In this document: in pieces, positions 1 to 64,000 of the stretch | Layout: every line of letters starts with the position of its first letter | How positions within the stretch are numbered: the first letter of the stretch is position 1 | DNA from: Anaerolineae bacterium | GTDB lineage: Bacteria > Chloroflexota > Anaerolineae > B4-G1 > SLSP01 | NCBI GenBank assembly: GCA_035347995.1 | Contig: DAOPQD010000005.1 | Coordinates: forward strand, 6,433-70,432 | Reading direction: 5' to 3' | Length of the DNA stretch: 64,000 bases | Notes under the pieces: model-generated | The model's database searches: none | The model's input: only the letters and a program-made list of their open reading frames with translations | What the model was told of the DNA's origin: nothing | Position numbers and translations under genes: made by a program

Positions 1-264
1 AACCCGTGGCCCACCAGGGGAAGCCGCGGCAACCCCATCTGCTGCATGAATAGCGCCACCTGGGCCACGTAACTGTCAATGGAATAACGGGTGCGATTCT
101 TGTCCGAGTCCCCAAAGCCCCAGAAATCGAGCGCGTAGGCGCGATACGACGAGGACAACGCGACCATCGTCGGCACCCAGTAACGCCAGGAACCGAGCCA
201 GCCGTGCAGGAAAAGCAGCGGTTTTCCGCGGCCCAAAGCCTCGTAGTGGGCAAGGCTGCTTTCC
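1..264 (-). CDS. alpha/beta hydrolase fold protein, N-terminal part only (gene starts at 264 and runs off the window edge). It is a paralog of the 9133-9918 gene.
   Basis: Reverse-strand translation from the ATG at 264 gives MSAVILESSLAHYEALGRGKPLLFLHGWLGSWRYWVPTMVALSSSYRAYALDFWGFGDS... This is about 55% identical to the N-terminus of the 9133-9918 product and carries the HGW/GxSxG-type alpha/beta hydrolase N-terminal region. Confidence 0.7.
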
Positions 265-300
265 AGAATGACGGCACTCATCCGTTCACGCTCCGCAAGT

Positions 301-678
301 TCAGGCTTTCCCGTACTGCTGCAGAATCTGCTTCACTTGTTTGATCAGCTCATCAGGCGCAAAGGGCTTGAGAATATACTGCGCCGCCCCGACGCTGAGC
401 CCTTCTTGAATTTCGCTTTCCTGGCCCTTGGCCGAAAGGAACACCACCGGCGTAGATTGCATCTCCGGTATCTGCATCAACGCGGCGCAGGCCTGATAGC
501 CGGTCATGCGCGGCATCCGCACGTCCATCAAGATGAGATCCGGCCTGACCTGCGGCGCCCTTTCCACCGCCTCGGCCCCGTTAGCCGCCAGTTCCACCTC
601 GAAACCGGCAAAGCGGAGGGTGAAGGCAATCAGCTCGCGAATATCACGTTCATCTTCGGCTACGAGGATCTTGACCAT
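301..678 (-). CDS. single-domain response regulator (CheY-like receiver)
   Basis: 125-aa ORF MVKILVAEDERDIRELIAFTLRFAGFEVELAANGAEAVERA...LILMDVRMPRMTGY... with the conserved D-D-K receiver signature. It lies 3 nt downstream of the histidine kinase stop. Confidence 0.85.
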   Translation of the reverse strand: MVKILVAEDERDIRELIAFTLRFAGFEVELAANGAEAVERAPQVRPDLILMDVRMPRMTGYQACAALMQIPEMQSTPVVFLSAKGQESEIQEGLSVGAAQYILKPFAPDELIKQVKQILQQYGKA

Positions 679-681
679 CCA

Positions 682-3600
682 TCACTCCTTGTTCCCGTCA
701 GCACTTTCTACCAGGCGGGAAATCTCCTCTCCCAACTCCTCCATCGAGAAAGGCTTCGTGACAAAACGTGTTGCCCCCAGCGCTTTCATCGCCGATGCGC
801 TCCCATTCCCCGGTTCGGCAAAACCCGTCATCACCACGACGGGGATGTTGGCCGTAGCGGGATGGCGCTTCAATTGTTGGAGCACCTCATAGCCATCCAT
901 GCCCGGCAACTTCAAATCCAGCAAAATCAGGGAGGGTGGCTGCTCCTGAGCCATCCGCAACGCCCGCTCACCGCGGGTCACCGTCCGCACCTGCAAGCCC
1001 TGCGCCCGCAAGGCCGTCCGCAGCAAAGTCAGGGTGTCCCGATCGTCATCTACTACCAGGACCGTGCCTTTGCCGGCCAATACCCGATTCACGACCTGCA
1101 ACAACCGGGCTTCATCCACCGGCTTGGTGAAATAATCCACCGCTCCCAATCGCAGCCCGCGATCCTGATCAAAAACCACTGAGACAATCACCACCGGGAT
1201 GGACGCCGTGTCGGGGTTGCGTTTGAGGAGCTGCAACACCTCAAAACCGTCCAGATCGGGGAGGCGGATATCCAGCGAGATCAAATCCGGCTGTTCCTGA
1301 CGCGCCAGGCGCAACGCCGCTTCCCCCGAGGCGGCCACCACAACCCGATGCCCCTCGTGTTCCAGCGTCAGCCGCAACATTTCGGCGACTTCGGGATCAT
1401 CCTCGACGACAAGAACGGTGGCCGCGGCATTCGCCCCCAATCCGGCAGGCGGACGCCCCACCGGCGCCGTCGCTTCCCCTTCCGCCAGCGGGAACGTCAC
1501 GGTGAAAATACTGCCCTCTCCCGGCTCACTTTCCACAGAAATTTGACCGCCGTGCATCTGCACCAGCGAGGCCGTGATCGCCAACCCCAGACCCGTGCCG
1601 CCCGCCTCCGACACCAGCGGGTTATCCACACGATAGAAGCGTGAGAAAATCCGGCTTTGATCCTCTGGCGAGATGCCAATGCCCGTATCGGCTACGGCGA
1701 TATGGAACATCTCCTCCCGGACATAAGCATAGATGGCGATCTCGCCGCCCAGCGGCGTGTATTTGAAGGCGTTTCCCACCAAGTTGGTGAGAATTTGCAC
1801 CATCCGATCGGGATCCCCGTAAGCCAACGGCAGGCCCTCCGGCAGAACGGTGCGGATCTGCAGCCCCTTCTCTTCAATCTTGGGCGTGAGTGTGACCGCC
1901 ACCTGCCGGATCAGCTCCGCCATGTCTACCGGCTGACAATGAAGCTCCACCTTGCCGCCCTCAATACGCGACATATCCAGCAAATCGTTCACCAGGCTCG
2001 TCAACCGATCGGTGTTGTTGCGAATGATGTTCAGGAATTGCACCTGCATGTCGGTGAGCGGGCCGGTAGCCCCCATCAACAGCAGATCCACATATCCCTT
2101 CACCGAGGTCATCGGCGTGCGCAACTCATGCGAAACCGTGGAGACAAACTCGCTCTTGGCGCGGTCGGCCTCCACCTCCGCCGTGATGTCGCGGAAGGCC
2201 GCCACGACCCCCAGGAACTCGCGGATCGGCGAGATGACCGGCGATAAATGCATACTCACGACTTGCCGCCCCAGTTCCAACCGTTCCGAGAGGAAATCAC
2301 CGCTCTGGTAGCTGCCCGGTTCCGCCTCCCACACCGCGATCTGCTCCAGCCAGCCGCGCACTTTGTCGCCGTAGAGCCCCAATACCTCACTCAGCGAACG
2401 TCCCATCGCCTGCGCGCGATTCAGCGTGAGGATGCGCTCCGCCGCCGCATTGAAGAGGATGATCTTGCCGCGAGCGTCTGCCACCAGCACGCCGTCGGCG
2501 ATGCCTTCGAGAATGGCCTGACTGCGAGCGGCTTCGTTCTGCTGGGTGCGCAGCATCGAGCCTACCCGCTCCGCCTGCTCGCGGATCAAACGATACAGCT
2601 CCGCGTTGTTGAGTGCATGACCGACCTGCACCGCGGCGGCTTCCACCAGCCGCTGATCCCCAGTGTCAAAGGCGTCCACCTCGGGCGAATGCAGAAAGAT
2701 CACGCCGACGGTTTCATCGCCGGCCGTGATCGGTACCGCAAGCACCGAGCGCGTGTCGTCCTCGATGGGAATCCAGCGCGCATCGAGACGCACGTCGGGC
2801 ACCATCGCCGATTGCCGGTTCGTGAGCACCCACCCCACCAGGCCCTCGTTGCGCTTGTAAGGCGCTCGCACACCCCCTGGCGGGACAGATTTGCCGCCCC
2901 CGACTGAGGCCCGTTGCTGCAAATGGCCCGTGTTCTGATCCAGCAGCAACACGGTCGCCCGCTCGGCGCGCACCGCGTCTTTGAGCATCGAGACCGTCTT
3001 GTGCAGCACCCGATCAATGTCGAGGCTGGCCACCAGGCCGGAGGCAATTTCGTACAGGATCGTCGAGCGGTCACGCTCAGTGCGCAGGCTATTCAGAGCT
3101 TCGGCCAGCTCCGCCGTGCGCTCTTCCACTCGCCGTTCCAGCTCCGCCGAGAAGTTCTTGACCTCCTCGAAGAGCTGCGCATTTTCCACCGCCACCGAGA
3201 TCTGGTCGGCGAGCATCGTCAACGTCGCCACCTGCAGCGGCTCGAGGATCCCGGCCTCGCGGCGTTCCGCGCTGAGCACTCCCACCGTGCGCCCGGCGAC
3301 CTGCAACGGCACAAGCAACGCCGACCCCACCGGCAACGGCCCCGGCGTGAAGCGCGGCTCGCCGCGCACGTCATCCAACGCCAACGGCATGCCGGATTCC
3401 ACGACGGCGCCCACCAGTCCTGCCCCCGGTTCCACCTGCAGCCCCTCGCCCAACAAACTCAGATCATACCCCGAGGACGCGCGCGGCGTCAGCGCCGTCT
3501 GACCCCGAGCTTGCAGGTACACCGTCGCATAATCATAGCCCAACAAATTGGTGACCGCTTGCGCCACCGTGTTGAGGACCAGCGAGAGGTCGAGTTTGGT

Positions 3601-5055
3601 CGTGATCGAGCGGCTCAGTTCGTTGAGCAACATCAGGGTGTTCAGCTGCAGCCGCAGGTTTTCCACCAGCCGGTTGTTGGCGATGACCACCCCAATCTGC
3701 GCCGCGAACAGCTCCAGGACTTCCAGGGAGGCCCGCGTCGGCGCCCGTCCGTCCAGAGGCTCGTCCACCGACAGATAGCCGACGGCATCGCCCTGCGGGC
3801 CATACAGCGGGACCAGCAACAGGTCCTGCGGATGCCACATGCCGGGGCGGCGAGCCTCAGGCAGGGCCACCTCCACCTCAAACACGTCCAGTTCCCCACG
3901 CCAGATGTGTTGCTGTTCAGCCGGAATGTAATAGCAGTTGCCGATGCGGAATTGCTCTTGCAGCAAGCGTGCGATCTGCGACCAGGGGCGGCGCACCTGC
4001 TTGAGGCGCTCCAAATCCACCAGGGGCATCCCTGCCCCGGCGACGCGCCGCACCATCTGCCCCTCAATCACGCTGATGAGCACGATCTCATAGCCGACCG
4101 CTTCTTGTGTGGCATACGCCATGTCCAACAGGGTCTCTTCGAGGGGGCGATCGGAACGCATCGTCCGCGTGGCTTCCAACAACAAGCGCATCTGCTCGGC
4201 GCGTTCCCGCACAAAGTTGCCCCGCAGCAGTTGCTCCTGATAGCGCCGATCGTTTCCCACCGCCAGCGCCGTTTCCGCCGCCAGCCCGTCCATGAAATCA
4301 ATCGCCGCCGGATTCAACGCCTGCGGTTGGCGGCAGTGCAGCACGATGGCCGCTGCCAGCTGCCCCTCATAAAAGACGGGCGACCACAATTCAGTCTGCA
4401 TCCCGGCCTGGTATGCCGGCGTCGGGTGCAGCTCGGCGAGATTGGGAATGTAGCGAGTGACTGGCTGCCGCATGAAAGCCACCAGCGAAGGGTCGGTCTC
4501 AGCATGGGCCAGTAGCTCCTCGTAAGCGGCGGAGGTGGCCTCCGGATAGCCCTGTGCCAGCGCCAGGGTAGGGAGCTCGTCGCGCCAGAGCCAGACCATC
4601 CCCGCATCCGCGTGAGTGAACCGCCGCGCTTCTTCCAGCACCAATTGGAGAATCCGCCCCAGTTCCAGCGTGCTGGCGATCTCCTGGGTGATGCGCCGCA
4701 AGGCGGCTTCCGAGGCAACGCGCCGCGCGACTTCCTGCTCCGCCGCCTGGGCGCGCCGGGCCTGCGCTTGCCATGCCGACGCCAGCGTAGCCCCGGCACC
4801 CGCTAAAAAGGCCGCCACGGCCCAATGCAACCACAGCGTCGGCGTGCGCCACACGGCCAACACCGCCAGCGCGAATAAAATGAGGGCCGTCAGCCAGACA
4901 CGCCGTCGCCCCTGCAGGCCCCCCAACACCGCCGGCAGGATCAACAGGTACAGCCCCACGGGCAGCGCGCCGCTATACAGCAGCAGCAACGCCAGCGCGC
5001 TGCTCAGCAACACCGCGCCCCATCCAGGCTGGAAAGAAGTCAACCGCTCACGCAT
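682..5055 (-). CDS. hybrid sensor histidine kinase with an N-terminal membrane segment, several GAF domains, a PAS domain, HisKA, HATPase_c and two C-terminal receiver domains
   Basis: 1457-aa ORF with a hydrophobic N-terminus, repeated GAF-like blocks, an H-box HELRTPMTSVKGYVDLLL, the N/G boxes (NLVGNAFKYT, DTGIGI, GGTGLGLAI) and two DDPEV/DDDRD receiver segments. Confidence 0.9.
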   Translation of the reverse strand: MRERLTSFQPGWGAVLLSSALALLLLYSGALPVGLYLLILPAVLGGLQGRRRVWLTALILFALAVLAVWRTPTLWLHWAVAAFLAGAGATLASAWQAQARRAQAAEQEVARRVASEAALRRITQEIASTLELGRILQLVLEEARRFTHADAGMVWLWRDELPTLALAQGYPEATSAAYEELLAHAETDPSLVAFMRQPVTRYIPNLAELHPTPAYQAGMQTELWSPVFYEGQLAAAIVLHCRQPQALNPAAIDFMDGLAAETALAVGNDRRYQEQLLRGNFVRERAEQMRLLLEATRTMRSDRPLEETLLDMAYATQEAVGYEIVLISVIEGQMVRRVAGAGMPLVDLERLKQVRRPWSQIARLLQEQFRIGNCYYIPAEQQHIWRGELDVFEVEVALPEARRPGMWHPQDLLLVPLYGPQGDAVGYLSVDEPLDGRAPTRASLEVLELFAAQIGVVIANNRLVENLRLQLNTLMLLNELSRSITTKLDLSLVLNTVAQAVTNLLGYDYATVYLQARGQTALTPRASSGYDLSLLGEGLQVEPGAGLVGAVVESGMPLALDDVRGEPRFTPGPLPVGSALLVPLQVAGRTVGVLSAERREAGILEPLQVATLTMLADQISVAVENAQLFEEVKNFSAELERRVEERTAELAEALNSLRTERDRSTILYEIASGLVASLDIDRVLHKTVSMLKDAVRAERATVLLLDQNTGHLQQRASVGGGKSVPPGGVRAPYKRNEGLVGWVLTNRQSAMVPDVRLDARWIPIEDDTRSVLAVPITAGDETVGVIFLHSPEVDAFDTGDQRLVEAAAVQVGHALNNAELYRLIREQAERVGSMLRTQQNEAARSQAILEGIADGVLVADARGKIILFNAAAERILTLNRAQAMGRSLSEVLGLYGDKVRGWLEQIAVWEAEPGSYQSGDFLSERLELGRQVVSMHLSPVISPIREFLGVVAAFRDITAEVEADRAKSEFVSTVSHELRTPMTSVKGYVDLLLMGATGPLTDMQVQFLNIIRNNTDRLTSLVNDLLDMSRIEGGKVELHCQPVDMAELIRQVAVTLTPKIEEKGLQIRTVLPEGLPLAYGDPDRMVQILTNLVGNAFKYTPLGGEIAIYAYVREEMFHIAVADTGIGISPEDQSRIFSRFYRVDNPLVSEAGGTGLGLAITASLVQMHGGQISVESEPGEGSIFTVTFPLAEGEATAPVGRPPAGLGANAAATVLVVEDDPEVAEMLRLTLEHEGHRVVVAASGEAALRLARQEQPDLISLDIRLPDLDGFEVLQLLKRNPDTASIPVVIVSVVFDQDRGLRLGAVDYFTKPVDEARLLQVVNRVLAGKGTVLVVDDDRDTLTLLRTALRAQGLQVRTVTRGERALRMAQEQPPSLILLDLKLPGMDGYEVLQQLKRHPATANIPVVVMTGFAEPGNGSASAMKALGATRFVTKPFSMEELGEEISRLVESADGNKE

Positions 5056-5123
5056 CTTTTCCCATCAACCCCAAACAATTTTTACGTCCCAATAGGAAAA
5101 TATTGCAAAAAAAGTCCACGGAC

Positions 5124-6017
5124 TTAAGATTTCCGCGCCCGTCGGCGCGCCTCGGCTGCCGCCTCCGTCACCTCACGAATGTCAGTGAAAGGGCCCTCGT
5201 CGGCTGAAAGCATGCCGATCTGCAGGTGCATCAAGGGCACATGCTTTTCCTCACCCTTGCTGTCATGCACCACCAGGTATCCCTGCATTCGGGTCATGAA
5301 GTCGTAGTGCGTCCCCACATTCTCCTCGAAGCGCCGTTCGAGGTCCTCTTTGAGCTGCGGCATGATCGCTTTGCGGGTAATGACAATGAAGTTATCGCCT
5401 CCGATATGACCGATGAAATCCTCCGGATAGCCGAGACGCTCCACGGCCTCATTGAGCACCAGCGCCGTGAAGCGCAAGACCTCCTCGCCCGCCACGAAGC
5501 CATACACCTCGTTAAAGGCGTCCAGCCCCGGAATGCCGATGTAGAGGATGCCCCAATCCGCCAGGCGCAGCAGCTGCCGCAATTGTTGCTCGATCAGCCG
5601 GCCGCTCGGCAGGCCGGTCGTCGGGCTCGTCAGACTCTCGATCTCGGCGCGCTTGATGGTGTTCCGCACGCGCAACCGCAGCTCTTCCACGTCGAAGGGC
5701 TTGGTGATGTAGTCATCGGCACCCAACTCCAGGCCGTGGATTTTGTCGCTGCGTTCGTCTTTCTGCGTGAGGAAAAGAATGGGGATATGACTGGTACGCA
5801 GGTTGGTACGCAGCTGCCGGCAGACTTCATACCCGTCAATGTCGGGAAGCATGATGTCCAGGACGATCACATTGGGGAGCAACTGTCGCGTTGCCTCCAG
5901 CGCATCCTGTCCCCGCGGCGCAACATGCACTTCGTACTCCAGGGATCTGAAATACAGCTGTAACATGTTGGAGATGTCGGGATCGTCTTCCACTACCAGA
6001 ATACGGCCTTCACTCAT
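5124..6017 (-). CDS. response regulator with a C-terminal GGDEF-fold domain that is degenerate (GGDNF instead of GG[DE]EF)
   Basis: 297-aa ORF with an N-terminal receiver (ILVVEDDPDISNML...VLDIMLPDIDGYEV) and C-terminal GGDEF fold (LTSPTTGLPSGRL...HIGGDNFIV...). The catalytic Glu is replaced by Asn. Confidence 0.85.
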   Translation of the reverse strand: MSEGRILVVEDDPDISNMLQLYFRSLEYEVHVAPRGQDALEATRQLLPNVIVLDIMLPDIDGYEVCRQLRTNLRTSHIPILFLTQKDERSDKIHGLELGADDYITKPFDVEELRLRVRNTIKRAEIESLTSPTTGLPSGRLIEQQLRQLLRLADWGILYIGIPGLDAFNEVYGFVAGEEVLRFTALVLNEAVERLGYPEDFIGHIGGDNFIVITRKAIMPQLKEDLERRFEENVGTHYDFMTRMQGYLVVHDSKGEEKHVPLMHLQIGMLSADEGPFTDIREVTEAAAEARRRARKS

Positions 6018-6070
6018 GTCCTACCTCCTGCCCCGCGAATCCACAGTGGGTCGGGGGTGCCTTTGTGACC

Positions 6071-7147
6071 TCAGGTTGCTCGCGCTTGGGCCTTGACGCG
6101 CGCGATGGTCGCGTCAGGCAGCACCTGCTCGAAACTGCGCAGAGCCGCCAGGCGGAAGCCGTGCTTTTCCGCCACGGCGTCTATGTCCTCCATCTGCTCA
6201 AGCGTTAAGTCTTTGCCCAAAGAATAGTCCTCGAAGCGCCCTTCCAGCGCCAGGGTCATGGTCTCTGCCATACATCCAAAGGTCAACGTCGGCGGCAGCC
6301 CATAATCGAAGCCGAAATCTACCGCGCCGGGCACTTCCGCCAATCCGCCATCGAAGACAAGCACGTCATCTCGCGCCTGCGCCACCTGCCAGGAGACGTC
6401 CCTCGGACGCGAAACATCACAGACCACCGCTCCGCGACGCAAGTGCTCCGGACGCACCAGGTTCCCCCCCGCGCTGGTCACGGTGATCACCACTTCCGCC
6501 TGTTGAATATCGGCGACTTCTGTAGAAAGCCGCACCTCAGGCGCCCCGCCGGCCCGCAGTCGCTCGCCGAGGGGCTCCAGGTGTCGCAACTCACGTCCGA
6601 CCAACAGCACCGAGCCGAATTCACGCGCCAGACTTTGCGTCACGATGCTACCGATAGCCCCGGCCGCGCCGACTACCGCCAGGGTCACGGCGGCGGGATC
6701 GTACTCCATCCGCCGCACCGCCTCACGGGTCGCGCGAATGGCCAGCGCCGCGGTGTAGCTGTCGCCGGAAGTGACGGCCAGATCCAGAGCGCGGGCGATC
6801 GTCACCCCGCCATCTCCCACGACCGAGGTGTAAGCCCCTAACCCCAGGATTTGCGCCCCCAGGCGCTCCGCCATCCGTCCCGCGGCGATGATTTTACGGT
6901 ACACCTCCGTCGGCGGCAGCTGCAACATCCGCTGCACGGTGTAGGGCACGGCGAGCAGCCACCCCTCGATCTCTTTGCCCGTCGCCGCCGAGCGCACCCC
7001 CGTGACATGGGAGATGTACACCGGCGGCCAAAAACGCGAGGCAAAATCAATCACCGGCTCAGGCAACATCCGCCCCAGCAGGGGATACTTGCGTGCCACA
7101 TCGCGTTTGGCCGACAGCGGATGAATGATAAAGGCAAACGCATCCAT
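6071..7147 (-). CDS. NAD(P)-binding oxidoreductase of the cyanobacterial acyl-ACP reductase (AAR) family
   Basis: 358-aa ORF co-linear with cyanobacterial AAR. The N-terminus AFIIHPLS matches AAR GLIGHLTS. The motif AVVGAAGAIGS matches AAR VAVVGATGDIGSAV. The C-terminus FGCMAETMTLALEGR...EQMEDIDAVAEKHGF matches AAR FACFAEAMLLEFEGW...EKMEAIGEASVRHGF. A Cys equivalent to the AAR catalytic Cys is not obvious by eye. Confidence 0.7.
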   Translation of the reverse strand: MDAFAFIIHPLSAKRDVARKYPLLGRMLPEPVIDFASRFWPPVYISHVTGVRSAATGKEIEGWLLAVPYTVQRMLQLPPTEVYRKIIAAGRMAERLGAQILGLGAYTSVVGDGGVTIARALDLAVTSGDSYTAALAIRATREAVRRMEYDPAAVTLAVVGAAGAIGSIVTQSLAREFGSVLLVGRELRHLEPLGERLRAGGAPEVRLSTEVADIQQAEVVITVTSAGGNLVRPEHLRRGAVVCDVSRPRDVSWQVAQARDDVLVFDGGLAEVPGAVDFGFDYGLPPTLTFGCMAETMTLALEGRFEDYSLGKDLTLEQMEDIDAVAEKHGFRLAALRSFEQVLPDATIARVKAQARAT

Positions 7148-7161
7148 AAATTTTTCGTGTT

Positions 7162-8415
7162 TTAACGAGGATACAATCTTGGATGTGCGATCTCCGGATT
7201 CGGCAGCTTCCAGTGATCGCTGTCCTCGTAAGTAATATTCCGATCAATGACCCGGCGTTCAGGCGAGGCAAACAGGATCACATCGGACTCAATCATCCGC
7301 GCCGGGAAGATGACCATCCCCGAGCCAATGCGGACATGATGTCCTACCGCCGAACCGATCACCGACAGGCCGGTGTTTTCCAGGCGTCCGCCGAAGTGCG
7401 ATCGAATGGGAATAGTTGGGACCAGGTTGAAATCGGTGAAGGTGTTGCCCGCGCCGATGAACGTCTCCCGTCCCACGACGCACATCTGCAAGCAGGTATT
7501 CTGCGCCACCATGCAATCTTCCATCAGCACCGTTTCGAACAGCGAGGCGCGAAAAGGCAGGAACGTCCCGTCGCCGACGACGCTCAACAGCATCTGACAC
7601 CCGTGAGAGATATTCACATTGTCACCCAACACGCAGTTGGCGATCATGGCTCCCGCCCCAATCGTGACGTTGTTACCGATGATCGTCGGCCCCTGGATGA
7701 TTGCCGTAGGATCAATCTGACAATTCTTACCCACCTGCACCAGGGCAGAGCTCCCCAGCAGTTGCCGGCGCTCGAGCATCGCCTGCCACAACAAGCGCAG
7801 GTTCAGCCCCAAGTCCTTTTCCAGAGAGCGCTCGAAACGCGCCCCAATGGAAAAAATGCCAAACATGACGTTGGCAAAAAGAATGTGGATCCAATGCTCG
7901 ATAGAAAGGAACGCCTTGGTAGGCAGCTGATACACCAAATCGCCGTAGACGTTGGACATGTGAGTCGGCACATGGTAGTATCCCGCTTCTCGCGGCTCGG
8001 TGTGCATCACCAGCGGGCGCACCACCGGCTCGATGCCGTAGGGATAATACCACAAGTCCGCCACATACACGTTGCCCTGACGCCGAATGCCCCGCTGCAA
8101 ATAGATCGCATGTTGCGAAATGGCGGGGTCATCCAGCTCGAAGGCCACCTGACAGGCTTTCCCCAGGCTACGCGCCTGCACGATAAATTCGTCAATGAAG
8201 GGCTGATCGAAATAAAGATTCTCACGGTACACGAGCGTCTCGACGCGGTCATGCCCGATCTCGGAAAGAGAATCCACCTCCAACTCTTCGGTCGTGTAGG
8301 GTACCAGGATGTCCCGTTGATGAAGCCACAACGGCTTACACAGCACGCTCAGATCGCGCGCGGGCTCGTTGAACGGCGGTATTTTGCGTTTTTCGCGCAG
8401 GATGATTTTACGCAC
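7162..8415 (-). CDS. left-handed beta-helix (hexapeptide-repeat) acyltransferase-like protein with an ~230-aa N-terminal domain of unclear type; GTG start
   Basis: 417-aa ORF with a C-terminal run of hexapeptide repeats (IDPTAIIQGPTIIGNNVTIGAGAMIANCVLGDNVNISHGC...IGAGNTF...IGSAVGHHVRIGSGMVI). It lies 14 nt upstream of the AAR-like gene. Confidence 0.65.
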   Translation of the reverse strand: MRKIILREKRKIPPFNEPARDLSVLCKPLWLHQRDILVPYTTEELEVDSLSEIGHDRVETLVYRENLYFDQPFIDEFIVQARSLGKACQVAFELDDPAISQHAIYLQRGIRRQGNVYVADLWYYPYGIEPVVRPLVMHTEPREAGYYHVPTHMSNVYGDLVYQLPTKAFLSIEHWIHILFANVMFGIFSIGARFERSLEKDLGLNLRLLWQAMLERRQLLGSSALVQVGKNCQIDPTAIIQGPTIIGNNVTIGAGAMIANCVLGDNVNISHGCQMLLSVVGDGTFLPFRASLFETVLMEDCMVAQNTCLQMCVVGRETFIGAGNTFTDFNLVPTIPIRSHFGGRLENTGLSVIGSAVGHHVRIGSGMVIFPARMIESDVILFASPERRVIDRNITYEDSDHWKLPNPEIAHPRLYPR

Positions 8416-8432
8416 CGAGCTGCTTCCTTATC

Positions 8433-8467
8433 CACCCAGCGTTACGGAACCCACCCAGCGTTACGGA
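8433..8467. repeat. tandem direct repeat, two copies of CACCCAGCGTTACGGA with a 19-bp period, immediately upstream of the RBS of the LbH gene
   Basis: Read directly in the sequence: tccacccagcgttacggaa|cccacccagcgttacggac. Confidence 0.6.
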
Positions 8468-8470
8468 CGA

Positions 8471-9136
8471 TTACACCCCAGGCGTTCGCCCAATCTGGAA
8501 CGTGCAGGCGGGGTCCCCTAAGGCGATGCACGTCACTTCTGCAACCTCGAAGGGCTTGCCCCCACTTGCCCAATATAGCGTCTCCGCCAGCAATCCTGTC
8601 ATCAGAGAACAGACCGGATAGCTCGCCCGCCAGCCCCAACAAAAGCCGCACTGCTTCATGATCCAGAAGTAGCTCTCCGCCGTCTCCGACAATTGCACCT
8701 GCTGCGCCGCATAACGGTTGAGGATCTCCGCCAGGACCTCCAGGCTCAGGCGCACCCGAAAAGTGAGCGGCAGAATACGGAACATCACGTCGGCGACGCT
8801 CAGCAAGCCGCCAAAATCCTGGACGCCATACCGAAACGCGACACGCCCCGCGCGCAGGCAGAGCTGTTGCCCGCTGTGCGCCCCGTGCAATTCATCTATC
8901 GCCGTGAGCAGCTGCGCCACCGCCGTAAACGACAAGGCCGGCTCGAAGTTGGTCGGCAATGGCCGCTCGCCCAGCTCCGGAAGACGGGCCGCCGTCAACA
9001 CGGCCTTCAGGCTGTTAGCTCCGAGCACTTCCTCCAGCGACAGGAGCAAAATGCGTACGAATTTATTGGGAAAGTACCCCTCCGCGTGCGGGTCGTCACC
9101 CGCGAGCTCCGCCTCAAACCGCTGCGCCATCGTCAC
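8471..9136 (-). CDS. V4R (4-vinyl reductase) domain protein
   Basis: 221-aa ORF with a C-terminal CGFCWGW...C...C cysteine pattern and overall composition typical of V4R hydrocarbon-binding domains. Its start overlaps the stop of the hydrolase gene (9133-9136), which indicates operon linkage. Confidence 0.6.
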   Translation of the reverse strand: MTMAQRFEAELAGDDPHAEGYFPNKFVRILLLSLEEVLGANSLKAVLTAARLPELGERPLPTNFEPALSFTAVAQLLTAIDELHGAHSGQQLCLRAGRVAFRYGVQDFGGLLSVADVMFRILPLTFRVRLSLEVLAEILNRYAAQQVQLSETAESYFWIMKQCGFCWGWRASYPVCSLMTGLLAETLYWASGGKPFEVAEVTCIALGDPACTFQIGRTPGV

Positions 9137-9918
9137 TGCAGATCCAGGAAATCCTGCACAACCTGGTTAAAATGGTCTTTTTCATCCAGCATGGGAAAAT
9201 GCCCGGAGCCTTCAAAGTAATGGATCAGCGCATGTTTGACTCCGGCCTGCAACACGTTGCCCTGATGGGGATCCACGATATTGTCCTTGACCCCATAAAC
9301 GCCCATGACCGGGATGCGCAGCTCTTGTAAGCGAGGGCGCAAATCGGTAAAGCGCAAATCGCGGATGCTATCCGAAAAAGAGTTCATCGTGGTGCTGGAT
9401 AAGTCCTTTTGAAACATCTCGTACCAGGTGCGCCAGTCGCGGGCGTAAAACCGCGAGGCGATCCGCATCCCAAAAGCGAAAGCGCGCGGGAACCGATACA
9501 GCAATCCGGCAATGCGCCGGTTACCGGCCAGTTTGAGCGGCACCGCCAGCCCTGAACCGACCACGGGGGAGCCTACCACCGCCACACGCGAGACCCGCTG
9601 CGGATACATCAACGCCAGGCTCAGCGAGACGGTCCCCCCCATCGAGTGCCCCATCACCGGCGCACGCTCCACACCCAGGCGTTCCATGAACTGATTCACC
9701 ATCTCCACATATTCGCCGACGGTGAATGCCCCGTGTTTGGCCGACTCGCCAAAGCCCCAGAAATCAAGCGCGTAGGTCTTGTACCTGGAAGCCAACAGCT
9801 GCATCGTGGGAAGCCAATAGCTCCACGAACCCAACCAGCAATGCAGCAAGATCACCGGCTTGCCGCGTCCGATGGCTTCATAGTGGACGATTCCACGATC
9901 GGTGACAATGGCTACCAT
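9133..9918 (-). CDS. alpha/beta hydrolase fold protein (paralog of the gene at 1-264)
   Basis: 261-aa ORF with HCWLGSW...ALDFWGFGES...GHSMGG, which contains the GxSxG nucleophile elbow. Confidence 0.85.
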   Translation of the reverse strand: MVAIVTDRGIVHYEAIGRGKPVILLHCWLGSWSYWLPTMQLLASRYKTYALDFWGFGESAKHGAFTVGEYVEMVNQFMERLGVERAPVMGHSMGGTVSLSLALMYPQRVSRVAVVGSPVVGSGLAVPLKLAGNRRIAGLLYRFPRAFAFGMRIASRFYARDWRTWYEMFQKDLSSTTMNSFSDSIRDLRFTDLRPRLQELRIPVMGVYGVKDNIVDPHQGNVLQAGVKHALIHYFEGSGHFPMLDEKDHFNQVVQDFLDLQ

Positions 9919-10011
9919 GACATCAATTCCGGCCTCTCCCCAGTGCTTCTATGATAACATACCTCTTGCGGCCGAAGCAAAAGGGGCCGTTGCGGTTCGG
10001 TTAAAAAACGG

Positions 10012-10551
10012 TTACTCTTCGGTCTGATCCATGACCTCGAGGATTGAATACAGGAGTTCCAGCAACACTTGCTTGACGCTCTCACGGTCGCGCGCCACGC
10101 ACGGGACGACCTTGACGCCCGGCTCAATCTTGAGCACGATGCGCAAGTCATCAGCCGGCCAGGCATCCGGTATGTCCTGCTTGTTGGCGGCGACGATGTA
10201 CGGCACAGGCGAATAGGCGCGGAAAGTGTCTAAAATGCGCTGCGCCTCGCGGAAGGTCTCCGGCCGGGTGCTGTCCACCATCACCACAAAGCCCAGCATC
10301 CCCTCAGAGAGGATTTCCCACATAAAATCGAAACGGCGCTGTCCCGGCGTGCCAAACAAATAGAGGATCAATTCCTCATCAATGGTAATGCGACCGAAGT
10401 CCATCGCCACCGTCGTCGCGTCCTTAATACGCTCGGCCCGGCTGGAGATCTTCCTTTCGGTCGAAACGACATCAATTTCACTCACACTCTGGATGAATTC
10501 GGTCTTCCCAGAAGCAAAGGGCCCCGTCACGACGATCTTCAGTGTTTGCAT
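10012..10551 (-). CDS. small Ras-like GTPase of the MglA-like/Arf-like prokaryotic family
   Basis: 179-aa ORF with P-loop GPFASGKT, G3 region LFGTPGQRRF (the usual Asp is not present) and G4 NKQD. Confidence 0.8.
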   Translation of the reverse strand: MQTLKIVVTGPFASGKTEFIQSVSEIDVVSTERKISSRAERIKDATTVAMDFGRITIDEELILYLFGTPGQRRFDFMWEILSEGMLGFVVMVDSTRPETFREAQRILDTFRAYSPVPYIVAANKQDIPDAWPADDLRIVLKIEPGVKVVPCVARDRESVKQVLLELLYSILEVMDQTEE

Positions 10552-10554
10552 GGA

Positions 10555-11415
10555 CTAGAGCTCCCGAATGCGATCAATGAGCTTGTGAATCAAGCTGCGC
10601 TTGACGTCAGGGCGACGCGCCCCCATCATGGCCTCAGGACGTTCCTTCTCCTCCGGCCGAACGCTCCGCGGCTCCCCGACCGTGGCTTCAGCCATCTGCC
10701 TCGGCGGACGAATGATTTCGACCAACCCCGCTTGCAGCAGGCCATAGACGATCTTGCGAATCTGAAATTCGCTCATGTTGTTGTACTGTGCGATCTGCCG
10801 GATGGCGTTGCGCGGATTGACGAAGGAAATCACCCGCCACTCCTCCACAGTCAGGTTCACATCCCGCAACGGGGTGTTGGGCTTCTCGGCAAATTTCAGC
10901 GCCACGTCGAGGGAAGGGATCTCTTCCTGCAGCCGTTCCCACTCTTTGAGCCGCCGGCTCCCCTCCATAATGACGTTTTCCAGGGCAATCGAGCTCACCA
11001 GCTTGCCCTGAATGGGCAACTCGTTCGGCTCGAAGCGGAACGTCCCCGCATTCCAGGAAAACACGCTGTAAGCCGTGTCCGTGATGTGTTGGCGCACGAG
11101 CTGCACCAGTTCCTGCTGCTGGACATGTCCCGACTGGATAAGCATCAGCGCCACATCCCGGTCGGGTTTGCTACCCATGTTGGTCGCAATAACGCGCGCC
11201 TGCTCCGCCGTCAACTTACCCGCTTTTTGTAGCAAAGGCAACAACGCGAGTTCCTGTCCATCCGCCGCCGCGTACACTAACGCTCCCTCGCGGAAACACA
11301 GGTAGGCCTTGCTTTGCGCACCCTCCAGGTAGAGCGTCCCCGTTTTACGGGCCAGGTTGATCAGGTTCAGCAGTTGTGTGATGCCGAAATCCTTCAAGTT
11401 GCCTTTTAGCGCCAT
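10555..11415 (-). CDS. DUF4388 domain protein
   Basis: 286-aa ORF whose N-terminus LKGNLKDFGITQLLNLINLARKTGTLYLEG matches the DUF4388 signature. This family is frequently encoded next to MglA-like GTPases. Confidence 0.65.
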   Translation of the reverse strand: MALKGNLKDFGITQLLNLINLARKTGTLYLEGAQSKAYLCFREGALVYAAADGQELALLPLLQKAGKLTAEQARVIATNMGSKPDRDVALMLIQSGHVQQQELVQLVRQHITDTAYSVFSWNAGTFRFEPNELPIQGKLVSSIALENVIMEGSRRLKEWERLQEEIPSLDVALKFAEKPNTPLRDVNLTVEEWRVISFVNPRNAIRQIAQYNNMSEFQIRKIVYGLLQAGLVEIIRPPRQMAEATVGEPRSVRPEEKERPEAMMGARRPDVKRSLIHKLIDRIREL

Positions 11416-11480
11416 TTCTGCCGTCCTTACTCCGATCTCAGGAAAACCAAAAGTGTGTCGTGAAAATCTTACATAACCCC

Positions 11481-11508
11481 ATTATAACTTGCTTCTAAGA
11501 GTCAGCAA
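11481..11508 (-). promoter_or_regulatory. candidate sigma-70-type promoter for the 11.4-kb minus-strand gene array (TTGCTG, 16-nt spacer, TATAAT on the minus strand), overlapping the recN stop
   Basis: Minus-strand reading ttgctgactcttagaagcaagttataatgg, followed by a ~60-nt 5' UTR containing AAGGACGG before the ATG at 11415. Confidence 0.35.
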
Positions 11509-13330
11509 ACCCGCCTTTATGCGCGGCCGCCTGCGCCAGAAGTTCTTCCGCGCCCTGCCGCGAGGCCGCGCCCTGCGTCCCCAACATCTGCGCCAGTTCC
11601 TCCAACCGCGACGCCGTTTCCAAACGCCGCACCGTGGTCACCGTGCGCCCTTCCACCACGGCCTTTTGCACGCCGTAATGGGCATCGCCAAACGCGGCCA
11701 GCTGCGGCAGATGGGTGATGCACAACACCTGATGCGCCGGCTGTGCGTCCCCCGTGGCCGCTCCCGTTGGCCGGGTCAGCCGCCAGAGCTTGGCGCCGAC
11801 AATGGCCCCAACGCGCCCGCCGATGCCCTGATCAATCTCGTCGAAAATCAACGTCGGTGTGCGATCGGCGCGCGAAAGCACCGTCTTGAGCGCCAGCATG
11901 AGCCGCGCCGTCTCTCCCCCCGAAGCAATGCGCGCCAGCGGCTTGAGTCCCTCGCCTACATTCGGCGCGATCAGGAATTCCACCTGCTCCACCCCCGTGA
12001 GATCGAAAGCGGCGGACGATACGGGAGTGTCGTCCTGGACCTCGACGTCGTCTGCCGTGACCCACACCTCCGCCGGCAGCGCCGTTTCCAGCGGCAGACC
12101 GGCGGGGTCCGTCTCACAGCGGAACGCGACGCCAAACCGCGTCCCCCCCATGCGCAGATCGGCCAGTTCCCCCTCAACGCCGGCAGCCAGCCGTCGCGCG
12201 GCATCTCGTCGCGCCGCCGACAGCGTCCCACACAGTTCCGCCGCCGCCACACTGCACGCCGCCGCCGCTTCTTCCAGCCCGGCGATGCGCTCGTCGCTGT
12301 GCTCCAGAGCTTCCAGCTCCGCCGCGATTCTGGTCGCGTAGGCCAGAATCTCAGGGATGTCGCCGCCGTATTTGCGCCGCAGGCTGTGAATCAGCGCCAG
12401 GCGCTCCTCGACCTGCTGCAGCCGGCGCGGGTTGAACTCGATGCGGCCCAGGTATTCCCGCAGGGAGCGCGCCAGATCCTCGAGCTGATACACTGCTTCC
12501 AGCCAGGCGCTCTCCTGAGAGCTCAGCGAGGGATCCACCCGCACCAGCGCGGCCATCTCCCGTTGCCCCTGGCCCAACAGATCAAGCACCGCCGGCGACT
12601 CTTCCGCGCCCTCCTCGAGCAGCGTCAGCAACGTCGCCGTCAGCGACGCCAGCTGCTCCGCATTCGCCAGGCGAACGCGCTCTGCCGCAAGCTCGTCCTC
12701 CTCGCCGATTTGCAACGCCGCGGCCGTGAGCTCCTGCAGCTGGAAGCGCAACAGGTCCTGCCGCTGCATCCGGCTGCTTTCGTCCTGGCGCAGCGCTTGC
12801 AACTCCCGCCGTACTGCCTGCAGGCGTCGGACCGCCTCAGCGACGCGCTCCCGCAATTCCCCGAGATCGGCAAAGCGATCCAGCAGCTGCACATGCTCCG
12901 CAACCCGCAGGAGGCTCAGATGCTCGCTCTGCCCGTGAATGTCCACCAACTGCTCGCCAAGCTGGCGCAACAACGCCGCCGCGACCACCGAGCCGTTGAC
13001 ACGCGCGACCGAACGGCCATTGTCGCGGAGCTCGCGACTCAGCCACAGCACATCGGCGGCCTCGCTATCCAGCCCCTCTTGCTCGAGGAGCGGCGCGAGC
13101 CGCGCCTGCTGCCCGGCGTCGAGCTGAAACATCCCTTCGACCAAGGCGCGCGTGGCGCCCTCGCGGATCGCCGTCGCATCGGCGCGCCCGCCCAGCAACA
13201 GCATCACCGCATCAATCACGATGGATTTACCGGCGCCGGTCTCCCCTGTGAGAATATTGAAACCCGGCTCCAGGTTCAAATGCAATTCGTCAATGATGGC
13301 AAAATCTCGAATATGCAGCTCTTTTAACAC
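11495..13330 (-). CDS. recN: DNA repair protein RecN
   Basis: 611-aa ORF MLKELHIRDFAIIDELHLNLEPGFNILTGETGAGKSIVIDA... with a long coiled-coil and a C-terminal ABC signature. Confidence 0.95.
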   Translation of the reverse strand: MLKELHIRDFAIIDELHLNLEPGFNILTGETGAGKSIVIDAVMLLLGGRADATAIREGATRALVEGMFQLDAGQQARLAPLLEQEGLDSEAADVLWLSRELRDNGRSVARVNGSVVAAALLRQLGEQLVDIHGQSEHLSLLRVAEHVQLLDRFADLGELRERVAEAVRRLQAVRRELQALRQDESSRMQRQDLLRFQLQELTAAALQIGEEDELAAERVRLANAEQLASLTATLLTLLEEGAEESPAVLDLLGQGQREMAALVRVDPSLSSQESAWLEAVYQLEDLARSLREYLGRIEFNPRRLQQVEERLALIHSLRRKYGGDIPEILAYATRIAAELEALEHSDERIAGLEEAAAACSVAAAELCGTLSAARRDAARRLAAGVEGELADLRMGGTRFGVAFRCETDPAGLPLETALPAEVWVTADDVEVQDDTPVSSAAFDLTGVEQVEFLIAPNVGEGLKPLARIASGGETARLMLALKTVLSRADRTPTLIFDEIDQGIGGRVGAIVGAKLWRLTRPTGAATGDAQPAHQVLCITHLPQLAAFGDAHYGVQKAVVEGRTVTTVRRLETASRLEELAQMLGTQGAASRQGAEELLAQAAAHKGGFADS

Positions 13331-13393
13331 ACGCGCCCCTCACCCCGCAGATATACTCGCGCTTCAGTTATACTTTCCACTATACTTTCCACG

Positions 13394-13414
13394 GTTACAA
13401 TCTTTCATTGTAAC
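13394..13414. promoter_or_regulatory. perfect 8+8 inverted repeat GTTACAAT-ctttc-ATTGTAAC located 64-84 bp upstream of the recN start; candidate SOS/LexA-type operator
   Basis: The palindrome is read directly. It is preceded by the tandem repeat tatactttccac x2 (13366-13392). Confidence 0.4.
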
Positions 13415-13458
13415 GATTCAACCACCGACTGAGAAACGGCATAGATTTCAGAGCAATT

Positions 13459-13659
13459 GCTGAAAGAATCAAATTTGTAATACGTACCGCCTTTGCCCCC
13501 TATCCCCTTCCCCCCGCGCGCGCGGGGGGAAGGGGACTTTTTTGCCCCCTTATTTTTTCTCCCCCTCCCCAGTGCGTGCACTGGGGAGGGGCAAAAACTA
13601 CCGGTCACAAAGGTTCGTCCATTGCCGTCTGGATAGTTGACGCCAGGTTGAACAGTTAC
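13459..13659 (+). repeat. copy 1 of a ~200-250-bp structured intergenic repeat element made of modular GC-rich hairpins each followed by T-runs
   Basis: It shares its start (gctgaa(a)gaatcaa), a body (tttgccccctatcccc, the palindrome ccccttccccccgcgcgc(gc)ggggggaagggg + T-run, ttattttttctccccctcccca-loop-tggggagggg) and a tail (acaaaggttcRtccatYgccgtc...cgccaggYtgaacagtYac) with the copy at 47836-48085. Confidence 0.8.
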
Positions 13660-13969
13660 GAGATTTGAAAGATTATGGCCGTGAGCAGTATCACATCATC
13701 GAAAATTTACCAGAGATGCCGGAGACACAGGAAAAATCTGATAAGACGCCGTGTCCTCTGTGACTCCAGGGTTAAAATTATTTGCGCCGCTGAGGCCGTC
13801 TTATTTCCGATACCGTCCAATGAAAAAAAGCATATACCTGATTAGCCGAGAAAGCAAGTCCGCCGACGTTTGGAAGGCTTTGAAACAGGTCTGAGAGCTT
13901 TTGAGAGCTGCTTTATGCTAAGATGTGAGCGTTAAAAGATAGCCAGGACATCGGGAGTATAGTCTGCCT

Positions 13970-15271
13970 GTGGAACACAGTTCCCGTATTGCGGGATTTT
14001 ATAATCTGAGCGGCGCTGAACGTCTGCAGCTGGTTGCCGACTGGGCCGCGCTGAATGCCGAAGAGCAAGCCGTGCTCTCCGGCATTTTGGGCCTGGATGT
14101 GGAACACGGCGCGGCCATGATCGAGAACGTTATCGGGATCTACAGCCTGCCACTCGGCATCGCCGCCAATTTCACGGTGAACGGCCGCGACGTGCTGGTG
14201 CCCATGGTGATCGAGGAGCCGTCGGTCGTCGCGGGGGCCTCGCTGGCTGCCCGACTGGCGCGCGCCGGCGGTGGCTTCAGCGCAAGCACCGCCGAGCCGG
14301 TGATGATCGGACAGCTGCAGGTCATGGGCCTTGACGATCTCGAGGCCGCGCAGGCGCGCCTTCTGGCGGAGAAAGCGGCACTCCTGGCCCTGGCCCATGC
14401 CGTGGACCCTGTCCTCGCGCAGCTGGGCGGCGGCGCGCAAGACCTGGAAGTCCGCCTCCTGCCGGAGACGCCCGCCGGTCCCATGCTCATCGTGCACCTG
14501 CTCTACGACGTGCGCGACGCGATGGGCGCCAATGCTGTCAACACGGCCTGTGAACGCCTCGCGCCGGAAATCGCTCGGCTTACCGGCGGGAGAGTCTTCC
14601 TGCGCATTCTGAGCAACCTGGCGGATCGTCGCCTGGCGCGCGCCGGGGTCGTCATCCCCGAAAGCGCGCTGGCGTTTGATCACTTCAGCGGCGAAACGGT
14701 CGCCCTCGGCATCGAACAGGCCTGGGCCTTCGCTGCCGCCGATCCCTACCGCGCCGCGACGCACAACAAAGGCATCATGAATGGCGTGGATGCGGTCGTG
14801 CTCGCTACGGGGAACGACTGGCGCGCCATCGAAGCGGGGGCCCATGCCTACGCCGCCCGCGAGGGGCGCTACACGAGCCTCAGCACGTGGCAGCGCGATG
14901 GGAAGGGCAACCTCGTCGGCAGCCTGGAGCTGCCCCTGGCGTTGGGCATCGTCGGCGGGGCGACGCGCGTGCATCCGACGGCGCGGGTCGCGCTCAAAAT
15001 CCTGGGGGTGCAGACTGCCCGCGAGCTGGCGGAGATCGTCGCCAGCGTGGGACTGGCGCAGAATCTCGCCGCGCTCCGCGCCCTGGCGACAGAGGGCATC
15101 CAGAAGGGACACATGAGCCTGCACGCCCGGCAGGTCGCCATGGCAGCCGGCGCTACGGGAGAAGCCATCGAGCGCGTCGCCGAGGCCATGATCGCCGAGG
15201 GCGTTATCCGCGTGGATCGCGCCACGGCCTGGTTAGAGCATTTTTACCGCGAGGAGCACGGCGCCGCGTGA
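13970..15271 (+). CDS. hydroxymethylglutaryl-CoA reductase, class II; GTG start
   Basis: 433-aa ORF with ...ENVIGIYSLPLGIAANFTVNGRDVLVPMVIEEPSVVAGAS... typical of class II HMGR. Confidence 0.9.
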   Translation: MEHSSRIAGFYNLSGAERLQLVADWAALNAEEQAVLSGILGLDVEHGAAMIENVIGIYSLPLGIAANFTVNGRDVLVPMVIEEPSVVAGASLAARLARAGGGFSASTAEPVMIGQLQVMGLDDLEAAQARLLAEKAALLALAHAVDPVLAQLGGGAQDLEVRLLPETPAGPMLIVHLLYDVRDAMGANAVNTACERLAPEIARLTGGRVFLRILSNLADRRLARAGVVIPESALAFDHFSGETVALGIEQAWAFAAADPYRAATHNKGIMNGVDAVVLATGNDWRAIEAGAHAYAAREGRYTSLSTWQRDGKGNLVGSLELPLALGIVGGATRVHPTARVALKILGVQTARELAEIVASVGLAQNLAALRALATEGIQKGHMSLHARQVAMAAGATGEAIERVAEAMIAEGVIRVDRATAWLEHFYREEHGAA

Positions 15272-15319
15272 GGCGTCGCACCGTGTCCGGCGCGCCGAAA
15301 CTGGAATCAGGAGGTCATT

Positions 15320-16384
15320 GTGGCAGAACGTTGGACCATGCATCCACAACGCCCGGTGGGAATTGTCGGTTATGGCTCGTACGTGCCCATGTACCGCCTG
15401 CCCAATGCGGAAATCAGCCGCATCTGGGGCAGCGGCGATGAGGGGGGGCCCATCAAGGAAAAGGCCGTCGCCGGATTGGATGAGGACACAATCACCATTG
15501 CGATCGAGGCCGCGCGCAACGCTTTGAGTCGCGCCGGCATTGCTCCCGAAGACATCCGCGCGGTCTGGATAGGCAGCGAATCGCATCCCTACGCCGTCAA
15601 ACCGAGTTCGACGGTCGTGGCTGAAGCGCTCGGCACGTCCCCCTATCACCTGGCGGCGGACCTGGAATTCGCCTGCAAGGCCGGCACCGAGGCGCTGCAG
15701 GCGGCCATCGGCCTGGTCGGCTCTGGCATGGCGCGCTACGCCCTGGCCATCGGCGCGGACACGGCGCAAGGGCGGCCCGGCGATGCGCTGGAATACACCG
15801 CTGCTTCCGGCGGGACCGCCTTCATCGTAGGGCCGGCGGAGGAGGCGCTCGCGGTGCTGCGCGGGTCGCTCTCTTTCGTCACCGATACGCCCGACTTCTG
15901 GCGGCGCGCCTATCAACATTATCCCAGCCACGGCGGACGCTTTACCGGCGAACCGGCTTACTTCCACCACATTCAATCCGCTGCTGAGGCGCTGCTGGAG
16001 GAGATGGGATTGGGGCCCCAGGATTTCACCTACGCCATCTTCCATCAGCCCAACGTCAAATTCCCGGAGCGGGTAGGCAAGCGCCTGGGCTTCACCAAAG
16101 AGCAGCTGCAGCCGGGTCTGATCAGCAACCGCATTGGGAACACCTACGCCGGCGCGGCGGTGACGGGCCTCTCGGCGACGCTGGATGTCGCCAAAGCGGG
16201 GGATCGCATCCTCATGGTCAGCTTCGGCTCCGGCGCCGGCTCCGACGCTTTCGTGTGGGACGTCACGGGGGCGCTGGAAGAGCGGCGACATCACGCGCCG
16301 CTGGTACAAGACTATATCGCCCGCCGCGTGGAAATTGACTACGGTCTGTATGTCCGCTATCGCGGCAAACTGCTGGTGAAGTAG
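15320..16384 (+). CDS. HMG-CoA synthase, archaeal type (~350 aa)
   Basis: 354-aa [28 protein letters not shown]... Confidence 0.85.
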
Positions 16385-16393
16385 GAGGCACGG

Positions 16394-17551
16394 ATGCGCG
16401 ACGTAGCCATTATCGGCATCGGCCAGACGCCGGTTCAAGAACATTGGCCCATCAGCCTGCGGCATCTGGCGCTGGAAGCGGCGCTGAACGCGCTCCACGA
16501 TGCCAACATCGAAAAAGTGGACGCCATCTATGTCGGCAATATGCTTTCGGGTGAAATCACCGGCCAGGAGCATCTCGGCGCGTTGCTCGCCGACGAGCTG
16601 GGACAGTCGGGCGCTGAGGCTTTGAAGGTAGAAGCGGCGTGCGCTTCGGGCGCGGCGGCGCTGCGCGTGGGGATGATGGCGGTCGCCAGCGGGATGAACG
16701 ATCTGGTGTTGGTGACCGGCGTGGAGAAGATGACGGACACGTCGGGCCGTGAGACGACGGCGGCGCTGGCCATGGCGGCAGACGCGGAATATGAAGTCGC
16801 GCAGGGCGTGTCGTTTGTGAGCCTCAACGCGCTGTTGATGCGCCGCTACATGTACGAATACGGCTGGGAACGTAAGGATTTCGCCAATTTCGTGGTGACG
16901 GCGCACGCCAACGGGATGAAAAATCCCAACGCGATGTTTCACATGAAGGTGACGCCGGAACAATATGCGCATTGCGCCACCATCGCCGATCCGGTGGGCC
17001 TGCTCGACGCTTCGCCGGTCTGCGATGGAGCTGCGGCGGTAGTCCTGGCGCCCGCGGAGTACGCGCGCACCCTCAGCCCGGCGCCGATCCGCATTCGTGG
17101 GTCAGGCATCGCTACAGCGCCGATCGCCGTCCACGACCGCAAGGATCCGCTGGCGCTGGAAGCAGCGCGCCTGTCGGTCAAGCGCGCTTATGAAATGGCG
17201 AAGGTGAAGCCGCAGGACATCAGCTTCTTCGAACTGCACGACGCCTTCACCATCATGTCGGCGCTGAGCCTGGAGGCTGCCGGCTTCGCCGAGCGGGGGC
17301 AGGGCGTGCGGTTGGCGCTCGATGGGGAGATCACGCTGGAGGGGCGGATTCCCATCGCCACCATGGGCGGGCTGAAGTCGCGGGGGCATCCTGTCGGTGC
17401 GACGGGCATGTATCAGGTCGTGGAGGCCGTCCTGCAATTGCGGGGGTTGGCGGGGAAAAATCAGCTGCACCATCCGCGCCTGGGCATGACCCAGAACATC
17501 GGCGGCAGCGGCGCCACCATCATCACGACGATTTTGGAAGCGATGGGGTGA
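16394..17551 (+). CDS. acetoacetyl-CoA thiolase, archaeal-type thiolase
   Basis: 385-aa ORF VAIIGIGQTPVQEHWP...ACASGAAALR... Confidence 0.85.
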   Translation: MRDVAIIGIGQTPVQEHWPISLRHLALEAALNALHDANIEKVDAIYVGNMLSGEITGQEHLGALLADELGQSGAEALKVEAACASGAAALRVGMMAVASGMNDLVLVTGVEKMTDTSGRETTAALAMAADAEYEVAQGVSFVSLNALLMRRYMYEYGWERKDFANFVVTAHANGMKNPNAMFHMKVTPEQYAHCATIADPVGLLDASPVCDGAAAVVLAPAEYARTLSPAPIRIRGSGIATAPIAVHDRKDPLALEAARLSVKRAYEMAKVKPQDISFFELHDAFTIMSALSLEAAGFAERGQGVRLALDGEITLEGRIPIATMGGLKSRGHPVGATGMYQVVEAVLQLRGLAGKNQLHHPRLGMTQNIGGSGATIITTILEAMG

Positions 17552-17646
17552 GCAGGAATGCGTAACGAGTGATGCGTCAAAGGGAACAGCCCTACACGGC
17601 GCGCATTATGTTTGACAATGCTTGATTCTCAGAAAGGAGAGCTCTC

Positions 17647-18057
17647 ATGGAAGGAAAAGTTGCTCACGATTGGCGGTTGAAGGGTCAGCGGTATCGTCTG
17701 GAGGGAGAAGAGTGCCCACATTGCAAGGCCAAGATTTTCCCGCCGCGGGACATCTGCCCGGAATGCAAGCAGCCGGCAAAGGAACCCTATCGCCTGAGCG
17801 GGCGCGGCGAGGTTTACACTTTCAGCACGCTCAACAGCGCGCCTGAGGGCTTCGAGGGGTTTGTTCCCTACACCGTGGCGCTGATTAAGCTGGAGGAAGG
17901 CCCGATGATCACGGCTCAGCTCACCGATGTGGCGCCAGAGGATGTGCGCATCGGGATGCCGGTGGAGATGGTCACCCGCAAGTTGCGCGCGCAAGGCGAC
18001 GAAGGCACGATCATCTACGGCTACAAGTTCCGCCCGGCGGGATGGGGGCACGTCTAG
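17647..18057 (+). CDS. DUF35 family OB-fold/zinc-ribbon protein (scaffold of the thiolase/HMG-CoA synthase complex)
   Basis: 136-aa ORF with a CPHC...CPEC zinc ribbon followed by an OB-fold region. Confidence 0.8.
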   Translation: MEGKVAHDWRLKGQRYRLEGEECPHCKAKIFPPRDICPECKQPAKEPYRLSGRGEVYTFSTLNSAPEGFEGFVPYTVALIKLEEGPMITAQLTDVAPEDVRIGMPVEMVTRKLRAQGDEGTIIYGYKFRPAGWGHV

Positions 18058-18083
18058 CCGATTCCCCATTGGTCACACGTCAT

Positions 18084-18132
18084 CGCCGTCTACGCGATTC
18101 CCGGATTTGGGGATCGCGTAGACGGCGTTTTT
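18084..18132 (+). terminator. Rho-independent terminator after the DUF35 gene
   Basis: Perfect 15-bp stem cgccgtctacgcgat...atcgcgtagacggcg followed by ttttt. Confidence 0.8.
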
Positions 18133-18289
18133 ACTTTGGGGCACATGTAGCAGAACAGCGAAAACGCAGCTCATTGCCAGGCCCCGCCATGAATTCCGGG
18201 CCTGATACGTCAGGCCCGCTGAAGACAGTCTCCAAGCGACGCACGTGAGCGGGGGATCCGAGTGCTACCAGCGGTTTGATGGCAAAAAC

Positions 18290-18318
18290 TTGACTCTCAA
18301 ACGGTTGTCTCTATACTG
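18290..18318 (+). promoter_or_regulatory. candidate promoter TTGACT-17 nt-TATACT for the small membrane protein gene
   Basis: Read directly: ttgactctcaaacggttgtctctatact. Confidence 0.35.
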
Positions 18319-18444
18319 AAAAAAGAAGGTACCCCGTACGCCATGGCTCCCGGCCCGCCTGGTTGACTTGCCTGAAAGCAGGTCTCCGGTTATCATAGAG
18401 AAATCCATAGCAAGCGAAAAGCACGCGCCGCAAAAGGAGACTTC

Positions 18445-18855
18445 ATGCTGATCGAGCTGCTTTCGATTATCATCTTCACCTTCGCCCTGGCGCTGTTTGT
18501 GCTGGGCGGCTTCACCTTGTGGATCGAGAAGGCGCGGCGGCGCACGCTGGGCCTGGTGATGATGCTCAGCGCGCTCCTCGTTGCCGGGGGGTATGCCTTT
18601 CTGGGCAGCCGCTTCTCCATCGCCTTGCTGGGACGGTTGATCATCCTGGTGGATCTTCCCCGTTTGATGGCGACGGCCCTCGTCTACACCAGCGGCGTGC
18701 TCATCGGTCTGGCGCTGGCAGGCGGCTTGTTCCTGTGGATCTCGGGGCGCATCGTCCGTCCTACGCGGCTGGAACGTTACCTGGCGCTGTTCGTCGGCGT
18801 CACCTTGCTCATCGGTCTGCTCATCAGCCTGATGGCGATTGCCGTCAGCAGGTAA
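18445..18855 (+). CDS. small integral membrane protein (4 predicted TM helices), function unknown
   Basis: 136-aa strongly hydrophobic ORF. Confidence 0.55.
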   Translation: MLIELLSIIIFTFALALFVLGGFTLWIEKARRRTLGLVMMLSALLVAGGYAFLGSRFSIALLGRLIILVDLPRLMATALVYTSGVLIGLALAGGLFLWISGRIVRPTRLERYLALFVGVTLLIGLLISLMAIAVSR

Positions 18856-18880
18856 GAAGGACCGCTGCCATCGCAAGCAC

Positions 18881-18967
18881 AAAAATGTGAGTTATGAGCG
18901 GTAAGCGGAGACTGCGACAGTTCTCGACTCACGATTCACCGATCTCTATTTGCTGAGGAGGCTCTGC
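18881..18967 (+). promoter_or_regulatory. conserved 5' leader element, copy A, upstream of the dGTPase-like gene
   Basis: It is co-linear, with no gaps, with copy B2 at 34338-34427: aaaaRGTGAG-nnn-TGAGC-10nt-GACTGCRAC-nnnn-CTCKACTCAC-nnn-TCAC-nnnn-CTCTAYTTGCTGAGGAG-6nt-ATG. Confidence 0.6.
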
Positions 18968-20119
18968 ATGGTGCGTACACGCGAAGAATTGGAACGGATC
19001 GAGGACCTCACCCTCGCGCCCTATGCGATGCGCAGCGGGCACTCGCGTGGGCGCGTCTTCCCCGAAGAGGAAGCGCCTTACCGCACGGCTTTTCAGCGCG
19101 ATCGGGACCGCATCCTCCACAACACGGCCTTTCGTCGGCTGGAATACAAGACGCAGGTCTTCGTCATCCACGAGGGGGATCACTACCGCACTCGCCTGAC
19201 CCACACCCTGGAAGTCACGCAAATCGGGCGGACGATGGCCCGCGCGCTCGGCGCTAACGAGGATTTGGTGGAAGCCGTGTGCCTGGCGCATGACCTCGGA
19301 CATCCCGCCTTTGGCCATGCCGGCGAGATGACGTTGAACCGCCTGATGCAGGGACATGGCGGCTTCGATCACAATCGGCAATCACTGCGCATCGTGGAAC
19401 AACTCGCCGCGCATTACCCGGAATTCCACGGCCTCAACCTCACCTGGGAAGTCCGCGAAGGCATGGTGAAACACGAGACCGAGTACGACGTCGCCGACGC
19501 TTCCACTTTCGAGCCGGAAAAGCAGTGTACCCTCGAAGGGCAGCTGGCCAATCCTGCCGATGAGATCGCCTACACCGCTCACGACCTGGACGACGGCCTC
19601 CGCTCCGGCCTGCTGCGTCCGGAGCAACTCAACGGCCTGGCCTGGTGGGAACACCTCAAGGTCAGCCTGGGATGGGACGGCGGGCATTTCAATGACATGG
19701 TGCGCTATCGGCTGACGCGCCGCCTGCTGGGGCTGCTGGTCACCGACCTGATCGAGGCGACTTCAGCCCGGCTGGAGGCCGAGGGCTGCGCCAGCGTCGA
19801 AGACGTGCGTCAATGCCCCCAGAAAATGGTAGGACTTTCGCCCGGCGTTGCCGCTATGACCCGCGAGCTCAAACACTTCCTCTACGAAAACCTCTATCGC
19901 CATCCGCACGTCATGCGGATGCAGCTCAAGGCGGAACGGGTGATCACGGCGCTTTTCGAAGCCTACCTCAGCGAGCCGGCGCAACTGCCCTACGACGTGC
20001 AGGCCCAACTGCGAGAACGTCCTCTGGAGCGAGTGGTCTGTGACTACATCGCCGGCATGACCGATCGCTACGCGCTACAAGAATATGCCAAACTCTTCGA
20101 TCCTATGACGGCAGTGTGA
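18968..20119 (+). CDS. dGTP triphosphohydrolase-like HD-domain protein (Dgt family). Its start is placed at the ATG 8 nt after GAGGAGG.
   Basis: ORF ...HSRGRVFPEEEAPYRTAFQRDRDRILHNTAFRRLEYKTQV...HTLEVTQIGR...HDLGHPAFGHAGE. Confidence 0.85.
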   Translation: MVRTREELERIEDLTLAPYAMRSGHSRGRVFPEEEAPYRTAFQRDRDRILHNTAFRRLEYKTQVFVIHEGDHYRTRLTHTLEVTQIGRTMARALGANEDLVEAVCLAHDLGHPAFGHAGEMTLNRLMQGHGGFDHNRQSLRIVEQLAAHYPEFHGLNLTWEVREGMVKHETEYDVADASTFEPEKQCTLEGQLANPADEIAYTAHDLDDGLRSGLLRPEQLNGLAWWEHLKVSLGWDGGHFNDMVRYRLTRRLLGLLVTDLIEATSARLEAEGCASVEDVRQCPQKMVGLSPGVAAMTRELKHFLYENLYRHPHVMRMQLKAERVITALFEAYLSEPAQLPYDVQAQLRERPLERVVCDYIAGMTDRYALQEYAKLFDPMTAV

Positions 20120-21042
20120 ACATGATTCGTACTGAACATTTGACCAAACGTTTCGGCCCCTTGTTGGCAGTAGAGGACCTGAATCTGCACGTCGAGCGGG
20201 GCGAGGTTTTCGGCTTTCTAGGGCCGAACGGCGCGGGCAAGACGACGACGCTGCGGATGCTCGCCGCCCTCATCGCGCCGACTTCCGGCGCAGCATGGAT
20301 CAACGACCGGCGCGTGGGGCAGGATGACGAAGCCATCCATGCCAGCATCGGCCTGCTCACCGAGACGCCGGGGCTCTATCCCCGCCTGAGCGCCAAAGAG
20401 AATCTGAGTTTCTTTGCCAAACTGCACGGCGTGGAAGACATCCCCGGCCAGGTGCGGAAATACCTCACGCTGCTCGAACTCTGGGAACGGCGCTCCGAGC
20501 CGGTAGGCGGTTTCTCCAAAGGGATGCAGCAGAAGCTGGCGATTGCCCGGGCCCTGCTGCACGAGCCGCCGGTCCTCTTCCTCGACGAGCCGACCTCGGC
20601 GCTGGACCCCGAAGCCGCGCGCCTCGTCCGTGATTTTATCGAGACCCTCAAAGGGGAAGGGCGCACCATCTTCCTGTGCACCCACAACCTGGAGGAAGCC
20701 GATCACCTCTGCGATCGAGTCGCGGTGATCAAACAGCGGCTCATTCGAGTAGACGCGCCGGACGCGCTGCGGCAAGACCTGTATGGGCGCTCGGTGCGGG
20801 TGCAGCTGCGGGAAGTCACGCCGGAGATCCTCGCCGCCGTGCGCGCGCTCCCCTTCGTCACCGCCGTCACAGAGGCGCCCCAAGGGTTACGGGTGGCGCT
20901 GGATGAGCCTGAAACGCACAATCCCGAGCTCATCCACGCGCTGACGACAGCCGGCGCGGCCATTCAGTTCGTGGAACGGGAATCGCATTCTCTTGAGCAG
21001 GTCTACCTCGATCTGCTGCACGAGTCGGAGGCAACAGCATGA
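20116..21042 (+). CDS. ABC transporter ATP-binding protein
   Basis: Walker A GPNGAGKTT, signature FSKGMQQKLAIARAL, Walker B VLFLDEPTSALD. Confidence 0.9.
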   Translation: MNMIRTEHLTKRFGPLLAVEDLNLHVERGEVFGFLGPNGAGKTTTLRMLAALIAPTSGAAWINDRRVGQDDEAIHASIGLLTETPGLYPRLSAKENLSFFAKLHGVEDIPGQVRKYLTLLELWERRSEPVGGFSKGMQQKLAIARALLHEPPVLFLDEPTSALDPEAARLVRDFIETLKGEGRTIFLCTHNLEEADHLCDRVAVIKQRLIRVDAPDALRQDLYGRSVRVQLREVTPEILAAVRALPFVTAVTEAPQGLRVALDEPETHNPELIHALTTAGAAIQFVERESHSLEQVYLDLLHESEATA

Positions 21043-21836
21043 ATCGCAAACGCTTGCAAGCCGTGATCGAAAAAGAATGGCTCGATATGCGCAAGAACAA
21101 AATGGTGCTCAGCATGATGGCTCTGCTGCCTTTGCTGCTCGTCGGCATGATTTTGGGGACGGTCTACTTCATGGAGCGCGCCCCCGACTCTGAATACGAT
21201 CCGGCGACCGGGGACAGCGGCATGGCCTTGCCGCCTGAATTGGAGGCGCTGGGTTACAAAGAGGGGACCATCATCCTGTTGAACGATCAGTACATGTTCT
21301 ATCTGCTGCTCATTCCCCTGACCTTGCCGGTCTACGTCGCCGCGTACAGCATCATCGGCGAGAAGGAGACTCGCAGTCTGGAGCCGCTGCTGGCGACGCC
21401 GGTGAGCACGGCCGAGCTGCTGGTGGGGAAAACCATCTCGGCAGCGGCGCCGGCGATCGTCTTGACCTGGCTCAGTTTTGTGTTGACCGCCGTGGGGCTG
21501 AACTTCATTGCCAGCCCCACAGTATTGGCCTATTGGGTGCGCCCCGTTTGGTCATTGAGCATGGCGTTGCAGACGCCTTTCCTGGCAGTGCTATCCACCG
21601 CTTCTGGCGTCATCGCCTCGTCACGGCTCAACGATCCGCGCGCCGCACAGCAGGTGACGGGGTTGTTCATCGTGCCGCTCATCGCCCTGAGCTTAATCGT
21701 GCTGATGGGGAAGGTCTACCTCAACCTGCAGTTGATGAGCTGGGCGACCCTGCTGATTGCGGCAGTGACGGTCGGCGTGCTCTGGCTGGCAATCCGCCTG
21801 TTTCAGCGGGAAACGATCCTGACGCGCTGGAAATAG
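21039..21836 (+). CDS. ABC-2 family transporter permease
   Basis: 265-aa hydrophobic ORF translationally coupled to the ATPase gene. Confidence 0.75.
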   Translation: MNRKRLQAVIEKEWLDMRKNKMVLSMMALLPLLLVGMILGTVYFMERAPDSEYDPATGDSGMALPPELEALGYKEGTIILLNDQYMFYLLLIPLTLPVYVAAYSIIGEKETRSLEPLLATPVSTAELLVGKTISAAAPAIVLTWLSFVLTAVGLNFIASPTVLAYWVRPVWSLSMALQTPFLAVLSTASGVIASSRLNDPRAAQQVTGLFIVPLIALSLIVLMGKVYLNLQLMSWATLLIAAVTVGVLWLAIRLFQRETILTRWK

Positions 21837-21873
21837 GCGCCCGTCGCGCCGGCCATTGCCCCAAGACCTCGCC

Positions 21874-22191
21874 TCACGCGCGGATCATCACCAGCAGCAT
21901 CTTGAGCGGCGAGAGCGCCTTCAGCCCATGCGGTTCATGCGCGGGCATGATCAGCATCTCGCCAGCGTTGACCGTGAAAGGTTTGCCGGAAACGGTGATC
22001 TCGACCGCGCCCTCGAGCGCATAGACCAGCGCATCGTAAGGCGCGGTGTGCTCGCTGAGCCCCTGATCCACGTCGAAGGCGAACAGCGTCACCGTGCCGG
22101 CGCTGCGGCTCACAATCTCGCGGCTCACCACCGCGCCGGGCTGCACCGCGATCAAAGCATCCAATGATTGTACCTGGGGTTGTGTCATCAT
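21874..22191 (-). CDS. cupin domain protein
   Basis: 105-aa ORF with the two-His cupin motif region ...EHTAPYDALVYALEG...MPAHEPHG. Confidence 0.6.
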   Translation of the reverse strand: MMTQPQVQSLDALIAVQPGAVVSREIVSRSAGTVTLFAFDVDQGLSEHTAPYDALVYALEGAVEITVSGKPFTVNAGEMLIMPAHEPHGLKALSPLKMLLVMIRA

Positions 22192-22304
22192 AGCCTCCTC
22201 TTCCGAATTCTGCCTTCAAAATAGCAGAAAAGCAAATCCAAAACTACGACAAAAGTCGTGGCGCCCTTGATCTACCCAAACTCCCAACCCCCGTGGGATG
22301 GCCT

Positions 22305-24824
22305 TCAATACCCCACGTAGATCTCCTTCAATAGCTTCGTCGTCGCGCCCTTGGCGCCCGGCTCGCTTTCCCCCACCGGCCCCACGCACGAGGGACAGCC
22401 CTCGGTGCAGGGACAAGTCTGCACGCGCTCCAGCGCCGCCGCAGCGATCTGCTCCCACAGCCCCAGCAGGCGGGGACTCAGGCCCACGCCGCCCGGCGCG
22501 GTGTCGTAGAGGATAATGGAGGGCTGCCCCGATTCCGCATCCCGCGCCTGCACCGAGGCCCCCAGGTCACCGGGATCGCACATGAGGAATACGGGCGCGA
22601 GATTCCGCAGCAGATAGGACAGGCCGCTCAGCGCCGTCCGCGCGCCGCGCGCCCGCTCCACTTTGGCGTGACAGAGCGCACACAACGTCAGCAGGTTTTC
22701 GGGGGCGTGCGCCAATCGCAGCGCCACCGAGGGCGGATACTGCGCGAGAAACGTCCGCAGCGGCGTGAGGTGATGCACCTCCAGCGGCGCTTCGGGGCGG
22801 GCTGGCGCCCCGCACAGGCGGCAGGTGTGGGCGTCGCGGGATAAAATCGTCTCGCGGATTTTGGGCCACTCCGGGCCATAATCCAGCGGCGCGACATGCA
22901 CCCCCTCCTCTGCCAGCAGCTCTACCAGCGTCTCCGCCAGCGTCACCCGGCAGGCCTCCGTCTCGAGCAGCTGCTCCGGCAGATCCATGTCCCCCCAGCC
23001 GAGGGTCTCGTGATTGGCCAGGCTCACCCGCCGGTACGAGGTGGGTTTGCTGTGGACCAACACCTCCTCATCAGTGAGCGTGAGCGCCCCGCGCGGCAGC
23101 GTCTCCCGCAGCGCCAGTCGTTCCACGGAAATCGCCGCTGCCGCGAGGGTATAGTAATCATAGTCGCCGGGCTGCGCCTGCGCCAGCCCGCGCTCCCAAT
23201 CCAGTGCCGTGATGAGATAGGGCGTCCCGCCATGGAAGTAGATCGCCCCCTCATGCACCATGGCCGCGGCGCTTGGACGGTCCATGAGGCCCAGCGTCTC
23301 CCCCGCCGTCGTCTGGATGATCACGTTGTCGGCGGTCGTCGTGCGCAACGAGACGCTCTGCGCAGGATAAGTCTCCCCCACCCAGGTAAAGCGCTCCGCA
23401 CTGCGGTGGAGCACGCCCTCCGCACTGAGTGCTTCGAGCAACGGCGCCACATCCGGCAGCGAGCCGAAAGATTCATCGCGCTCGAAGGGCAGCTCAAAGG
23501 CGGCGCAGGCCAGATGCGAGCCGAGCACCGCCAGCGCGTCGGCGTTCAGACGGGCCTCCTCCGGCGAACGCACGAAGAAATACTCCGGGTGCGTCACCAG
23601 GTATTGATCCAACGGCGCCGGCGTAGCGATCAACACCGACAGCGAGACGCCGGCCCGGCGTCCGGCGCGGCCCATCTGCTGTCGCGTCGCCGCGATGGTG
23701 CCGGGATAGCCCACCAGCACCGACGCATCCAGCGCGCCAATGTCAATGCCGAGCTCCAGGGCGTTGGTGGCGACCACCACCCGGGTGCGGCCCTCGCGCA
23801 GATCCCGCTCGATGGTGCGGCGCTCGTGCGGGAGATAGCCGCCGCGATAGCCCTGGATCACCTCAGCCGGGAAGCCGGCGCGCGCGGCCCGTTCCCGCAG
23901 CTCGCGCAACAGGAGTTCCACCGTCAGCCGCGATCGCGCGAAGACGATAGTCTGCACGCCGGCCTGCAACAGCCGCAGGGTGAGGAACACGGCCTCGGCG
24001 CTGGCGCTGGCGCGCAACCCCAGCTCCGCGTCCAGCAGCGGTGGATTGTAGCACAGCACATGTCGCCCGCCGTAGGGCGCCCCATCGGCCTCCACCGGGG
24101 TGACCGGCGCCTCCCACAGGGATTCGGCCAGCTGCTGTGGATTGGCGATCGTCGCGGAGGCGCCGATGAAGCGCGGCGCCGCGCCGTAGAAGGCCGCCAC
24201 ACGGCGCAGGCGACGCAACACGTTGGCGATGTGGCTGCCAAAGACGCCCCGGTAGGTATGCAGTTCATCGAGCACCACGTAGCGCAAGCCGCTCAGGAAC
24301 CGCAGCCATTGGGTGTGGTGCGGCAGAATGCCCAGGTGCAGCATGTCGGGGTTGGAGACGAGAATGCGCGCCTCCTTGCGGATGGCGGCCCGGCGGCTCT
24401 GCGGGGTGTCGCCGTCGTAGGGGCGCAGGGCGAGCGGTGCCTGCAGCTGGCCGATCCAGGCTTCCAGCGCCGCGATCTGATCGTGGGCCAGCGCCTTGGT
24501 GGGGAAGAGCAGCAGCGCGGTGGCGGTGGGATCGCGCAGCAGCGTGTGGAGCAGCGGCAGCGTGTAGCCCAACGTCTTGCCGGAAGCCGTCCCCGTGGCG
24601 AGCACCACATTTTCCCCGCGCAGGACCGCTTCCACGGCGCAGGCCTGATGGGTGTAAAGCGCAGGAATGCCCAGCGCGCGCCCGGCGGCGCTGAGCCGCG
24701 GATCCAGCTCGGCGGGCCAGGTGACGGTCTGCGCCGCCTGCGCCGGTAACGTGCGCCATGCTGTCACATTGCGGATGAAGCGCGGGTCCTCACGCAGTAC
24801 GGAGAGCAGGGATTCCAGAGCCAT
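22305..24824 (-). CDS. DEXH-box helicase of the MrfA/Lhr-like type with a C-terminal DUF1998 zinc-binding domain, preceded by an HNH-like His-Me finger motif
   Basis: 839-aa ORF with GTASGKT, DELH, helicase C motifs, then CRLCG...EVHHLTPLR...ENLLTLCALCHAKVE (HNH-like), then ILYDTAPGGVGLS...CPCTEGCPSC (DUF1998-like). Confidence 0.7.
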   Translation of the reverse strand: MALESLLSVLREDPRFIRNVTAWRTLPAQAAQTVTWPAELDPRLSAAGRALGIPALYTHQACAVEAVLRGENVVLATGTASGKTLGYTLPLLHTLLRDPTATALLLFPTKALAHDQIAALEAWIGQLQAPLALRPYDGDTPQSRRAAIRKEARILVSNPDMLHLGILPHHTQWLRFLSGLRYVVLDELHTYRGVFGSHIANVLRRLRRVAAFYGAAPRFIGASATIANPQQLAESLWEAPVTPVEADGAPYGGRHVLCYNPPLLDAELGLRASASAEAVFLTLRLLQAGVQTIVFARSRLTVELLLRELRERAARAGFPAEVIQGYRGGYLPHERRTIERDLREGRTRVVVATNALELGIDIGALDASVLVGYPGTIAATRQQMGRAGRRAGVSLSVLIATPAPLDQYLVTHPEYFFVRSPEEARLNADALAVLGSHLACAAFELPFERDESFGSLPDVAPLLEALSAEGVLHRSAERFTWVGETYPAQSVSLRTTTADNVIIQTTAGETLGLMDRPSAAAMVHEGAIYFHGGTPYLITALDWERGLAQAQPGDYDYYTLAAAAISVERLALRETLPRGALTLTDEEVLVHSKPTSYRRVSLANHETLGWGDMDLPEQLLETEACRVTLAETLVELLAEEGVHVAPLDYGPEWPKIRETILSRDAHTCRLCGAPARPEAPLEVHHLTPLRTFLAQYPPSVALRLAHAPENLLTLCALCHAKVERARGARTALSGLSYLLRNLAPVFLMCDPGDLGASVQARDAESGQPSIILYDTAPGGVGLSPRLLGLWEQIAAAALERVQTCPCTEGCPSCVGPVGESEPGAKGATTKLLKEIYVGY

Positions 24825-24938
24825 GCGCCTATTGTAGCGTAGTCAATGCAGTTGACCAGGACAACAAATTCAGTAAAATCAGGGACGTGGCAACGCCTCC
24901 CTTGTTGCCCCCATCTTATCACTGGAGGTTTTGTGAAC

Positions 24939-26348
24939 ATGCAGGCCGCACTCGTAGAGGAACATGTCCCTTTGAAGAGTCGCATTGCCATCTCAGCGGG
25001 AGATGCAGCAACCGGCATCCTCCAATCGCTGGCGGCGTCCGGGGCGCTGACGTATTACTTCGTCAGCCTGCGTGGGCTGGACCCCAAACTGGCGGGGACC
25101 GTCTGGTTGCTGTTTGGCATCTGGAATGCGGTTAATGACCCACTCTTCGGTTACATCAGTGACCGCACCAAAAGTGCCCTGGGGCGGCGCATCCCCTACA
25201 TCCGCTATGGCGCTCCCCTCTTCGTGTTGGGATTTATCCTCTTCTGGGTCGTGCTCCCCGGCATCGGCAACAGCCAGACCGCCCTCTTCATCCAGCTGCT
25301 GATAGGACTGTTCATCTATGACGTCCTCTACACCGCCATCGCGACCAGTTTCTGGGTCATGCCCTACGAGGTGGCCGTTTCCAACAAAGCGCGGGGCACC
25401 ATCTACATCTGGAAAATCATCTTCATGGTATTCACGCTCGTCGTGCCGTTTGCCGTAGAGGCCACGATTAAGCCAGAGGTAGGCGATGAAGCCGGCATTT
25501 TGCTCTTCCGCTGGGTGATGATCGGATTGGGTGTGGTAATGGGGCTGATCATTTTCTTCAGCACGTTCTTCTTCAAAGAAAAACAGTACATCCAGGAAGA
25601 GGAGCAATTCAATTTCGTCACGTCCTTCAAAGAATGCTTCACCAACCGCTCCTTCGTCGTTTTTGAGGTCTTGAGCTTCACCGTGATGTTCACGCAAACG
25701 GCGCTGATGACGGGTGTCTGGTATTACTTCGACATGCTGAACATGCCTCGCGCCCCCATGCTCGGCGCCCTGGCAGCCGGCATCGTGTTGGGCATCGTCG
25801 CCTGGATTCAGCTGCGGGATCGCTGGGGCATCAAACGCTGCACGCAGGCCTTCACCCTCCTGTTTGCGGTCGGCTGTGTTCTGGTGATGCTCTTCGGGCG
25901 CAATGTGATCCTGGGAACGGCGGGCTTCTTCCTCTTTGGGATCGGGTTCTCCGGCGGGATGTATTTGATTCCACTCATGAACGGCGACGTCGTGGATATG
26001 GACGAACACCGCACGGGGCTCCGCCGCGAAGGGATGTATGCAGGCATCAACAGCTTCATCACCAAACCGGCGATCAGTCTCGCGGCATGGGCATTGCTGA
26101 ACATCATGAAGGCTTACGGCTACAACGAAAATCTCCCTGCCGCAGCGCAGTCTTACTCCGCCGGGACCGGCGTGTTGATCGGTTGGGCTGGCCCAACAGC
26201 GCTGTTGTTGATCCTGTCATTCCTCTCGTTGTTCATGTACCCGCTGGCGGGCGCGGAATGGGAGCAGATCAAACTCAATCTGGCCAAAGCTCACGCCGAG
26301 AAGGAACGTGCGTACCTGGAAACGCACGGCTATAAGTTTGTCAAATAA
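24939..26348 (+). CDS. MFS/GPH-family cation:sugar symporter-like transporter. The start is uncertain (the ORF opens at 24846; the ATG at 24939 is more plausible).
   Basis: Polytopic hydrophobic ORF with the GPH-like motif GIWNAVNDPLFGYISDRT. Confidence 0.7.
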   Translation: MQAALVEEHVPLKSRIAISAGDAATGILQSLAASGALTYYFVSLRGLDPKLAGTVWLLFGIWNAVNDPLFGYISDRTKSALGRRIPYIRYGAPLFVLGFILFWVVLPGIGNSQTALFIQLLIGLFIYDVLYTAIATSFWVMPYEVAVSNKARGTIYIWKIIFMVFTLVVPFAVEATIKPEVGDEAGILLFRWVMIGLGVVMGLIIFFSTFFFKEKQYIQEEEQFNFVTSFKECFTNRSFVVFEVLSFTVMFTQTALMTGVWYYFDMLNMPRAPMLGALAAGIVLGIVAWIQLRDRWGIKRCTQAFTLLFAVGCVLVMLFGRNVILGTAGFFLFGIGFSGGMYLIPLMNGDVVDMDEHRTGLRREGMYAGINSFITKPAISLAAWALLNIMKAYGYNENLPAAAQSYSAGTGVLIGWAGPTALLLILSFLSLFMYPLAGAEWEQIKLNLAKAHAEKERAYLETHGYKFVK

Positions 26349-26498
26349 CCCTCCATCCGCTATCTGGGACGGCGGCCTTCCTCCACACGCTGCCGTCCCA
26401 GGCAGCGTTGGAACCGCGTCCAAAGAAGCGCCCGCAAACCAGAGCCTCATCAACAAGATTTTACGCGCGCGGCTGGAGGAGAGATAAAGCGCGGCGCA

Positions 26499-26526
26499 TT
26501 GACATCAAAGACGAGTATAGTATAAT
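26499..26526 (+). promoter_or_regulatory. candidate promoter TTGACA-16 nt-TATAAT upstream of the 26715 hydrolase gene
   Basis: Read directly: ttgacatcaaagacgagtatagtataat. Confidence 0.4.
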
Positions 26527-26714
26527 CCGCCCCGTTTGTGTGAAACATGGGCCGGGTGCTCTCTGGCAGAGAGCGGGCCGATGGCTCGTTGAAACGTTAA
26601 GGATGGTGGAGCTTGTAAAACTACCCGATCGTGCGCCTTCTTCTCGTCCTTAAGTTGTCCAACGGTATTTTTGTCCCTATTCAATTTGTTCAGGACTGAG
26701 AAGGAGAGCACAGG

Positions 26715-27767
26715 ATGTCATTGCAGCTGTATGTCTTGCGGATAGTAGCCAGCGTCGTAGTCGGCACCTCGGTTTTAACGTTGATTGGCCCCCTGGTAGG
26801 TGAGGTAGTAGCCACCCTCCCGCCCCTGTTCCTCGCGAAAGCCCGTTACGCACCAGACTCACTGGCCCTCCCTTACGAAGAGGTCGCTTTTCCCACCGCG
26901 GAGGGTCTGATCTTGCGTGGGTGGTTTTTCCCCACCGAACAACCGAACGCCCCGGCGGTGCTGTACGCCCCCTCTACGGCCCACGACCAACGCTCCGGCC
27001 TTTCGCTGGTCACGGCCCTTCACCACGCCGGTTATCAAGTGTTGCTGTTCAGCTATCGCGGCCAGGCTCGCAGTGAAGGGAACTATTTCGGCTTCACCTA
27101 TGGCTTTGCCGAGAGCGAGGACGTAGACGCTGCGGTGCGCTTCCTCTACGAGACCAGGGGCATTCACCGCATCGGGGCGATTGGCCACTCCGTCGGCGCC
27201 GTGTCCATCATCCTGAGCGCGGCACGCAATCCCCGGCTGGGAGCCGTCGTCGCCGCGTCGCCCTTCAATTGTGTGGACGAAGTGTGGCAGACCAGCCGCC
27301 CGTCATGGCTCCCCGGCTTCGTGTTCGATTTCATCCTCCGCCTCTCAGAGTTGCGCAAGGGATTTAGCCGCTCTGCGGTCTGCCCGCTGAAGGTTGTGAG
27401 CGAGATTGCCCCTCGCCCCGTGTTGATCATTCAAGGCACCCGCGATCAGCACATCACAGAGCAGCAAATGGAATCTCTGTTCGCCGCTGCAGCAGAACCC
27501 AAGACCTTGTGGCTGATAGAAGGAGCCACCCATGCCGACGTCCGCTCTCCGATGTTAGACGTCTTAATGTCGGACGTGATTGCCTTCCTGGATGATGCAC
27601 TGCGCGAGGAACTCCCCGCTCCGGAATGGGCTGCCGCTGCAGAGGTCAGCGGGGTAACAGGCGATAGCACAATCGAGGCGCAGGGGATACCGGAGCGCGC
27701 TTTGGCATTCGGCGCGGGGCAGCCGTGGCAGTCAAGGGTGCGCCTCCGCCCGCTCGTGCAGAGATAA
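26715..27767 (+). CDS. membrane-anchored alpha/beta hydrolase (dienelactone-hydrolase/BAAT-like)
   Basis: 350-aa ORF with an N-terminal TM segment and a GHSVGA nucleophile elbow. Confidence 0.7.
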   Translation: MSLQLYVLRIVASVVVGTSVLTLIGPLVGEVVATLPPLFLAKARYAPDSLALPYEEVAFPTAEGLILRGWFFPTEQPNAPAVLYAPSTAHDQRSGLSLVTALHHAGYQVLLFSYRGQARSEGNYFGFTYGFAESEDVDAAVRFLYETRGIHRIGAIGHSVGAVSIILSAARNPRLGAVVAASPFNCVDEVWQTSRPSWLPGFVFDFILRLSELRKGFSRSAVCPLKVVSEIAPRPVLIIQGTRDQHITEQQMESLFAAAAEPKTLWLIEGATHADVRSPMLDVLMSDVIAFLDDALREELPAPEWAAAAEVSGVTGDSTIEAQGIPERALAFGAGQPWQSRVRLRPLVQR

Positions 27768-27823
27768 ACACAGATTTCTCCCGCTTGTACCGCCACCATG
27801 GCGAGAGGCTCCTGCAAGAATAG

Positions 27824-27876
27824 AGAGCCGTGAGTCGAGAGCCGTCACAACCTCTGCTCATGGCTCTCACGTTTTT
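27824..27876 (+). terminator. Rho-independent terminator after the 26715-27767 gene
   Basis: Stem gagagccgtgag...ctcatggctctc (with one G·U pair) followed by acgttttt. Confidence 0.6.
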
Positions 27877-28044
27877 ATTCCCTGTGGGGTGCCGCAGGAA
27901 TATCTCAACTCCTCAAAGGATAAAAACGACCATTCCCAAAGCAATCTGCGCCGCCGTGAAACATATCCGCGTGAAAACGCGTCTTGCACAAACTGCAAAA
28001 AGTGGTAAATTGTATCGGAATACACACTCTGGCGGCGATACACC

Positions 28045-29094
28045 ATGGATCATCCAACCTGGACGCGACGGGAGTTCTTACAGCTGGGGCTGGGCGCGCT
28101 GACAGCGCTGCTCACGCCGCCCTTTCTGCCGGATGACGCTAACCTGCTGACGCACTGGCTGAGTAAGAAAGCGGCCATGCTGCCCGGCGCCGAGCCGCCG
28201 CCCGCCACACTAGGCCGCATCATCAGCTGGTATCAACAGGCCGTGCGGCAGGAACCCTCGCCCAACGCTCCGCTGGTCACCTGGAAGAGCCATGACACCG
28301 TCATCCCGCTCTACAGCGCCGTTGCCGGCGACCCGCCCTGGCCTACCAACCCCATCTGGTATCAGACCGAGGAAGGCTACATTCACAGCGGCTTCGTCCA
28401 GCCCGTGGAAAACGACCGCCAGACAGAGGTGCTCACCGACATCGCCCCGCCCGGTTTTTGGGCCGAAGTGTGCGTCCCCTACGCCGAGGCCCGGCAGCAG
28501 CCCGGCGGCTCTTATGTGCTCCGTCGGCTCTACTACCAGACCGTGTACCGCGTCATCGCGGCGACGCGCGACGCCGCCGGCGAATGGTGGTATCGCCTTC
28601 AGGAAGGCATCACCTGGTCCCCGGGGCCGTATGTCCCCTTCTGGTCAGTACGACGGATTGCGCCCACGGAGCTGACGCCCATCTCGCCGGGGCAACCCGA
28701 CAAATGGATCCAGATTGACATCCGCAATCAGATGCTCACCTGTTATGAGGGCGACCGGGCCGTATTCAGCACCGCCGTCGCCTCGGGGACGGCCAGAACG
28801 CCCACGCCCTTGGGCGAATTCCGCATCCTCTACAAACGCCACACCCGGCGCATGGTCGGCGAGGATTATGATCTTACCGGCGTGCCCTTTCCGACGTACT
28901 TCACCCGCAGCGGCGTTGCCATCCACGGCACCTACTGGCACAACGATTACGGACGGCGCTACAGTCATGGCTGCCTCAACGTTCCCAGCCGCGCCGCGAT
29001 GTGGGTTTTCCGGTGGACCGATCCCCAGGTCCCCTATGACCTGGAGACGATGGACGCACCCCCCAACACTGGCACACGGGTGGTAGTGAGCTAA
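28045..29094 (+). CDS. L,D-transpeptidase (YkuD domain) with a Tat-type signal peptide
   Basis: N-terminus TRREFLQLGLGALTA; catalytic HGCLN motif in YSHGCLNVPSRAAMWVF. Confidence 0.8.
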   Translation: MDHPTWTRREFLQLGLGALTALLTPPFLPDDANLLTHWLSKKAAMLPGAEPPPATLGRIISWYQQAVRQEPSPNAPLVTWKSHDTVIPLYSAVAGDPPWPTNPIWYQTEEGYIHSGFVQPVENDRQTEVLTDIAPPGFWAEVCVPYAEARQQPGGSYVLRRLYYQTVYRVIAATRDAAGEWWYRLQEGITWSPGPYVPFWSVRRIAPTELTPISPGQPDKWIQIDIRNQMLTCYEGDRAVFSTAVASGTARTPTPLGEFRILYKRHTRRMVGEDYDLTGVPFPTYFTRSGVAIHGTYWHNDYGRRYSHGCLNVPSRAAMWVFRWTDPQVPYDLETMDAPPNTGTRVVVS

Positions 29095-29549
29095 TGCCGC
29101 CCGACGCCGCGCGTGACACAGAGGACGGGGGGATTGAACGCGAAAGCGCCCGCGCTTCCTCAGCCGGGACCATGCACCGGCTAGGACGAGCGCGCTTCCA
29201 GCAATTCGTCGTCGAGGCTTTCGAAGCGCTGCCCGCGACATTCCGCGAAAAACTGGAAAACGTGGAAATTGTTGTGGAAGGGTGGCCCGATGCGGAGACA
29301 TTGCGCCAGGCGCACGTCAGTCAGCCGATAGGATTGCTGGGCTTCTATCATGGCGTGCCGCAGACGCGCCGTACTCACCATTACGGGCTGGTGCTGCCCG
29401 ACAAAATCAGCCTGTACTTCTATCCCATCGTCCTGCGTTGCGTCAGCGAGGACGAGGTGCGTGACCTGGTGCAGCACGTGCTGTACCACGAGATCGCACA
29501 TCATTTCGGCATTGATGACGACCGCCTCCAGGAGCTCGGCGCTTACTGA
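29094..29549 (+). CDS. zincin-like metallopeptidase family protein (HExxH)
   Basis: 151-aa ORF with YHEIAHHFG near the C-terminus. Confidence 0.55.
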   Translation: MPPDAARDTEDGGIERESARASSAGTMHRLGRARFQQFVVEAFEALPATFREKLENVEIVVEGWPDAETLRQAHVSQPIGLLGFYHGVPQTRRTHHYGLVLPDKISLYFYPIVLRCVSEDEVRDLVQHVLYHEIAHHFGIDDDRLQELGAY

Positions 29550-29601
29550 GACGGCTTGCGGCTCACGGAGGCACACGAACACCCCGTGATGATTTTCCCC
29601 T

Positions 29602-30561
29602 CTAATGGCCAGATGCGGACGCCGGCTCTGCCTCAAGCCCGATCTCGGCCAGAAAAGCCCCCAACTCGCGGTCGTAGGCTTCCGGGTCCGTCGCCAAAGA
29701 CTGCGCATGGTCCGCGCCGGGCGCCAGGTACAGCCGCTTGACGCCGGGTTTGCGCTTGAAAAGCGCCTCGCTGGCTGCCGGCGGGATGTAAGCATCCTCC
29801 GCGCCGTGGATGAATAGGATCGGCGTCTCCACCTGCCCGATGACAGCAATGGGCGAAGCCTGGCCAAAAAACCAGCCGGCGCGCAGCCACGTGATCAGGC
29901 TGGCGAGCGGCAACAACGGCCATGCCGGCAGGTGATATTCCACTTTGAGGCGATAGGCGAACTGCTCGCGCGCGCTGGCATACGGACAATCCGCCACGGC
30001 GAAGGCGATGCGCGGATCTATCGCCGCATGTTGGAGCACCGTCGCCGCTCCCATGGATTCGCCGTGCGTGCCGATCACGCCCTCCGCCCCACAGCGCGTT
30101 ATCACCCAATCCACACACGCTTTGAGATCGTCCTTCTCGTAGAAGCCAAAGGAAGTGTTGCGGCCGCCGCTGCCGCCGTGATGGCGATGATCGTACAGGA
30201 GCACGTTGTAGCCGCGACGGTAGAAGAGCACCGCATACTTCACCGAGCCGTAAAGCGTCCAGGTGATGCCGTGCGCCAGGATGACCGTGCGCCTCGAGCC
30301 TGGGACGGGCGCGTAGAGCGCATGGAGCTCATAGCCGTGGGGCGAGGGGATCCACACCTCCTCTCGGGGCCAGCTGCCGAAGCCTTCCGGGGTGATACTC
30401 CCGTGTTCCACTTCCCAATCGTAGCTGTATTCCAGAGAATGCGTGCGCGGGAAAATGACGACGCCAGAAAAAAATCTGGCGGCGAAAATCACCAATCCCA
30501 CCAACACCCCCAGAACGATCCATAGCCCCATAGGCTCACTCCAACCGATGAAAGATGGCAT
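29602..30561 (-). CDS. membrane-anchored alpha/beta hydrolase/esterase
   Basis: 319-aa ORF with an N-terminal TM segment and a GESMGA nucleophile elbow. Confidence 0.7.
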   Translation of the reverse strand: MPSFIGWSEPMGLWIVLGVLVGLVIFAARFFSGVVIFPRTHSLEYSYDWEVEHGSITPEGFGSWPREEVWIPSPHGYELHALYAPVPGSRRTVILAHGITWTLYGSVKYAVLFYRRGYNVLLYDHRHHGGSGGRNTSFGFYEKDDLKACVDWVITRCGAEGVIGTHGESMGAATVLQHAAIDPRIAFAVADCPYASAREQFAYRLKVEYHLPAWPLLPLASLITWLRAGWFFGQASPIAVIGQVETPILFIHGAEDAYIPPAASEALFKRKPGVKRLYLAPGADHAQSLATDPEAYDRELGAFLAEIGLEAEPASASGH

Positions 30562-30636
30562 TCAAAAACGCCGTTTTGCGTCCTCGCCCTTGCCGCGCGG
30601 CTTCACACCGGGCTTCCGCCGCTGCCGGCGCTCGCG

Positions 30637-31071
30637 CTACGCGGACGACATCAAATAGATGGCGACAAGCGACAGCCCCAGGCCCACAAACTGCTTGGGG
30701 GTGATCGGCTCTTCGAGGGTGAGAGCCGCCAGCAACACCGTGATGACGGGATACATCGCCGTGAGCGGGATCACCACCGAAGTCTGCCCCTTGTTCACGG
30801 CCATGAGCATGAAGAGGGTCCCCACCGTGCCCGCGACACCGGTCAGCACTGAAAACAACACGCCGCGCGGGTGAAAGGTCAGCCGCACCTCCAGCACGGC
30901 CAACAACACGATGCTGGAAAGCAGGGTGCCGAGGTTCTGATACAGCAACGCTGTTCGCGGTTCCAGATGTTGCGTCGCCAGTTTAGGGAAATATCCCCAG
31001 AAGCCAAAGGTGAAGGTGGCCAGCAGCGCCCAAGTGACCCAGGAAGGCATGAGCCCTTCACTCCCCGGCAT
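30637..31071 (-). CDS. EamA-like small DMT-family transporter
   Basis: 144-aa ORF with 4 predicted TM helices and an EamA-like pattern. Confidence 0.6.
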   Translation of the reverse strand: MPGSEGLMPSWVTWALLATFTFGFWGYFPKLATQHLEPRTALLYQNLGTLLSSIVLLAVLEVRLTFHPRGVLFSVLTGVAGTVGTLFMLMAVNKGQTSVVIPLTAMYPVITVLLAALTLEEPITPKQFVGLGLSLVAIYLMSSA

Positions 31072-31618
31072 ACACGAAGTTGTTGTCGGCCTCGGCCAGC
31101 AACGGCTGACGCGCGTCCTTGGCGGAGAGCAGCGGCTCGGCGACAGGCCATCGCACGCCGATAGCGGGATCGTTCCACAAAATGCCGCGATCCAGCGCCT
31201 GGACGTATTCCGCCGTCGCCTGATAGATCACGTCCACCTCCGCGCTGAGCACACAGAAGCCATGCGCGAAGCCCGCCGGAAGATACAGCAGGCGATGGTT
31301 CTCCGCCGAGAGGGTCTCGCCTACCCACTGTCCATACGTTGGAGAGCCGCGCCGAATGTCCACGGCCACATCGTAGATTTCGCCCCGCACCACCGTGACC
31401 AGCTTGCCCTGGGCGGCGGGCTGCTTCTGAAAGTGCAGGCCGCGCAGCACGGCGTGGGTAGAATGGGAATGATTCGTCTGCACAAAGGGCGGGAATCCCG
31501 CCTCCGTGAATTCCGACAGACGATAGGTCTCCAGAAAGAAACCGCGCTCATCGGTAAAAGTCCGCGGCTCGACGAGAATGACCTCGGAAAGGGCAAGCGG
31601 AATAAATTTGAAAGGCAT
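31058..31618 (-). CDS. rmlC: dTDP-4-dehydrorhamnose 3,5-epimerase. The start is placed at MPFKF rather than the longer upstream ORF.
   Basis: FLETYRLSEF...LRGLHFQ...KLVTVVRGEIYDVAVDIR...YLPAGFAHGF. Confidence 0.85.
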   Translation of the reverse strand: MPFKFIPLALSEVILVEPRTFTDERGFFLETYRLSEFTEAGFPPFVQTNHSHSTHAVLRGLHFQKQPAAQGKLVTVVRGEIYDVAVDIRRGSPTYGQWVGETLSAENHRLLYLPAGFAHGFCVLSAEVDVIYQATAEYVQALDRGILWNDPAIGVRWPVAEPLLSAKDARQPLLAEADNNFVYAGE

Positions 31619-31656
31619 GACGTTGCTCCTGAAAGAAATTTCCATAGGATGAGGGA

Positions 31657-32703
31657 TCACGCACCCGGCACGTGCCGCCGTACCAGACGCGCCAGCCGCA
31701 AGGCCCAAGGATACAGGGGACTGAGCGACTTCTCCCACAGCCCCACAAAGCGCACGATCCGTCCGCCGAAACCGCGCTTGAAACGGTAGACGCCCCACAA
31801 GCCGTCGTTGCGCGTCGCAAATTCCGCCTCGAGCGTTTCCTCATCGGCGTCGGGGATGCCCCACAAATCATAAGTCGTGCAGCCACGGCGCCGCGCCCAC
31901 CGCATGGCTTCCCATTGCAGGGCATACGTCGGCATCCATTCCCGGCAACGCTCCGAAGAGGCGCCGTAGAAGTACCAGGCCTTCGCGCCCCAGGCAAAGA
32001 CCATCAGCGCGGCGACCGTCTCACCCGCAACGTCGGCCAGCAGCAGCGCCGCCTGCCCCACGGGCTGAAATTGCTCCAGGGCGCGCCGATAATACGCCTC
32101 GCTGTGAATGGCGAAACCGTCGCGCTGCCCCGTTTCCACCATCAGCCGATAAAAGGCGGGGAGCTCCTCCGGACCGCCCTCGCGCACGGCGACACCCTTG
32201 CGCGCCGCTAGCCGGATGTTGTAGCGCGTCTTCTGCTTCATCTGCGCGAGGAGCGCCTCCTCGTCGCTGGCGAGGTCCACCACGATCGTCTGTCGCGGTT
32301 GGATCGTGCGCGCGGCGGGCCGATAGCCCAACGACGCGAGCAGGGCGCGACTGGCAGGATCATCGGGCAGCTCCGGCTCCAGCCACAGCGCCAACGCCCG
32401 TTTGCGGCGCGCTGTCCGTTCCACGGCCTGCACGAGCTCCCGCACCGGCGCTGCAGCGCGCCACTCCACCACGGGGCCGCGCGGCACATAGGCCAGCGTC
32501 GCCGCCTGGCTCAAGGCCCAGCGGCGGGTGAGCAACAGCGCTCCCCCCGCCAGCTGCTCCGCGCTTCCCAACGTCACCAGCTGCGAGTCCCAATCGAAGG
32601 CGGACTTCAACGCCCCCCAGCGCGAGGTCTGCAGCACCGTCCCATAGGGATGACGCGCCACCCACTGATCCCAGACTTCCGGCACGACGGGCGCAGGCGT
32701 CAC
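31657..32703 (-). CDS. FemAB-family peptidyltransferase (peptidoglycan interpeptide bridge formation type). A GTG start overlaps the stop of the upstream methyltransferase gene (GTGA).
   Basis: Conserved FemAB-like blocks VLQTSRWG, QMKQKTRYNIRLAARKG, FYGASS, GIPDADEE...YRFKRGFGG. Confidence 0.6.
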   Translation of the reverse strand: MTPAPVVPEVWDQWVARHPYGTVLQTSRWGALKSAFDWDSQLVTLGSAEQLAGGALLLTRRWALSQAATLAYVPRGPVVEWRAAAPVRELVQAVERTARRKRALALWLEPELPDDPASRALLASLGYRPAARTIQPRQTIVVDLASDEEALLAQMKQKTRYNIRLAARKGVAVREGGPEELPAFYRLMVETGQRDGFAIHSEAYYRRALEQFQPVGQAALLLADVAGETVAALMVFAWGAKAWYFYGASSERCREWMPTYALQWEAMRWARRRGCTTYDLWGIPDADEETLEAEFATRNDGLWGVYRFKRGFGGRIVRFVGLWEKSLSPLYPWALRLARLVRRHVPGA

Positions 32704-33590
32704 ACTTTTTCCCCCACCACCAACAAGCCAGCGCCCACCCCGCCTTCCGGGACATCCATCTCGTAGGCGCGACGCCAGCTCCGGCTCAGGCGACGTACCA
32801 CTTCGCGCCGGAGGAGGGGCTGAAATCCCAGCCACCGCAGTCGCGGCGATGCCAGCCAGTGATACAAGGGACGCCGGGGCTCAGTAATGCCAAAATCGGC
32901 GTTGCTCTTGTCCCACATGGCCGCGACGCTCGCCGGCAGGTAATAACGCGCGGCGAGCAAGCGGATGCCCGCCCGCTCCAGCAACGCCGCCCATTCCTGG
33001 GGAGAATGGTAGTGATAATGCTCCAGCCGCTCGTCAATGTGTCGCGCATACAGTTCCGCCCCGTCGAAATCGCCCACTGCCGCGCAGTTCCGATAACCGG
33101 ACAGTAAGCGACGGAAAGCATCGCTCGGCACGGTAGTGATGAAACGCCCCCCCGGCCGCAACACCCGGCCGCTCTCCTGCAGCACCGGCTCCACATCAGG
33201 GATATGTTCCAGCACCGAATTGCTGAAGACGGTACCGAAACTGCCGCTGCGATAGGGCATGGCGTTTCCATACGCCTGCTGCACGCTGACGTATCTGCCG
33301 CTGGCAGCTCCCTGCCGCAGCTGTTCCCACCAGGGATCGAAGCCCGCCTCAAGCGGCGCTTCGCCATCGAAAAGCACGCTAGCGATCAGGCCATCGCCGC
33401 AACCCAGGTCGAGAATCGGCCGCAGGAAGGATTCGCACGCGAGGGTGCGCAGTTCCACCGAACGCCACAGCGCCACGGGCGGCGCGAACCAGTATGCCTC
33501 CAACAGCCGGGTCAGATAATCACGATTAGGAACTGGCATACATTCCTTCCTGGAAGAGGCTTCAAAAGCGCCTGGCGAAATGGAAAACAC
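32700..33590 (-). CDS. class I SAM-dependent methyltransferase
   Basis: Motif I ILDLGCGDG and a Methyltransf_11-like downstream region GGRFITTVP. Confidence 0.7.
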   Translation of the reverse strand: MFSISPGAFEASSRKECMPVPNRDYLTRLLEAYWFAPPVALWRSVELRTLACESFLRPILDLGCGDGLIASVLFDGEAPLEAGFDPWWEQLRQGAASGRYVSVQQAYGNAMPYRSGSFGTVFSNSVLEHIPDVEPVLQESGRVLRPGGRFITTVPSDAFRRLLSGYRNCAAVGDFDGAELYARHIDERLEHYHYHSPQEWAALLERAGIRLLAARYYLPASVAAMWDKSNADFGITEPRRPLYHWLASPRLRWLGFQPLLRREVVRRLSRSWRRAYEMDVPEGGVGAGLLVVGEKV

Positions 33591-33612
33591 GCCCCCTTTG
33601 GGGCAGCAGAGC

Positions 33613-33918
33613 TCAAAGCTCGTGCTGATTGATGAGGCGGGTCAGCTCGTCGGCGTGCACGTAATGGGTCACGGTGATGGATTGCTGGCGCACGCCGGGA
33701 ACGCTGCCTACGGCCTGTTTGATGTCGGCTGCCAGGCTCAACGCCAGCGGGCACAGCGGCGAGGAGGGCCGAAAGCTGTAGCTCACCCTGCCGGTCAGCT
33801 CGTCAACTTCGAGATCCTCCACCAGCTGCATCCGCAGCACGTCCACCCCTGTCTCCGGGTCAATCACTTCTACCAGCTTCAACAGGATTTGTTCCCGCAG
33901 CGTCGCTTCAAGATTCAT
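33613..33918 (-). CDS. DUF59/MIP18-family Fe-S cluster assembly protein
   Basis: 101-aa ORF ...IDPETGVDVLRMQLV...SPLCPLA... Confidence 0.65.
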   Translation of the reverse strand: MNLEATLREQILLKLVEVIDPETGVDVLRMQLVEDLEVDELTGRVSYSFRPSSPLCPLALSLAADIKQAVGSVPGVRQQSITVTHYVHADELTRLINQHEL

Positions 33919-34123
33919 GGCGCTTCATCCTTTGGCTAAATTAAGGCGTGCTCTGAATGGCCTTATTTTACCCCAAGTTGCAGGAATGCCTATCTCCAAA
34001 CTTTGATTGGACTTCCGCGCCATTTGTGGTACATTGGGGACGTTGGGCCGCACAACTGCATGAGCGCGGCCCTCTTTTATGGAAATCCATGGGAGACGCC
34101 ATGTGCTGGCGCACATCATCCAA

Positions 34124-34168
34124 GGATGAAAAGGTGAGTCGTGAGCAGCGACGGCGACGGCTCACGGG
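34124..34168 (+). promoter_or_regulatory. partial upstream duplicate (5' half only) of the conserved leader element, copy B1
   Basis: GGATGAAAAGGTGAGTCGTGAGC is identical over 23 nt to B2, then closes with gctcacgg. It is followed by the hairpins ggggatggaatcccc and agcgcgctgaagcgcgct + atttg. Confidence 0.5.
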
Positions 34169-34337
34169 TCGGCCGGGGATGGAATCCCCAGCCTGACAGG
34201 AGCCAAGCGCGCTGAAGCGCGCTATTTGAGGACGTAGCAGCCCGGGGGCCAGGAATTTCTGATCTGATGCGTGAAATTCGTGTTCATTCGGGGCCCATTT
34301 TCTGAGGAGTTAACATGTTCTTCCGGCACACCACCGA

Positions 34338-34427
34338 GGATGAAAAGGTGAGTCGTGAGCCGTGAACCGCGACTGCAACGACTCTCTACTCACGGCTCAC
34401 GGAGCTCTACTTGCTGAGGAGAAAACG
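34338..34427 (+). promoter_or_regulatory. conserved 5' leader element, copy B2, upstream of the PfkB kinase gene
   Basis: See copy A. The 12-nt distal strands gtgagtcgtgag (34348-34359) and ctcacggctcac (34389-34400) are perfectly complementary. In copy A the equivalent strands gtgagttatgag and ctcacgattcac pair 11/12 with G·U and compensated changes. Confidence 0.6.
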
Positions 34428-35381
34428 ATGCAAATCATCGTCACCGGCTCGATTGCGTTTGATTATCTGATGTCCTTTCCGGGGCATTTCACCGATCATC
34501 TGCTCATGGAGCGCGTCGGCAAGGTCAGCCTGAGTTTTCTGGTAGACGAGATGCGCCGCGTGCGCGGCGGCTGCGCTGCCAACATCGCCTATAATCTGGC
34601 ACTGCTGGGTGAGCGTCCCGCCATGATGGCGACCGCCGGACAGGACTTCGAAGACTATCGCAGCTGGCTTGAAGACCATGGCGTGGACACCCGCCTCACC
34701 CGCACCATCCCCGACGTTTTCACGGCGTCCTTCTTCGTCAACACCGACCTGGACCAAAACCAGATCGCTACTTTCTACACCGGCGCGATGGCGTATGCCC
34801 GGGAACTCTCGTTCCACGATTTGAAACCACGCCCCGATATGGTCATCCTCTCGCCCAACGACCCCATCGCCATGGACAAGTACGCCGTGGAGTGTAAGAC
34901 GCTCGGCATTCCCTACATCTACGATCCGGGACAACAAGTGGTGCGCGTCGGCGCTGATTCACTCTGTCTGGGACTGGAGGGCGCGGACATCCTCATCCTC
35001 AACGACTACGAATTCGAATTGCTCAAGACCCGCACGGGCCTCACGGATGCGCAAATTCGCGCCGCCGTCAAGCAAGCAGTCATCATCACCCGCGGCGCGG
35101 ATGGCTCCGAAATCTGGAGCGACCGCCGCGTCACGGTGCCCGTCGTCCCTCCCCAGCAGATCGCCGATCCGACCGGCGTGGGCGATGCCTATCGCGCGGG
35201 GCTCCTCAAGGGATTGGCGCTCGGGCTTCCCTGGGAGGTCTGTGGACGCATCGGCGCGCTTGCGGCGACCTACACGCTGGAATGCGTCGGACCGCAGAGC
35301 CAGCATTACACCCTGGCGGAGTTCAAGACGCGGTACCAGGAGCATTTTGGGGAAGATACATTTACGGAGAAGATTGGGTAA
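34428..35381 (+). CDS. PfkB-family carbohydrate/nucleoside kinase (adenosine kinase-like)
   Basis: IVTGSIAFDYLMSFPG...GGCAANIAYNLALLG...ITRGADGS...DPTGVGDAYRAG. Confidence 0.8.
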   Translation: MQIIVTGSIAFDYLMSFPGHFTDHLLMERVGKVSLSFLVDEMRRVRGGCAANIAYNLALLGERPAMMATAGQDFEDYRSWLEDHGVDTRLTRTIPDVFTASFFVNTDLDQNQIATFYTGAMAYARELSFHDLKPRPDMVILSPNDPIAMDKYAVECKTLGIPYIYDPGQQVVRVGADSLCLGLEGADILILNDYEFELLKTRTGLTDAQIRAAVKQAVIITRGADGSEIWSDRRVTVPVVPPQQIADPTGVGDAYRAGLLKGLALGLPWEVCGRIGALAATYTLECVGPQSQHYTLAEFKTRYQEHFGEDTFTEKIG

Positions 35382-35449
35382 AGCATAATGCGTGATACGT
35401 AACATTCATCAAATATAAGAGATGTCATGTGTTAGCGTATACTATCAAG

Positions 35450-36789
<1,340 letters not shown>

Positions 36790-36812
36790 GTCCTCCCCGC
36801 ATGAATCAGTGC

Positions 36813-36849
36813 AGCCCCCGAAGCGTCTCCCGTGCTTCGGGGGCTTTTG
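36813..36849 (+). terminator. Rho-independent terminator after ahcY
   Basis: Stem agcccccgaagc...gcttcgggggct followed by tttg. Confidence 0.75.
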
Positions 36850-36943
36850 TGTGCGCGCCCCGTTCCCTAAGCGGCAAGAGAGCCGGACGCCCCTCACGGC
36901 CTGAACAAAGATCACAGATCAGTCAAAATCCTATATTTGCTTA

Positions 36944-36973
36944 TTGACAATACTGTGTGATATATTGTATAAT
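36944..36973 (+). promoter_or_regulatory. candidate promoter TTGACA-18 nt-TATAAT for the padR-like gene
   Basis: Read directly: ttgacaatactgtgtgatatattgtataat. Confidence 0.45.
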
Positions 36974-37002
36974 ACAAAGTACAGCAAGAGAGGAGACACG
37001 CC

Positions 37003-37335
37003 ATGGAGGAAATCATCCAAAATCTGATTCTGGAACTGCGGCGAGGGACGCTCATCCTCAGCGTGCTCAGCCAGCTGCGCGAGCGGCAATACGGCTACGC
37101 GCTCAAAGAGCGGCTCGTGGAACAAGGGGTGGAAATTGATCAGGGGACGCTCTATCCCCTCCTACGTCGGCTAGAAAAGCAAGGGCTGCTGGATAGTGAG
37201 TGGGACGTGAGCGAAGCGCGTCCGAGGCGCTATTACGTCCTCAGCGAGCAGGGGCGCGAGGTGCTGACGATCATGGTCGCCGAATGGCAACAGCTGGTCA
37301 GCGTCATGGAACAGGTGTTAGCGGCGGATAAGTAA
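37003..37335 (+). CDS. PadR-family transcriptional regulator
   Basis: 110-aa ORF ...YGYALKERL...QGTLYPLLRRLEKQGLL...RRYYVLSEQGRE. Confidence 0.85.
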   Translation: MEEIIQNLILELRRGTLILSVLSQLRERQYGYALKERLVEQGVEIDQGTLYPLLRRLEKQGLLDSEWDVSEARPRRYYVLSEQGREVLTIMVAEWQQLVSVMEQVLAADK

Positions 37336-37365
37336 AAGCTCACCCCGTGGACTGCCGCGAACGCG

Positions 37366-38046
37366 GTGACGGAGGCGCGGGCTCTATTTTCGAAGGAGAC
37401 GGCGCCAGAGTCCATTAACATTCTGGCAGTCTTCGGCGGACTCATCGTCCAGTACCTCGGCGCGGCGACCAGCGCCCTGGGATTCACGACGCTCATCTTC
37501 GCCATTCTGGAGCGGACGCTTTCCGAGGAAGATCTCACCGATCTCCAGGACGAGGAAAAATGGGATCCCCGCAAGCTGCCGCCGGTTGAGGATTCCAATC
37601 GCATCCAACCGGTGAGCATGGTCGCGGGCATCTGCTTCACCGTCCTGGCACTGTTGCTCTTCAACCTGTTTGCAGATCGGTTGGGCATCATCTACACCCA
37701 AACAGAGGGAGGATGGAAGGTCATCCCCGTGCTCAGCCCGGCAGCCATCAAAACCTTCCTGCCGCTGTGGAACCTCAGCTGGGTGCTGACGCTGGCGCTA
37801 GACGTGGCGGTCTTGCAACAACGGCGATGGAACACGACCACACGCTCGCTGGAGCTGGGGCTGAAAGGATTCACCCTCTACATCCTGGTGCGGATGTTTT
37901 CCGGCCCGGTGCTGGGGAAGCCGTTCGAGATGGAAGTGATCGAGCAAGTCCTGACGCAGGTGTATCGCTGGGCGCTGATCTTCGGCATCATCGGCACCGT
38001 CGTGGAGATCGCCCAATCCGGCTACCGGCTGATCCGCCAGCGCTGA
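37366..38046 (+). CDS. PadR-associated integral membrane protein, function unknown
   Basis: 226-aa ORF with several TM helices, 30 nt downstream of padR. Confidence 0.5.
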   Translation: MTEARALFSKETAPESINILAVFGGLIVQYLGAATSALGFTTLIFAILERTLSEEDLTDLQDEEKWDPRKLPPVEDSNRIQPVSMVAGICFTVLALLLFNLFADRLGIIYTQTEGGWKVIPVLSPAAIKTFLPLWNLSWVLTLALDVAVLQQRRWNTTTRSLELGLKGFTLYILVRMFSGPVLGKPFEMEVIEQVLTQVYRWALIFGIIGTVVEIAQSGYRLIRQR

Positions 38047-38114
38047 GCTGCCGAGAGGAGTGAGCAGTGCCGTCGGCTCACTCCTCTCTTCACATCTGTC
38101 CAACGGGAAGGGCT

Positions 38115-38657
38115 TTAGCGGCGCGTCCTCAGATAATGGGCATAGCGCTCACACGAACGCTCGATTTCCGCCTCCGCGACGGCGCGCCCTTCCCAACCCC
38201 GCGCCGTCGCCTTCACCCCCTGCAGGTCTTTGTAGACGGTGAAGAAATGCGCGACTTCTTCCAGAAAATGCGGCGGGATGTCCTTCAGCTCGCGGTAGAC
38301 GTCAAAAAGGGGATCGGTCGCGGGAACCGCCAGGATCTTGTCATCGTGCAGCTCGCCATCCAACATGCGGAAAATGCCCACCGGGCGGGCCTCGATGATC
38401 GCGCCGGAGGCCGTCGGCTCATTCGTCATCACCAACACGTCGGCGGGATCGCCGTCTTCGTACACGGTGCGCGGGATGAAACCGTAGTCTCCGGGATAGT
38501 GCAGCGAGGAGAACAGCACCCGATCTAGCTTGACGAACCCGCCTTCCAGGTCATAGACGAACTTGTTGCGCGAGCCCTTGGGGATCTCCACGACGACATA
38601 GACGACATCCAATCCTGCCCCGGGGCCGGGCGTTAATTCATGCCAGAGATTTGCCAT
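38115..38657 (-). CDS. ppa: inorganic pyrophosphatase, family I; start placed at MANLWHEL
   Basis: ...YVVVEIPKGSRNKFVYD...DGDPADVLV... and a GGAGG RBS 8 nt upstream of the chosen ATG. Confidence 0.85.
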   Translation of the reverse strand: MANLWHELTPGPGAGLDVVYVVVEIPKGSRNKFVYDLEGGFVKLDRVLFSSLHYPGDYGFIPRTVYEDGDPADVLVMTNEPTASGAIIEARPVGIFRMLDGELHDDKILAVPATDPLFDVYRELKDIPPHFLEEVAHFFTVYKDLQGVKATARGWEGRAVAEAEIERSCERYAHYLRTRR

Positions 38658-38752
38658 AGCCCATACCTCCACTCATGGCTCACAGATGGTCTCACTGATG
38701 CATCCAGCAGCGCTCTTCGCGGTGAATGCCGAGGCCCTTTCCCTCGCGCGCC

Positions 38753-39775
38753 TCAGAACAGCGTTCCCTGCTCGGTGCGGGTGTAGGGAAGACCCAGGTG
38801 CTCATAGGCCAGGCGCGTCGCCGTCCGACCGCGAGGCGTGCGATCGAGGAACCCCAGCTGCAAGAGATAGGGTTCCACCACGTCCATGATGGTGTCGGCT
38901 GCTTCGCCGATGGAAGCGGCGATGGTTTCCAGGCCCACGGGGCCGCCATCGAATTTCGCGATGATGGCGCGCAGCACGCGGCGGTCGAGGTCATCGAGGC
39001 CCATGGCGTCAATCTCCAGGAGCGCCAGCGCCTCGGCAGCCAGCCCGGCGGTGATGACGCCATCGCCGCGCACCTGCGCGTAATCGCGCACCCGCCGCAA
39101 CAGGCGCAGCGCCACGCGCGGCGTCCCCCGTCCGCGGCGGGCGATCTCATCGCGTCCTTCCGGCGCCATCTGCACCTTCAGCGCGCGCGCGGCCCGTTCC
39201 ACAATCTCGGCCAGCGCCGCCTGCTCGTAGAAATCAAGCCGGTAGACGGCACCAAAACGGGTGCGCAGCGGAGCCGAAAGCAGCGCCAGCCGTGTCGTCG
39301 CGCCGATGATGGTGAAGTGCGGCAGGCTCAGGCGCACCGTCCGCGCGCCGGGCCCCTGCCCAATGACGAGGTCCAGCGCGAAATCCTCCATGGCCGGATA
39401 GAGGATCTCCTCCACCACCTTGCCCAGGCGATGAATTTCATCAATGAAAAGCACTTCTTTTTCGCGCAGGTTGCTCAGAATGGCGGCGAGGTCGCCGGGG
39501 CGCTCGATGGCCGGCCCGGCGGTGATGCGAATGGGCGCGCCCATCTCGTTGGCGCAGATGTGCGCCAGGGTCGTCTTCCCCAGGCCGGGGGGACCGTAGA
39601 AGAGCGTGTGCTCGAGCGCTTCGTTGCGTCCCTGCGCCGCCGCGATAAGGATGCGGAGATTCTCACGCACGCGCTCCTGTCCGATGAGATCATCCAGGTG
39701 TTGCGGACGCAACGCCCGATCCAGGGCCGCCTCTTCCGGTTCAGCTTCGGGTGATAGATTGCGATTATGACTCAT
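38753..39775 (-). CDS. ruvB: Holliday junction branch-migration ATPase RuvB
   Basis: ...[19 protein letters not shown]...[14 protein letters not shown]...[10 protein letters not shown]... Confidence 0.95.
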
Positions 39776-39867
39776 CGTGTTTTCCAGTATTTGCGCACAG
39801 GTTCAGCGCCGCAGACATGCCCGCCTTCCATCCGGTTCGAGAGGACCGGGACTGCCTGAAATCGAAA

Positions 39868-40559
39868 TCAAGCCCCACACCATTCGCGGCGCAGGATGCC
39901 GTAGAGCACCATGTCGCCGACTTCCCCATCGCGGAACAGGAATTCGCGGAAAACGCCCTCGCGCCGGAAACCCAGGCGCTCGCAGTCTGTCGGAGCAAGA
40001 AATGCCATCCCTAAATTGGCGGATTTTTGCGGCAGAAGTGGGGCGCAAGGCCCGAACCAAAGGTTAAGATCGTGCTTGAGTGGGACAGCACTCCGCAAAA
40101 CGTGTTCTCCCCGACAGACTGCTCGTAGAGCGCGATTGCCGGCGCATTGTCGGCAAAGACGGTGAGCTGTACGCGGCGCAAATTGAGCTCGCGGAAGGCA
40201 AAATCCAGCCCCAGCGTCATCGCGGCATAGCCGTAGCCCTGCCCGCGATACCCCGGCTCGCCGATGCCCAGGCTGATCCAACCGGTGCCATGATTCCAGA
40301 AAATGCCGTCCACTTCCAGGTAGCCGATGAGCGCGTCGTTTTCCAGAAGCCGCACCGCAAACGGGAACGCCGTCGGCGATTGTTGCTGCTCCTCGATGTA
40401 CTTGATCACCTCGGCGACGGTTTTGGGCATCGCCGGGGAGGCGTCATACCGGCGCATGAAGTCCGCGTCCTCATACCAGCGGGCGATGAGCGGATAATCT
40501 GCCGGGGTCACTGCCGCCAGCCGTACCCGCTCATCGCGCAGGAGGGGGACACAGCTCAT
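39868..40559 (-). pseudogene. RimJ/RimL-type GNAT N-acetyltransferase gene interrupted by a 139-bp MITE insertion (frameshift and premature stop)
   Basis: The N-terminal ORF (frame A) runs from MSCVPLL... to ...AIALYEQ and then reads into the insert. The C-terminal ORF (frame B) resumes ...ERLGFRREGVFREFLFRDGEVGDMVLYGILRREW. Deleting 39983-40121 plus one CTCG restores a contiguous ...AIALYERLGFRREG... Confidence 0.8.
39983..40121. mobile_element. miniature inverted-repeat transposable element (139 bp) with 13-15 bp terminal inverted repeats CAGTCTGTCGG(A/G)G and a 4-bp target-site duplication (CTCG on the plus strand)
   Basis: Left end cagtctgtcggag (39983-39995); right end ctccccgacagactg (40107-40121). 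Flanking ctcg at 39979-39982 and 40122-40125. Confidence 0.8.
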
Positions 40560-40954
40560 GCCGCCGCCTTGGCCGGGGGTCGAGACAAGGCCCACTCCGG
40601 CGGGCGCTGCGGCAGGACATAGAGGAAATAGGTGCAGGGCAACGCCACGAGGGGTAGCACGACGCAGCCAATCCCCAGCAAGACGCGCGCCGTATCGTTG
40701 CCGGCCCGGTTCAGGATGATGTGGCTCAGGTAGAAGAGTTGCAGCGCCAGCCGGAACCACGAGCCGCCGACGGCGATGAGCATGAAGATCATGAAGATGA
40801 AGAAGAAAAGCGGCCCTGGAGTGTCGCCCCGCCCCCCCGTCAGCGGCGCGAGCGCCATCAACATCAGCCACGTGACAAACATCGCCAGCGGGTAGATCAC
40901 CACCCATAGGGTCGCGATTCCCACCAGGATCTTGAGCGGTTGCGAGAGTTTCAT
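40556..40954 (-). CDS. small integral membrane protein, function unknown
   Basis: 132-aa ORF with 4 TM helices. Its stop overlaps the GNAT start (ATGA). Confidence 0.5.
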   Translation of the reverse strand: MKLSQPLKILVGIATLWVVIYPLAMFVTWLMLMALAPLTGGRGDTPGPLFFFIFMIFMLIAVGGSWFRLALQLFYLSHIILNRAGNDTARVLLGIGCVVLPLVALPCTYFLYVLPQRPPEWALSRPPAKAAA

Positions 40955-40966
40955 AACGGCTCCTTT

Positions 40967-41383
40967 CTAAAGATGATAATCGCCCGCAGCTTCGGGCTGA
41001 TAGAGAATCTCCAGCACCCGCAGGTGACTGATGCCCGCGGGCACTTCCCATTCAAAGGTATCGCCCACGCGATATCCCAGCATGGCCATCCCGATAGGCG
41101 CGAGCACCGAAACCTTGTCCTGTGCAGGATCGGCATCCTCCGGGAAAACCAGCGTGACCGTCATCTCCTCCTCGAATTCCAAATCATACAAACGAGCTTT
41201 CGAGTTCATGGTGATGACATCCGGCGGGACCTCGGTGGGCGCGACGATCTGTGCGCGAGCCAGCTCCCCTTCCAGGCGGCGTAAGGCGTCGCGGTTGGCA
41301 TAACCGGTGCGGTGCAATTCGTCAATCAGTTCAGATAGACGGTGCTTGTCGAATTCGGTGATGTAAATAGCACGTTCGTTCAT
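40967..41383 (-). CDS. rnk: GreA/GreB-family regulator, Rnk-like (nucleoside diphosphate kinase regulator)
   Basis: 138-aa ORF with a short N-terminus and a C-terminal FKBP-like GreA domain ...VTLVFPEDADPAQDKVSVLAPIGMAMLGYRVGDTFEWEVP... Confidence 0.7.
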   Translation of the reverse strand: MNERAIYITEFDKHRLSELIDELHRTGYANRDALRRLEGELARAQIVAPTEVPPDVITMNSKARLYDLEFEEEMTVTLVFPEDADPAQDKVSVLAPIGMAMLGYRVGDTFEWEVPAGISHLRVLEILYQPEAAGDYHL

Positions 41384-41402
41384 CGAAAAACTCCCAATTC
41401 AA

Positions 41403-41894
41403 TCAATGTTGACGCAGAAACTGACCCAGGTCAGGGTTCTGCTGAATGGCAAAATTTCCATGCCCGAAGGCGTGCAGCAATCTCCGCGATTGAGGGCTGT
41501 GAAATTGGGGAGCAGAGCCGCGCGTGCAAATATACGCCTTCCAAGTCGTTTGTTGTCGAAGCGGTTGAGCATGATTAGCGTTGAAATGCGGCGCAAGCGA
41601 TTGCAGCGTGTTGATGACTTGCTCGATGGCATGCGTGATATCGCTTCCCTTCAGCTCTACAATGCAAATGGTAGTGGACGCGCTTCCCTCAGGCGTGTAG
41701 AAAACCAATAGATCGCTCAAGGCGCCGCAGATGTGCAGTTCGGCACGCAAGGCACAGGGACGATTTGTCTGATCGTCAATGGCAAACCATTTCCAAGTCT
41801 CACCCTGGCGCGGGGTAACGCGCACGACAATACCTCTTTCTCTGTAAGCATTTCCTGGGTGCCGACAGCGTTCGCGCATGGTTGAACAAGGCAT
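41403..41894 (-). CDS. hypothetical protein of 163 aa, translationally coupled partner of the AAA_21-type ATPase; low-GC islet gene
   Basis: ORF MPCSTMRERCRHPGNAYRERGIVVRVTPRQGETWKWFAIDDQ...IVELKGSDITHAIEQV... No motif recognisable by eye. GC is about 52% against about 65% in the flanks. Confidence 0.5.
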   Translation of the reverse strand: MPCSTMRERCRHPGNAYRERGIVVRVTPRQGETWKWFAIDDQTNRPCALRAELHICGALSDLLVFYTPEGSASTTICIVELKGSDITHAIEQVINTLQSLAPHFNANHAQPLRQQTTWKAYICTRGSAPQFHSPQSRRLLHAFGHGNFAIQQNPDLGQFLRQH

Positions 41895-41896
41895 CG

Positions 41897-43315
41897 TTAC
41901 TCAACCGCTCCCACAACATCAAGGACATCAAAATAAATTTGAGAAATACGGTCAGAAACCCGCCCAAAAGTGCCCCAGTCAATATCGCCCTGTTCATCCA
42001 GAATGCTGTGCGCGGTCCCCTTCTCAAAAAGGTAAACCGCAACTTGTGCCTGTGAGAGTAAGGCCGCCTCACGTTTCAGGAAGAAATGCTCAGCGGCTTC
42101 AGCAGGTCTTGGATGGCGTGCACCGGCTATCAGGTTGGCCAGGTGATCCACCACATACGGGCTATGGGTAGTGGCCATCACATTGATCCCGGCATTGACC
42201 ATCATGCCGAGGAATTCCACTAACCGTACCTGGGCTTCCGGATGAAGATTCATTTCGGGTTCATCAATCACCACTAAATCGCCTTCAGTGGCCAAATACC
42301 GCAGATAAAATACCAGCGGCGCCAATTCTTTGACCGCTGAAGAGGCTGCATTGATACCCAATGCCCCGCCAGGAATCGAGAAATGGATGCGTCGTTCGAT
42401 ACTTGGCTCCGGAGTGGAAAAGTCAACCTTTCCCCCCAATAAGTCATGTTCCAAAATTTCGGCAAGCCGCAGGTATTCGTTGATCTCAGGCTCTTGGCGC
42501 GCCTGCTGTTCCCGTTGAACGCGCGTGCCAGTCAAAAGAGCGGTCGTCATCCACCCCTGGTAAATAGTAATAGGAAAATTCACCATGGTGCGTTTTAGAT
42601 TCTCTGTCAAATCCGCATAAGATTGCATAGTCGAGCCATACCCAGGCAAGCCCCGCAATAATTGTCCAACTTGTTCTAACTGGGGGAAAAAACCACTACG
42701 TTCTGTGGGAAACGGCCAAACGAAGGCATATAAACAACGGTGTAACGCGGCAAAGATATTTCGGGCCACAAATTCACGGATGATGGTAGGATGTAGATTC
42801 GAGGCTTCGCCTTCGGTGTAAAAGTACAACGTTGTATTGCCAGTTTCTTTTAGCGCGCGCAAAACACCGCCGACCTGGTCTTTGACTTTCAGCTCAGCTA
42901 ATTTGTCCCATTTTTCTGAAGTATAATCTACTGTGACTTGTAGCTGTGTTTGTTTGAAATTGGTAACTGGCGCGCCAATCACGGTTGGGAGCCAATCTTG
43001 AGCAAGTCTGGCAATGCCGTCAAAGTACATCTCCCCATAGCGTTCCGCAAACGTCAATAAATCAACCTGAGAATTTCCTTTTCTTGATAATTCTTCAATA
43101 ATAGTTTCTATAACAGGATAATTCTCTGAAGTTTTTTGTTCTTTGAACGCATTTAAGTATTCTAACCAGCCATAACCGAATAGCCCCAGAAGGTTAGCAA
43201 TGGCATTTGCGGTCCAGGTTTTTCCCGCATTGCTAGGGCCAACAAAAATCGTCAGTGGGCGCAGTGCTATCTCGGCGTTTTCAACCGGGCCTAAATTTCT
43301 AATACTTATTTTCAT
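41897..43315 (-). CDS. AAA_15/AAA_21-family ABC-like ATPase (OLD/PtuA/AbiLi-like), candidate defence-system ATPase
   Basis: 472-aa ORF with Walker A GPSNAGKT, a Walker B/D-loop block VVIDEPEMNLHP, an H-loop TTHSPYVVD and an AT-rich sequence. It starts 14 nt after the mutS stop. Confidence 0.7.
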   Translation of the reverse strand: MKISIRNLGPVENAEIALRPLTIFVGPSNAGKTWTANAIANLLGLFGYGWLEYLNAFKEQKTSENYPVIETIIEELSRKGNSQVDLLTFAERYGEMYFDGIARLAQDWLPTVIGAPVTNFKQTQLQVTVDYTSEKWDKLAELKVKDQVGGVLRALKETGNTTLYFYTEGEASNLHPTIIREFVARNIFAALHRCLYAFVWPFPTERSGFFPQLEQVGQLLRGLPGYGSTMQSYADLTENLKRTMVNFPITIYQGWMTTALLTGTRVQREQQARQEPEINEYLRLAEILEHDLLGGKVDFSTPEPSIERRIHFSIPGGALGINAASSAVKELAPLVFYLRYLATEGDLVVIDEPEMNLHPEAQVRLVEFLGMMVNAGINVMATTHSPYVVDHLANLIAGARHPRPAEAAEHFFLKREAALLSQAQVAVYLFEKGTAHSILDEQGDIDWGTFGRVSDRISQIYFDVLDVVGAVE

Positions 43316-43329
43316 GATTTTTACTTTCT

Positions 43330-45972
43330 CTACTTCCGCGACTTGCGCCCCTTAGGTTCCCCCGTCACGAGCCGCTGCCACTCGTACAATTTGGTCAGCG
43401 CCTCGAGTGGGGTGAGGCTGTTCACATCCAGCGTGCGCAGCGCCTCGATCACGGGGTGCTCTTTGGCGATGAGCAGCGGCTGGAACGGTTCCGGTTCCGC
43501 CGCGCCGGGCCGAAATTCGCCGCTCTCCAGCTGCACCAGCAACGCCTCGGCGCGATGGACGACCGGCGCGGGCACGCCCGCCAACCGCGCGACGTGAATG
43601 CCATAAGAGCGATCCGCCCCTCCCGGCGCCACCCGGTGCAGAAAAACCACGTCCTTCCCCTCTTCGACCACCGCCAGGTTGAAGTTACGGACGTGCGGGA
43701 GATGCTCTTCCATCTCGATGAGCTCGTGGTAGTGCGTGGCGAACAGGGTGCGCGCCCGGCGCTCCGGGTGATTGTGAAGATATTCTACCACAGCCCACGC
43801 AATTGCCATCCCGTCATAGGTGCTCGTGCCGCGCCCGATCTCGTCCAGAACCAGCAGGCTTTGCGGTGTGGCGTGATTGAGAATCGCGGCCGTTTCCACC
43901 ATCTCCACCATGAATGTGGATTGTCCCGCCGCCAGCTCGTCGGAGGCACCGATGCGCGTGAAGATGCGATCCGCTATGCCGATCTGCGCCGCGTCCGCCG
44001 GCACAAAACTGCCGATTTGCGCCATCAACACGATGAGTGCGCTTTGACGAAGGAACACTGATTTCCCGGCCATGTTAGGGCCGGTGATGATGTGGATCCG
44101 ACTGTCCTCATCCATCCGCAAGTCGTTGGGGACAAAGGGCGTCTTGAGCGTGCGTTCCACCACGGGATGCCGCCCGGCGCGGATATCGAGCACTGGCGCG
44201 GACGTGAGGGTGGGACGGACGTAGTGATAACGCGCGGCGACTTCCGCCAGCGCCGCCGCCACATCGAGCCGGGCCAGCGCCGCGGCGAGTGCCAGCAGCT
44301 CCGCCGCGTGAGCGGCCACCTGCGCACAGAGCTCGCGGAACAGCCGCGCCTCCAGCTCGTTGATGCGCTCCTCGGCATTGAGCACCAGGCTTTCGTATTC
44401 TTTGAGCTCCGGCGTGATGTAGCGCTCCGCGTTGACCAACGTCTGTTTGCGGATGTAATCCGCCGGCACGGCCCCGGCATTGGCGTGCGTGACCTCGATG
44501 TAGTAGCCAAAGACCTTATTGTAGCCCACCTTCAGGGTCTTGATGCCCGTGCGCGCGCGTTCCTTGCCCTCCAGGGCAGCGATCCACTCACGGGCGTCCC
44601 GGCTCGCCAGGATGATGCCATCGAGTTCGGCGGAAAAGCCGGGGCGGATGAGGCCGCCGCCATTCGCCTGCGGCGGGGGGTCGTCTACCAGCGCCGCCGC
44701 GATGAGCGCGGCCACCTCGGGCAAGGGCGCCAGGCCTTCGGTCAGCGCCGCAAAGCCCGGGGGCGCAGTCCGCGCCTCTGCCACGAGGGCGCACAGCTCA
44801 GGCACCGTCTCCAGCGCGGCGCGGATGCCGACGAGGTCACGAGGAGGCGCTTTCCCCGCCGTGACGCGATTGACCATCCGCTCCAGGTCGGGGACTGGTT
44901 TGAGCAAACGGCGCACGGAGGCCCGCAACAAGCCCTCTTCCACCAGCCCCTGCACCTGATCCAGGCGCGTCTCCAGGGCGGTGATGTCGAGCAACGGACG
45001 TTGCAGCCGGTGCAGCAGCAGCCGGCCGCCCATCGCCGTCAACGTCATATCGAGCACCCCCAGCAACGAACCGTGCTTCTCGCCGCGCAAGGTCTCCGTG
45101 AGTTCCAGATTGCGCCACGTCGCCGGATCCATCGCCATGAAGTGCCCGGTCGAATACGTCATCAGCCCCACGATCTGCGGCAGCATCCCCTGCTGCGTCT
45201 CCTGCAGATACGCCAGGATCGCGCCGGCAGCCCGCACCGCCAGCGGCTTGCCCTCGCAGCCGAAGCCCTCCAGCGTGCGCACCCCGAAATGTTCCAGGAG
45301 CGTTTGCCGCGCGGTCGTCTCCTCGAAGCGGTAAGCGGCCCACGGCGTGAAATGCGCCGGCAACGACCCGGCGAGCGCCTCTTCGGGGGATGTTTCTGGC
45401 TGATCGGAAGCGCGCTCCTTCCACGAGCCGACCTTGGGGAAAAGCACCTCACGCGGCTGAAGGCGCGCCAATTCCTGCCGCGCCGCCGCGAGGATGTCGC
45501 CATCCTCGCTGAGCTGGGTCGCGCCGAACTCGCCGGTGGAAATCTCCGCGTAGGCGATGCCCGCGCGTTCGCCCTCGATCACCACAGCGGCGAGGTAATT
45601 CGGACGTTTCTCGTCGAGCAGTGCCGGCTCGATGAGCGTGCCGGGCGTGACAACGCGCTCGATGCGGCGCTCCATCGGCCCACGACCGTCAGGCTCGCCT
45701 ACCTGCTCGGCAAGCGCCACACGATAGCCTTTCTCGATGAGGCGGGCGACGTAGTTTTCTACCGCGTGATAGGGCACCCCCGCCATCGGAATGCGCACGC
45801 CCTTCGCCACCGGGCGCGAGGTGAGGACAATATCCAGCTCCCCGGCCACCAGTTCGGCGTCGGCGTCGAAGGTCTCATAGAAATCGCCCAGCCGGAAGAA
45901 CAGGATAGTGTCCGGATAGCGGGCTTTCAATTCCAAATATTGCTTGCGGATGGGGGTCGTGTCTTCACTCAT
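43330..45972 (-). CDS. mutS: DNA mismatch repair protein MutS; start placed at MSEDTTPIRKQY
   Basis: ...TPIRKQYLELKARYPDTILFFRLGDFYETF..., GPNMAGKS, TH(Y)HEL. Confidence 0.95.
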   Translation of the reverse strand: MSEDTTPIRKQYLELKARYPDTILFFRLGDFYETFDADAELVAGELDIVLTSRPVAKGVRIPMAGVPYHAVENYVARLIEKGYRVALAEQVGEPDGRGPMERRIERVVTPGTLIEPALLDEKRPNYLAAVVIEGERAGIAYAEISTGEFGATQLSEDGDILAAARQELARLQPREVLFPKVGSWKERASDQPETSPEEALAGSLPAHFTPWAAYRFEETTARQTLLEHFGVRTLEGFGCEGKPLAVRAAGAILAYLQETQQGMLPQIVGLMTYSTGHFMAMDPATWRNLELTETLRGEKHGSLLGVLDMTLTAMGGRLLLHRLQRPLLDITALETRLDQVQGLVEEGLLRASVRRLLKPVPDLERMVNRVTAGKAPPRDLVGIRAALETVPELCALVAEARTAPPGFAALTEGLAPLPEVAALIAAALVDDPPPQANGGGLIRPGFSAELDGIILASRDAREWIAALEGKERARTGIKTLKVGYNKVFGYYIEVTHANAGAVPADYIRKQTLVNAERYITPELKEYESLVLNAEERINELEARLFRELCAQVAAHAAELLALAAALARLDVAAALAEVAARYHYVRPTLTSAPVLDIRAGRHPVVERTLKTPFVPNDLRMDEDSRIHIITGPNMAGKSVFLRQSALIVLMAQIGSFVPADAAQIGIADRIFTRIGASDELAAGQSTFMVEMVETAAILNHATPQSLLVLDEIGRGTSTYDGMAIAWAVVEYLHNHPERRARTLFATHYHELIEMEEHLPHVRNFNLAVVEEGKDVVFLHRVAPGGADRSYGIHVARLAGVPAPVVHRAEALLVQLESGEFRPGAAEPEPFQPLLIAKEHPVIEALRTLDVNSLTPLEALTKLYEWQRLVTGEPKGRKSRK

Positions 45973-46128
45973 ACGCGCATTATACCCGTGGGATAAAAAT
46001 CGGGCAAGAATCACCGGAGGGCAAAATCGCTCTGGGGGGGCGCAGTCGCCCGTGACGTCTCGACGCGGGATAACCAACAGTCCCCCTGAAGCGCTCCAGG
46101 GGGACTATCTTGAGGATCAAGGGGACGG

Positions 46129-46668
46129 CTATTCGGGCAAGTGCAATTCCTGACCCACGCGGATGAGGTTGGGGTCCTTGATCTGATCGCGGTTGAGTTC
46201 GAAGATCTCCGGCCAGCGGGCGGCGCTGCCCAGCTGTTCCCTGGCGATCTTGCTCAGGCTGTCGCCGGGCTTGACCACATAAGTCCGCTTTTTAGCCTCC
46301 GCGGCAGCCTGGACCGCTGCAGCGCGTTCCTCCGCAATCCGGGCTGCTTCCTCAGCCAGCTGCTTCTCCAACTCCTGTTTGCGCGCCGCCGCTTCCGCCT
46401 CGAACTTCGCATGGGAAGCCGCCACACGCGCCTGAGCCTCAGCGGCCTTAACGGCCTCTTCGGCCTCTTTAGCCTTGCGCTCCGCTTCAGCCGCCCGCGC
46501 CTCAGCGAGTTGACGCAAGGCCGCTTCACGCGCCGCTTCAGCCTTGGCTTCTTCCGCGGCCTTGGCAGCTTCTGCAGCGGCCTCTTTCTCATCGCGCGTG
46601 GTCAGCGCATCAACAGCCCTGTCAAACAACCCGGGCTTCTTTTTTTTCTCCTCTTCAGCCATTTCCAT
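46129..46668 (-). CDS. LysM-domain protein with an N-terminal Ala/Glu/Lys-rich coiled-coil region
   Basis: C-terminal LysM YVVKPGDSLSKIAREQLGSAARWPEIFELNRDQIKDPNLIRVGQELHLP. Confidence 0.75.
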   Translation of the reverse strand: MEMAEEEKKKKPGLFDRAVDALTTRDEKEAAAEAAKAAEEAKAEAAREAALRQLAEARAAEAERKAKEAEEAVKAAEAQARVAASHAKFEAEAAARKQELEKQLAEEAARIAEERAAAVQAAAEAKKRTYVVKPGDSLSKIAREQLGSAARWPEIFELNRDQIKDPNLIRVGQELHLPE

Positions 46669-46713
46669 TCCTCCTCTACTAAAATGTTTGATCGTATGAA
46701 GTATGAACTGGAA

Positions 46714-47529
46714 CTACTTGCGACCCAGAAAAGCCTGCAACATACTCTGCGCGATCAGGCTACCCGCTGCGGCGCGCGGCGTCACAGGTTTCTGAGTCTG
46801 CCCACCCAACAAGGCTTTGATCAAAGCCTGCTGCATGGCCTGTGAAGAGTCGGCGCCCGTCTGCCGGGCCTGGAAGTAAGCGATGCCGGCAGGGAGCAAC
46901 CGCTCCAGTACCTCCCCCAGGTCAAGGGTGTCGTCCTGAGCGGGAGCCGTTGGCTGCGCCGGCGGGGGAGGCGCCGTCTGTGAGGGCGACACGCCTATCA
47001 GCCCCTTCAACAGATCCATCAAGCTCCCGCCTGACGTAGGTTGCGGCTCAGGAGCTGGCTCCGGCTGCGCCTGCCGGGCACCGGCCATGCCCAACACCAT
47101 ATCGAGCACGCTTTCCGTCGGCTGCCCTTCCTGCGGATTGCCGGTTGCCGGCACAGCTCCCAGAAGCGATTCGATCAACGTCATCACGTCGCCCTGTTCC
47201 AGCGACGTATGTCCACCCAGCTTTTGGGCGGCCTGAGCTAAACCCTGGCTGTAATAAGGGCTGGTTCCACCTCGCCCCTGCACCTGCAACGTCTCAGCGG
47301 CGCGCTGCAGCGCCTCAGCAGGCGGTTTGTCTCCCTGCGAGGACAGCGCCCCGGTGATGATTTGCAGGTTCTGCACCATATTGTCGCCGTGATTGCCATT
47401 GAAACCATCCAGCGCATTGATTTCTTCTCGCTGCGCCGCCACACTGCGAAGTGCGGCTCCAAAAAGGTCGGCAAGAGTTGGGGAAGTTTGTGATTTAACC
47501 GTCTCTGACATAGCGCCTCCATCACTCAT
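46714..47529 (-). CDS. hypothetical protein, Gly/Pro/Gln-rich, no recognisable domain
   Basis: 271-aa ORF with typical coding GC; its start faces an AT-rich promoter region. Confidence 0.45.
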   Translation of the reverse strand: MSDGGAMSETVKSQTSPTLADLFGAALRSVAAQREEINALDGFNGNHGDNMVQNLQIITGALSSQGDKPPAEALQRAAETLQVQGRGGTSPYYSQGLAQAAQKLGGHTSLEQGDVMTLIESLLGAVPATGNPQEGQPTESVLDMVLGMAGARQAQPEPAPEPQPTSGGSLMDLLKGLIGVSPSQTAPPPPAQPTAPAQDDTLDLGEVLERLLPAGIAYFQARQTGADSSQAMQQALIKALLGGQTQKPVTPRAAAGSLIAQSMLQAFLGRK

Positions 47530-47835
47530 CGCTCTGAAAGAAGAACAGTGGCGTGCCAGACGTCACCCTGGCGAACTTTGACTGCAGGAGTAACAACGTT
47601 ACCTTCATCTTAGCGGAGTTCATAATAATGTCAATACCCCGGACATCAATTCAAAATGCATTATTTTAACATATAACAAAATATCCCATGGCCCCGACGT
47701 CTCAAGAAGCCCGCCCGGCGCCGGGGCGACTTTCTCCGGGATGTTTCTGCGACCACAGCCGATACACCCAGCAATAGCCTTTGTAGAGGTAACTGTTCAG
47801 CCACTGACTAAAAAACGCAAGATTTCCTGGTGATC

Positions 47836-48085
47836 GCTGAAGATTGAGAATCAACTTTTGCCCCCTATCCCCTGGCCCCTTCCCCCCGCGCGCGGGGGGA
47901 AGGGGAACTTTTTTTGTGGGGTTTTGCAGGCGGGCTACGCCCGCCTGCAAAACCCCTTATTTTTTCTCCCCCTCCCCAACGGCGCAAACGCCGTTGGGGA
48001 GGGGGCAGGGGGTGGGGCAAAAGCTACAGCTTACAAAGGTTCATCCATCGCCGTCGAGCTACCTGGCGCCAGGCTGAACAGTCAC
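47836..48085 (+). repeat. copy 2 of the structured intergenic hairpin repeat element, carrying an extra 40-nt hairpin module; its last bases supply the stop codon of the pentapeptide-repeat gene
   Basis: See the copy at 13459-13659. The additional module is ggggttttgcaggcgggc-tac-gcccgcctgcaaaacccc. Confidence 0.8.
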
Positions 48086-48936
48086 TTGTAGAGAATATCA
48101 GGAGCAAAACAGAACGTCAGCCCTCCCACAAGCGCCGCCGGGACGCCGCCGATGAGTAAGCCTCGCGTTTCGGGGAGTTGAAGCCAGGCCGTCATTGCCA
48201 CCATCAGCCACAGGAAAAGCGCCAGCGAGAATGGCACGATGGCAGCAAAAACGCTGAGCCTGGTGAATAACGGCATGAGCCGGCTTTCCAGAGCCTTGGG
48301 ATTCCGCAAACCGCGCACCAGCAGCCAGATGCGTCCGGAAATCTGGGCGTCGCGTAAATCCGTGCCACCGACCGTCGTGCGATCCCAGATAGCGCCTTCC
48401 AGGTGCGCCCCTTTCAAAACCGTGTGCTGGAATTTCGCCCTCAGGAGAATGGCGCCCTCCAAATCGGCGCCGGTCAAATCGGCATAGGCGAGATCCGCCC
48501 CGCTAAGATCGGCGCGCAGGAAGGTGGCCCCGCGCAAATCCGCGCCAACAAGGTTCGCCCCGGTCAGGGTAGCATGATCCAAGACAGCGCCGGGCAGCTG
48601 CGCCCGTTGCAGCATGGCCGCGCTCAGGTCAGCATGTTCAAGGTTGGCGTGCGCCAGCGCCGCGCTGGTGAGATTCGCCTCACAGAACATCGCGCCGGCA
48701 GCCTGGGCCGTCTCTAAATCCGCGTGGACGAGACTGGCTTTGGTGAAATCGGCCTGGTGCAGATTCAGGTTGCGCAATCTGGCATTATCAAGGCGCGCGT
48801 GGCAGAATCTGGCCCCCGCGAGTTCACACTTCTCGAAAGCCGCCTCTCGCAAATCCGCATACGCAAAATCGCGGAGGGTGAAATCTTCCCCTTTAAATGT
48901 CTGGCCAAAGAACTGCTTATCTGTCGCGCCTGCCAT
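48082..48936 (-). CDS. pentapeptide-repeat protein with a C-terminal membrane anchor
   Basis: Repeated A(D/N)L(S/T)xA(D/N)L... quintets over about 170 aa. Confidence 0.85.
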   Translation of the reverse strand: MAGATDKQFFGQTFKGEDFTLRDFAYADLREAAFEKCELAGARFCHARLDNARLRNLNLHQADFTKASLVHADLETAQAAGAMFCEANLTSAALAHANLEHADLSAAMLQRAQLPGAVLDHATLTGANLVGADLRGATFLRADLSGADLAYADLTGADLEGAILLRAKFQHTVLKGAHLEGAIWDRTTVGGTDLRDAQISGRIWLLVRGLRNPKALESRLMPLFTRLSVFAAIVPFSLALFLWLMVAMTAWLQLPETRGLLIGGVPAALVGGLTFCFAPDILYK

Positions 48937-49057
48937 CTTCCCCTCCTTATCATGCCGCGCCTGAAACGCCGCTCACATCTTAGTACAGCAAGACATCGCG
49001 GATATATCAACGCGGATTGAATGTTGACCTCACCACCGCAACGGACAATGCTCCGAC

Positions 49058-50032
49058 TCAAGCGTAGACTTGAGGGTTGACGCAATGCGGCAGGCGTTCG
49101 CCGCGCAGGCCCGCCAGCAGGTTTTCGGCAGCGAGGACGGCCATCCGCGTGCGCGCAGTGACACTGGCGCTAGCGATGTGCGGCGTGATGAGGCAATTGG
49201 GCAGTCCTACCAGCGGATGGGTCGGCGGCAGCGGCTCGGGATCGGTCACATCGAGCGCGGCGCCGGCGATCCAGCCCTCGCGCAACGCCTGGAGCAGCGC
49301 CTCCTGTTGCACCACCGCCCCACGCGCCGTGTTGATGAGGATCGCGGTAGGCCGCATCCTTCGCAGCTCGCGCGCCCCGATCAGACCGCGCGTCTCCGGC
49401 GTGAGCGGGCAGTGGAGGCTCACGAAATCCGCCTCAGCCAACAACGTCTCCAAGGGCACACACTCCGCGCCCAGCGCTGCCCCTTCCGCCTTGCAGCGCG
49501 GGTCGGTGAACAGGACCCGCATGGCAAACCCCTTGCCGCGCCGCGCCATCGCCTGCCCGATGCGGCCCAGTCCGATCACGCCGAGCGTCGCGCCCCAGAC
49601 ATCCTGACCCAGCAACGTCTGCGGTCCCCACGTATGCCATTCGCCCTGCCGGACGTTGGCGCTGCCCTCCGGGAGGCGTCGCGCCGCCGCCATCAACAAG
49701 GCGAAGGCGAAATCAGCGGTCGCGTCGGTGAGGACGTCGGGGGTATTGCCCACGGGAATGCGCCGCGCCGTCGCCGCGGCGACGTCAATGTTGTCATAGC
49801 CCACGGCATATTGGCTGATGACGCGCAAGCGCGGGGCGGCGGCCAGAAGCGCCGCATCAATCGGATCCGAAAGCAGGGTAAGCAGCCCTTCCGCCTCGGC
49901 GACGGCCTCCAGCAACGTCTCGCGGGGCACCGGCAGAGGCGAGGGCCAGACCTGGACTTCGCCTTCGGCCCGGAGCAAGTCCAGGCCGGCAGCGGGAATT
50001 TGGCGGGTGACATAGATGCGAGGGCGGTTCAT
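49058..50032 (-). CDS. D-isomer-specific 2-hydroxyacid dehydrogenase (glyoxylate/hydroxypyruvate reductase type)
   Basis: [15 protein letters not shown]; ...[14 protein letters not shown]... Confidence 0.85.
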
Positions 50033-50478
50033 GGTCGGATTCCTCCTTTTGGGAAAATGCCCCTTGTCAAAATGCCTGTTTCAGTGTACACTTGTTGAGT
50101 ATACGGTTGGTGGCGGATTTGACAAACCGACCGCATGAAAGAGCTTTTTTCCGGCAATCATTGCCGCCGCCAGGAATTGAATGCCGTTTTGAGCCGCGCC
50201 GGACTGCTACTGGAGTAGAAAGCGCAGTTCAAGACTCTCAGGGTGACACACCCTGACGCTGGAAAGCTGTAGCCGTTGACGAACCCCGGCCGGGGATAAA
50301 TCAGGTTTTGCGCGAGGCCGGGTTCAAGCATTGACCAGCTACCTCAGACAGGCTCTTAGCCTTAAAGGGTTTATGCGACTGCTGCCAGATAAAGGGTAGG
50401 GCAGCGGCAAGAGGGTTAAGAGAAAGATGGTGTAGGCCGTTCCCAACACTTTGGGGAACGGTGGTTTGTGCTATACAA

Positions 50479-50516
50479 CACGGCTACGGCCTTCTGGCTG
50501 TAGCCGTGTCTGTTTT
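50479..50516 (+). terminator. terminator-like hairpin + T-run 10 nt upstream of the recX start (candidate attenuator)
   Basis: Stem cacggctac...gtagccgtg followed by tctgtttt. Confidence 0.4.
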
Positions 50517-50525
50517 GGAGAGTGC

Positions 50526-51167
50526 ATGAGCGGAAGGATCACCGCCCTGGAACCGCAGAAGCATTCCAGTGAGCGGGTCAACGTGTATCTGGATGGGGAA
50601 TTCGCGTTTGGGTTGGCTCTCAGCGCCGCAGTATCGCTGCACCTCGGGGAAACCCTCACTGACCCCGAGATTGCCGCGCTAAAGGCCACCGATGAAGTGG
50701 AACGCGCCCGCGAGAAAGCGTTAAATTATCTCTCATATCGCCCGCGCAGCGAGGCTGAAGTCCGACGCTATCTCGAGGAACGGGAATTCTCCCCCCAGAC
50801 CGTGGATGAGGTCATCGAGCGTCTTTGCCAGGTGGGGTTGATAGATGACGATGCTTTCGCCAGATTCTGGGTCGAGAACCGCAGCCGGTTCCGTCCCCGA
50901 GGCGAACGCGCGTTGGCGCAGGAATTGCGACAGCACGGCATTGCTCCCGCGGTCATCACCAAAGCATTGGGCGATTATGATGCCGTCGCGGCAGCCGAGA
51001 CGTATGCCCGCGAGCAAGCGCGGCGGTTAGCCGGCTTGCCCCCTGAACAATTCCGTCGCCGTCTGGCTGAACGCCTGGCACGTCGTGGCTTTGCGTATGA
51101 CCTCATTGAAGACCTCCTCACGCGCTATGCCTCTCCCGATGCCATCAATCTAGAAATCGAGGAGTGA
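50526..51167 (+). CDS. recX: recombination regulator RecX; start placed at MSGRITALEP
   Basis: Three-helix repeat pattern ...KALNYLSYRPRSEAEVRRYLEEREF...VIERLCQVGLIDDDAFARFWV... Confidence 0.8.
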   Translation: MSGRITALEPQKHSSERVNVYLDGEFAFGLALSAAVSLHLGETLTDPEIAALKATDEVERAREKALNYLSYRPRSEAEVRRYLEEREFSPQTVDEVIERLCQVGLIDDDAFARFWVENRSRFRPRGERALAQELRQHGIAPAVITKALGDYDAVAAAETYAREQARRLAGLPPEQFRRRLAERLARRGFAYDLIEDLLTRYASPDAINLEIEE

Positions 51168-52702
51168 AATACATGGAATGGATCTACGCAGTCATCGCAG
51201 CACTGCTGGGATTGGCTATTGGCGGAGCGGTCGGCTACTTCTTCCGCCAACAGCAATATCAACAGCAAATGGGGAATCTGGAGGGCATGCGCAAGCGGCT
51301 CTTGGAGGAATCCGAGAAGCAAGCGCGCGAAATCGTGCTCGCCGCACGCGACGAGAGCTACCGCCTGCGAGAGGAGGCCGACAAGGAGCTCGAGACGCGC
51401 CGCACGCAGTTGCGACAGGAAGAAGAACGCCTGCAACGCCGGCGGGAACAGCTGGACCAGCGCCAGGAACAGATGGACCGCAAAGAGCAGGCGCTGAACA
51501 AACGGCAGAGCACCGTTGACAAGCGCTGGAACGAGTTGGAAAAACTGGAGACCCAACGTCGGGAAGAATTGGAGCGGGTCGCCAATCTTTCTACTGAAGA
51601 AGCGCGCAACATTCTGCTGGAGCAGGTAGCGCAGGAGACCCGGCAGGACATGGCGCGGGTGATCCGCGAAGAGGAGTTCTACGCTCAGGAAGAGGCCGAG
51701 CGGCGGGCGCGACAGATCATCACCACGGCGGTGCAGCGCATCGCCGGCGAGCAGGTGGCGGAACTGACCACCAAGACCATCGAAATCCCCTCCGACGAAC
51801 TCAAAGGTCGCATCATCGGGCGCGGCGGACGCAACATCCGCGTCTTCGAGCAAAAAGCCGGCGTGGATGTGATTGTGGATGACAGCCCTGAGGTGATCAC
51901 CATCTCGTCCTTCGACCCCATCCGGCGCGAGGTGGCGGCGCGAACGATGCACAAGCTCGTCGCCGATGGACGCATCCACCCGGCGCGCATCGAGCAATTG
52001 CTGGCGAAATCCCGCAAGGAAGTGGCGGACACGATCCGCGAACAGGGCGAGCGCGCCGTCTATGAGGCGGAAGTGCCGGGCCTGCATCCTGAAATCGTCA
52101 AACTGTTGGGACAGCTCTACTTCCGCACCAGCTACGGCCAGAATCAGCTGGCACATTCGATCGAGGTTGCCAAGCTCGCCAGCCTGTTGGCGGCAGAGCT
52201 CGGCGCTGACGAGAAAATCTCCCGCATGGGAGGGCTGCTGCACGACCTGGGAAAGGCCGTGGATTTTGAGGTCGAGGGCACCCACGCGGCCATCGGGGCC
52301 GAAATCGCCCGGCGGTACGGCGTGCCCGAGACGGTGGTCAACTGCATTGAGGGGCACCATCACGAAGTGGATCAGACGTCCCTGGAGGCGGTGCTCGTCG
52401 AAGCGGCCGATGCCATCTCTGGCGCACGCCCCGGGGCGCGGCGCGAAAGCCTGGAGCACTACATCAAGCGCATCCGCACGCTGGAGGAAATCGCCCACTC
52501 CTTCAACGGCGTCGAGGAATCCTACGCGATCCAGGCCGGGCGCGAGGTGCGCATCATCGTCAAGCCCGGCGAGATTGATGACCTGGATGCCCTGCGGCTT
52601 TCCCGCGAGGTCGCCCGCAAGATCGAGGACACGCTGCAATATCCGGGGCAGATCAAGGTGACGGTGATCCGCGAGACGCGCTCGGTAGAATACGCCAAGT
52701 AA
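51164..52702 (+). CDS. rny: ribonuclease Y (N-terminal TM, coiled coil, KH, HD)
   Basis: KH GRIIGRGGRNIRVFEQKAGVDVIVDD; HD LLHDLGK...; C-terminus KVTVIRETRSVEYAK. Confidence 0.9.
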   Translation: MKYMEWIYAVIAALLGLAIGGAVGYFFRQQQYQQQMGNLEGMRKRLLEESEKQAREIVLAARDESYRLREEADKELETRRTQLRQEEERLQRRREQLDQRQEQMDRKEQALNKRQSTVDKRWNELEKLETQRREELERVANLSTEEARNILLEQVAQETRQDMARVIREEEFYAQEEAERRARQIITTAVQRIAGEQVAELTTKTIEIPSDELKGRIIGRGGRNIRVFEQKAGVDVIVDDSPEVITISSFDPIRREVAARTMHKLVADGRIHPARIEQLLAKSRKEVADTIREQGERAVYEAEVPGLHPEIVKLLGQLYFRTSYGQNQLAHSIEVAKLASLLAAELGADEKISRMGGLLHDLGKAVDFEVEGTHAAIGAEIARRYGVPETVVNCIEGHHHEVDQTSLEAVLVEAADAISGARPGARRESLEHYIKRIRTLEEIAHSFNGVEESYAIQAGREVRIIVKPGEIDDLDALRLSREVARKIEDTLQYPGQIKVTVIRETRSVEYAK

Positions 52703-52756
52703 GCACGGGCTTCCCGAACGTCCATCCGGCGCAGCGACGCAGCTGCGCCGGATTTT

Positions 52757-53030
52757 TTAACCGTCGGCAGCGGGGGACTCCAGCCGCGGCAGACGGACCC
52801 GCACCGCGCTGCCCTCCTCCGGCCAGCTCTCGATGGTGATGACGCCATGCAGCCCTTCGACCAGGGCTTTGGCGATCGGCAGTCCCAACCCGAATCCCGC
52901 AGCCTCCGTAGCCGCGTCCCGGTAAAAGCGGTCGAAGACGGGCGGCAGCAGCTCCGGCGCGATGCCCGGCCCTCCATCGCGCACTTCGAGCAGCACAGAC
53001 GTGGCTTCCACCGTGACGGTGACCGTGATG
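52757..53030 (-). pseudogene. 3' remnant of a histidine kinase gene (HATPase_c G1/G2 region only)
   Basis: ...ITVTVTVEATSVLLEVRDGGPGIAPELLPPVFDRFYR...GFGLGLPIAKALVEGLHGVITIESWPEEGSAVRVRLP with no H-box or N-box upstream. Confidence 0.6.
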
Positions 53031-53189
53031 GGACCTTGCGAGTGCTTCGGCGACGGGATCGAGGAACAGCGCGTTGGGGTCGGCGCCAAGCCGTGACCCC
53101 GCGCAGAACGCGCACACTTGTCAGACTTCCAAGAGTGAGTATACTGAAAACACTGGCGTATGACAGTAACTCGCACACGAGGGAATAAC

Positions 53190-54125
53190 ATGAATCCACG
53201 GTTCTCAGTTGTAGCCCCAGTATTTAATGAAGAAGCGCTGATCGAGGAATTCTACCAGCGCGTCCGCAATGTGATGGAAGGGATAGGCGAGCCGTGGGAG
53301 CTCGTGCTCGTCAACGATGGCAGCCGCGACCGCTCCCCGCAGCTGCTGGATCAACTTTACGCCCAAGACCCCGAACATGTCGTCGTCCTCCATTTCTCCC
53401 GCAATTTTGGGCACCAGCTGGCCATCACCGCCGGGTCGGATTACGCCCGCGGGGACGCCGTGACCGTCATTGATTCCGACCTGCAAGATCCGCCGGAGGT
53501 CATCCCCGAATTTATCGCCAAATGGCGCGAGGGATACGAGGTCGTCTACGGCGTGCGCGCTGAACGCGAGGGGGAGACGTGGTTCAAGCTCTTCACCGCC
53601 GACCTCTTCTACCGGCTCATCCAGGCGCTCACGGATGTCGTCATCCCCATGGAAGCGGGCGATTTCCGCCTGCTGGACCGCAAGGTGGTGGAAGTGATGC
53701 GGGAGATGCACGAGGGGCACCGCTTCGTGCGCGCGATGGTGTCGTGGGTCGGCTTCCGGCAGATCGGCGTGCCCTATCGCCGGTTAGCGCGCAAAGCGGG
53801 GGAGAGCAAGTATCCCTTCCGCAAGATGTTTCGGCTGGCGCTGGACGCCATCACGGGCTTCTCCTTCCTCCCCCTGAAGCTGGCCCTGTGGTGCGGCGCG
53901 CTGGCCACGGTCGCCGGGCTGATCATGGCGCTGGTATTACTCATCCTGCGGCTCAACGGCAGCATGCCCCTCGCCGGACAAGGACTCACCGCCAGCCTCG
54001 TCCTCTTCATGGGCGGCGTGCAGCTCCTGGTCATGGGCATCTTGGGCGAGTACCTCGGACGCATCTACGATGAAGTCCGGCGCCGTCCGCTATACATCAT
54101 CCGCGAAATCAAACGCCAGGAATAA
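53190..54125 (+). CDS. family 2 glycosyltransferase (polyprenol-phosphate sugar transferase type, GtrB/ArnC-like) with C-terminal TM helices
   Basis: SVVAPVFNEE...LVLVNDGSRDRS...DSDLQDPPE... Confidence 0.85.
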   Translation: MNPRFSVVAPVFNEEALIEEFYQRVRNVMEGIGEPWELVLVNDGSRDRSPQLLDQLYAQDPEHVVVLHFSRNFGHQLAITAGSDYARGDAVTVIDSDLQDPPEVIPEFIAKWREGYEVVYGVRAEREGETWFKLFTADLFYRLIQALTDVVIPMEAGDFRLLDRKVVEVMREMHEGHRFVRAMVSWVGFRQIGVPYRRLARKAGESKYPFRKMFRLALDAITGFSFLPLKLALWCGALATVAGLIMALVLLILRLNGSMPLAGQGLTASLVLFMGGVQLLVMGILGEYLGRIYDEVRRRPLYIIREIKRQE

Positions 54126-54190
54126 GTGCCGCAGCTGCTTTCCCTGGAAAGTCTGTTTTCAACAATGAGCTTTATCACAAGGAGCATCAC

Positions 54191-55666
54191 ATGGGCCTCT
54201 GGGAAGCATATTACACCGCCACCAGCGTCGAAGAAGCGGTGCGCCTGCTCGCCGAGTATGGGGAGCGCGCGCGCATCGTCGCCGGCGGCACCGATTTGCT
54301 CATCGAGATCGAGCATCAGACGCGCACGCCTGCCGTGCTCATTGACATCACCCGCATTGGCGGATTGGACGAGCTCCGCCTGCGGGATGACGGCCTCATC
54401 CATCTGGGACCGATGGTGACGCACGCGCAGGCAGCCGCCTCGCCACTGCTCCAGGAGCACGCCCTGCCGCTGGCCCAGGCCTGTTGGGGGGTCGGCGCGC
54501 CGGCGCTCCGCAACCGGGGCACCCTCGCCGGGAATCTGGTCACCGCCTCGCCGGCCAACGATACCATCACCGCGCTCCGTGCCCTCGACGCCCATGTCAC
54601 CCTGCGAAGTGCGCACGGCGAACGGCAGGTCCCCCTCGCCGATTTCTACACCGGCGTGCGGCGTACCATCATGGAACCCGAAGAGCTGCTCGTAGGGATC
54701 AGCTTTAAGCCCCTCAAAGAGTCGTATCAAGGGATTTATCTCAAGCTGGGACTGCGGCGCGTCCTTGCCATTGCCGTCACGAATGTCGCCATCGTGCTCG
54801 GCCTCGAGGGAGAACGGGTGAGCGAAGCGCGCCTGGCGCTGGGGAGCGTCGCCCCCACCATCATCCGCGCGCCTGAAGCCGAAGCAGCGCTGCACGGACA
54901 GCCGCTGGATGAAGCGCACATCGCCCAGGCGGCGGAGCTGGCAGCGCAAGCCGCACGGCCCATTGATGACGTGCGCGGCTCCGCCTGGTTCCGCAAGGAA
55001 GAGGTGGCCGCGCTGGTCCGGCGGGGCCTGCAGGCCCTGGCGCGCCATGAACCGCGACTCGACCTGCCCCAACCCGAAACGATGCCGCTGTTGTGGGGCA
55101 AATCCCGCTGCCGTCCGCGACTGGCCGGCCCCACGATCGCCCATCACAGCGAGGGCGAGGAGCCCATCCAGTTCACCGTCAACGGTGAGAATGTCGCCGT
55201 GCGCGGCGCCAACGGCACCACCCTGCTGCATCTCCTGCGCGATGACCTGGGACTCACGGGCACCAAAGTCGGCTGCGAGGAGGGCGAATGCGGCGCCTGC
55301 ACCGTCTGGATGGACGGCGTCGCCGTGCTGGCGTGTCTTACCCCCGCGCCGAGAGCGCACGGGACCAACATCGTCACCATCGAGGGGCTCTCCAAAGGCG
55401 AGTCCCGGCATCCCGTCCAGGAGGCTTTTGTGGAGGAAGACGCCGTCCAGTGCGGCTATTGCACGCCGGGCTTCGTGATGAGCGCCGCGAAGCTATTGGA
55501 AGAACGTCCGCATCCCAGCCGGGAGCAAATTGTCGCCGCCCTCAGTGGCAATCTCTGCCGCTGCACGGGCTACTACAAGATCATCACCGCTGTGGAAAAC
55601 GCCAGCCGGCAACTAAGCGAGAAGCGAGCAGACGCCAGCGATGAAACGCACAGTGCCGACAGTTGA
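54191..55666 (+). CDS. xanthine dehydrogenase/CO dehydrogenase family fused FAD-binding + [2Fe-2S] subunit (FAD domain N-terminal)
   Basis: FAD-binding ARIVAGGTDLLIE...; C-terminal ferredoxin GCEEGECGACTV...CGYCTPGFVMS...NLCRCTGY. Confidence 0.85.
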   Translation: MGLWEAYYTATSVEEAVRLLAEYGERARIVAGGTDLLIEIEHQTRTPAVLIDITRIGGLDELRLRDDGLIHLGPMVTHAQAAASPLLQEHALPLAQACWGVGAPALRNRGTLAGNLVTASPANDTITALRALDAHVTLRSAHGERQVPLADFYTGVRRTIMEPEELLVGISFKPLKESYQGIYLKLGLRRVLAIAVTNVAIVLGLEGERVSEARLALGSVAPTIIRAPEAEAALHGQPLDEAHIAQAAELAAQAARPIDDVRGSAWFRKEEVAALVRRGLQALARHEPRLDLPQPETMPLLWGKSRCRPRLAGPTIAHHSEGEEPIQFTVNGENVAVRGANGTTLLHLLRDDLGLTGTKVGCEEGECGACTVWMDGVAVLACLTPAPRAHGTNIVTIEGLSKGESRHPVQEAFVEEDAVQCGYCTPGFVMSAAKLLEERPHPSREQIVAALSGNLCRCTGYYKIITAVENASRQLSEKRADASDETHSADS

Positions 55667-57371
55667 CGCGGATCGCATCAACCTCTACCTGCGAACCTAC
55701 TATTCCCTGCTCCGCACTACCGAGGAGGTGCAAATCCGCACGCTGGAAGAGACGCACACCTCGCTGCACTCCATCCTGCACCAGGGAGCCAGGGAGATGG
55801 CGGTGGATATGTCCGCCTTCATCTACAGCGGCCTGCGCCTCCCTCAATGCATTCGGGACACCCGGTTGATCGTGTTGGGACAGACCGAGGAGGTTTTTCG
55901 GCGCCGCGGCTTCGCCGACTTCAGCTCCTGGACGCCGGTGTCGGCGCCGGGGCGCCGGCGCCGGATGCTCTACGACGGCAAAGAGACCCTCGCCGCCTTC
56001 ATCGCCAGCATCTCCGACGTGGATGACCTCATTCCCATCCTCGTCGCCTTTCAGATCGAATGGAATAAGATTCACCTGCTGATCACGCAGGCGGGATTGC
56101 AGGGGCGTGTGGCCGCCTGGGCGGAAACAAGAGCCGCCGACACCACATTGAACGAAGAGCTGCAGAAGGCGCTGGGCATCACCGCCGAAGAGTGGGAACG
56201 GCTCACGCGCGTCTGGGGCGCCGACCTGCCAGGATTCCTGGCGGACATCGCCGCACGCCGCAAACGGATGGCCGTGCGGCTTCTCGCCGGTTCGTATGTG
56301 GATTACCGACGCGCGACGCAGCGATGGTGGTGGCACGTGAGCGACAACGCTCCCATTGACCTGCAAGACCGGGACGTCTACTTCGTCTCCAGCAACACGC
56401 ACAGCCTGACCAACATGCTCACCGGTTTCGCCCAACGGCACGAGCAGCTGCTCATGGATTACATCGCCCATTGCGGCGACGTCGAGCTGCAGACAGAGGC
56501 GCACCACATCCAGCAGGGGGTCGTCCGCAGCAATTGGGCGAATTTCCTCTACTACGTGCTCAAGAAGTACCTGGCGACCCCAGAGGGCGCGGCCTTGTCG
56601 CAGGAACGCAAAGAATATGAAGCGGCTCACGGCGTCACCCGCATCCCCAGCAGCCAGACCTTCGACCTCGAGGCGCAGGTGATTGAGCTGGCGCGCCTCG
56701 ACCCGCAAGTGGTAGATCGGCGACTGCGGGATTTGCCGCTGGAACGCCTGGCGGACAGCAAATCCGTCATCCTCAACATTGATTATCCGTTGGGATTTGC
56801 CGCCTATCATTTGCTCTCGCGCATCGTGGCGAACGTGGGCGACCTGCGCGGCCTCTACGTCATCGGCAAAGCCGCCACGCTCAACGCGCGCATCGGCGAT
56901 GTGTTGATCCCCAACGTGGTCTATGACGAGCATTCGCACAATACCTATCTTTTCAACAATGTTTTCACGGCCACGGATGTGGCGTGCTATGCCGTCTACG
57001 GGGACGTGCTCGACAATCAACGCGCGCTGACGGTGTGGGGGACTTTCCTGCAGACCGAAGCCTACATGAAGGGCTTCCTCGACGCCGGCTACACCGACGC
57101 AGAAATGGAAGCCGGGCCCTATCTCTCGGCGGTCTACGAATTCATCCGCCCGCGCCGCTATCCTACCGATGAAGTGGTCAATCTGTACCGCACGCCCTTC
57201 GAGATCGGCATCCTGCACTACGCCTCGGACACGCCCATCAGCAAGGGACAGAACCTGGGCGCGCAGAATCTCTCGTACTACGGCATGGATCCGACGTATG
57301 CGGCGACGGTGGCCGTGCTGCGCCGCATCTTCACTCTGGAAACGGCGGACTTGCCCCGAGCCGACAAATAA
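55641..57371 (+). CDS. AMP nucleosidase-like protein (N-terminal regulatory-type domain + C-terminal PNP/UDP-fold catalytic domain)
   Basis: The C-terminal half aligns with E. coli Amn: LNIDYPLGFA / VNIGVGPSNA, IGDVLIPNVVYDEH / IGDYVLAHAYLRDDH, DAEMEAGPY / AVDMESATI. Confidence 0.65.
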   Translation: MKRTVPTVDADRINLYLRTYYSLLRTTEEVQIRTLEETHTSLHSILHQGAREMAVDMSAFIYSGLRLPQCIRDTRLIVLGQTEEVFRRRGFADFSSWTPVSAPGRRRRMLYDGKETLAAFIASISDVDDLIPILVAFQIEWNKIHLLITQAGLQGRVAAWAETRAADTTLNEELQKALGITAEEWERLTRVWGADLPGFLADIAARRKRMAVRLLAGSYVDYRRATQRWWWHVSDNAPIDLQDRDVYFVSSNTHSLTNMLTGFAQRHEQLLMDYIAHCGDVELQTEAHHIQQGVVRSNWANFLYYVLKKYLATPEGAALSQERKEYEAAHGVTRIPSSQTFDLEAQVIELARLDPQVVDRRLRDLPLERLADSKSVILNIDYPLGFAAYHLLSRIVANVGDLRGLYVIGKAATLNARIGDVLIPNVVYDEHSHNTYLFNNVFTATDVACYAVYGDVLDNQRALTVWGTFLQTEAYMKGFLDAGYTDAEMEAGPYLSAVYEFIRPRRYPTDEVVNLYRTPFEIGILHYASDTPISKGQNLGAQNLSYYGMDPTYAATVAVLRRIFTLETADLPRADK

Positions 57372-57401
57372 TCTACCGGGTGACTTACACAGGAGTACGC
57401 G

Positions 57402-59648
57402 ATGAAAAAAACTTACGTTGGTGAAGCGCATCCCCGCATTGACGGCCTCGCCAAGGTCACGGGGCAGGCACCCTATTCCGGCGATTTCAACATGGAGGGC
57501 CAGCTGCACATGAAACTGCGCTTCGCCGGCCGCCCGCACGCGCGGGTGCTCGGCGTGGACGCCAGCAAGGCCCTGGCTGTGCCCGGCGTTGTCGCGGTCT
57601 TCACCTCACGGGATGTGCCCGTGAACGAATACGGCCTGCAATATCCCGATCAACCGGTGCTGTGCGGCCCTGGCGATCCCAAAGAGGGCACCGATATCGC
57701 TCGTTTTGTGGGCGATCAAATCGCGGCGGTGGTCGCGGAGACCGAAGAAGCCGCGGCCAGGGGACGCGATCTCCTCGAGGTGGACTTCGAGGAGTTGCCG
57801 GCCGTGACCGATCCGCGCGCCGCGCTGGAACCGGGTGCGCCCATCCTGCACCCCGCCTACCCCGGCACCCCCATCCACCCGGAGCTGATCTTCGAGGGCA
57901 ACCTCGCCTCGCGGCATCGCATCCGGCGGGGCGATGTAGACGCCGCCTGGGATCAGGCCGCTGTCATCGTCGAATCGGACTACGAGATTCCGGGGCAGGA
58001 GCACGCCTTCCTGCAGCCTGAAGCGGCGCTCGCTTACATAGATGAAGCGGGGCGCGTGACTATCATCGCCAGCACGCAATGGATTCACGAGGACCGCCGT
58101 CAGATCGCGCACGCGCTGGGGCTGCCCGAAGAGCAGGTGCGGATCATTCTGCCTGCCATTGGCGGCGCTTTTGGGGGCAAAGAAGACCTCTCCGTGCAGA
58201 TCGTCGCCGCGCTGGCCGCGATGAAATTGCAACGTCCCGTCAAAATCGTGTGGACGCGGCGCGAGTCCATCATCGGACATCACAAACGCCATCATGTCTT
58301 TGCCCGCGCGCGCTGGGCGGCGGATGCCGAAGGGCGACTTCTGGCCGCCGAGACCCAGGTCGTCGCCGACGCCGGCGCTTACGTGTACACCACCAACAAG
58401 GTCCTGGGCAATCTGTTGCTCACCGTCAACGGCGCCTACCGCATCCCGAACGTCAAGACCGAGGTGCTGGGAATCTACACCAACAACGTGCCGGGCGGCG
58501 CTTTCCGGGGCTTCGGCGCGCCGCAGGGCAATTTCATCGCCGAATCGCAGATGAACAAACTGGCCGAGGCTCTGGGACTCGATCCGGTGGAAATCCGCCT
58601 GCGCAATCTCGTCCATGACGGCGACCCGATGCCGTGGGGCAAACCGCTCCCCGATGACGGGCGCGGGCTGGAGGAAAGCCTCCTCGCGGCGGCGCGAGCG
58701 CTGGGCTGGGAACAAACGCCGCAGGGCTGGCGCGCTCCCCGGGTCGAGCCGCGCCCCGGCGATCCACCCACCCGGCGGCGGGGGGTGGGGATCGCCCTGG
58801 CGTTCAAAAACGTGGGGTTTTCCTTCGGCTATCAGGAAAATGCCTGGGCCGCCATCGAATTGCGCGGCGATGCCGAGATCGAAAGCGCGACCGTCTTCGC
58901 CGCCAGCGCCGATGTGGGACAGGGAACGCGCACGGTGATCCGACAGATGGCAGCGGAGGCGTTGGGAGTTCCCATCGAGCGTGTCGAGGTGGCCGCCGCC
59001 GATAGCGCGATCACCCAAAGCTCCGGCTCCTGCTCCGCCTCGCGGATGACGTTTATGATCGGCAATGCAGTCCGGGGGGCGGCGGCCGCGGCGCTGGAGA
59101 AATGGCGCGCGGAGGAACGTCCCGCCAGGGCTGAAGTCACCTATCTCGCGCCGCAGACTACGCCCATTGATCCGCTGACCGGCTACGGACATCCCAATTT
59201 CTCGTATGGCTACGTCGCTCTCGGCGTGGACCTCAGCATTGACACGGAGACGGGGGAGCTGCACGTGGCCAAAGTCGCCTGCGCCAACGATGTCGGACAG
59301 GCGATCAATCCCCGGCTGGTGCAAGGGCAAATCGAGGGCGGGGTCATCCAGGCGCTGGGCTGGACCACCACGGAGCACTTCATCGAGAAAGACGGCCGGC
59401 CGCTCACCGATTCGCTCAGCACGTATCTGATTCCCACCATCGCCGATATTCCCGATCAGCTAGAGACGCTCATCCTCGAGAATCCAGAACCCAACGGTCC
59501 GTGGGGCGCTCGCGGCATGGGGGAGATGCCCTTCATCCCAATGGCAGCGGCCATGCATCAGGCAGTGCATGAGGCGACGGGCGTCTGGTACAACCGCTTC
59601 CCCTTCAACGCCGAGCGGATTTTGCGCGGAATTAAGGGGATCTATTGA
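57402..59648 (+). CDS. xanthine dehydrogenase family molybdopterin-binding large subunit
   Basis: 748-aa ORF with Ald_Xan_dh_C-type blocks ...GGAFGGKE...GGAFRGFGAPQGNFIAE... Confidence 0.9.
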   Translation: MKKTYVGEAHPRIDGLAKVTGQAPYSGDFNMEGQLHMKLRFAGRPHARVLGVDASKALAVPGVVAVFTSRDVPVNEYGLQYPDQPVLCGPGDPKEGTDIARFVGDQIAAVVAETEEAAARGRDLLEVDFEELPAVTDPRAALEPGAPILHPAYPGTPIHPELIFEGNLASRHRIRRGDVDAAWDQAAVIVESDYEIPGQEHAFLQPEAALAYIDEAGRVTIIASTQWIHEDRRQIAHALGLPEEQVRIILPAIGGAFGGKEDLSVQIVAALAAMKLQRPVKIVWTRRESIIGHHKRHHVFARARWAADAEGRLLAAETQVVADAGAYVYTTNKVLGNLLLTVNGAYRIPNVKTEVLGIYTNNVPGGAFRGFGAPQGNFIAESQMNKLAEALGLDPVEIRLRNLVHDGDPMPWGKPLPDDGRGLEESLLAAARALGWEQTPQGWRAPRVEPRPGDPPTRRRGVGIALAFKNVGFSFGYQENAWAAIELRGDAEIESATVFAASADVGQGTRTVIRQMAAEALGVPIERVEVAAADSAITQSSGSCSASRMTFMIGNAVRGAAAAALEKWRAEERPARAEVTYLAPQTTPIDPLTGYGHPNFSYGYVALGVDLSIDTETGELHVAKVACANDVGQAINPRLVQGQIEGGVIQALGWTTTEHFIEKDGRPLTDSLSTYLIPTIADIPDQLETLILENPEPNGPWGARGMGEMPFIPMAAAMHQAVHEATGVWYNRFPFNAERILRGIKGIY

Positions 59649-59668
59649 ACATTAAAGGGGAATGAAAA

Positions 59669-61078
59669 ATGTATCTCAAAAAAATCCGATTAAAAAACAT
59701 CAAATGTTTCTCGGATATCACCCTGGATTTTTCACCGGAGGGACAGCCGCGGCTTTGGACTGTGATTCTCGGACAGAACGGATTAGGCAAAAGCACCTTG
59801 CTTCAAGCTATTGGCATTGTATTGGCCGGCCCCATAGCTATACGTGAATTGCTCCCTGTAGCCGAAGGATGGGTGAAACGCGACTGCCCCTATGGAGAGA
59901 TTGAAGCCGAGCTTTTGTGGACCGAAGGCGATGCACAAATTCCAAAATGGCCCAAAAAAACGCCCTACACTGTAAAATACGCCATAGTTGGTGAAGATAT
60001 AGACAATGGAAGCCTGCCTTCTAATCTGGCGTCACAATATACTGGCGTTCCAATTGTGACAGAATGGGCGGGGGACGGCATTTCTAAAAAACAGGAAAAT
60101 ATTTCTAAGGATTTGAATCGCCTGAGACAGACAGCCTACGCGGAGGGAAAGACCGGCTGGCTGGGGTGCGGATATGGACCTTTCAGGCGTTTGAGTGGCG
60201 GAGCACAGAATGCAGATAGAATTTTGTATTCTGGTAGAAAATCTGCCCGCTTCATCACCTTATTCAGAGAAGACGCAGCCCTCACAAATGCCACCGAGTG
60301 GCTAATCTCACTCTACAACACCGGGCGAGATGGAAATGAATTAAGCCAGCGGACCTTGAGACAGGTAAAACGAATTTTCGAAGCCGAATTCTTACCTCGC
60401 CCTGCAGAATTGTTAGTAAATGCTCAATCAGCGCTTCTAAGGATTGAGGGACATAATCCGGTTCCTTTTCGAGACTTGAGTGATGGATATCGAAGTATGC
60501 TGGCGATGGGGATTGACCTGCTAAGATGGGTTAGCGTAGCTTTTCCAGAAAAAGAAGATCTCATGGAGGTCGCTGGGGTAGTGGTCATTGATGAACTCGA
60601 TGCCCATGCCCATCCCGCATGGCAACGTGAGATCGGCCATTGGCTACGACGAAAATTTCCAAAATTACAATTTATCATTGCAACCCATAGTCCTTTTTTG
60701 GCACAAGTCGCAGATGAACCCGGCGGGAATATTGTTTTAGTCCAGACCGAAGCAGGGGTACAAAAACGCGATGATGTGGAACTGGTTGAAGCCTGGCGAG
60801 CAGACCAAATTCTTACAGATCTTATGGAATTAAACTCTACTCGCTCACCAGAAGTGGATCGAAAAATCCATAAACTCAATGAATTAAGTCAAAAACGGGA
60901 AGCATTAGAGCAAAAACAGGAAAGGCTCCCCCCAGCACAAGAGGATGAATACCAACAACTCAGACTATGGGTTGAACAACTCCCGCCAGCCATTGAGGAT
61001 CCATGGCAACGGCGGCAGGCAGAAAGGGTTCAACAAGAAATCGCCCAAGCGCTTCCACAACTAGAGGAGCTTGAATGA
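59669..61078 (+). CDS. ptuA: Septu-type PtuA-like AAA_15/21 ATPase (low-GC islet)
   Basis: Walker A GQNGLGKST, Walker B VVVIDELDAHAHP, H-loop ATHSPFL, C-terminal coiled coil. GC is about 45%. Confidence 0.7.
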   Translation: MYLKKIRLKNIKCFSDITLDFSPEGQPRLWTVILGQNGLGKSTLLQAIGIVLAGPIAIRELLPVAEGWVKRDCPYGEIEAELLWTEGDAQIPKWPKKTPYTVKYAIVGEDIDNGSLPSNLASQYTGVPIVTEWAGDGISKKQENISKDLNRLRQTAYAEGKTGWLGCGYGPFRRLSGGAQNADRILYSGRKSARFITLFREDAALTNATEWLISLYNTGRDGNELSQRTLRQVKRIFEAEFLPRPAELLVNAQSALLRIEGHNPVPFRDLSDGYRSMLAMGIDLLRWVSVAFPEKEDLMEVAGVVVIDELDAHAHPAWQREIGHWLRRKFPKLQFIIATHSPFLAQVADEPGGNIVLVQTEAGVQKRDDVELVEAWRADQILTDLMELNSTRSPEVDRKIHKLNELSQKREALEQKQERLPPAQEDEYQQLRLWVEQLPPAIEDPWQRRQAERVQQEIAQALPQLEELE

Positions 61079-61830
61079 TAAAAGTTCGCCGTGGGCCACA
61101 ACCGGAAGGATTTCATGAACGAGCGATTAGCTGGCAAACTCGCTTTGAGCAAGAGCGAGAAAGTAATCCTTCGCTTACCATCACAAGATTCTGGGACAGA
61201 ATCCGAAATGAAATCCGCGCAGATGCAGAGCACCTATATCATGTTTCGCATGGGAAATGTGCTTTCTGTGAAAGTTACATGGCTGATGTATCTACCCCAC
61301 ACATAGAACACTATCGCCCCAAGAGCAAATTTCCGGAGCTGGCATTCGTTTGGGACAACTGGTTACTGTCATGCCAATGCTGCAATGGCAAAAAATGGGG
61401 ACACTTTCCAATATGTGAAGATCTGCCATGTTTGATAGATCCTGGAAATGAAGATCCAGAAATGCACATAACCTTCGAAGGATACACTCCAATCTCAAAA
61501 ACACCGCGTGGCGAAAAAACGATTGAATTGCTCGGGTTAAGACGAAGTCCCCTGGAAGACGAACGTAGCCGATGGTTAAACTATGTCAGCATATTATTGC
61601 TGAGCTGGTGTAATACTAAAGATTCAATGCTAAAAGACGAAATACGCGAGCTGCTTATCTGGGCCATGCAAGATGAGGCGCCATACGCCGCAATGACACG
61701 CTGCTTCTTGCAAAAGTATGCCCCGCGATTGGCTTCAAAAGCACATCCCCCTGTAACCTGCCCCAGGCCCTTGATGCGTATTCAAGAGCTAGTTGAACAA
61801 TGGAGTCATGAATTCGTTGGACTCGAGTGA
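61075..61830 (+). CDS. ptuB: Septu-type PtuB-like HNH endonuclease
   Basis: CAFCESYMADVSTPHIEHYRPKS...NWLLSCQCCNGKKWGHFP (C-x2-C, EH, N-W, C-x2-C-N). It overlaps the ptuA stop. Confidence 0.7.
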   Translation: MIKVRRGPQPEGFHERAISWQTRFEQERESNPSLTITRFWDRIRNEIRADAEHLYHVSHGKCAFCESYMADVSTPHIEHYRPKSKFPELAFVWDNWLLSCQCCNGKKWGHFPICEDLPCLIDPGNEDPEMHITFEGYTPISKTPRGEKTIELLGLRRSPLEDERSRWLNYVSILLLSWCNTKDSMLKDEIRELLIWAMQDEAPYAAMTRCFLQKYAPRLASKAHPPVTCPRPLMRIQELVEQWSHEFVGLE

Positions 61831-62437
61831 GAAGAGCCTCCGTTTCGGAGTCTTGGGCGGGAGCTTTGATCCGCCGCATTACGGCCATCTGGCGCTGGCG
61901 GAGACCGCGCGGGTGCAGCTGCAACTGGCGCGCGTGCTGTTCGTCCCAGCGGGAGAGCCGCCTCACAAAACGGACGTGGATTTGAGCCCGATTGCGAAAC
62001 GGGTCGCGCTCGTCCAGGCCGCCATCGCCGACAACGGCTCCTTCGCCCTCTCCCGCGTGGATGTGGATCGCGCCGGCCCCCATTACACGGTGGACATGCT
62101 GCGCCTGCTGCGCACGGAATTCCCGCAGGTGACCGACTGGTTTCTGCTGCTCGGCGAGGATTCGCTCCACGATTTTCTGAGCTGGCGCGCGCCAGAGGAA
62201 ATCCTCGAGCTGGCAGAACTCGCGGTGATGCGGCGCCCCGAAAAGCCCGCGCCGCTTGAGACATTGCAGGAACGCCTTCCCACGCTGGAGCGGCGGCTCA
62301 CCTGGTTGGATGTGCCACCGCTCCACCTCAGCGCCACCGAACTACGGCGCCGCGTCCGCGAGGGGTTGCCCCTGCGTTACCTGGTCCCGTTGCCGGTAGA
62401 GGTACTGATCCGCAAACACCAGCTCTACACGGGCTGA
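61808..62437 (+). CDS. nadD: nicotinate-nucleotide adenylyltransferase; start uncertain (the ATG at 61808 or a downstream TTG)
   Basis: GVLGGSFDPPHYGHLALAE... Confidence 0.8.
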   Translation: MNSLDSSEKSLRFGVLGGSFDPPHYGHLALAETARVQLQLARVLFVPAGEPPHKTDVDLSPIAKRVALVQAAIADNGSFALSRVDVDRAGPHYTVDMLRLLRTEFPQVTDWFLLLGEDSLHDFLSWRAPEEILELAELAVMRRPEKPAPLETLQERLPTLERRLTWLDVPPLHLSATELRRRVREGLPLRYLVPLPVEVLIRKHQLYTG

Positions 62438-64000
62438 TCCGCCAGCTCTAACGCGCCGTTCGCCGGCATTGCCAGTGGCTCCATCTGCAGCTGCACCAGA
62501 TTGAGGTGCCGATACAGCCCCTCTTGCGCGATCAGTTCCCGATGCGTCCCCATCTGCACGATGGTGTTGCCCTCCAGCACCACGATCTTGTCGGCGTTGC
62601 GCACCGTCGAGAGGCGATGCGCGATGATCAACGTCGTGCGCCCCACCATCAACCGCTCCAGCGCCTGCTGAATCAGCAGCTCCGTTTCGGTGTCCACCGA
62701 TGAAGTCGCCTCGTCCAAAATGAGGATGGGCGCATTTTTGAGCACGGCTCGCGCGATCGCCAGGCGCTGCTTCTGCCCGCCGGAAAGTTTCACCCCACGT
62801 TCGCCGATGAGGGTGTCGTAGCCATTGGGCAGCCGCCTGATGAAATCATGCGCATTGGCGACCTGCGCGGCGCGGAGAACTTCTTCCTCCGTGGCGTCCG
62901 GCTTCCCGAAAAGGATGTTTTCTCGCGCCGTGCCGTGGAAGAGAAACACGTCCTGCAACACAATGCTGATCTGCCGGCGCAGATACTCGAGCTTGAGCGC
63001 CCGCAGGTCGTAGCCATCGAGGGTGATGCTTCCCTCGCAGACGTCGTAGAAGCGAGGGATGAGGCTTGCCAGGGTGGTTTTGCCCACGCCCGTCGGTCCC
63101 ACCAACGCCACCACACCGTGCGCGGGAATCTCCAGGTTGATGTGTTCCAACACCGGTTCGCCCTCGTTGTACCAGAAACTCACATCGTGGAAAGCGATCG
63201 CGCCCTGGATCGGGGTCGGCAGCTCCCTCGCGTCCGGCGCTTCCACGACCGTCGGCTGCTCGTTGAGCAACTCCGAGACGCGCTCGGCGCCGGCGAGCGC
63301 TTCCTGCACCCCTTCCCATGCATCCGCCAGAACGCGGATGGGCTGATAAAACAGGTCGAGGTAAAGGTAAAAGGCGACCCAATCCTCCAGCGGCAAGACT
63401 TGCTGCAGCACCAATCGCCCGCCGAAGTAGATCATCAAAATCACGCCCAGGGAGGAGGTGAACTCCACGAAGGGGTGGAAGGTCGCCATGAGCCGCAGCG
63501 CACGCAACAGGGCGTCCCGGTACCGGGCGATGTGTTCCCCCACGTGTCCCGCCTCCAGCTCCTCACGCGTGAAGGCCTTGATCTCCCGAATGCCGGCGAT
63601 GTTGTCGTTGAGCGTGGCGTTGAGCTCGCCCAGCTCCTTCTGTCGCACCACGAATGCGGGACGAACGTAGCGGGCGAAACTGCGCATCGAGAGGATAATG
63701 AAAGGCACCGGGATCAGGCTGAGCAGCATCAACTGCCAGTTGATGGTGACGAGGACCGCCGTCACGCCGATCAAAGTGAGCGCATTGACGGTAATATCGG
63801 GGATAGCATGCGCGATGAGGCGCTCGAACATGTCCGAATCGTTCACCACGCGCGACATCAGTTGCCCGGTCTGTTTGTCCTCATAGAAGCGCAGCGACAG
63901 GCGCTGCAGGTGCACATAAATCTGATGCCGCACGTCCGCGACGACGCCCCATCCCGCGACATGTCCCATGTAGCTCCGCACGAACTGCAATCCGCCGCGG
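62425..64000 (-). CDS. ABC exporter, fused permease/ATPase (MsbA-like); the N-terminus lies beyond the window
   Basis: TMD followed by an NBD with GPTGVGKTT, LSGGQKQRLAIARAV and ILILDEATSSVD. Confidence 0.85.
   Translation of the reverse strand, partial: RGGLQFVRSYMGHVAGWGVVADVRHQIYVHLQRLSLRFYEDKQTGQLMSRVVNDSDMFERLIAHAIPDITVNALTLIGVTAVLVTINWQLMLLSLIPVPFIILSMRSFARYVRPAFVVRQKELGELNATLNDNIAGIREIKAFTREELEAGHVGEHIARYRDALLRALRLMATFHPFVEFTSSLGVILMIYFGGRLVLQQVLPLEDWVAFYLYLDLFYQPIRVLADAWEGVQEALAGAERVSELLNEQPTVVEAPDARELPTPIQGAIAFHDVSFWYNEGEPVLEHINLEIPAHGVVALVGPTGVGKTTLASLIPRFYDVCEGSITLDGYDLRALKLEYLRRQISIVLQDVFLFHGTARENILFGKPDATEEEVLRAAQVANAHDFIRRLPNGYDTLIGERGVKLSGGQKQRLAIARAVLKNAPILILDEATSSVDTETELLIQQALERLMVGRTTLIIAHRLSTVRNADKIVVLEGNTIVQMGTHRELIAQEGLYRHLNLVQLQMEPLAMPANGALELADQPV

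Follow-up and report, generated by a model that had tools for sequence, protein, structure and literature searches.

A conserved ten-gene array with a small GTPase, a PATAN protein and a V4R protein in Anaerolineae

Genes and features of the array

The left end of the 64-kb window (the whole stretch of DNA analysed here) carries a block of ten genes at positions 1-11415, all on the minus strand (Table 1), and open reading frame calls reproduce both the genes and the order given in the initial annotation. The domain assignments made at that stage were all recovered with Pfam and NCBIfam, and the V4R and DUF4388 (PATAN) matches both exceed the Pfam cut-offs. The intergenic distances, given earlier as -4 to 68 bp, need amending: in order of coordinate from the REC–kinase junction to the GTPase–PATAN junction they are 3, 68, 53, 14, 55, -4, 93 and 3 bp, the largest lying between the GTPase and Hyd1 genes. 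The ten genes do form a co-directional run, but this is not specific to the array, as the run continues past both ends: recN is the upstream neighbour and has the same orientation, and downstream the source contigs continue with genes for an amidase, an Rce1-like protein and SSB, among others, again on that strand. PADLOC anti-phage defence models give only generic REC and HATPase cross-matches to the array.

Table 1. Genes and other features at the left end of the window, in order of position.
Feature	Position	Strand	Basis or detail
Hyd2, partial alpha/beta hydrolase, runs off window	1-281	-	first 93 of 262 codons in window
REC, single-domain response regulator, 125 aa	301-678	-	Response_reg 2e-30
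Hybrid histidine kinase, 1457 aa	682-5055	-	Pfam
REC + degenerate GGDEF, 297 aa	5124-6017	-	REC 1.4e-29, GGDEF 2.2e-10
AAR/PigE-N-like reductase, 358 aa	6071-7147	-	Shikimate_DH 2.8e-9 (Pfam); NCBIfam PigE
LbH (hexapeptide-repeat) protein, 417 aa	7162-8415	-	Hexapep 1.2e-12
V4R protein, stand-alone, 219-221 aa	8471-9136	-	Pfam V4R 2e-9
Hyd1, alpha/beta hydrolase, 261 aa	9133-9918	-	Abhydrolase_1 2.6e-30
Weak terminator-like hairpin, GTPase/Hyd1 gap	9962-9984	-	8 pairs, 4 GC, poor T-tract
MglA-family small GTPase (predicted), 179 aa	10012-10551	-	ATP_bind_1 1.3e-20, Ras 2.2e-8, Arf
PATAN (DUF4388/PatA_N) protein, 286 aa, first gene of array	10555-11415	-	PF14332 9.5e-30
Candidate sigma-70-type promoter TTGCTG-16-TATAAT	11481-11508	-	sequence reading
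recN, upstream of array	11495-13330	-

The PATAN domain occupies residues 4-160 of the first gene product (PF14332, 103.6 bits against a Pfam cut-off of 25), and the span of this match relative to the 122-position model is consistent with an inserted segment. The C-terminal region (~176-240) is winged-helix-like and conserved across phyla, with a MarR_2 match at E 0.034, and Pfam detects no REC domain in the 286-aa protein. The adjacent GTPase has the motifs G1 GPFASGKT, G2 TT, G3 GTPGQ and G4 NKQD, of which GPFASGKT and NKQD are invariant in a 22-sequence alignment. In the G3 context LFGTPGQ, Thr replaces the usual Asp, and in the G2 context TTVAMDFG, T46 and T47 are invariant; with Thr here the protein has no intrinsic Arg finger, and on these motifs we therefore place it in the MglA family as a group 2-5 type, according to the G-motif signature defined for those groups (PMC4316618). 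Its nearest solved structure is Thermus thermophilus MglA (3t12, E 6.7e-9), and it has more than 8000 homologues, the top 120 of which are all at least 79% identical.

The V4R protein scores 37.8 bits against a PF02830 cut-off of 31 and carries the Cys cluster typical of V4R proteins (C163, C166, C176, C203 and C211), and the predicted H-NOX/V4R/TRAPPC3 (Bet3) fold is confirmed by a confident structure model. The two hydrolases, Hyd1 and Hyd2, are paralogues (35% identity) located at opposite ends of the array. The Hyd1 triad Ser92/Asp212/His240 is kept in 17/17 complete orthologues, and in an eighteenth locus (L007), in which the gene is split by a frameshift, the two fragments jointly carry all three residues; Hyd1 is predicted to be catalytically active, and its closest solved relatives are MhpC/BphD-type hydrolases. 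Hyd2, for which the full 262-codon sequence was taken from the source contig, has a shorter lid than Hyd1 and a conserved tail (LKxEWxRRxR); four of five orthologues have Gly or Ala in place of the nucleophile Ser but keep Asp and His, and Hyd2 is a predicted pseudo-hydrolase.

PDB matches of the LbH protein (GlmU, LpxD and gamma-carbonic anhydrase) are confined to residues ~190-380. The N-terminal domain (~1-215) has no Pfam match and is family-specific, matching only 158 clusters at 50% identity among 1.84 billion proteins; AlphaFold2 gives a poor model (pLDDT 47.8), from which catalytic residues are not readable. The reductase matches the NCBIfam PigE N-domain (1.9e-61 and 208 bits over residues 4-353, a partial model) and also AcACP_reductase (AAR, TIGR04058; 3.6e-28, 98.9 bits, under the cut-off of 449.7), with PDB matches to 4ppm (6e-36) and to the AAR structure 6jzq (1e-22). 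Judged by these scores it is an AAR homologue, not an orthologue.

The REC-GGDEF protein conserves the phospho-acceptor Asp54 and Lys106, and the earlier description of its GGDEF domain as degenerate holds well. The motif reads GGDNF here and is canonical in none of 12 full-length orthologues aligned (a thirteenth, from L007, is cut short by a frameshift and has a gap where the motif would be); the variants, window included, are GGDNF, GGANY/GGANF, GGDDF, SSETF and GRDNF, and the protein contains no RxxD I-site. In the hybrid kinase Pfam identifies four GAF stretches, PAS, HisKA and HATPase_c domains, and two REC domains; the N-terminus is hydrophobic with ~3-4 predicted membrane helices, the H-box reads SHELRTP, and each of the two REC domains has its Asp. 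Kinase size is 1372-1878 aa in four gene-called loci, with longer end-truncated frames in others. The single REC gene follows 3 nt after the kinase gene and is conserved in L007, L031, L093, L094 and L095; none of the ten genes encodes an Hpt protein.

Conservation of gene order and expression signals

Gene order was compared in three sets of loci, anchored on the GTPase (30 Chloroflexota species), on V4R (80 metagenome loci, with V4R identity as low as 39%) and on LbH (4 loci); because every anchored set represents one class (Anaerolineae) and was chosen by similarity, the counts that follow are inflated by shared descent. The PATAN–GTPase pair is present in 30/30 of the GTPase-anchored species, and ~60-75% of these retain the downstream genes in order (Hyd1 18/27, V4R 18/27, LbH 14/22, AAR 8/20, REC-GGDEF 12/19, kinase 13/17). 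With V4R as the anchor, the GTPase is upstream in 50/50 loci and PATAN in 42/43, accompanied by Hyd1 (58/64), LbH (at least 54/61), AAR (38/47), REC-GGDEF (39/41) and the kinase (32/36), such that the link of V4R to the GTPase is tighter than that to the kinase; in both sets the kinase counts refer to a large multi-GAF kinase after REC-GGDEF. All four LbH-anchored loci have PATAN–GTPase–Hyd1 upstream and three have all ten genes, with variable neighbours both upstream (SIR2, YhhN, an opposite-strand gene and GMP synthase) and downstream. Hyd2 is the last gene of the conserved array, beyond which the genes vary between lineages, and the adjacency of recN, used as a control, is retained in only 5/40 loci. 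The conserved order is PATAN, GTPase, Hyd1, V4R, LbH, (AAR-like), REC-degenerate-GGDEF, hybrid kinase, REC and Hyd2. Dozens of species share this order although the genes flanking it are unrelated, so that it represents more than a chance arrangement, and the earlier reading of the genes as a single system is supported both by conservation from three anchors and by the upheld HMM assignments.

The array is also modular. L016 and L030 contain PATAN–GTPase alone; L010, L036 and L174 have a short PATAN–GTPase–V4R form followed by thiamine genes, in which V4R is the sole added gene; and the Thermoflexus form ends after the reductase, without the kinase. The AAR-like gene is often absent and is an optional array member, as the counts in the GTPase- and V4R-anchored loci show. 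V4R was never found apart from the PATAN/GTPase switch in this sample.

The lack of a Roadblock/MglB partner for the GTPase, with V4R and hydrolase genes in its place, was a feature of the initial annotation that stands: a search of the 64-kb window with an iterative Roadblock profile gives no match, and a Roadblock gene is beside the GTPase in 3/30 Chloroflexota loci, directly after the GTPase in each, compared with 44/50 non-Chloroflexota loci (L037-L086).

The candidate promoter proposed previously overlaps the recN stop codon ~65 nt ahead of the PATAN start. Its hexamers are readable, although the 9/12 match falls under the per-hexamer threshold of the promoter scan. At the equivalent position in related loci, sigma-70 matches of at least 10/12 precede PATAN in 32/70 and matches of at least 11/12 in 27/70, typically in the form TTGAC[GT]-17-TATAAT. 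Matches of at least 10/12 are found in 0-1 loci upstream of each other array gene and in 0/69 in-gene controls, and there are no consensus promoters before Hyd1, LbH, REC-GGDEF or the kinase among the relatives' loci scanned. Median gaps among relatives are 24, 27.5, -1, 9, ~0, 16 and 20 nt, and in most species the Hyd1 stop codon overlaps the V4R start (median -1). The 93 bp between the GTPase and Hyd1 compare with a median of 27.5 nt in relatives and are not conserved; this gap contains a weak terminator-like hairpin, whereas no internal terminators had been seen earlier. From the promoter and gap statistics we infer that the ten genes are co-transcribed.

A probable signalling operon around a GTPase switch

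On balance we think it probable, if only somewhat so, that the ten genes constitute one conserved Anaerolineae operon for multi-input signalling around a small-GTPase switch. PATAN and the GTPase would be the ancestral core of this switch in view of their joint retention in five phyla, PATAN adjoining the GTPase also in loci of Aquificota, Actinomycetota, Caldisericota and cyanobacteria. V4R may be a lineage-specific sensor or regulator of the switch, since in this sample it never occurs apart from it, is the sole addition in the short loci, and is located in or beside the position taken by Roadblock/MglB in a few relatives. Hyd1, putatively coupled to V4R in translation, could make or remove a hydrophobic ligand of V4R, and the LbH acyltransferase-like and acyl-thioester-reductase-like proteins could supply an acyl-derived molecule, so that the array would sense a hydrophobic ligand. 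The putatively membrane-anchored multi-GAF/PAS kinase would phosphorylate the two REC proteins, and these, purely by analogy, might act on the PATAN/GTPase switch in the manner of a 'split PatA' whose PATAN and REC parts are different proteins; the predicted dead hydrolase Hyd2 could serve as an adaptor or receptor. Possible cellular outputs include polarity, surface motility, and envelope or filament organisation.

The modular presence and absence of genes (the short forms, Thermoflexus without a kinase, the optional AAR-like gene) also fits two or three independent units that are co-inherited with no cross-talk, namely a PATAN–GTPase(–V4R) switch, a set of lipid/envelope enzymes (Hyd1, LbH, AAR-like) and a two-component system (REC-GGDEF, kinase, REC, Hyd2), as do the hairpin in the 93 bp gap and the fact that unrelated housekeeping genes are likewise co-directional with the array. 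We regard this as rather unlikely: the order and the very short gaps are maintained although the flanking genes change, the association is recovered from the GTPase, V4R (50/50) and LbH (4/4) anchors alike, consensus promoters occur before PATAN only, and the hydrolase paralogues lie at opposite ends, one beside V4R and one beside REC.

The array could also be viewed as a lipid or acylated-envelope biosynthetic operon under adjacent two-component control, with GTPase/PATAN merely positioning the machinery, and the acyl-type affinities of the MhpC/BioH-like hydrolase, the LpxD/GlmU-like LbH protein and the AAR/PigE-N-like reductase point in this direction, as does the short hexapeptide transferase and DegT aminotransferase pair found after V4R in L129. 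This has only a slight chance of being correct, as the enzymes are less constant than the switch (AAR is optional and the short forms have none), no transporter, glycosyltransferase or ACP gene is a conserved member of the array, catalytic activity is predicted to be lost in one of the two hydrolases, and folds of the V4R/H-NOX kind are typically those of sensors.

Relationship to known systems

The signalling array looks like a lineage-specific elaboration of a PATAN/MglA-group-5 module and like an as yet undescribed form of G-protein signalling in bacteria; to our knowledge, no MglA group 5 member has been characterised so far. As in the MglA/MglB module of Myxococcus xanthus and Thermus thermophilus, the GTPase is of MglA type with GTPGQ at G3, but the array lacks RomR/RomX, has no Roadblock/MglB within 10 kb or in 27/30 Chloroflexota relatives, and carries eight further conserved genes. 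That PATAN genes adjoin MglA group 1/5 genes has been noted already (PMC4316618).

The initial annotation called it unusual for one array to couple a small GTPase module with a multi-GAF hybrid kinase and a degenerate GGDEF regulator. For the coupling of GTPase and histidine kinase there is a precedent in the actinobacterial conservons (CvnA-D), in which a kinase is joined with an MglA-type GTPase (PMC13343842, PMC4316618), although the variant seen here does appear undescribed. The array shares with conservons an MglA-type GTPase, a sensor histidine kinase and accessory proteins in one operon, and the overall logic seems comparable. A stricter equivalence, in which kinase and GTPase form a direct complex with the GTPase as kinase output, PATAN replaces CvnB/CvnC and the enzymes act like CvnE/CvnF, would fit the ~45% identity of the GTPase to GTPases of Streptomyces conservon-type loci, the kinase within the same operon, the role of conservon accessory proteins as sensory inputs to the kinase (PMC13343842), and an HTH-level likeness of the PATAN C-terminus to DUF742. 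That likeness is weak, however (hhalign probability only 37%), and neither Robl_LC7 nor DUF742 is matched among the ten proteins or in the window, whereas the Streptomyces loci have both. In conservons these are CvnB (Roadblock) and CvnC (DUF742), whose genes are placed between those for the kinase and the GTPase. The G4 motif is NKQD and not the NxFD of group 2 GTPases, and conservons have CvnA-type kinases extended at the C-terminus by LPxR but lack response regulators (PMC4316618), whereas the array kinase is a canonical HisKA hybrid ending in two REC domains, with two further REC proteins as partners. Conservons are found in Actinomycetota and the array in Chloroflexota, and V4R, the hydrolases and LbH have no conservon counterpart. 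A conservon-like mechanism is thus highly improbable.

PATAN is linked to phosphorelay signalling, and in Synechocystis PATAN–REC regulators have the type IV pilus motor as their target (bioRxiv 10.1101/2021.06.11.447907). The PATAN domain is common to the array and the PatA-type regulators (PatA, and PixG, PixE and TaxP of cyanobacteria), but in the latter it is fused to a C-terminal REC domain, whereas in the array PATAN is paired with a GTPase and two separate REC proteins are encoded.

Stand-alone H-NOX sensors are encoded with histidine kinases or c-di-GMP enzymes, as in the HnoK network. The array V4R protein has the V4R Cys cluster in place of an H-NOX sequence signature. H-NOX haem sensors are marked by a proximal His and a YxSxR haem-binding motif, and the array protein has neither a Pfam HNOB match nor YxSxR in its sequence.

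Alpha/beta hydrolases are signalling partners elsewhere, including RsbQ with RsbP in Bacillus, and D14/KAI2 and GID1 in plants. The array would likewise couple a small hydrolase, Hyd1, to the putative V4R sensor protein, and the nucleophile-less Hyd2 adjoins signalling proteins; the likeness is one of arrangement, the nearest solved relatives of Hyd1 being of MhpC/BphD type.

Finally, V4R resembles Bet3/TRAPPC3 of the TRAPP Rab exchange factor at the level of fold only, and TRAPP works with a Rab GTPase and longin subunits whereas the array has an MglA-type GTPase and no longin subunits. A more specific proposal, which we hold to be speculative and quite unlikely, is that V4R is a ligand-gated regulator (exchange factor, GAP or GDI-like) of the MglA-family GTPase that replaces or complements Roadblock/MglB, with a lipid-like ligand that the neighbouring hydrolase, LbH and reductase would make or remove. 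If true, this would be the first case among prokaryotes of a V4R/Bet3 fold functionally linked to a small GTPase, and the logic of eukaryotic TRAPP would have a precedent in bacteria, with input to that switch from a phosphorelay as well.

Organization of the array

The initial annotation described ten consecutive minus-strand genes at the left end of the window and read them as a single signalling system. The ten genes are as described apart from minor corrections, every domain call was reproduced with Pfam and NCBIfam, and the boundaries, from the PATAN gene (first) to the second alpha/beta hydrolase gene, Hyd2 (last), are exactly those originally drawn. The gaps are 3, 68, 53, 14, 55, -4, 93 and 3 bp, so that the largest is not 68 bp but the 93 bp between the GTPase gene and that of the first hydrolase, Hyd1; this gap contains a weak terminator-like hairpin (9984-9962), where no internal terminator had been reported. 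The shared strand is not specific to the array, as same-strand genes continue beyond both ends, with recN 79 bp upstream and, on the source contigs, genes for an amidase, an Rce1-like protease, SSB and others following Hyd2. The candidate promoter at 11508-11481 is present as a sequence (TTGCTG-16-TATAAT) but has a poor -35 box.

Coordinates of the array genes in the window and of related features at other loci (handles beginning with L)
Feature	Location	Strand	Remark
Hyd2, alpha/beta hydrolase	1-281	minus	First 93 codons; runs off window
Single REC protein	301-678	minus	
Hybrid histidine kinase	682-5055	minus	1457 aa
REC-GGDEF	5124-6017	minus	
Reductase-like protein	6071-7147	minus	358 aa
LbH (hexapeptide-repeat) protein	7162-8415	minus	417 aa
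V4R protein	8471-9136	minus	
Hyd1, alpha/beta hydrolase	9133-9918	minus	
Small GTPase	10012-10551	minus	179 aa
DUF4388/PATAN protein	10555-11415	minus	286 aa
Full-length Hyd2	L089 10398-11186		Start at window 1-281
Genes after short loci	L010 11684-16222		
Genes after short loci	L036 12247-15123		
Genes after short loci	L174 6955-9005		
Genes after short loci	L165 4185-6212		

In relatives the median gaps are 24 nt (PATAN/GTPase), 27.5 nt (GTPase/Hyd1), -1 nt (Hyd1/V4R, with overlapping start and stop), 9 nt (V4R/LbH), about 0 nt (LbH/reductase), 16 nt (reductase/REC-GGDEF) and 20 nt (REC-GGDEF/kinase), and the 93-bp gap in the window is therefore an outlier. We scored the best sigma-70-type match within 150 nt before each gene. 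Matches of at least 10/12 precede PATAN in 32/70 loci (at least 11/12 in 27/70, typically TTGAC[GT]-17-TATAAT) and precede the GTPase, Hyd1, V4R, LbH, reductase, REC-GGDEF and kinase genes in 0-1 of 31-92 loci, with 0/69 for in-gene controls. These statistics point, indirectly but consistently, to one predicted main promoter, located before the first gene.

The remainder of the window contains housekeeping genes, with no Roadblock, pilus or second GTPase genes and no tRNAs, and an Rfam search of 1-14000 gave only sub-threshold noise, with no riboswitch or leader. By far the strongest terminator-like site within the first 14 kb lies at 13503-13536, between recN and the divergent HMG-CoA reductase gene, and consists of a GC-rich 15-bp hairpin without mismatches (TCCCCTTCCCCCCGC...GCGGGGGGAAGGGGA) and a T-run after it. 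The reductase gene begins a plus-strand row (13970-17551, continuing to about 18.1 kb) encoding HMG-CoA reductase, an HMG-CoA-synthase-like protein (ACP_syn_III_C), a thiolase and a small DUF35/OB_ChsH2_C protein, which is an archaeal-style mevalonate pathway entry module in an Anaerolineae genome. Further right, a 576-aa DUF6909 protein (55641-57371, plus strand) is encoded between the FAD/2Fe-2S and molybdopterin subunits of a xanthine-dehydrogenase-family enzyme.

Conservation, modularity and history

Conservation was compared from three different anchors, the GTPase, LbH and V4R. The GTPase-anchored set used one genome per species, with loci annotated by searching reading frames with the window proteins, and includes 30 Chloroflexota species with GTPases 70-85% identical. 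In every one of the 30 the gene before the GTPase is PATAN, and gene order is constant throughout. Counts among loci with enough downstream DNA are 18/27 for Hyd1, 18/27 for V4R, 14/22 for LbH, 8/20 for the reductase, 12/19 for REC-GGDEF and 13/17 for the large kinase. On long contigs, the four most distant LbH homologs (65-67% identity) each lie downstream of PATAN-GTPase-Hyd1, and three of these loci continue as far as REC and Hyd2, so that the full set of ten genes is present; in the fourth, from Thermoflexus, the array ends after the reductase. Their upstream neighbours vary (YhhN, an opposite-strand ferredoxin gene, GMP synthase), as do those downstream.

The V4R-anchored set consists of 80 metagenome loci (V4R identity 95% down to 39%) found with a 14-sequence V4R alignment as query; a word-indexed homolog search for V4R had given 14 proteins only, and V4R diversity was instead drawn from array loci. 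Where flanking DNA suffices, the GTPase is found upstream of V4R in 50/50 loci and PATAN in 42/43; the corresponding counts for the other genes are 58/64 (Hyd1), at least 54/61 (LbH), 38/47 (reductase), 39/41 (REC-GGDEF) and 32/36 (kinase). Adjacency of recN, an internal control, is kept in only 5/40 loci, all close relatives, and the array thus outlives the surrounding synteny. Many near-identical metagenome contigs bear the GTPase sequence and the same array, and the GTPase homologs are labelled Anaerolineae or Chloroflexota.

The single-system interpretation had been made dependent on synteny in relatives and on the V4R and DUF4388 assignments. It survives on both counts, with the order conserved from all three anchors and both proteins above their Pfam cut-offs (37.8 bits against 31 for V4R, 103.6 against 25 for DUF4388), and we consider it probable that the array is one conserved, co-transcribed functional unit. 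The main rival is that its sub-blocks are functionally independent neighbours. The array is indeed modular, not all-or-nothing: PATAN-GTPase stands alone in some species (L016, L030), short PATAN-GTPase-V4R loci occur (L010, L036, L174, L165), Thermoflexus has the enzymes and no kinase, and the reductase is frequently missing. Set beside the constant gene order and the loss of recN adjacency, we judge independent neighbours to be an unlikely account, and we favour the single unit. A defence-island reading was discarded, as PADLOC gave no defence-system match.

The short loci are repeatedly followed by genes for thiamin pyrophosphokinase and thiamine transport (a thiamine-binding protein, ABC or NMT1/THI5 genes). 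This may be lineage synteny; otherwise the recurrence has no explanation so far. In the loci examined outside Chloroflexota, PATAN-GTPase persists, usually with Roadblock, and Hyd1, V4R and LbH are absent. The most economical history is that a Roadblock/PATAN/GTPase core is ancestral, that V4R joined it in Chloroflexota, that the hydrolase, LbH, reductase and two-component genes were recruited later within Anaerolineae, and that Roadblock was lost or relocated elsewhere in the genome.

The encoded proteins

The G motifs of the GTPase are intact (GPFASGKT, TT in G2, GTPGQ, NKQD). GTPGQ, combined with a Thr where an intrinsic arginine finger would otherwise lie, is given as the signature of MglA groups 2-5 (PMC4316618) and assigns the protein to this type; its distribution (Chloroflexi/Aquificae/Actinobacteria/Cyanobacteria) matches group 5, and its best solved relative is Thermus thermophilus MglA. 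Because ATP_bind_1 is its best Pfam match a GPN-loop GTPase was considered, but the MglA family is favoured by both its G2 and G3 motifs and by its closest PDB structure. The protein is unusually conserved, its top 120 homologs being at least 79% identical. We know of no characterised member among MglA group 5 GTPases or among stand-alone PATAN proteins, although both are widespread.

Besides its PATAN domain, the PATAN protein has a winged-helix-like C-terminal segment that is conserved across five phyla; homology of this segment to DUF742/CvnC is not supported (hhalign probability 37% over 40 HTH columns). For a helical insert (residues 57-89), phmmer matches to TAL-effector repeats reach at best E 1e-12 when summed over the whole sequence, with no single stretch significant, probably a compositional or helical-repeat resemblance.

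It had been proposed that V4R and a hydrolase take the place of a missing Roadblock/MglB partner, and this is borne out. Roadblock/MglB adjoins the GTPase in 44/50 non-Chloroflexota loci (L037-L086), including Streptomyces conservon-type loci, and in only 3/30 Chloroflexota loci, where it lies directly after the GTPase, the slot that Hyd1 and V4R occupy in the window. One of these three, L036, reads PATAN-GTPase-Roadblock-V4R. In an Actinomycetota MAG (L038 5165-10531) this PATAN-GTPase core has been elaborated differently, with three tandem Roadblock genes ahead of those for a 1130-aa PATAN-containing protein and for the GTPase.

V4R is a relative of TRAPPC3/Bet3 (PMC2253512, PMC10933270); although its top fold matches are to H-NOX, a haem-sensor reading was discarded because of the sequence. 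The Ser-Asp-His residues of Hyd1 are retained in every ortholog. Hyd2 shares 35% identity with Hyd1, has Gly or Ala at the nucleophile position in 4/5 orthologs, and has a lid shorter by about 16 residues. It also ends in a conserved basic tail, LKxEWxRRxR, which Hyd1 lacks and which is a possible docking motif. These features make Hyd2 a predicted pseudo-enzyme, a status invisible to the initial annotation because the window cuts the gene.

The C-terminal half of the LbH protein is GlmU/LpxD-like, and residues 1-190 have no match in Pfam (E up to 10) or PDB profile searches. The N-terminal domain is rare (158 clusters among 1.84 billion representatives) and occupies the N-terminus of full-length proteins of about 400-530 aa; structure prediction was poor (pLDDT 47.8, 29-sequence alignment). 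The family (P0124, P0128, P0133 and other homologs) is named 'multidrug transporter' in NCBI records, a propagated misannotation since it lacks transporter features. At L129 (7001-8752) a 210-aa hexapeptide transferase and a DegT/DnrJ aminotransferase replace it after Hyd1-V4R. The reductase, an acyl-thioester-reductase-like protein, matches the NCBIfam PigE N-terminal domain (1.9e-61) better than cyanobacterial acyl-ACP reductase (3.6e-28), the latter score being far under the equivalog cut-off.

As first noted, the GGDEF motif is degenerate, and this holds in every REC-GGDEF ortholog; the phospho-acceptor Asp is retained and there is no I-site. In the kinase, a hydrophobic N-terminus, for which about 3-4 membrane helices are predicted, is combined with four GAF domains, a PAS domain, two REC domains and an H-box that is intact; the length of the sensor region varies among relatives. 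In L007, the closest species-level relative (1.24-Mb contig), the genes for Hyd1, REC-GGDEF and REC are each broken into an overlapping pair of reading frames (10621-11518, 14435-15323, 19852-20233), more likely long-read-assembly frameshift errors than pseudogenes.

A proposed mechanism and its relation to known systems

PATAN and the GTPase would form the switch, with V4R as its lineage-specific sensor or regulator, a role suggested by the strict linkage (50/50) and by V4R being the sole extra gene in short loci. Hyd1, translationally coupled to V4R, would process a hydrophobic ligand, which might be formed from an acyl thioester with the help of LbH and the reductase-like protein; hydrophobic-ligand sensing is plausible. 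The membrane-anchored GAF/PAS kinase would phosphorylate both REC proteins, these would act on the switch as in PatA-type regulators with REC fused to PATAN, and Hyd2, predicted to be catalytically dead, would be an adaptor. Our confidence in this specific wiring is rather low, and since the conserved unit is much the more probable part, we hold the explanation as stated, unit and wiring together, with slight confidence in its favour.

Anaerolineae are abundant filamentous bacteria of digesters, sediments and wastewater, and to our knowledge their cell biology is almost unstudied. The conserved ten-gene context offers testable GTPase partners (V4R, two hydrolases of which one is predicted to be active and the other dead, the multi-GAF kinase and both REC proteins) and suggests how a small-GTPase switch could operate without adjacent MglB. 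Strict linkage of V4R to the GTPase is relevant to the proposal that Bet3, a TRAPP subunit, descends from V4R, and a practical outcome is recognition that the LbH family is currently mis-named.

Makarova et al. in 2006 reportedly noted PATAN beside MglA-type genes. This neighbourhood is already described (PMC4316618), as is GTPase-kinase coupling in conservons/AGPS (PMC13343842), and the initial annotation therefore overstated how unusual such coupling is. No paper was found describing the V4R/hydrolase/LbH/two-component extension, and the sole literature trace of the array found is an appendix table on the surroundings of a nitrite reductase in Anaerolinea thermolimosa, where DUF4388, GTPase, MhpC and GlmU-like genes appear (GAP05454-GAP05458; PMC8756737). 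With several of its elements already described, the array is a variant of MglA-family/PATAN signalling modules, not categorically new; comparative sequence evidence makes a class-wide, undescribed signalling architecture well supported. It would extend Ras-like GTPase and histidine-kinase signalling, so far limited to actinobacterial conservons. It differs from the MglA/MglB module in lacking an adjacent MglB, and from conservons in lacking their defining Roadblock and DUF742, in its G4 motif (NKQD rather than NxFD) and in the presence of response regulators.

Follow-up and report, generated by a model that had tools for sequence, protein, structure and literature searches.

A thioester reductase homologue and a left-handed β-helix protein within a conserved signalling cassette of Anaerolineae

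Sediments, digesters, and wastewater sludge harbour abundant Anaerolineae, about whose signalling, to our knowledge, almost nothing is known. In a 64,000-nucleotide stretch of an Anaerolineae genome (contig DAOPQD010000005.1; hereafter the window), adjacent genes for a reductase homologue and a left-handed β-helix (LbH) protein lie inside an array of signalling genes (Table 1), which raises the question of what such a pair does there. The two ORFs are 14 bp apart, have GC3 values of 0.72–0.76 as is usual for genes of this window, and are flanked by the PATAN and GTPase genes (10012–11415) on one side and by the regulator and kinase genes (682–6017) on the other. The domain assignments of these neighbouring ORFs bear out the first-pass annotation, which had placed the pair between GTPase genes and a kinase. 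A scan for promoters and terminators between the cassette genes returned nothing convincing. Upstream of the LbH gene lies a 17-nt tandem repeat; related loci do not conserve it, and it was not retained as a regulatory candidate.

Table 1. Genes and residues of the cassette in window coordinates.
Feature	Length	Position	Strand	Basis or remark
AARL, AAR/PigE-N-type NAD(P)H-dependent thioester reductase homologue	358 aa	6071..7147	minus	ATG start; PigE-N and AAR matches
Dinucleotide-binding motif Gly160-x-x-Gly163-x-x-Gly166 (VGAAGAIGS)		6650..6670	minus	aligned with AAR VGATGDIGS
Cys292 codon, predicted acyl-enzyme nucleophile		6272..6274	minus	aligned with AAR Cys294 and PigE Cys296
LbH protein	417 aa	7162..8415	minus	GTG start; nucleotidyltransferase-like N-domain (~aa 1–215), left-handed β-helix (~aa 220–400)
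Phe288, at the position of ST0452 acetyltransferase His308		7552..7554	minus	profile alignment, counted by hand
Asp328, one of only three LbH residues invariant family-wide		7432..7434	minus	aligned with ST0452 Asn331
V4R-domain protein, predicted small-molecule or redox-sensing	221 aa	8471..9136	minus	PF02830 2e-09
α/β-fold hydrolase	261 aa	9133..9918	minus	PF00561 2.6e-30
Small Ras-like GTPase	179 aa	10012..10551	minus	PF03029 1.3e-20; Ras 2.2e-08
PATAN/DUF4388 protein	286 aa	10555..11415	minus	PF14332 9.5e-30
Response regulator, REC and degenerate GGDEF (GGDNF)		5124..6017	minus	PF00072 1.4e-29; PF00990 2.2e-10
Hybrid histidine kinase (GAF x4, PAS, HisKA, HATPase_c, REC x2)	1457 aa	682..5055	minus	domain matches
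Stand-alone receiver domain protein, directly after the kinase	125 aa	301..678	minus	PF00072 2e-30

Judged by its sequence, the reductase is a member of the AAR/PigE-N thioester-reductase superfamily (COG5322-like), with both domains homologous end-to-end and a Cys nucleophile. Its best-scoring relative is the N-terminal half of PigE (NF053554; 1.9e-61, 208.4 bits), residues 4–353 aligning to positions 2–355 of the 837-residue profile. Its co-linearity with cyanobacterial acyl-ACP reductase (AAR), recognized at first pass, is shown by matches to TIGR04058 (E = 3.6e-28, 98.9 bits, short of the curated cut-off of 449.7 bits) and to PDB 6jzq (E = 1.2e-22, residues 30–336 against AAR 24–339); PDB 4ppm matches at 6.2e-36. 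The protein falls outside the full PigE family, which is defined by 850 bits and a fused C-terminal class-III aminotransferase, and ends at residue 358. Curated family cut-offs are reached by neither the reductase nor the LbH protein. The NCBI label “shikimate dehydrogenase” was rejected: that model gives 20.8 bits and covers the Rossmann part only.

Roles of the catalytic Cys have been described for AAR and PigE (PMC8341465; bioRxiv 10.1101/2024.10.28.620694), and in AAR the catalytic residue is Cys294, not Cys271 (PMC8341465). The first-pass annotation had drawn attention to the AAR motif VEHCFDID, which indeed aligns to a Cys-free stretch of the reductase (AEVPGAVDF), but the Cys of this motif is Cys271. 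The alignment with AAR identifies Cys292 as the equivalent of Cys294, with AAR FACFAEAM facing TFGC(292)MAETM (PDB alignment, positions counted by hand). Cys292 is a Cys in 70 of 70 related loci read and is invariant in alignment A4, as are G160, G163, and G166 in the same alignment and loci. Because Cys292 and the dinucleotide-binding glycine motif are conserved, the altered chemistry proposed earlier is not indicated. By sequence, the reductase retains all features needed for AAR/PigE-type catalysis, and the retained Cys292 and NAD(P)H motif predict an intact, aldehyde-forming enzyme. An aldehyde-deformylating oxygenase (ADO) gene, already noted as absent at first pass, is not found nearby: none of the ~55 window ORFs scanned matches PF11266, and a weak tblastn probe was also negative.

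The LbH protein contains a hexapeptide β-helix (PF00132, 1.2e-12), as annotated before, but its assignment to the LpxA/LpxD sub-type does not hold. LpxD (TIGR01853) scores 32.7 bits against a cut-off of 242.5 and LpxA (PRK05289) 25 against 226, and the whole fold corresponds to that of ST0452/GlmU. The AF2 model, calculated from 36 diverse sequences, has a pLDDT of 91.3, while an earlier shallow alignment (A1, ≥64% identity) gave a pLDDT of 49 and was discarded. The best Foldseek match of the model is ST0452 (5z09/5z0a/2ggo; TM 0.60–0.67, E = 1e-13), and the best 50 matches listed comprise ST0452, GlmU, and GMPP/VTC1 structures, including GMPPA/B complexes, and contain no LpxA or LpxD. Since the protein is of the GlmU/ST0452 type and not an LpxA/LpxD-type acyltransferase, the former claim that both families act on acyl-ACP is unsupported for the LbH gene.

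ST0452 and GlmU are bifunctional sugar-1-phosphate nucleotidylyltransferase/acetyltransferases in which His308 and His363, respectively, serve as the acetyltransferase general base. In the LbH protein, Phe288 at this position lies in an LPFRA motif that is invariant in alignment A1. Further, the protein reads ILREKRKIPPFNEP where ST0452 has the N-terminal G-x-G-(T/E)-R NTP-binding loop (ILAAGSGERLEPIT), no NTP_transferase Pfam match is found in the protein, and the curated scores stay at 40.8 vs 292.1 for TIGR03992 and 34 vs a cut-off of 366.9 for TIGR01173. As modelled, the LbH protein is a two-domain ST0452/GlmU fold without the NTP-binding glycine loop and without the GlmU-type catalytic His, and given these two losses it may be no enzyme. 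The invariance of Asp328 at an ST0452 active-site position, however, suggests a retained ligand or catalytic site. JGI annotators name its relatives NDP-sugar pyrophosphorylase or acetyltransferase; a search for LbH fusions with other domains found none.

Around the pair, the PATAN and GTPase genes each occur in 60 of 60 loci. The GTPase is 67–93% identical among them and has MglA as its nearest solved relative (PDB 3t12, 6.7e-09). The hydrolase gene is found in 57 of 60 related loci and the V4R gene in 56 of 60, being missing from Thermoflexus, whose genomes contain the PATAN, GTPase, hydrolase, LbH, and reductase genes; the regulator is present in 66 of 68, and most loci have a kinase homologue downstream of the cassette. 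The window regulator deviates from the GG(D/E)EF active-site motif of diguanylate cyclases, and among 73 related loci the motif mostly reads GGDDF (45 loci) or GGDNF, with GGDEF in only 2. PATAN proteins are known to adjoin MglA-like GTPases occasionally (PMC4316618); the hydrolase-V4R-LbH-reductase insert is absent from that PATAN/GTPase survey. Literature searches on DUF4388 with GTPases, on AAR in Chloroflexi, and on ST0452 residues yielded nothing on this cassette.

A search for conserved AAR-LbH pairs elsewhere, suggested at first pass, shows the reductase gene to be the next one after the LbH gene in 63 of 73 species-level Anaerolineae/Thermoflexales genomes, inside a conserved signalling cassette. 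Its order is PATAN, small GTPase, α/β hydrolase, V4R, LbH, reductase, REC-GGDEF-like regulator, and hybrid kinase, with short or overlapping gaps, and the full cassette was found in 80 genome loci, all from Anaerolineae or Thermoflexales. Among 486 relatives from hundreds of species, order and strand are retained at 52–60% protein identity, the most divergent LbH protein of this arrangement being 52% identical (L171); at 44% identity (L172), LbH, reductase, regulator, and kinase stand alone, with no GTPase. The LbH protein itself is unusually well conserved (56–88% identity). The reductase was lost several times: 10 of the 73 genomes, spread over four or more lineages in an NJ tree, do not have it next to the LbH gene, and the core function of the LbH protein therefore cannot strictly need it. 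The LbH gene, which is never lost, is the constant enzyme-like member of the cassette; those for the reductase, the hydrolase, and V4R occur often but are dispensable.

Distant LbH relatives (~30% identity) often lie between a gene of the NAD_binding_4 thioester-reductase type and a histidine kinase gene. Such an NAD_binding_4/TIGR01746-type gene (PF07993 5.6e-35; TIGR01746 1.8e-32) occupies position -1 in 21 of 25 clustered loci, and a 7TM histidine kinase position +1 in 16 of the 19 distant loci that carry this kinase family within four genes. Response regulators follow at +2/+3, again with short gaps. Both reductase and kinase are non-homologous to those of the Anaerolineae cassette. That a non-homologous reductase occupies the same LbH neighbourhood favours functional coupling over inherited synteny. 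Over the 43 evaluable loci of the distant clade, an SDR-type gene is upstream in only 19, and some of these genes resemble HpnA-type sugar epimerases rather than thioester reductases. The surroundings of other distant relatives are unrelated (radical SAM, terpene cyclase-like, PKS, fatty-acid desaturase), and desaturase, patatin, and HpnA-like epimerase genes neighbour some distant relatives. No GTPase gene was found in 80 distant loci. These contexts were taken from contigs encoding LbH relatives and from one metagenome scan, whose patterns derive from the narrow alignment A5, A3 being too diverse; a homologue search with a profile of the distant members returned only the same Anaerolineae clade.

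Our tentative answer, which we hold at somewhat less than even chances, is that the reductase and the LbH protein form a metabolite-handling sub-module of the conserved Anaerolineae signalling cassette and couple an acyl-derived metabolite to signalling. The reductase would load an acyl thioester (acyl-ACP or acyl-CoA) onto Cys292, reduce it with NAD(P)H to an aldehyde, and hand the aldehyde to a partner, as in its relatives AAR, PigE, and GluTR. The LbH protein, as a non-canonical acyltransferase or a ligand-binding subunit, could then bind or transform the acyl or aldehyde metabolite. Serving as a signal, a cofactor, or a regulated output, this metabolite would be coupled to the GTPase switch and to the kinase with its regulator. 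Gene context in MAGs, the basis of the metabolite-to-signalling link, makes it plausible. More speculatively, and in our estimate with a rather small chance of being right, nucleotidyltransferase-like/LbH proteins, together with thioester reductases that come in two unrelated types, would constitute a widespread, unrecognised accessory module of two-component systems. The intracellular signal, made or sensed by the module, would be an acyl-derived aldehyde. The Anaerolineae version would also be wired to the PATAN/MglA-like GTPase, on which the LbH protein might act much as eIF2B does on its own GTPase.

In another view, the LbH protein would catalyse nothing and would instead regulate or scaffold the GTPase and two-component switch as one of its subunits, a pseudo-nucleotidyltransferase comparable to GMPPA or eIF2B γ/ε; the reductase would be an optional add-on with a chemistry of secondary importance. 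We regard this as somewhat unlikely, even though it agrees with the missing glycine-rich NTP loop and Phe288, with an LbH gene that accompanies the GTPase and PATAN genes in 60 of 60 loci and persists where the reductase is lost, with its unusually high conservation, and with the GMPPA/B complexes among its structural neighbours. L172 and the 80 distant loci keep the LbH gene without a GTPase, and the invariant Asp328 points to a retained site; moreover, some LbH N-acetyltransferases function without a His base. Alternatively, the reductase, hydrolase, and LbH protein might make no signal and instead be the regulated output, modifying an envelope lipid or sugar under control of the kinase, regulator, and GTPase. 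Sugar-nucleotide and cell-envelope enzymes dominate the LbH fold family, and both the JGI names and the HpnA-like epimerase, desaturase, and patatin genes near some distant relatives fit this proposal. It is unlikely in view of a regulator that has a degenerate GGDEF only and no DNA-binding output domain, a cassette devoid of glycosyltransferase, flippase, and lipid-synthesis genes, and the nucleotidyltransferase signature missing from the LbH protein.

That the pair and the signalling genes adjoin only through gene order inherited within one class, and are functionally uncoupled, is improbable. The restriction of all 80 full-cassette loci to Anaerolineae or Thermoflexales and the loss of single members are compatible with it, but the persistence of order, strand, and tight spacing over hundreds of species, and the distant clade that repeats the reductase-LbH-kinase-regulator layout with a non-homologous reductase and kinase, argue against it. 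Least probable by far is an AAR homologue devoid of the catalytic Cys, with different chemistry, next to an LpxA/LpxD-like acyl-ACP acyltransferase, as originally annotated. The Cys-free stretch facing VEHCFDID and the weak LpxD and LpxA hexapeptide matches favour it; the non-catalytic nature of Cys271, the alignment of Cys294 to a conserved Cys292, the low scores for LpxD (33 bits, cut-off 242) and LpxA (25 bits, cut-off 226), and the ST0452/GlmU character of the whole fold speak against it.

Coupling of an acyl-derived metabolite to signalling remains our preferred reading, and the conserved cassette suggests an uncharacterised link of this kind. If confirmed, the locus would be a concrete case in which two enzymes that produce a metabolite are wired directly into small-GTPase and two-component signalling, and would extend the AAR/PigE thioester-reductase family past hydrocarbon and prodigiosin biosynthesis. 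It would also provide the first context for a large, so far uncharacterised family of proteins (50% clustering yields 1073 representatives at E ≤ 0.001), whose present labels “multidrug transporter”, “shikimate dehydrogenase”, and “GlmU-like” are mis-annotations.

Compared with known systems, the reductase shares with AAR (TIGR04058; PDB 6JZQ/6JZU) the GxxGxxG NAD(P)H motif, the catalytic Cys (Cys292, Cys294 in AAR), and a two-domain layout that extends over ~310 residues. It probably follows the same acyl-enzyme, ping-pong thioester reduction. It differs in its score (99 bits vs a cut-off of 450), its LbH neighbour, the lack of an ADO partner in the window, and its Chloroflexota host. The N-terminal thioester-reductase domain of PigE (prodigiosin MAP pathway; NF053554; sequence of PDB 4PPM) corresponds to the whole reductase and contains the equivalent Cys296; in contrast to PigE, the reductase is stand-alone, unfused to a class-III aminotransferase domain, and its neighbourhood contains no pig genes. 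With ST0452 from Sulfolobus tokodaii and GlmU, the LbH protein has in common a nucleotidyltransferase-like domain, a linker helix, and the left-handed β-helix, the C-terminal alignment spanning the acetyltransferase active-site stretch, whereas identity is 14%, His308 and Asn331 are exchanged for Phe288 and Asp328, and the NTP loop is replaced. LpxA and LpxD share the left-handed β-helix with its hexapeptide repeats and differ in the N-terminal domain and the overall fold match. GMPPA and eIF2B γ/ε are non-catalytic regulatory subunits, and eIF2B acts on a GTPase. By analogy, the LbH protein may be likened to them in its architecture and degenerate catalytic motifs, and, again as an analogy only, to eIF2B in the GTPase gene that is always near it in Anaerolineae; a specific sequence relationship is absent beyond the fold, and the GTPase link is missing in L172 and the distant clade. 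The MglA/MglB polarity module differs in its MglB/Roadblock GAP, for which no gene was found among the cassette proteins or the called genes of L001–L005 and L171. In the actinobacterial conservons, a small GTPase is likewise joined with a histidine kinase and sometimes an enzyme.

The reductase and LbH genes are tightly spaced on the same strand (Table), and because hundreds of close homologues are annotated from Anaerolineae and Chloroflexota MAGs, both are real genes; the plus-strand ORFs that overlap them are shadows, as the genome's GC content of 61% produces. Pfam matches the Rossmann part of the reductase alone, as 'Shikimate_DH'. Among NCBIfam models, the N-terminal half of PigE aligns end to end (208 bits; residues 4-353 on profile positions 2-355 of 837), followed by cyanobacterial AAR (99 bits) and shikimate dehydrogenase (21 bits), and PDB searches return PigE (4ppm, 6e-36) and AAR (6jzq, 1e-22). 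Judged by sequence, the reductase is nearer to PigE-N than to AAR, yet its scores, far under the cut-offs, leave it outside both curated families. In contrast to PigE, it carries no fused aminotransferase domain.

The acyl-enzyme intermediate forms on Cys294 in AAR and Cys296 in PigE (PMC8341465; bioRxiv 10.1101/2024.10.28.620694). Opposite both lies Cys292 of the reductase (TFGCMAET, codon 6272-6274; residues counted in the PDB alignments); here, as for the LbH protein, active-site equivalences derive from profile alignments, not superposed structures. The first-pass annotation took this cysteine to be replaced, but the Cys of its 'VEHCFDID' motif is Cys271, another residue. Across 23 homologues neither Cys292 nor any of G160/G163/G166 varies, and all 70 related loci compared have Cys at this position. 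Given this conservation and the PigE and AAR alignments, the protein has the sequence of a competent thioester reductase and belongs to the AAR/PigE-N superfamily. A further difference, from AAR in this case, is that no ADO gene occurs within the window; that annotation had likewise seen none nearby.

Features of the window and cassette genes in related loci (presence by tblastn of window proteins, which may miss fast-evolving genes, e.g. V4R)
Feature	Coordinates	Strand	Place or detail	Related loci
Reductase, 358 aa	6071-7147	minus	start ATG; immediately downstream of LbH	63/73
LbH protein, 417 aa	7162-8415	minus	start GTG, preceded by AAGGAAG	
PATAN			upstream of LbH, same strand	60/60
Small GTPase			upstream of LbH, same strand	60/60
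Alpha/beta hydrolase			upstream of LbH, same strand	57/60
V4R			upstream of LbH, same strand	56/60
REC-GGDEF-like regulator	5124-6017	minus	downstream of LbH	66/68
Stand-alone receiver	301-678	minus	directly downstream of hybrid kinase	
Direct repeat, 17 nt	8432-8467		V4R-LbH intergenic region	
SMC_N/AAA_23 ATPase, 611 aa	11495-13330	minus	directly upstream of cassette	
Mevalonate-pathway genes	13970-18057	plus	divergently transcribed	
Molybdoenzyme genes	54191-59648	plus	xanthine-dehydrogenase type	
Low-GC island	59669-61830	plus	GC 0.49 versus about 0.62	

Hexapeptide models match the LbH protein at about residues 220-400 only, all far under family cut-offs. A diverse alignment gave an AF2 model of high confidence (pLDDT 91.3, pTM 0.91), which over both domains best matches ST0452 of Sulfolobus tokodaii (TM 0.60-0.67) and next GlmU, GMPPA/B, and VTC1. 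LpxA and LpxD, to which the helix was likened earlier, are not among the structural matches listed; a Cys-less reductase with an LpxA-like partner is essentially excluded. ST0452 also ranks first in the family profile search (7.7e-17), with weakly aligned N-termini. The two proteins diverge at key positions, with numbering confirmed by counting: the NTP-binding loop reads ILAAGSGERL in ST0452 versus ILREKRKIPPF in the LbH protein, His308, which we take to be catalytic in ST0452, lies opposite invariant Phe288, and Asn331 opposite Asp328, which together with just two other residues is invariant throughout the family. This family is large: at E<=0.001 it numbers 1073 representatives, identity among full-length members falls as low as 23-30%, and no curated model covers it. 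We place the LbH protein on a divergent, uncharacterised branch within the GlmU/ST0452 fold.

A genome scan places LbH relatives in 486 species, and the best 80 loci are all Anaerolineae/Thermoflexales except one typical Anaerolineae cassette (L053) on a contig deposited as 'Archaeoglobales archaeon'. This contig and the source of an LbH protein of 59% identity deposited as 'Fodinibius sp.' (P0452) are probably mis-binned. In these loci, which like all context data here come from MAGs and cover flanks of up to 10 kb, the gene after the regulator is usually that of a large hybrid kinase. GTPase (67-93% identity), LbH protein (56-88%), and regulator are the best-conserved members. V4R is absent in Thermoflexus, and the reductase is absent in 10 loci spread over at least four places on the NJ tree. 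At 52% LbH identity the cassette is still whole (L171); at 44% (L172) an LbH-reductase-regulator-giant kinase array stands without PATAN, GTPase, hydrolase, and V4R genes. Since its GGDEF motif reads GGDNF, and in the 73 related loci mostly GGDDF (GGDEF only twice), the regulator is, by sequence, probably not a working diguanylate cyclase. The stand-alone receiver may extend the phosphorelay. The ATPase gene occupies its place in closer relatives only, being absent from Thermoflexus and deeper branches. The perfect repeat (CCACCCAGCGTTACGGA, two copies, 19-nt spacing) shares positions with a weak promoter-like match, and related loci do not conserve it.

Scanned with a clade that shares about 30% identity with the window LbH protein, metagenomes yield 80 distant loci. 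Blind clustering of adjacent ORFs identifies as commonest neighbour a 380-aa NAD_binding_4 protein at -1 (21 of 25 clustered loci; PF07993, 5.6e-35; TIGR01746 thioester-reductase domain, 1.8e-32), and next a 7TM histidine kinase at +1 (16/19), with response regulators at +2/+3; most gaps are <130 bp. A stricter count gives an upstream SDR-type gene in 19/43 and the kinase in 14/32; HpnA-type epimerase-like genes are a minority of upstream neighbours. None of the 80 loci holds AAR-like, GTPase, PATAN, or V4R genes. Other distant members adjoin radical SAM, terpene-cyclase-like, PKS/ADO-like, or desaturase/patatin genes. One such relative (L086, 8423-9529; 29% identity), beside a weak Ald_deCOase-like (ADO-family) gene and MatE, HTTM, and PKS genes, shows the family in another setting, of lipid or polyketide type.

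What speaks most for functional coupling is that an LbH-family protein, a thioester reductase, and a two-component system recur together, built with non-homologous reductases and kinases; mere synteny as the cause of adjacency is improbable. AAR, PigE, and GluTR, relatives of the reductase, all hand their aldehyde to a partner (PMC8341465). By analogy, the reductase would pass an aldehyde on, with the LbH protein as the obvious candidate recipient, and we tentatively favour a coupled metabolite-handling sub-module. In it the LbH protein may act as a non-canonical transferase or as a pseudo-enzyme that binds a ligand, and the metabolite may serve as signal or as output. Because the LbH gene is kept where the reductase is lost, the core role of the LbH protein must lie with the signalling genes, and the reductase, hydrolase, and V4R genes seem to supply accessory parts for making or sensing a ligand. 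That the LbH protein is purely regulatory is a weaker possibility, and it is unlikely that the enzymes form a regulated envelope-modification output.

Elsewhere in the window, the mevalonate-pathway genes encode HMG-CoA reductase, an HMG-CoA-synthase-like protein, thiolase, and a DUF35/ChsH2 OB-fold protein, an archaeal-type thiolase/HMGCS/DUF35 set; these neighbours recur in the related locus L004. Between the genes for the FAD/2Fe-2S and MoCo subunits of the molybdoenzyme, a 576-aa DUF6909 protein (2.7e-217) is encoded. The low-GC island encodes PtuA (469 aa; PADLOC 5.7e-90) and PtuB (251 aa; 6.3e-45), which make up a Septu system for anti-phage defence, probably of horizontal origin.

PATAN adjoining MglA-like GTPases is already known (PMC4316618), and neither that work nor other literature found mentions the hydrolase-V4R-LbH-reductase insertion. 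With the reductase a known superfamily gains a new member, and the cassette is a new form of small-GTPase/two-component modules.

Follow-up and report, generated by a model that had tools for sequence, protein, structure and literature searches.

In the 64-kb stretch of DNA from an Anaerolineae bacterium that was analyzed here (the window), a gene for a GNAT acetyltransferase is interrupted by a 139-bp element. We consider it very probable that this element is a MITE with the ends of an IS1182 subgroup, and that it was inserted by an IS1182-type transposase at the sequence CTCG, thereby breaking the gene. The original prediction, which was made from the letters of the window, had already proposed a 139-bp MITE with a CTCG duplication at this place. 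It is now borne out by the empty site in relatives, by a family of similar elements in multiple genomes and by autonomous IS1182 elements of 1.6 kb.

The comparison with contigs that hold the empty site is decisive proof of both the insertion and the 4-bp duplication. On two such contigs, L154 and L157, the GNAT gene is uninterrupted and contains a single CGAG and no element, at 97.9–98.3% identity to the window in an alignment of 856 bases; they represent the unoccupied site that the original prediction had suggested searching for in related strains. On the gene strand, both read GCGCTCTA-CGAG-CGCCTGGG, where the window reads GCGCTCTA-CGAG-[139 bp]-CGAG-CGCCTGGG. Their synteny is that of the window, with a GreA-like gene, a 132-aa ORF, the GNAT gene, 92 nt and RuvB. 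Three proteins that cluster with the truncated form at 90% identity (P0127, P0133 and P0134) keep the native C-terminus, and L154 and L157 are contigs that encode such intact alleles. The distant syntenic orthologs L113 and L114 (78–81% protein identity; gene order MutS, GreA-like gene, 132-aa ORF, GNAT) and 10 further proteins are likewise uninterrupted, and an equivalent in-frame insertion is found in none of these aligned orthologs.

Twenty public contigs encode a RuvB protein that equals that of the window in every residue. Ten of them were fetched (four NCBI MAGs, three JGI metagenomes and three Logan assemblies), and each has the element at this position, 99.3–100% identical. The host is named 'Chloroflexi bacterium ADurb.Bin222' in one NCBI record and 'Anaerolineae bacterium' in others. 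Close carriers are annotated with a '182-aa acetyltransferase', which is the ORF that reads through from codon 146 into the element; the notion that these carriers are uninterrupted strains was rejected on this account. Among the proteins listed, those of carriers are found on about 60 contigs and the intact alleles on 9; for two of the intact alleles, the reading covered 15 contigs.

The coordinates of the original prediction were all confirmed, and those of the element, the gene and its products are compiled in Table 1. The element starts with CAGTCTGTCGGAG and ends with CTCCCCGACAGACTG. Its termini are perfectly complementary over 11 of 11 bp (CAGTCTGTCGG and CCGACAGACTG), while partial similarity of the repeats reaches 13–15 bp and is degenerate compared with the 17-bp consensus of related copies: the window copy departs from the Chloroflexota consensus by 1 substitution in one of its repeats and by 2 inserted bp in the other. 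At 54.7%, its G+C content differs from the 63.6% of the flanking gene. The 11-mer CAGTCTGTCGG has no further occurrence in the 64-kb window, whether matched exactly or with one mismatch. Its two occurrences would be unremarkable if taken by themselves, as at least two were obtained in 38 of 100 shuffles. The six-frame peptides of the element match only the read-through product of the same locus in a set of 5.8 billion protein clusters, and its interior has no match outside its own locus. Rfam models give no match to the element locus at E ≤ 1 and none in the whole window at gathering thresholds. As RNA, the element folds with −53.3 kcal/mol (z = −3.8), mainly through pairing of the two terminal repeats. 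Measured by the criteria for a MITE, the element is shorter than ~300 bp, non-coding, bordered by terminal inverted repeats and by a 4-bp duplication that was checked against the unoccupied site, and has its ends, over 11–15 bp, as well as the duplication in common with autonomous elements of 1.6 kb.

Table 1. Features of the interrupted GNAT locus (window positions).
Feature	Position	Strand	Remarks and basis
GNAT gene, 5' native segment, codons 1–146, through ...AIALYE	40122..40559	-	Restored ORF, Pfam, ortholog alignments
GNAT gene, 3' native segment, codons 147–182 and stop (RLGFRREGVF...WCGA), out of frame with the 5' segment	39868..39978	-	Restored ORF, empty-site comparison, orthologs
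Present ORF, 182 aa: 146 native residues and a 36-residue tail from the MITE (QSVGENTF...NPPI, then stop)	40011..40559	-	'GNAT family protein' in public records
Second ORF, made by the insertion, 46 aa: MAFLAPTDC, duplicated E146, native residues 147–182	39868..40008	-	Predicted as a gene on several contigs of relatives
MITE of the IS1182-associated CAGTCTGTCGG family, without coding capacity of its own	39983..40121	.	Anatomy, empty-site alleles L154 and L157, 68 further elements, six-frame peptides, Rfam
Left terminal inverted repeat: CAGTCTGTCGG (perfect) and AG	39983..39995	+	Compared with the Chloroflexota-type consensus CAGTCTGTCGGAGAGAA, two additional bases (CA) follow position 13
Right terminal inverted repeat, read as CAGTCTGTCGGGGAG on the minus strand	40107..40121	-	Differs from the consensus by one substitution (G for A at position 12)
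Target-site duplication, left copy: CTCG on the plus strand, CGAG on the gene strand	39979..39982	.	Single CGAG in the empty site
Target-site duplication, right copy: CTCG	40122..40125	.	Single CGAG in the empty site

The GNAT gene is read from the minus strand; it starts with the ATG at 40559 and ends with the stop codon at 39868–39870. Deletion of the element together with one CTCG removes 143 bp, which is not a multiple of 3, and yields a single ORF of 549 nt that encodes 182 aa (MSCVPLL...AIALYERLGFRREGVF...WCGA and stop, with the junction ...NAPAIALYERLGFRREGVFREF...). The excision of the element and one duplication thus restores the frame exactly, as had been claimed. In the interrupted locus, the stop codon TAG of the first ORF (40013–40011) and the ATG of the second (40008–40006) both stem from the element, with 2 nt between them, and the second ORF, whose ATG is in frame with the native 3' part, keeps the entire native C-terminus.

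The restored protein is recognized by the Pfam families PF13302 (Acetyltransf_3, 78 bits with a cut-off of 25.4) and PF00583 (59.7 bits). Of the earlier designation as a 'RimL-type' GNAT, the family assignment finds support in the Acetyltransf_3 match, but the protein scores below the cut-offs of all NCBIfam equivalogs, including the RimJ model PRK10809 (41 bits vs 190) and the models for PseH (48 bits vs 93) and SpeG (43 vs 218). Judged by these profiles, 'RimL-type' is a loose family label only.

On the protein level, the insertion appears to remove an integral part of the fold. In an AF2 model of an intact ortholog (P0002), the native C-terminus has pLDDT values of 91–96 and forms two long strands (residues 151–162 and 165–175). 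In a model of the window product, obtained with a comparable alignment, residues 1–146 mostly reach 84–98 (79 for the first ten residues and 74 for residues 141–150), and the tail encoded by the element has values of 33–55. The replaced native residues 147–182 would, according to these models, constitute the two C-terminal core β-strands of the fold. Given their replacement, we infer a loss of GNAT function, and the acetyltransferase is most likely inactivated in the carrier lineage.

The pattern of codon changes was compared for the two parts of the gene. Between L154 and the window, the codons downstream of the insertion differ 4 times non-synonymously and never synonymously, as opposed to 1 and 9 times upstream (Fisher p = 0.005), and the same contrast with L157 gives p = 0.015. 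The downstream pattern fits a relaxed constraint on the severed 3' piece; however, the four variable C-terminal positions also vary among orthologs. When the carrier strains are compared with one another, the 5' part differs by 4 synonymous changes, 1 non-synonymous change and a single 6-bp deletion that keeps the frame, and the 111 nt of the 3' fragment are unchanged. Such mostly synonymous change in the 5' part, although based on very small counts, is not what would be expected of a long-dead pseudogene.

The element belongs to a family that is scattered over very different genomes. Scanning 596 Gb of genomes, with each species represented once, for CAGTCTGTCGG-N100-130-CCGACAGACTG, we found 68 places, compared with ~1–2 estimated by chance (596 Gb x 31 spacings / 4^22). 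The same termini thus bracket elements of 120–150 bp in genomes of many phyla. About 30 of the 68 copies are found in a single MAG, 'bacterium Yes70-08' (137-bp copies), and about 20 in one Phycisphaerales MAG (122 bp). Other matches come from Chloroflexota (five MAGs, including Thermoflexales), Hydrogenedentales, Alpha- and Gammaproteobacteria and Desulfovibrionaceae, and further ones from Synergistaceae, Verrucomicrobia, Mycobacteriaceae and others; the host species is absent from the 68. Only the ends are conserved between genomes, over 11–17 bp (CAGTCTGTCGGACTTWG, or CAGTCTGTCGGAGAGAA in Chloroflexota), whereas the interiors are unrelated. The window copy is closest to a 139-bp element in a Thermoflexales MAG, with 76% identity over 63 bp. 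The repeats of the window copy match over 11 bp only, and those of the copies in multi-copy genomes over at least 17 bp.

The family also has a characteristic target. The 4-bp repeat that flanks the elements is CTAG in 33 copies, CTCG/CGAG, as in the window, in 7 copies, GATC in 3 copies, and TTAA, CTAA, CTAC and CAAG in 1 copy each; in 21 copies, the flanks differ between the two sides, usually by one base. CTCG is a minority target, albeit the second commonest. Because non-palindromic duplications exist, the duplicated length is 4 bp and not the central TA alone. A parent IS was not found within the 68 family loci, where single extra repeat-like matches are chance occurrences inside ordinary genes.

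Autonomous partners were found in other datasets. Single-repeat scans of viral contigs gave mostly chance matches, but two of them, L092 and L101, are real element ends, and from these we built a degenerate probe for a metagenome scan. This yielded 30 loci, 13 of which hold complete elements of 1584–1615 bp. These 13 full-length marine elements have CAGTCTGTCGGACTT... at one end and ...CCGACAG(G/A)CTG at the other, and are flanked by CTAG on both sides, at different sites. An intact copy (L124) encodes a protein of 451 aa, which matches the NCBIfam model NF033551, 'IS1182 family transposase', with 390.6 bits (cut-off 270) and contains the Pfam domains DUF772, DDE_Tnp_1 and DDE_Tnp_1_6. The IS5, IS4 and ISNCY models all remain far below their cut-offs (65.9 bits vs 140 for IS5), and homologs of this protein are also named 'IS1182 family transposase' by NCBI. 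IS701 and ISH3, both of which make 4–5-bp duplications, had been considered as parents and were dropped, as the partner transposase scored as IS1182; ISH3 ends in CRGT (PMC2266710).

Junctions built in the same way occur in annotated IS1182 elements from plasmids of cultivated bacteria. On the left side, CTAG is directly followed by CAGCGTGTCGGACT in ISAzo1 (Aromatoleum aromaticum EbN1), by CAGTCTGTCGGGCTT in a 1603-bp copy on a plasmid of Marinobacter sp. M3C, by GAGTCTGTCGGACTT in a Methylobacter copy, by CAGCCTGTCGGG (also given as CAGCCTGTCGGGTTGGG) in a Komagataeibacter copy and by GAGCCTGCGCGG in ISKpn6, which is the sole such element in E. coli genomes. The MITEs and the IS have 16–22 bp at each end in common and nothing more. 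An IS1182 copy with GGAGAGAA-type ends was not found in Chloroflexota in the searches made, a plasmid BLAST with the viral-contig ends and an alphaproteobacterial MITE gave no useful match, and a literature search with the 11-mer returned unrelated primer sequences only. The further copies and the parent IS that the original prediction had anticipated were therefore found at the family level, as 68 elements and as 1.6-kb IS1182 elements, in other genomes.

These data suggest how the interrupted gene may have come about. Binding of the ends, staggered cuts and duplication of the target by repair are established for DDE transposases. In the present case, an IS1182-type DDE transposase encoded elsewhere would bind both terminal repeats and cut a CTAG-like target, here the one-base variant CTCG, with a stagger of 4 bp, and the repair of the gaps would duplicate the 4-bp target. 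The insertion sits after codon 146 of 182 and shifts the frame, so that 36 residues encoded by the element take the place of the last 36 native ones.

A transposase of another family might be invoked instead, either of the IS5 group, as for MITEPsy1, or of an IS630/Tc1-like type that duplicates the TA of CTAG. IS5-group elements and MITEPsy1 indeed duplicate 4 bp at CTAG/YTAA (PMC3189936), but IS5-type repeats (GGAAGGT...) are unlike those of the window element; and while the IS1182 transposase has weak IS5 matches (65.9 bits), the proteins of elements with exactly these ends pass the IS1182 cut-off (390.6 vs 270) and fail every IS5 cut-off (65.9 vs 140). With respect to a TA duplication, at targets of the form C-NN-G a duplication of 4 bp looks the same as one of 2 bp in which each repeat is longer by a complementary base. 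However, duplications of TTAG, GTAG, GATC and TTAA are possible only as 4-bp duplications, and the IS630-type reading, a TA duplication inside CTAG, was rejected because of the non-palindromic 4-bp duplications. We accordingly regard a mover from outside the IS1182 family as very improbable. We give practically no credence to the idea that no mobile element is involved at all and that the insertion is a lineage-specific indel, an intron-like RNA element or an assembly artefact. There is just a single copy in the window, it has a good RNA fold (−53.3 kcal/mol, z = −3.8), and its removal restores the frame, as that of an intron would; yet the insertion has a length that 3 does not divide, no ortholog has an equivalent insertion, there is no Rfam match at E ≤ 1, and the fold consists mainly of repeat–repeat pairing. 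An assembly artefact is excluded because the same insertion is present on 10 independent contigs, assembled from different samples. Above all, the terminal repeats, the 4-bp duplication, the 68 relatives and the transposase-bearing partners together form a signature of DDE transposition.

A different question is whether the gene, although interrupted by a MITE, might still work as a split GNAT, in which the catalytic N-terminal residues 1–146 with their tail and a second fragment, made of 9 aa and residues 147–182 with the native β-hairpin, would be produced by coupled translation and reassemble. This possibility, which we rate as unlikely, would explain the fixed allele, the mostly synonymous change in the 5' part and the unchanged 3' part among carriers. 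The TAG and the ATG are separated by only 2 nt, and the whole native C-terminus is retained in the second ORF; moreover, the carriers show a 4:1 ratio of synonymous to non-synonymous changes in the 5' part and no change in the 111 nt of the 3' fragment, and the insertion allele is fixed and widespread. On the other hand, the internal ATG has no good Shine-Dalgarno sequence upstream, the tail of the first fragment is predicted to be disordered, and the 3' part differs from the intact allele by 4 amino acids and no synonymous change. The substitution counts among carriers are tiny, and recombination with intact alleles could yield the same pattern. A comparable split GNAT is not known to us, and a gene broken by the MITE remains the reading that we prefer.

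Regarding its age, the insertion can be placed between two splits. All carriers, which are 98.6–100% identical over a 1-kb stretch, share it and have at most 1 SNP in the element. These comparisons show the insertion to be younger than the split from the sister lineage with the intact gene, at ~2% divergence, and older than the diversification of the carrier clade (up to 1.4% divergence), in which it is now fixed. The earlier characterization as 'probably recent' thus stands with respect to the sister split, but not with respect to the carrier clade.

It had also been suggested that the element family is possibly still mobile, driven in trans by a transposase encoded elsewhere, with none in the window. 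The latter holds as far as the tests reach: searches with the IS1182 transposase by tblastn were negative in the 64-kb window and in the loci L001–L114, and Pfam searches of most of the window ORFs of at least 330 aa, like the precomputed gene calls around RuvB, revealed housekeeping and defence genes only and no transposase domain. A second copy of the window MITE subfamily was found neither in the 64-kb window nor in 1.2 Mb of fetched DNA, and among the 5.8 billion clusters there is no protein from another locus that contains any reading frame of the element. The data searched therefore hold no sign of present-day mobility in the host; with a scope of 64 kb of the host genome and the related loci, these negatives are weak. 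As only these 64 kb of the host genome were read, mobilization in trans is inferred from other genomes, by analogy to which it may have taken place in the host organism as well. The copy is probably a stranded relic by now rather than an active element, a view that we hold less firmly.

What follows from these observations is, in the first place, a matter of annotation, which is now settled: the public 182-aa 'GNAT family protein' ends in 36 residues of transposon read-through. The gene is most likely broken in the carrier lineage and intact in the sister lineage, and because its state differs between the lineages, the locus could serve as a presence/absence marker for the two populations in the sampled metagenome assemblies. 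More generally, the 11-bp terminus CAGTCTGTCGG and a 4-bp duplication of the CTAG type define MITEs and IS1182 elements with unrelated interiors in bacteria as far apart as Chloroflexota, Planctomycetota, Proteobacteria and Synergistota. This shared terminus helps to annotate MITEs in metagenome-assembled genomes, where their copies break assemblies. It also suggests, from the extent of the conserved ends, that IS1182-type transposases may need little beyond ~11–17 bp of end sequence. The event itself is an ordinary one and leaves the understanding of transposition unchanged.

Among the known systems, the IS1182 members with CAGnnTGTCGG ends (ISAzo1, the Marinobacter, Methylobacter and Komagataeibacter copies and the marine elements L121–L141) resemble the window element in their termini and in their preference for 4-bp duplications at CTAG, and the 11-mer in the marine elements and at the left end of the Marinobacter copy is identical to that of the window. 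They are, however, 1.5–1.6 kb long and encode a transposase of 450 aa, whereas the window element has 139 non-coding bp and shares the terminal 11–13 bp with them. ISKpn6, which is also an IS1182 member, has different ends (GAGCCTGCGCGG) but is likewise flanked by CTAG. Among bacterial MITEs, MITEPsy1 of Pseudomonas syringae pv. phaseolicola has 100 nt and duplicates 4 nt at CTAG/YTAA; together with its duplication, its length is not a multiple of 3, so that it changes the frame of the genes it enters, and one of its insertions gave rise to a new allele of avrPphE, an effector gene (PMC3189936). The window element is like it in the 4-nt duplication and the frame change of its host gene. In contrast to the IS1182 link of the window element, the repeats of MITEPsy1 (GGAAGGTCTGAAAAAGCC) point to an IS5-family parent, ISPsy2, and its transposition has been demonstrated experimentally (PMC3189936), whereas that of the window element is read from sequence comparisons. 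MITEPye1 of Paracoccus yeei, finally, is a non-coding element of 159 bp with 4-bp direct repeats and few copies (ISfinder; PMC11578231), and its 18-bp terminal repeats resemble those of the IS1182-family element ISPye18, which led to the proposal that it is moved in trans by IS1182 transposases (PMC11578231). Compared by description rather than by sequence, it is similar to the window element in being short, non-coding, flanked by 4-bp repeats and linked to IS1182, but it lies between genes in an alphaproteobacterium, while the window copy, in an Anaerolineae bacterium, lies within a gene. With MITEPye1, a MITE derived from IS1182 and flanked by 4-bp repeats has already been published, and the window element adds another one.

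Two regions of the window encode ATPases with PADLOC matches. The larger protein of the two-gene block that precedes the broken acetyltransferase gene, the minus-strand GNAT gene split by the MITE, is a 472-aa AAA_15/AAA_21 ATPase that PADLOC matches to PD-T4-4_A (5e-49) and PDC-M47A (1e-46), while its 163-aa neighbour gives a weak match to PDC-M29B. The block is found in all carrier strains, i.e. the close relatives with the same MITE insertion, and in one sister-lineage contig with an intact GNAT gene (L157), whereas it is missing in the other (L154) and in two more distant syntenic relatives (L113, L114). Judged by this patchy presence, it is a variable defence islet.

Features discussed in this section, with window positions
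Feature	Position	Strand	Remark
Two-gene block	41403-43315	-	Flanked by mutS and a GreA-like gene; 1.3 kb from the broken GNAT, on its upstream side
Septu-type defence pair	59669-61830	+	PADLOC PtuA match and HNH-like motifs
Xanthine-dehydrogenase-family enzyme region with DUF6909 protein	54191-59648	+	
Perfect G+C-rich hairpin clusters (two)	13495-13600 and 47860-48010		Intergenic

In the Septu-type pair, the 469-aa ATPase matches PtuA at 5.7e-90 and is followed, with a 4-nt overlap, by a 251-aa ORF (61075-61830, +) carrying the HNH-like motifs HGKCAFCES, HIEHYRPKS and CQCCNGKKW. Given these motifs and the overlap, this ORF is probably PtuB. In the nearby xanthine-dehydrogenase-family region, a 576-aa DUF6909 protein (723 bits) is placed between the FAD/2Fe-2S and the molybdopterin-binding subunits.

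An in-frame 6-bp deletion in the GNAT gene (40233-40238) occurs in some of the carrier strains (L003, L006, L007); it removes one GY unit from the acetyl-CoA-binding loop GQGYGYA and accounts for the 180-aa GNAT variants in public records. Elsewhere, the Chloroflexota MAG DAIMXP010000069.1 (L077:4815-5335) contains a pair of 149-bp MITEs from the family of the window element, separated by 223 bp; CTCG flanks one or both of them. In Phycisphaerales and Hydrogenedentales MAGs (L019, L038, L044, L051 and other loci), many copies lie about 10 bases or less from a contig end; the MITEs evidently break these short-read assemblies, and copy numbers there are therefore underestimates. An IS end of this family on a viral contig (L092:1-69, -) shows a promoter-like pair, TTGACA ... 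TATGTT, directly past the repeat, followed by ATGAGTACACCACGG; this appears to be where the transposase gene begins, some 50 bp in from the terminus.

The two hairpin clusters share one module, TCCCCTTCCCCCCGCGC|GCGCGGGGGGAAGGGGA, and another in which CTCCCCCTCCCCA ... TGGGGAGGGG enclose a short variable core. In both cases ttgccccctatcccct comes before the cluster, and a stretch reading caaaggttc(g/a)tcca..., similar between the two, comes after it. Both look like modular palindromes of the REP/BIME type.

Follow-up and report, generated by a model that had tools for sequence, protein, structure and literature searches.

The window analysed here is the whole 64-kb stretch of DNA, and the locus of interest is a two-gene cassette, ptuA-ptuB, which stands between a gene for a xanthine-dehydrogenase-family MoCo-binding subunit (xdh) and nadD. 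As the sequence-only reading had placed them, ptuA (59669-61078, 469 aa) and ptuB (61075-61830, 251 aa) are adjacent on the plus strand and share a 4-nt ATGA overlap, forming a translationally coupled pair. The features of the locus are as follows.

57402-59629, plus strand: left flank, the native part of the xanthine-dehydrogenase-family MoCo-binding subunit gene (Pfam MoCoBD_1 2.9e-83, MoCoBD_2, Ald_Xan_dh_C)
59630-61840, plus strand: inserted segment, 2,211 bp with 46.8% GC in place of 85 bp of native sequence, delimited base by base against the empty allele L083
59630-59648, plus strand: rewritten 3' end of the xdh MoCo-subunit gene, from the C-termini of the window and L074 compared with those of L053, L008, L010 and L083
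59649-59668, plus strand: spacer upstream of ptuA, 20 nt, with an AAAGGGG ribosome-binding site read from the sequence
59669-61078, plus strand: ptuA, predicted ABC-type (AAA_15/AAA_21) ATPase of Septu (PADLOC, Pfam, structural model, Foldseek, dN/dS)
61075-61830, plus strand: ptuB, predicted HNH nuclease of Septu (PADLOC, Pfam, PDB chain match, dN/dS)
61808-61840, plus strand: rewritten 5' end of nadD, derived from the insert (occupied versus empty alleles; L083 breakpoint)
61841-62437, plus strand: right flank, native nadD (nicotinate-nucleotide adenylyltransferase) from the conserved RFGVLGGSFDPPHYGH motif on (Pfam CTP_transf_like 8.1e-23)

The two genes occupy the insert, leaving 20 nt upstream and 10 nt downstream. 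Over 60 relatives within the Anaerolineae show conservation of the xdh gene on its left, and homologues of the gene on its right are annotated at source as nicotinate-nucleotide adenylyltransferase. The 20-nt spacer ahead of ptuA is too short to hold a promoter. A scan of 59000-62600 found no sigma-70-like promoter (2.4 expected by chance) with a consensus of the sigma-70 type, from which Chloroflexota promoters may differ; no plus-strand terminator was found in the promoter and terminator scan of the locus, and the four terminator-like matches on the minus strand are at chance level (4.3 expected). Judging from this anatomy, ptuAB would be transcribed by read-through with xdh and nadD. Neither tRNA genes nor matches to any Rfam family were detected in the 64-kb window.

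The base composition changes abruptly at the breakpoints of the insert. GC content is 46.97% in 59649-61792, compared with 65.2% in xdh, 63.1% in the right flank and 61.5% in the window overall, and the lowest-GC 2,162-bp segment of the 64 kb begins at 59651, about 4 standard deviations under the mean (mean 0.615, sd 0.036). The GC drop reported from the letters alone was therefore recovered on recomputation, which found no uniformity with the flanks, while its figure of about 45% was revised to 47%, as values of 42-45% occur only locally in 300-bp segments of the islet. GC3 is 0.42/0.43 in the islet as against 0.78/0.80 in the flanks, and this difference (0.42 versus 0.78) marks ptuAB as compositionally foreign.

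Assignment of the pair to the Septu family

PtuA matches the PADLOC profile PtuA1 (PDLC00295) with an E-value of 5.7e-90, its residues 1-458 covering profile positions 1-441 of 451, followed by a second PtuA profile match (PDLC00269, 3.2e-89), and 23 of its best 25 PADLOC matches are PtuA models. It also exceeds the Pfam cut-offs for AAA_21 (70.9 bits) and AAA_15 (63.1 bits). The protein carries a Walker A motif (G35-QNGLGKST-43, with K41), a signature (L270-SDGYRS-276, LSDGYR at 270-275, with S271 and G273), a Walker B motif (V304-VVIDELDAHAHP-316, with D308 and E309) and an H-loop (A338-THSP-342, with H340), and the catalytic residues of these four elements are invariant across 48 homologues. 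Its AlphaFold2 model (pLDDT 90.1, pTM 0.88) has a C-terminal three-helix extension at 394-468. Foldseek searches with this model returned PtuA chains for all of the best 50 matches, among them those of the standalone Septu of E. coli (8EEA, 8EE4 and 8SUX), with a probability of 1.00 and target-normalised TM scores of 0.5-0.65. The structural alignments give an identity of only about 16-21% with the characterised proteins from E. coli. The signature residue Tyr274 is Gln in retron PtuA and Leu in E. coli Septu, so that ATPase behaviour is transferable from neither.

PtuB is matched by PADLOC PtuB1 (PDLC00337, 6.3e-45), whose positions 1-213 of 216 align with its residues 1-217, and by a solved PtuB chain in the PDB (22bv_F, 4e-9 over residues 53-212). 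Two further models lie close to their thresholds, Pfam HNH barely over its cut-off (22.1 bits versus 21.4) and TIGR02646 just under (47.2 versus 52.15). The motifs C62-x2-C65, H76-IEH-79, N95-W and C100-QCC-N104 are in place and their HNH and Cys residues invariant, with C100/C103 and N104 present ahead of a helical C-terminal domain.

The proposal of a Septu-like PtuA/PtuB pair made from the letters alone thus gained full-profile PADLOC matches (the PADLOC comparison had been suggested as a check), Pfam domains, solved PtuA and PtuB chains and the 50 best Foldseek matches, and homology places the pair in no non-defence family. All motifs that had been quoted are present, both for PtuA (GQNGLGKST, DELDAHAHP, ATHSP) and for PtuB (C-x2-C, HIEHY, N-W, C-x2-C-N); only the "coiled coil" of PtuA needed rewording, since it corresponds to three predicted C-terminal helices (394-415, 422-435 and 445-468).

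Sequence and predicted fold identify ptuAB as an anti-phage system of the standalone (type I) Septu kind, consisting of an ABC-type ATPase and an HNH nuclease, since the insert holds neither a reverse transcriptase (RT) nor an ncRNA and PtuA has no retron-type N-terminal extension. Standalone Septu, composed of PtuA and PtuB, was reportedly found by Doron et al. in 2018, and the E. coli structures of the system are 8EE4, 8EE7, 8EEA and 8SUX. Known type I systems and the window share two adjacent, co-oriented genes without a third component, a PtuA of about 465 aa that is an ABC-type ATPase with Walker A and B, signature, H-loop and a C-terminal helical extension, and a PtuB HNH nuclease with a helical C-terminal domain. 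Differences from E. coli Septu are the Tyr instead of Leu in the signature, the structural-alignment identity given above, the host, here an uncultured anaerobic Chloroflexota lineage, and the setting, a seemingly promoterless cassette within a housekeeping gene string that supplies the nadD start. The same pair architecture occurs in seven other contexts, none of which has an adjacent RT. As for other ATPase-based defence families, OLD, Gabija and PARIS are absent from the best 25 PADLOC matches of PtuA, the PDB gave OLD only a weak match, confined to the N-terminal P-loop (6p74, 2.8e-07), and there is no Pfam match to Toprim; the ATPase partner is an HNH protein, unlike the Toprim or DUF4435 of OLD, Gabija and PARIS.

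Other identities of the pair were weighed against a standalone Septu. That it forms the effector part of a type I-A retron ("type II Septu"), with the RT and msDNA encoded elsewhere or lost, is very improbable. Type I-A retrons (Retron-Eco7/Ec78 and Retron-Eco4/Ec83) do contain a homologous PtuA/PtuB pair with the same ATPase and HNH folds, the only PtuA/PtuB models in NCBIfam are those of retron-Ec78, to which the two proteins give partial but significant matches (1.6e-37 and 3.3e-13), and retron PtuA and PtuB chains are among the top PDB sequence and fold matches. However, the scores lie far below the equivalog cut-offs (129.6 versus 500 for NF041760 and 50 versus 150 for NF041761), neither an RT nor any other gene fits into the 2,211 bp, and the lack of any Rfam match extends over the 64 kb. 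PtuA, at 469 aa, has the length of standalone PtuA (465) rather than that of retron PtuA (542-552), and in the alignment with the Ec78 protein its residue 2 falls on residue 65; in retrons, the N-terminal extension of about 60 aa binds the RT and ncRNA (PMC12819146). The window thus differs from type I-A retrons by having no RT, no ncRNA/msDNA and no such extension.

A modification-dependent (type IV-like) restriction enzyme, in which the ATPase and HNH protein would cut modified phage DNA directly, can be given only a small probability. DNA nicking is among the reported Septu activities and the PADLOC mREase_IV models match both proteins (PDLC03660, 5.3e-33; PDLC03661, 1.4e-13), but they fall 57 and 31 orders of magnitude short of the PtuA and PtuB matches, the PtuB part is limited to residues 46-179, and the structural neighbours are all PtuA chains. 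It is hardly conceivable that the genes encode a core-genome SMC/RecF/RecN/Rad50-like repair ATPase with an accessory nuclease: the resemblance to the N-terminal P-loop regions of SMC_N, RecF and Rad50 involves only the first ~55 residues of PtuA, with scores far under the family cut-offs (26 versus 172 for RecF), and conspecific strains as well as most relatives lack ptuAB, which has a GC3 of 0.42 against 0.78.

The insert supplies the last xdh codons and the first nadD codons

In L083, an allele from the same species, the junction is empty, and alignment with this allele sets the breakpoints of the insert at 59629|59630 and 61840|61841, with 59629 as the last and 61841 as the first common base. 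On either side, the next 300 bp match the window at 99.3% (left) and 99.0% (right) identity, and the 2,211 bp stand where L083 has 85 bp that include the ends of both neighbouring genes. The earlier description of a precise insertion between xdh and nadD therefore held as regards the insertion itself, but not as a pure insertion, since 85 bp were replaced. A comparison of the junction in relatives, which had also been suggested, found nadD directly after xdh in 17 of them, including L083.

Both coding ends were rewritten by the replacement. The xdh product ends with IKGIY-stop in the window and L074 instead of the ancestral LRGK-stop, while the N-terminus of NadD reads MSSRPV-RFG in empty alleles and MNSLDSSEKSL-RFG or MNSLNSNEKRL-RFG in occupied ones. 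Candidate starts of nadD are ATG 61808 and TTG 61817, the latter being the one conserved in L074; both precede the ptuB stop (61828-61830), so the 5' end of nadD overlaps the 3' end of ptuB by 23 or 14 nt in a different reading frame. The overlap of the ptuB end with the nadD N-terminus and the remodelled nadD start, both noticed in the sequence-only reading, were thereby borne out, with the new start lying within ptuB. The final codons of xdh and the opening ones of nadD, its start included, come from the insert. With breakpoints resolved to the base, the locus illustrates how a defence cassette gets absorbed into a housekeeping gene string by taking over the stop and start codons of its neighbours.

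The window and the empty L083 are 98.4-99.1% identical, and the empty L084 and L085 are 98-99.3% identical to the occupied L074; the cassette segregates by presence and absence within at least two sister lineages of Anaerolineae. Among the indexed blocks of the assembly collection, 71 contain the identical PtuA protein, with an unchanged context at each of the six places inspected. Relative to L074, dN/dS is 0.073 for ptuA and 0.173 for ptuB (flanks, 0.06-0.16), and such values of 0.07 and 0.17 indicate functional genes under purifying selection.

The insert contains no integrase, transposase or other mobility gene, and no target-site duplication, direct repeat or terminal inverted repeat was found at 59630 and 61840; the repeats detected are short, internal and at chance level. 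No att-like or attC-like end motif was shared by cassettes in seven contexts beyond a ribosome-binding site. Searches including IMG/VR viral contigs revealed no close relatives on viral contigs, plasmids or phages, the best plasmid-borne relative being 31% identical and the phage matches partial with at most 47% identity. An integrase- or transposase-borne genomic island was rejected for want of a recombinase, repeats or a tRNA target, and recombination from a low-GC relative with donor-like flanks was ruled out by the abrupt GC switch and by flanks 99% identical to the empty allele. The absence of an integrase, target-site duplication and terminal repeats makes homologous recombination via the flanks the likely route, and the mosaic identity between lineages (99.4% and 98.6% versus 95-96%) indicates ongoing homologous recombination between them. 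From this anatomy and the population patterns, the cassette likely moves between strains via homologous recombination in the conserved flanking genes.

Two further readings concern why and for how long the cassette has been kept. Retention as a selfish, addiction-like element, whose deletion would be lethal as it supplies the start and ribosome-binding region of the putatively essential nadD, is improbable. The nadD start (61808 or 61817) does lie inside ptuB, the native start and spacer are gone, and released PtuAB is toxic in E. coli (PMC12640716); against this, empty alleles with the ancestral junction in the same population imply that replacement by recombination is possible, nadD of the distant relative L075, which also carries Septu here, has no overlap with ptuB, and the strong purifying selection on ptuA and ptuB argues that their own activity matters. 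A single ancient insertion common to the window and L075 is a candidate explanation for the shared slot, the same low GC and the nearest-neighbour relation of the two PtuAs. It is countered by the unameliorated GC3, the empty lineages lying between the window and L075 in the xdh tree, the differing junction sequences and the fact that the L075 PtuA is only marginally closer (75.5% versus 71-73%).

Proposed mechanism of defence

[quoted passage not shown] For E. coli Septu, two reports describe a 6:2 complex, DNA nicking and inhibition by ATP (PMC12640716; PMC12819146). By analogy, PtuA encoded in the window would form oligomers that, with ATP bound, keep PtuB inactive by holding it through their C-terminal helices, possibly as a 6:2 PtuA:PtuB assembly like that of E. 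coli Septu. Phage infection would release the nuclease, PtuB may then damage nucleic acid by DNA nicking or tRNA-Tyr variable-loop cutting as in E. coli, and the arrested cell would block phage production.

The explanation as a whole, comprising a type I Septu, a junction-replacing insert, read-through expression, spread by recombination and a defence mechanism like that of its homologues, is considered highly probable. Characterised Septu systems have so far come only from E. coli and Bacillus-type hosts, and the locus extends the family to uncultured Anaerolineae of anaerobic digesters. As the two proteins keep every catalytic residue at only about 20% identity to the solved ones, they make a useful distant comparator for structure-function studies. 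It is a tidy example that leaves the view of Septu or of defence hotspots unchanged. In public digester metagenomes, empty and occupied alleles with flanks 99% identical coexist, an unusually clean natural experiment in which strain-level cassette frequencies could be tracked against phage dynamics; occupied contigs come, for example, from ERZ27257425, ERZ27257459 and JGI 3300025724, and empty ones from ERZ27249270 and JGI 3300006584.

The xdh-nadD junction as a hotspot and the second cassette

Defence hotspots flanked by core genes and devoid of mobile-element hallmarks, together with the "pan-immune system" model, have been described for E. coli and Pseudomonas pangenomes. The xdh-nadD slot resembles them in being a fixed core-gene junction with differing small defence or toxin-antitoxin modules: Septu is found in the window, L074 and L075 (the last with a PtuA 75.5% identical), and HicAB in L062, another distant relative. 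The junction is empty in many other lineages, occupancy varies within a species, and neither an integrase nor repeats are present. In contrast to known hotspots, the cargo in the window amounts to a single minimal cassette of two genes instead of an island with several systems, each breakpoint lies within the coding end of a flanking gene, and the lineage belongs to uncultured Anaerolineae.

A more far-reaching account, which we regard as doubtful, would make the junction a long-lived and possibly trans-species landing pad, where promoterless two-gene immune or toxin-antitoxin cassettes (Septu twice, HicAB once) are captured without a recombinase. Septu would be kept AT-rich (GC3 ~0.4, host ~0.8) by selection, for instance to throttle translation of a toxic nuclease from read-through transcripts, and would be stabilised as the nadD initiation region, representing an ancient balanced polymorphism instead of a recent acquisition.

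The sequence-only reading had also noted another AAA_21-type cassette within 20 kb, and this was located at 41403-43315 on the minus strand, 16.4 kb from ptuAB. Like ptuAB, it couples the gene of an ABC-type ATPase (AAA_15/21) to a small partner and is low in GC, tightly packed and co-directional, with the intergenic spacer replaced from stop codon to start codon. It differs in that it is not Septu: the ATPase matches PD-T4-4_A and PDC-M47A rather than PtuA, and the 163-aa partner lacks both an HNH domain and any other Pfam domain. That this cassette is inserted as well, likewise claimed before, agrees with relatives carrying an 88%-identical MutS, in which rnk directly follows mutS.

The insert between xdh and nadD

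A search with the flanking xanthine dehydrogenase (xdh) subunit returned 67 loci, most of them in MAGs of Anaerolineae or other Chloroflexota (all relatives sampled are MAG or metagenome contigs), and in 17 of them xdh is followed by a short spacer and nadD with no ptuAB. A search with nadD retrieved alleles bearing an ancestral MSSRPV-RFG N-terminus and otherwise near-identical to the nadD of the window. One such contig, the same-species allele L083, carries an empty junction between flanks that both match the window at 98.4-99.1% identity. A base-by-base walk inward from both sides located the breakpoints at 59629/59630 and 61840/61841, where 85 bp of L083 were replaced by 2,211 bp of 46.8% GC, the adjoining 300 bp being 99.3% and 99.0% identical. 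Two ORFs, joined by an ATGA start/stop overlap, lie exactly where the sequence-only reading had placed them:

59669-61078, + strand: ptuA, ORF of 469 aa
61075-61830, + strand: ptuB, ORF of 251 aa

GC is 46.97% between the xdh stop and nadD, 65.2% in xdh and 63.1% in the right flank, with third-position values of 0.42/0.43 in the islet and 0.78/0.80 in the flanks. The lowest-GC 2,162-bp window of all such windows in the 64 kb (mean 0.615, sd 0.036) begins at 59651. The step is real, abrupt and of a depth unmatched in the window; the drop claimed earlier is thus the window's minimum, and only its value of 45% was slightly low. Another, short low-GC patch (~49-50%), at 13330-13970, simply separates two divergent genes, one recN-like (11495-13330, - strand) and one at 13970-15271 (+ strand), and this intergenic region contains no credible ORF.

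The 85 bp lost comprised the last four xdh codons with the stop, the spacer and the first six nadD codons, and both new gene ends are therefore supplied by the insert: xdh now ends in IKGIY-stop, formerly LRGK-stop, and nadD has received a new start. Gene callers picked the ATG at 61808, which is CTG in L074, an occupied allele from a sister lineage, and the TTG at 61817 is kept in both; with either codon the initiation region of nadD lies inside the ptuB coding sequence. The suspected remodelling of the nadD start was hence confirmed as a replacement of its ancestral first six codons. Since the stretch ahead of the RFGxxGGxFDPPHxGH motif differs in length and sequence between NadD homologues, the swap is, judged from these sequences, probably neutral for the enzyme.

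The xdh-family operon also encodes a DUF6909 protein (55641-57371, + strand; 576 aa, Pfam 2.7e-217), flanked by the FAD/2Fe-2S subunit gene on one side and the MoCo subunit gene on the other. Nearly every one of some 60 Anaerolineae relatives has it in this position, and the protein is apparently an obligatory, uncharacterised partner of the molybdoenzyme.

Assignment to standalone Septu

PADLOC profiles were matched over their whole length by both proteins, PtuA at 5.7e-90 (residues 1-458 on positions 1-441 of 451) and PtuB at 6.3e-45 (residues 1-217 on positions 1-213 of 216). Pfam recognised AAA_21 and AAA_15 in PtuA, and the HNH domain of PtuB cleared its cut-off only narrowly. In NCBIfam, PtuA and PtuB are represented only by retron-Ec78 models, which gave partial matches scoring far under the cut-offs. 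Sequence searches of the PDB matched PtuB chains and, for PtuA, retron-associated chains as well as that of standalone E. coli Septu (8EE4). All motifs quoted in the sequence-only reading were found at defined positions, and the Walker A K41, signature S271/G273, Walker B D308/E309 and H-loop H340 are invariant in a 48-sequence PtuA alignment. The AlphaFold2 model built from this alignment is confident (pLDDT 90.1, pTM 0.88) and is closed at its C-terminal end by three long helices. A Foldseek search of the PDB with it gave PtuA chains alone as the 50 best matches, 8EEA, 8EE4 and 8SUX among them. Profile, domain, sequence and fold matches together support the Septu identity proposed for the pair, and the empty alleles and exact breakpoints show its insertion between xdh and nadD.

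The pair is a standalone (type I) Septu and adds a distant member to that known family. The insert has space for ptuA and ptuB only, searches across the window found no Rfam family or tRNA, and PtuA lacks the N-terminal extension of retron PtuA, its residue 2 aligning with residue 65 of the latter. That extension binds the RT and ncRNA (PMC12819146). The signature motif carries Tyr274 here, Gln in retron PtuA and Leu in E. coli Septu, so the ATPase behaviour should not be assumed from either.

ptuA and ptuB are translationally coupled. No promoter or terminator was detected for the cassette, the promoter scan using a sigma-70-type consensus that may not be the host's; from the anatomy, transcription would read through from xdh via ptuAB into nadD. 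[quoted passage not shown] By analogy with these characterised homologues, the present pair may form a 6:2 assembly with an ATP-inhibited nuclease, whose substrate may be DNA or tRNA.

Polymorphism, probable exchange and selection

The index of the assembly collection lists this exact PtuA in 71 blocks, and the context was identical in all six places examined. L074, at about 96% nucleotide identity, has the same breakpoints as the window, and the divergence of its cassette (ptuA 93.1%, ptuB 95.5%) is similar to that of its flanks (95.3-96.2%). Empty alleles of the L074 lineage were found as well (L084 and L085, flanks 98-99.3% identical to L074), so the cassette is polymorphic for presence or absence inside each of the two sister lineages.

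Identity to L074 is mosaic: two upstream genes, encoding a glycosyltransferase and the xdh FAD/FeS subunit (window 53160-55666, L074 1487-3993), are 99.4% and 98.6% identical, whereas the DUF6909, xdh-Mo, nadD and ABC genes are 95-96% identical, which indicates recent or ongoing homologous recombination between the two lineages. Neither a mobility gene nor a target-site duplication nor a terminal repeat was found at the insert; no end motif is conserved across the cassettes compared, and viral, plasmid and phage sequences yielded no close relatives of the cassette. Given these absences, the polymorphism and the mosaic, the cassette likely spread by allelic exchange via its conserved flanks.

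The dN/dS values against L074 (ptuA 0.073, ptuB 0.173) fall among those of the housekeeping neighbours (0.06-0.16), so both genes are maintained by purifying selection. The dS of ptuA (0.28) is roughly double the 0.13-0.145 of ptuB and all flanking genes, which could mean that the cassette coalesces further back or that synonymous sites are less constrained in an AT-rich gene. Past the 3' end of the window, the otherwise identical contigs L001, L002 and L003 diverge some 1 kb downstream of the ABC-transporter gene (contig positions about 14550-15560) into three gene sets, PLDc_N/ABC, S1/FtsK and SBP_bac_3/GyrB. Either the region varies between strains or a repeat caused the assemblies to break there.

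Reuse of the junction and a second cassette

The same slot is occupied in two other relatives. In L075, a distant MAG, ptuAB of 47-48% GC lies at 8001-10165 (protein identities to the window: xdh 74%, nadD 61%, PtuA 75%, PtuB 60%), its nadD does not overlap ptuB, and a DUF4258 gene comes after nadD. In L062 (xdh 73% identical), low-GC genes for the toxin-antitoxin pair HicB (PF15919, 1.8e-12) and HicA (PF07927, 3.3e-20), separated by a run of masked N, lie at 8310-8998. Septu in the window and L075 and HicB/HicA in L062 suggest that the junction is a small hotspot at which small accessory modules land repeatedly.

The Septu cassettes of the window and L075 may descend from a single old insertion whose polymorphism has been kept for long, as their common slot and composition argue against coincidence, but their persisting AT-richness speaks against long residence under neutral amelioration. 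They may instead be two independent captures: their junction sequences differ, empty lineages (L008/L010 and L012) lie between the two occupied clades in a neighbour-joining xdh tree, and the 75.5% identity of the two PtuA proteins is only a little above their 71-73% to cassettes from unrelated surroundings. Other members of the PtuA subfamily (64-72% identity) occupy unrelated contexts, always as a tight ptuAB pair co-directional with the adjoining genes, mostly only tens of nucleotides away, and with GC no higher than the host's. The additions made here, namely base-exact breakpoints, within-species polymorphism, rewritten neighbour-gene ends and recurrent slot use, fit the current view of defence-system turnover.

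The other AAA_21-type cassette noted near the islet was verified as a low-GC two-gene unit (41384-43323) in place of the mutS-rnk spacer:

41403-41894, - strand: 163-aa partner ORF, no Pfam domain, weak PDC-M29B match (5e-5)
41897-43315, - strand: AAA_15/AAA_21 ATPase ORF, PADLOC PD-T4-4_A 6.9e-48 and PDC-M47A 1.4e-45, full length

In the relatives L087 and L088 (MutS 88% identical), rnk comes after mutS at a distance of 111 nt; in the window the unit has supplanted this spacer entirely, from stop codon to start codon, and the gaps left measure 14, 2 and 19 nt. By its profile matches, the unit at 41403-43315 is a candidate defence system, not Septu. The MutS of the window (43330-46077) has no intein or homing-endonuclease domain; such domains (PF14528, PF14890) are carried by the close homologues P0245, P0265, P0279 and P0293, of about 1,320-1,360 aa.
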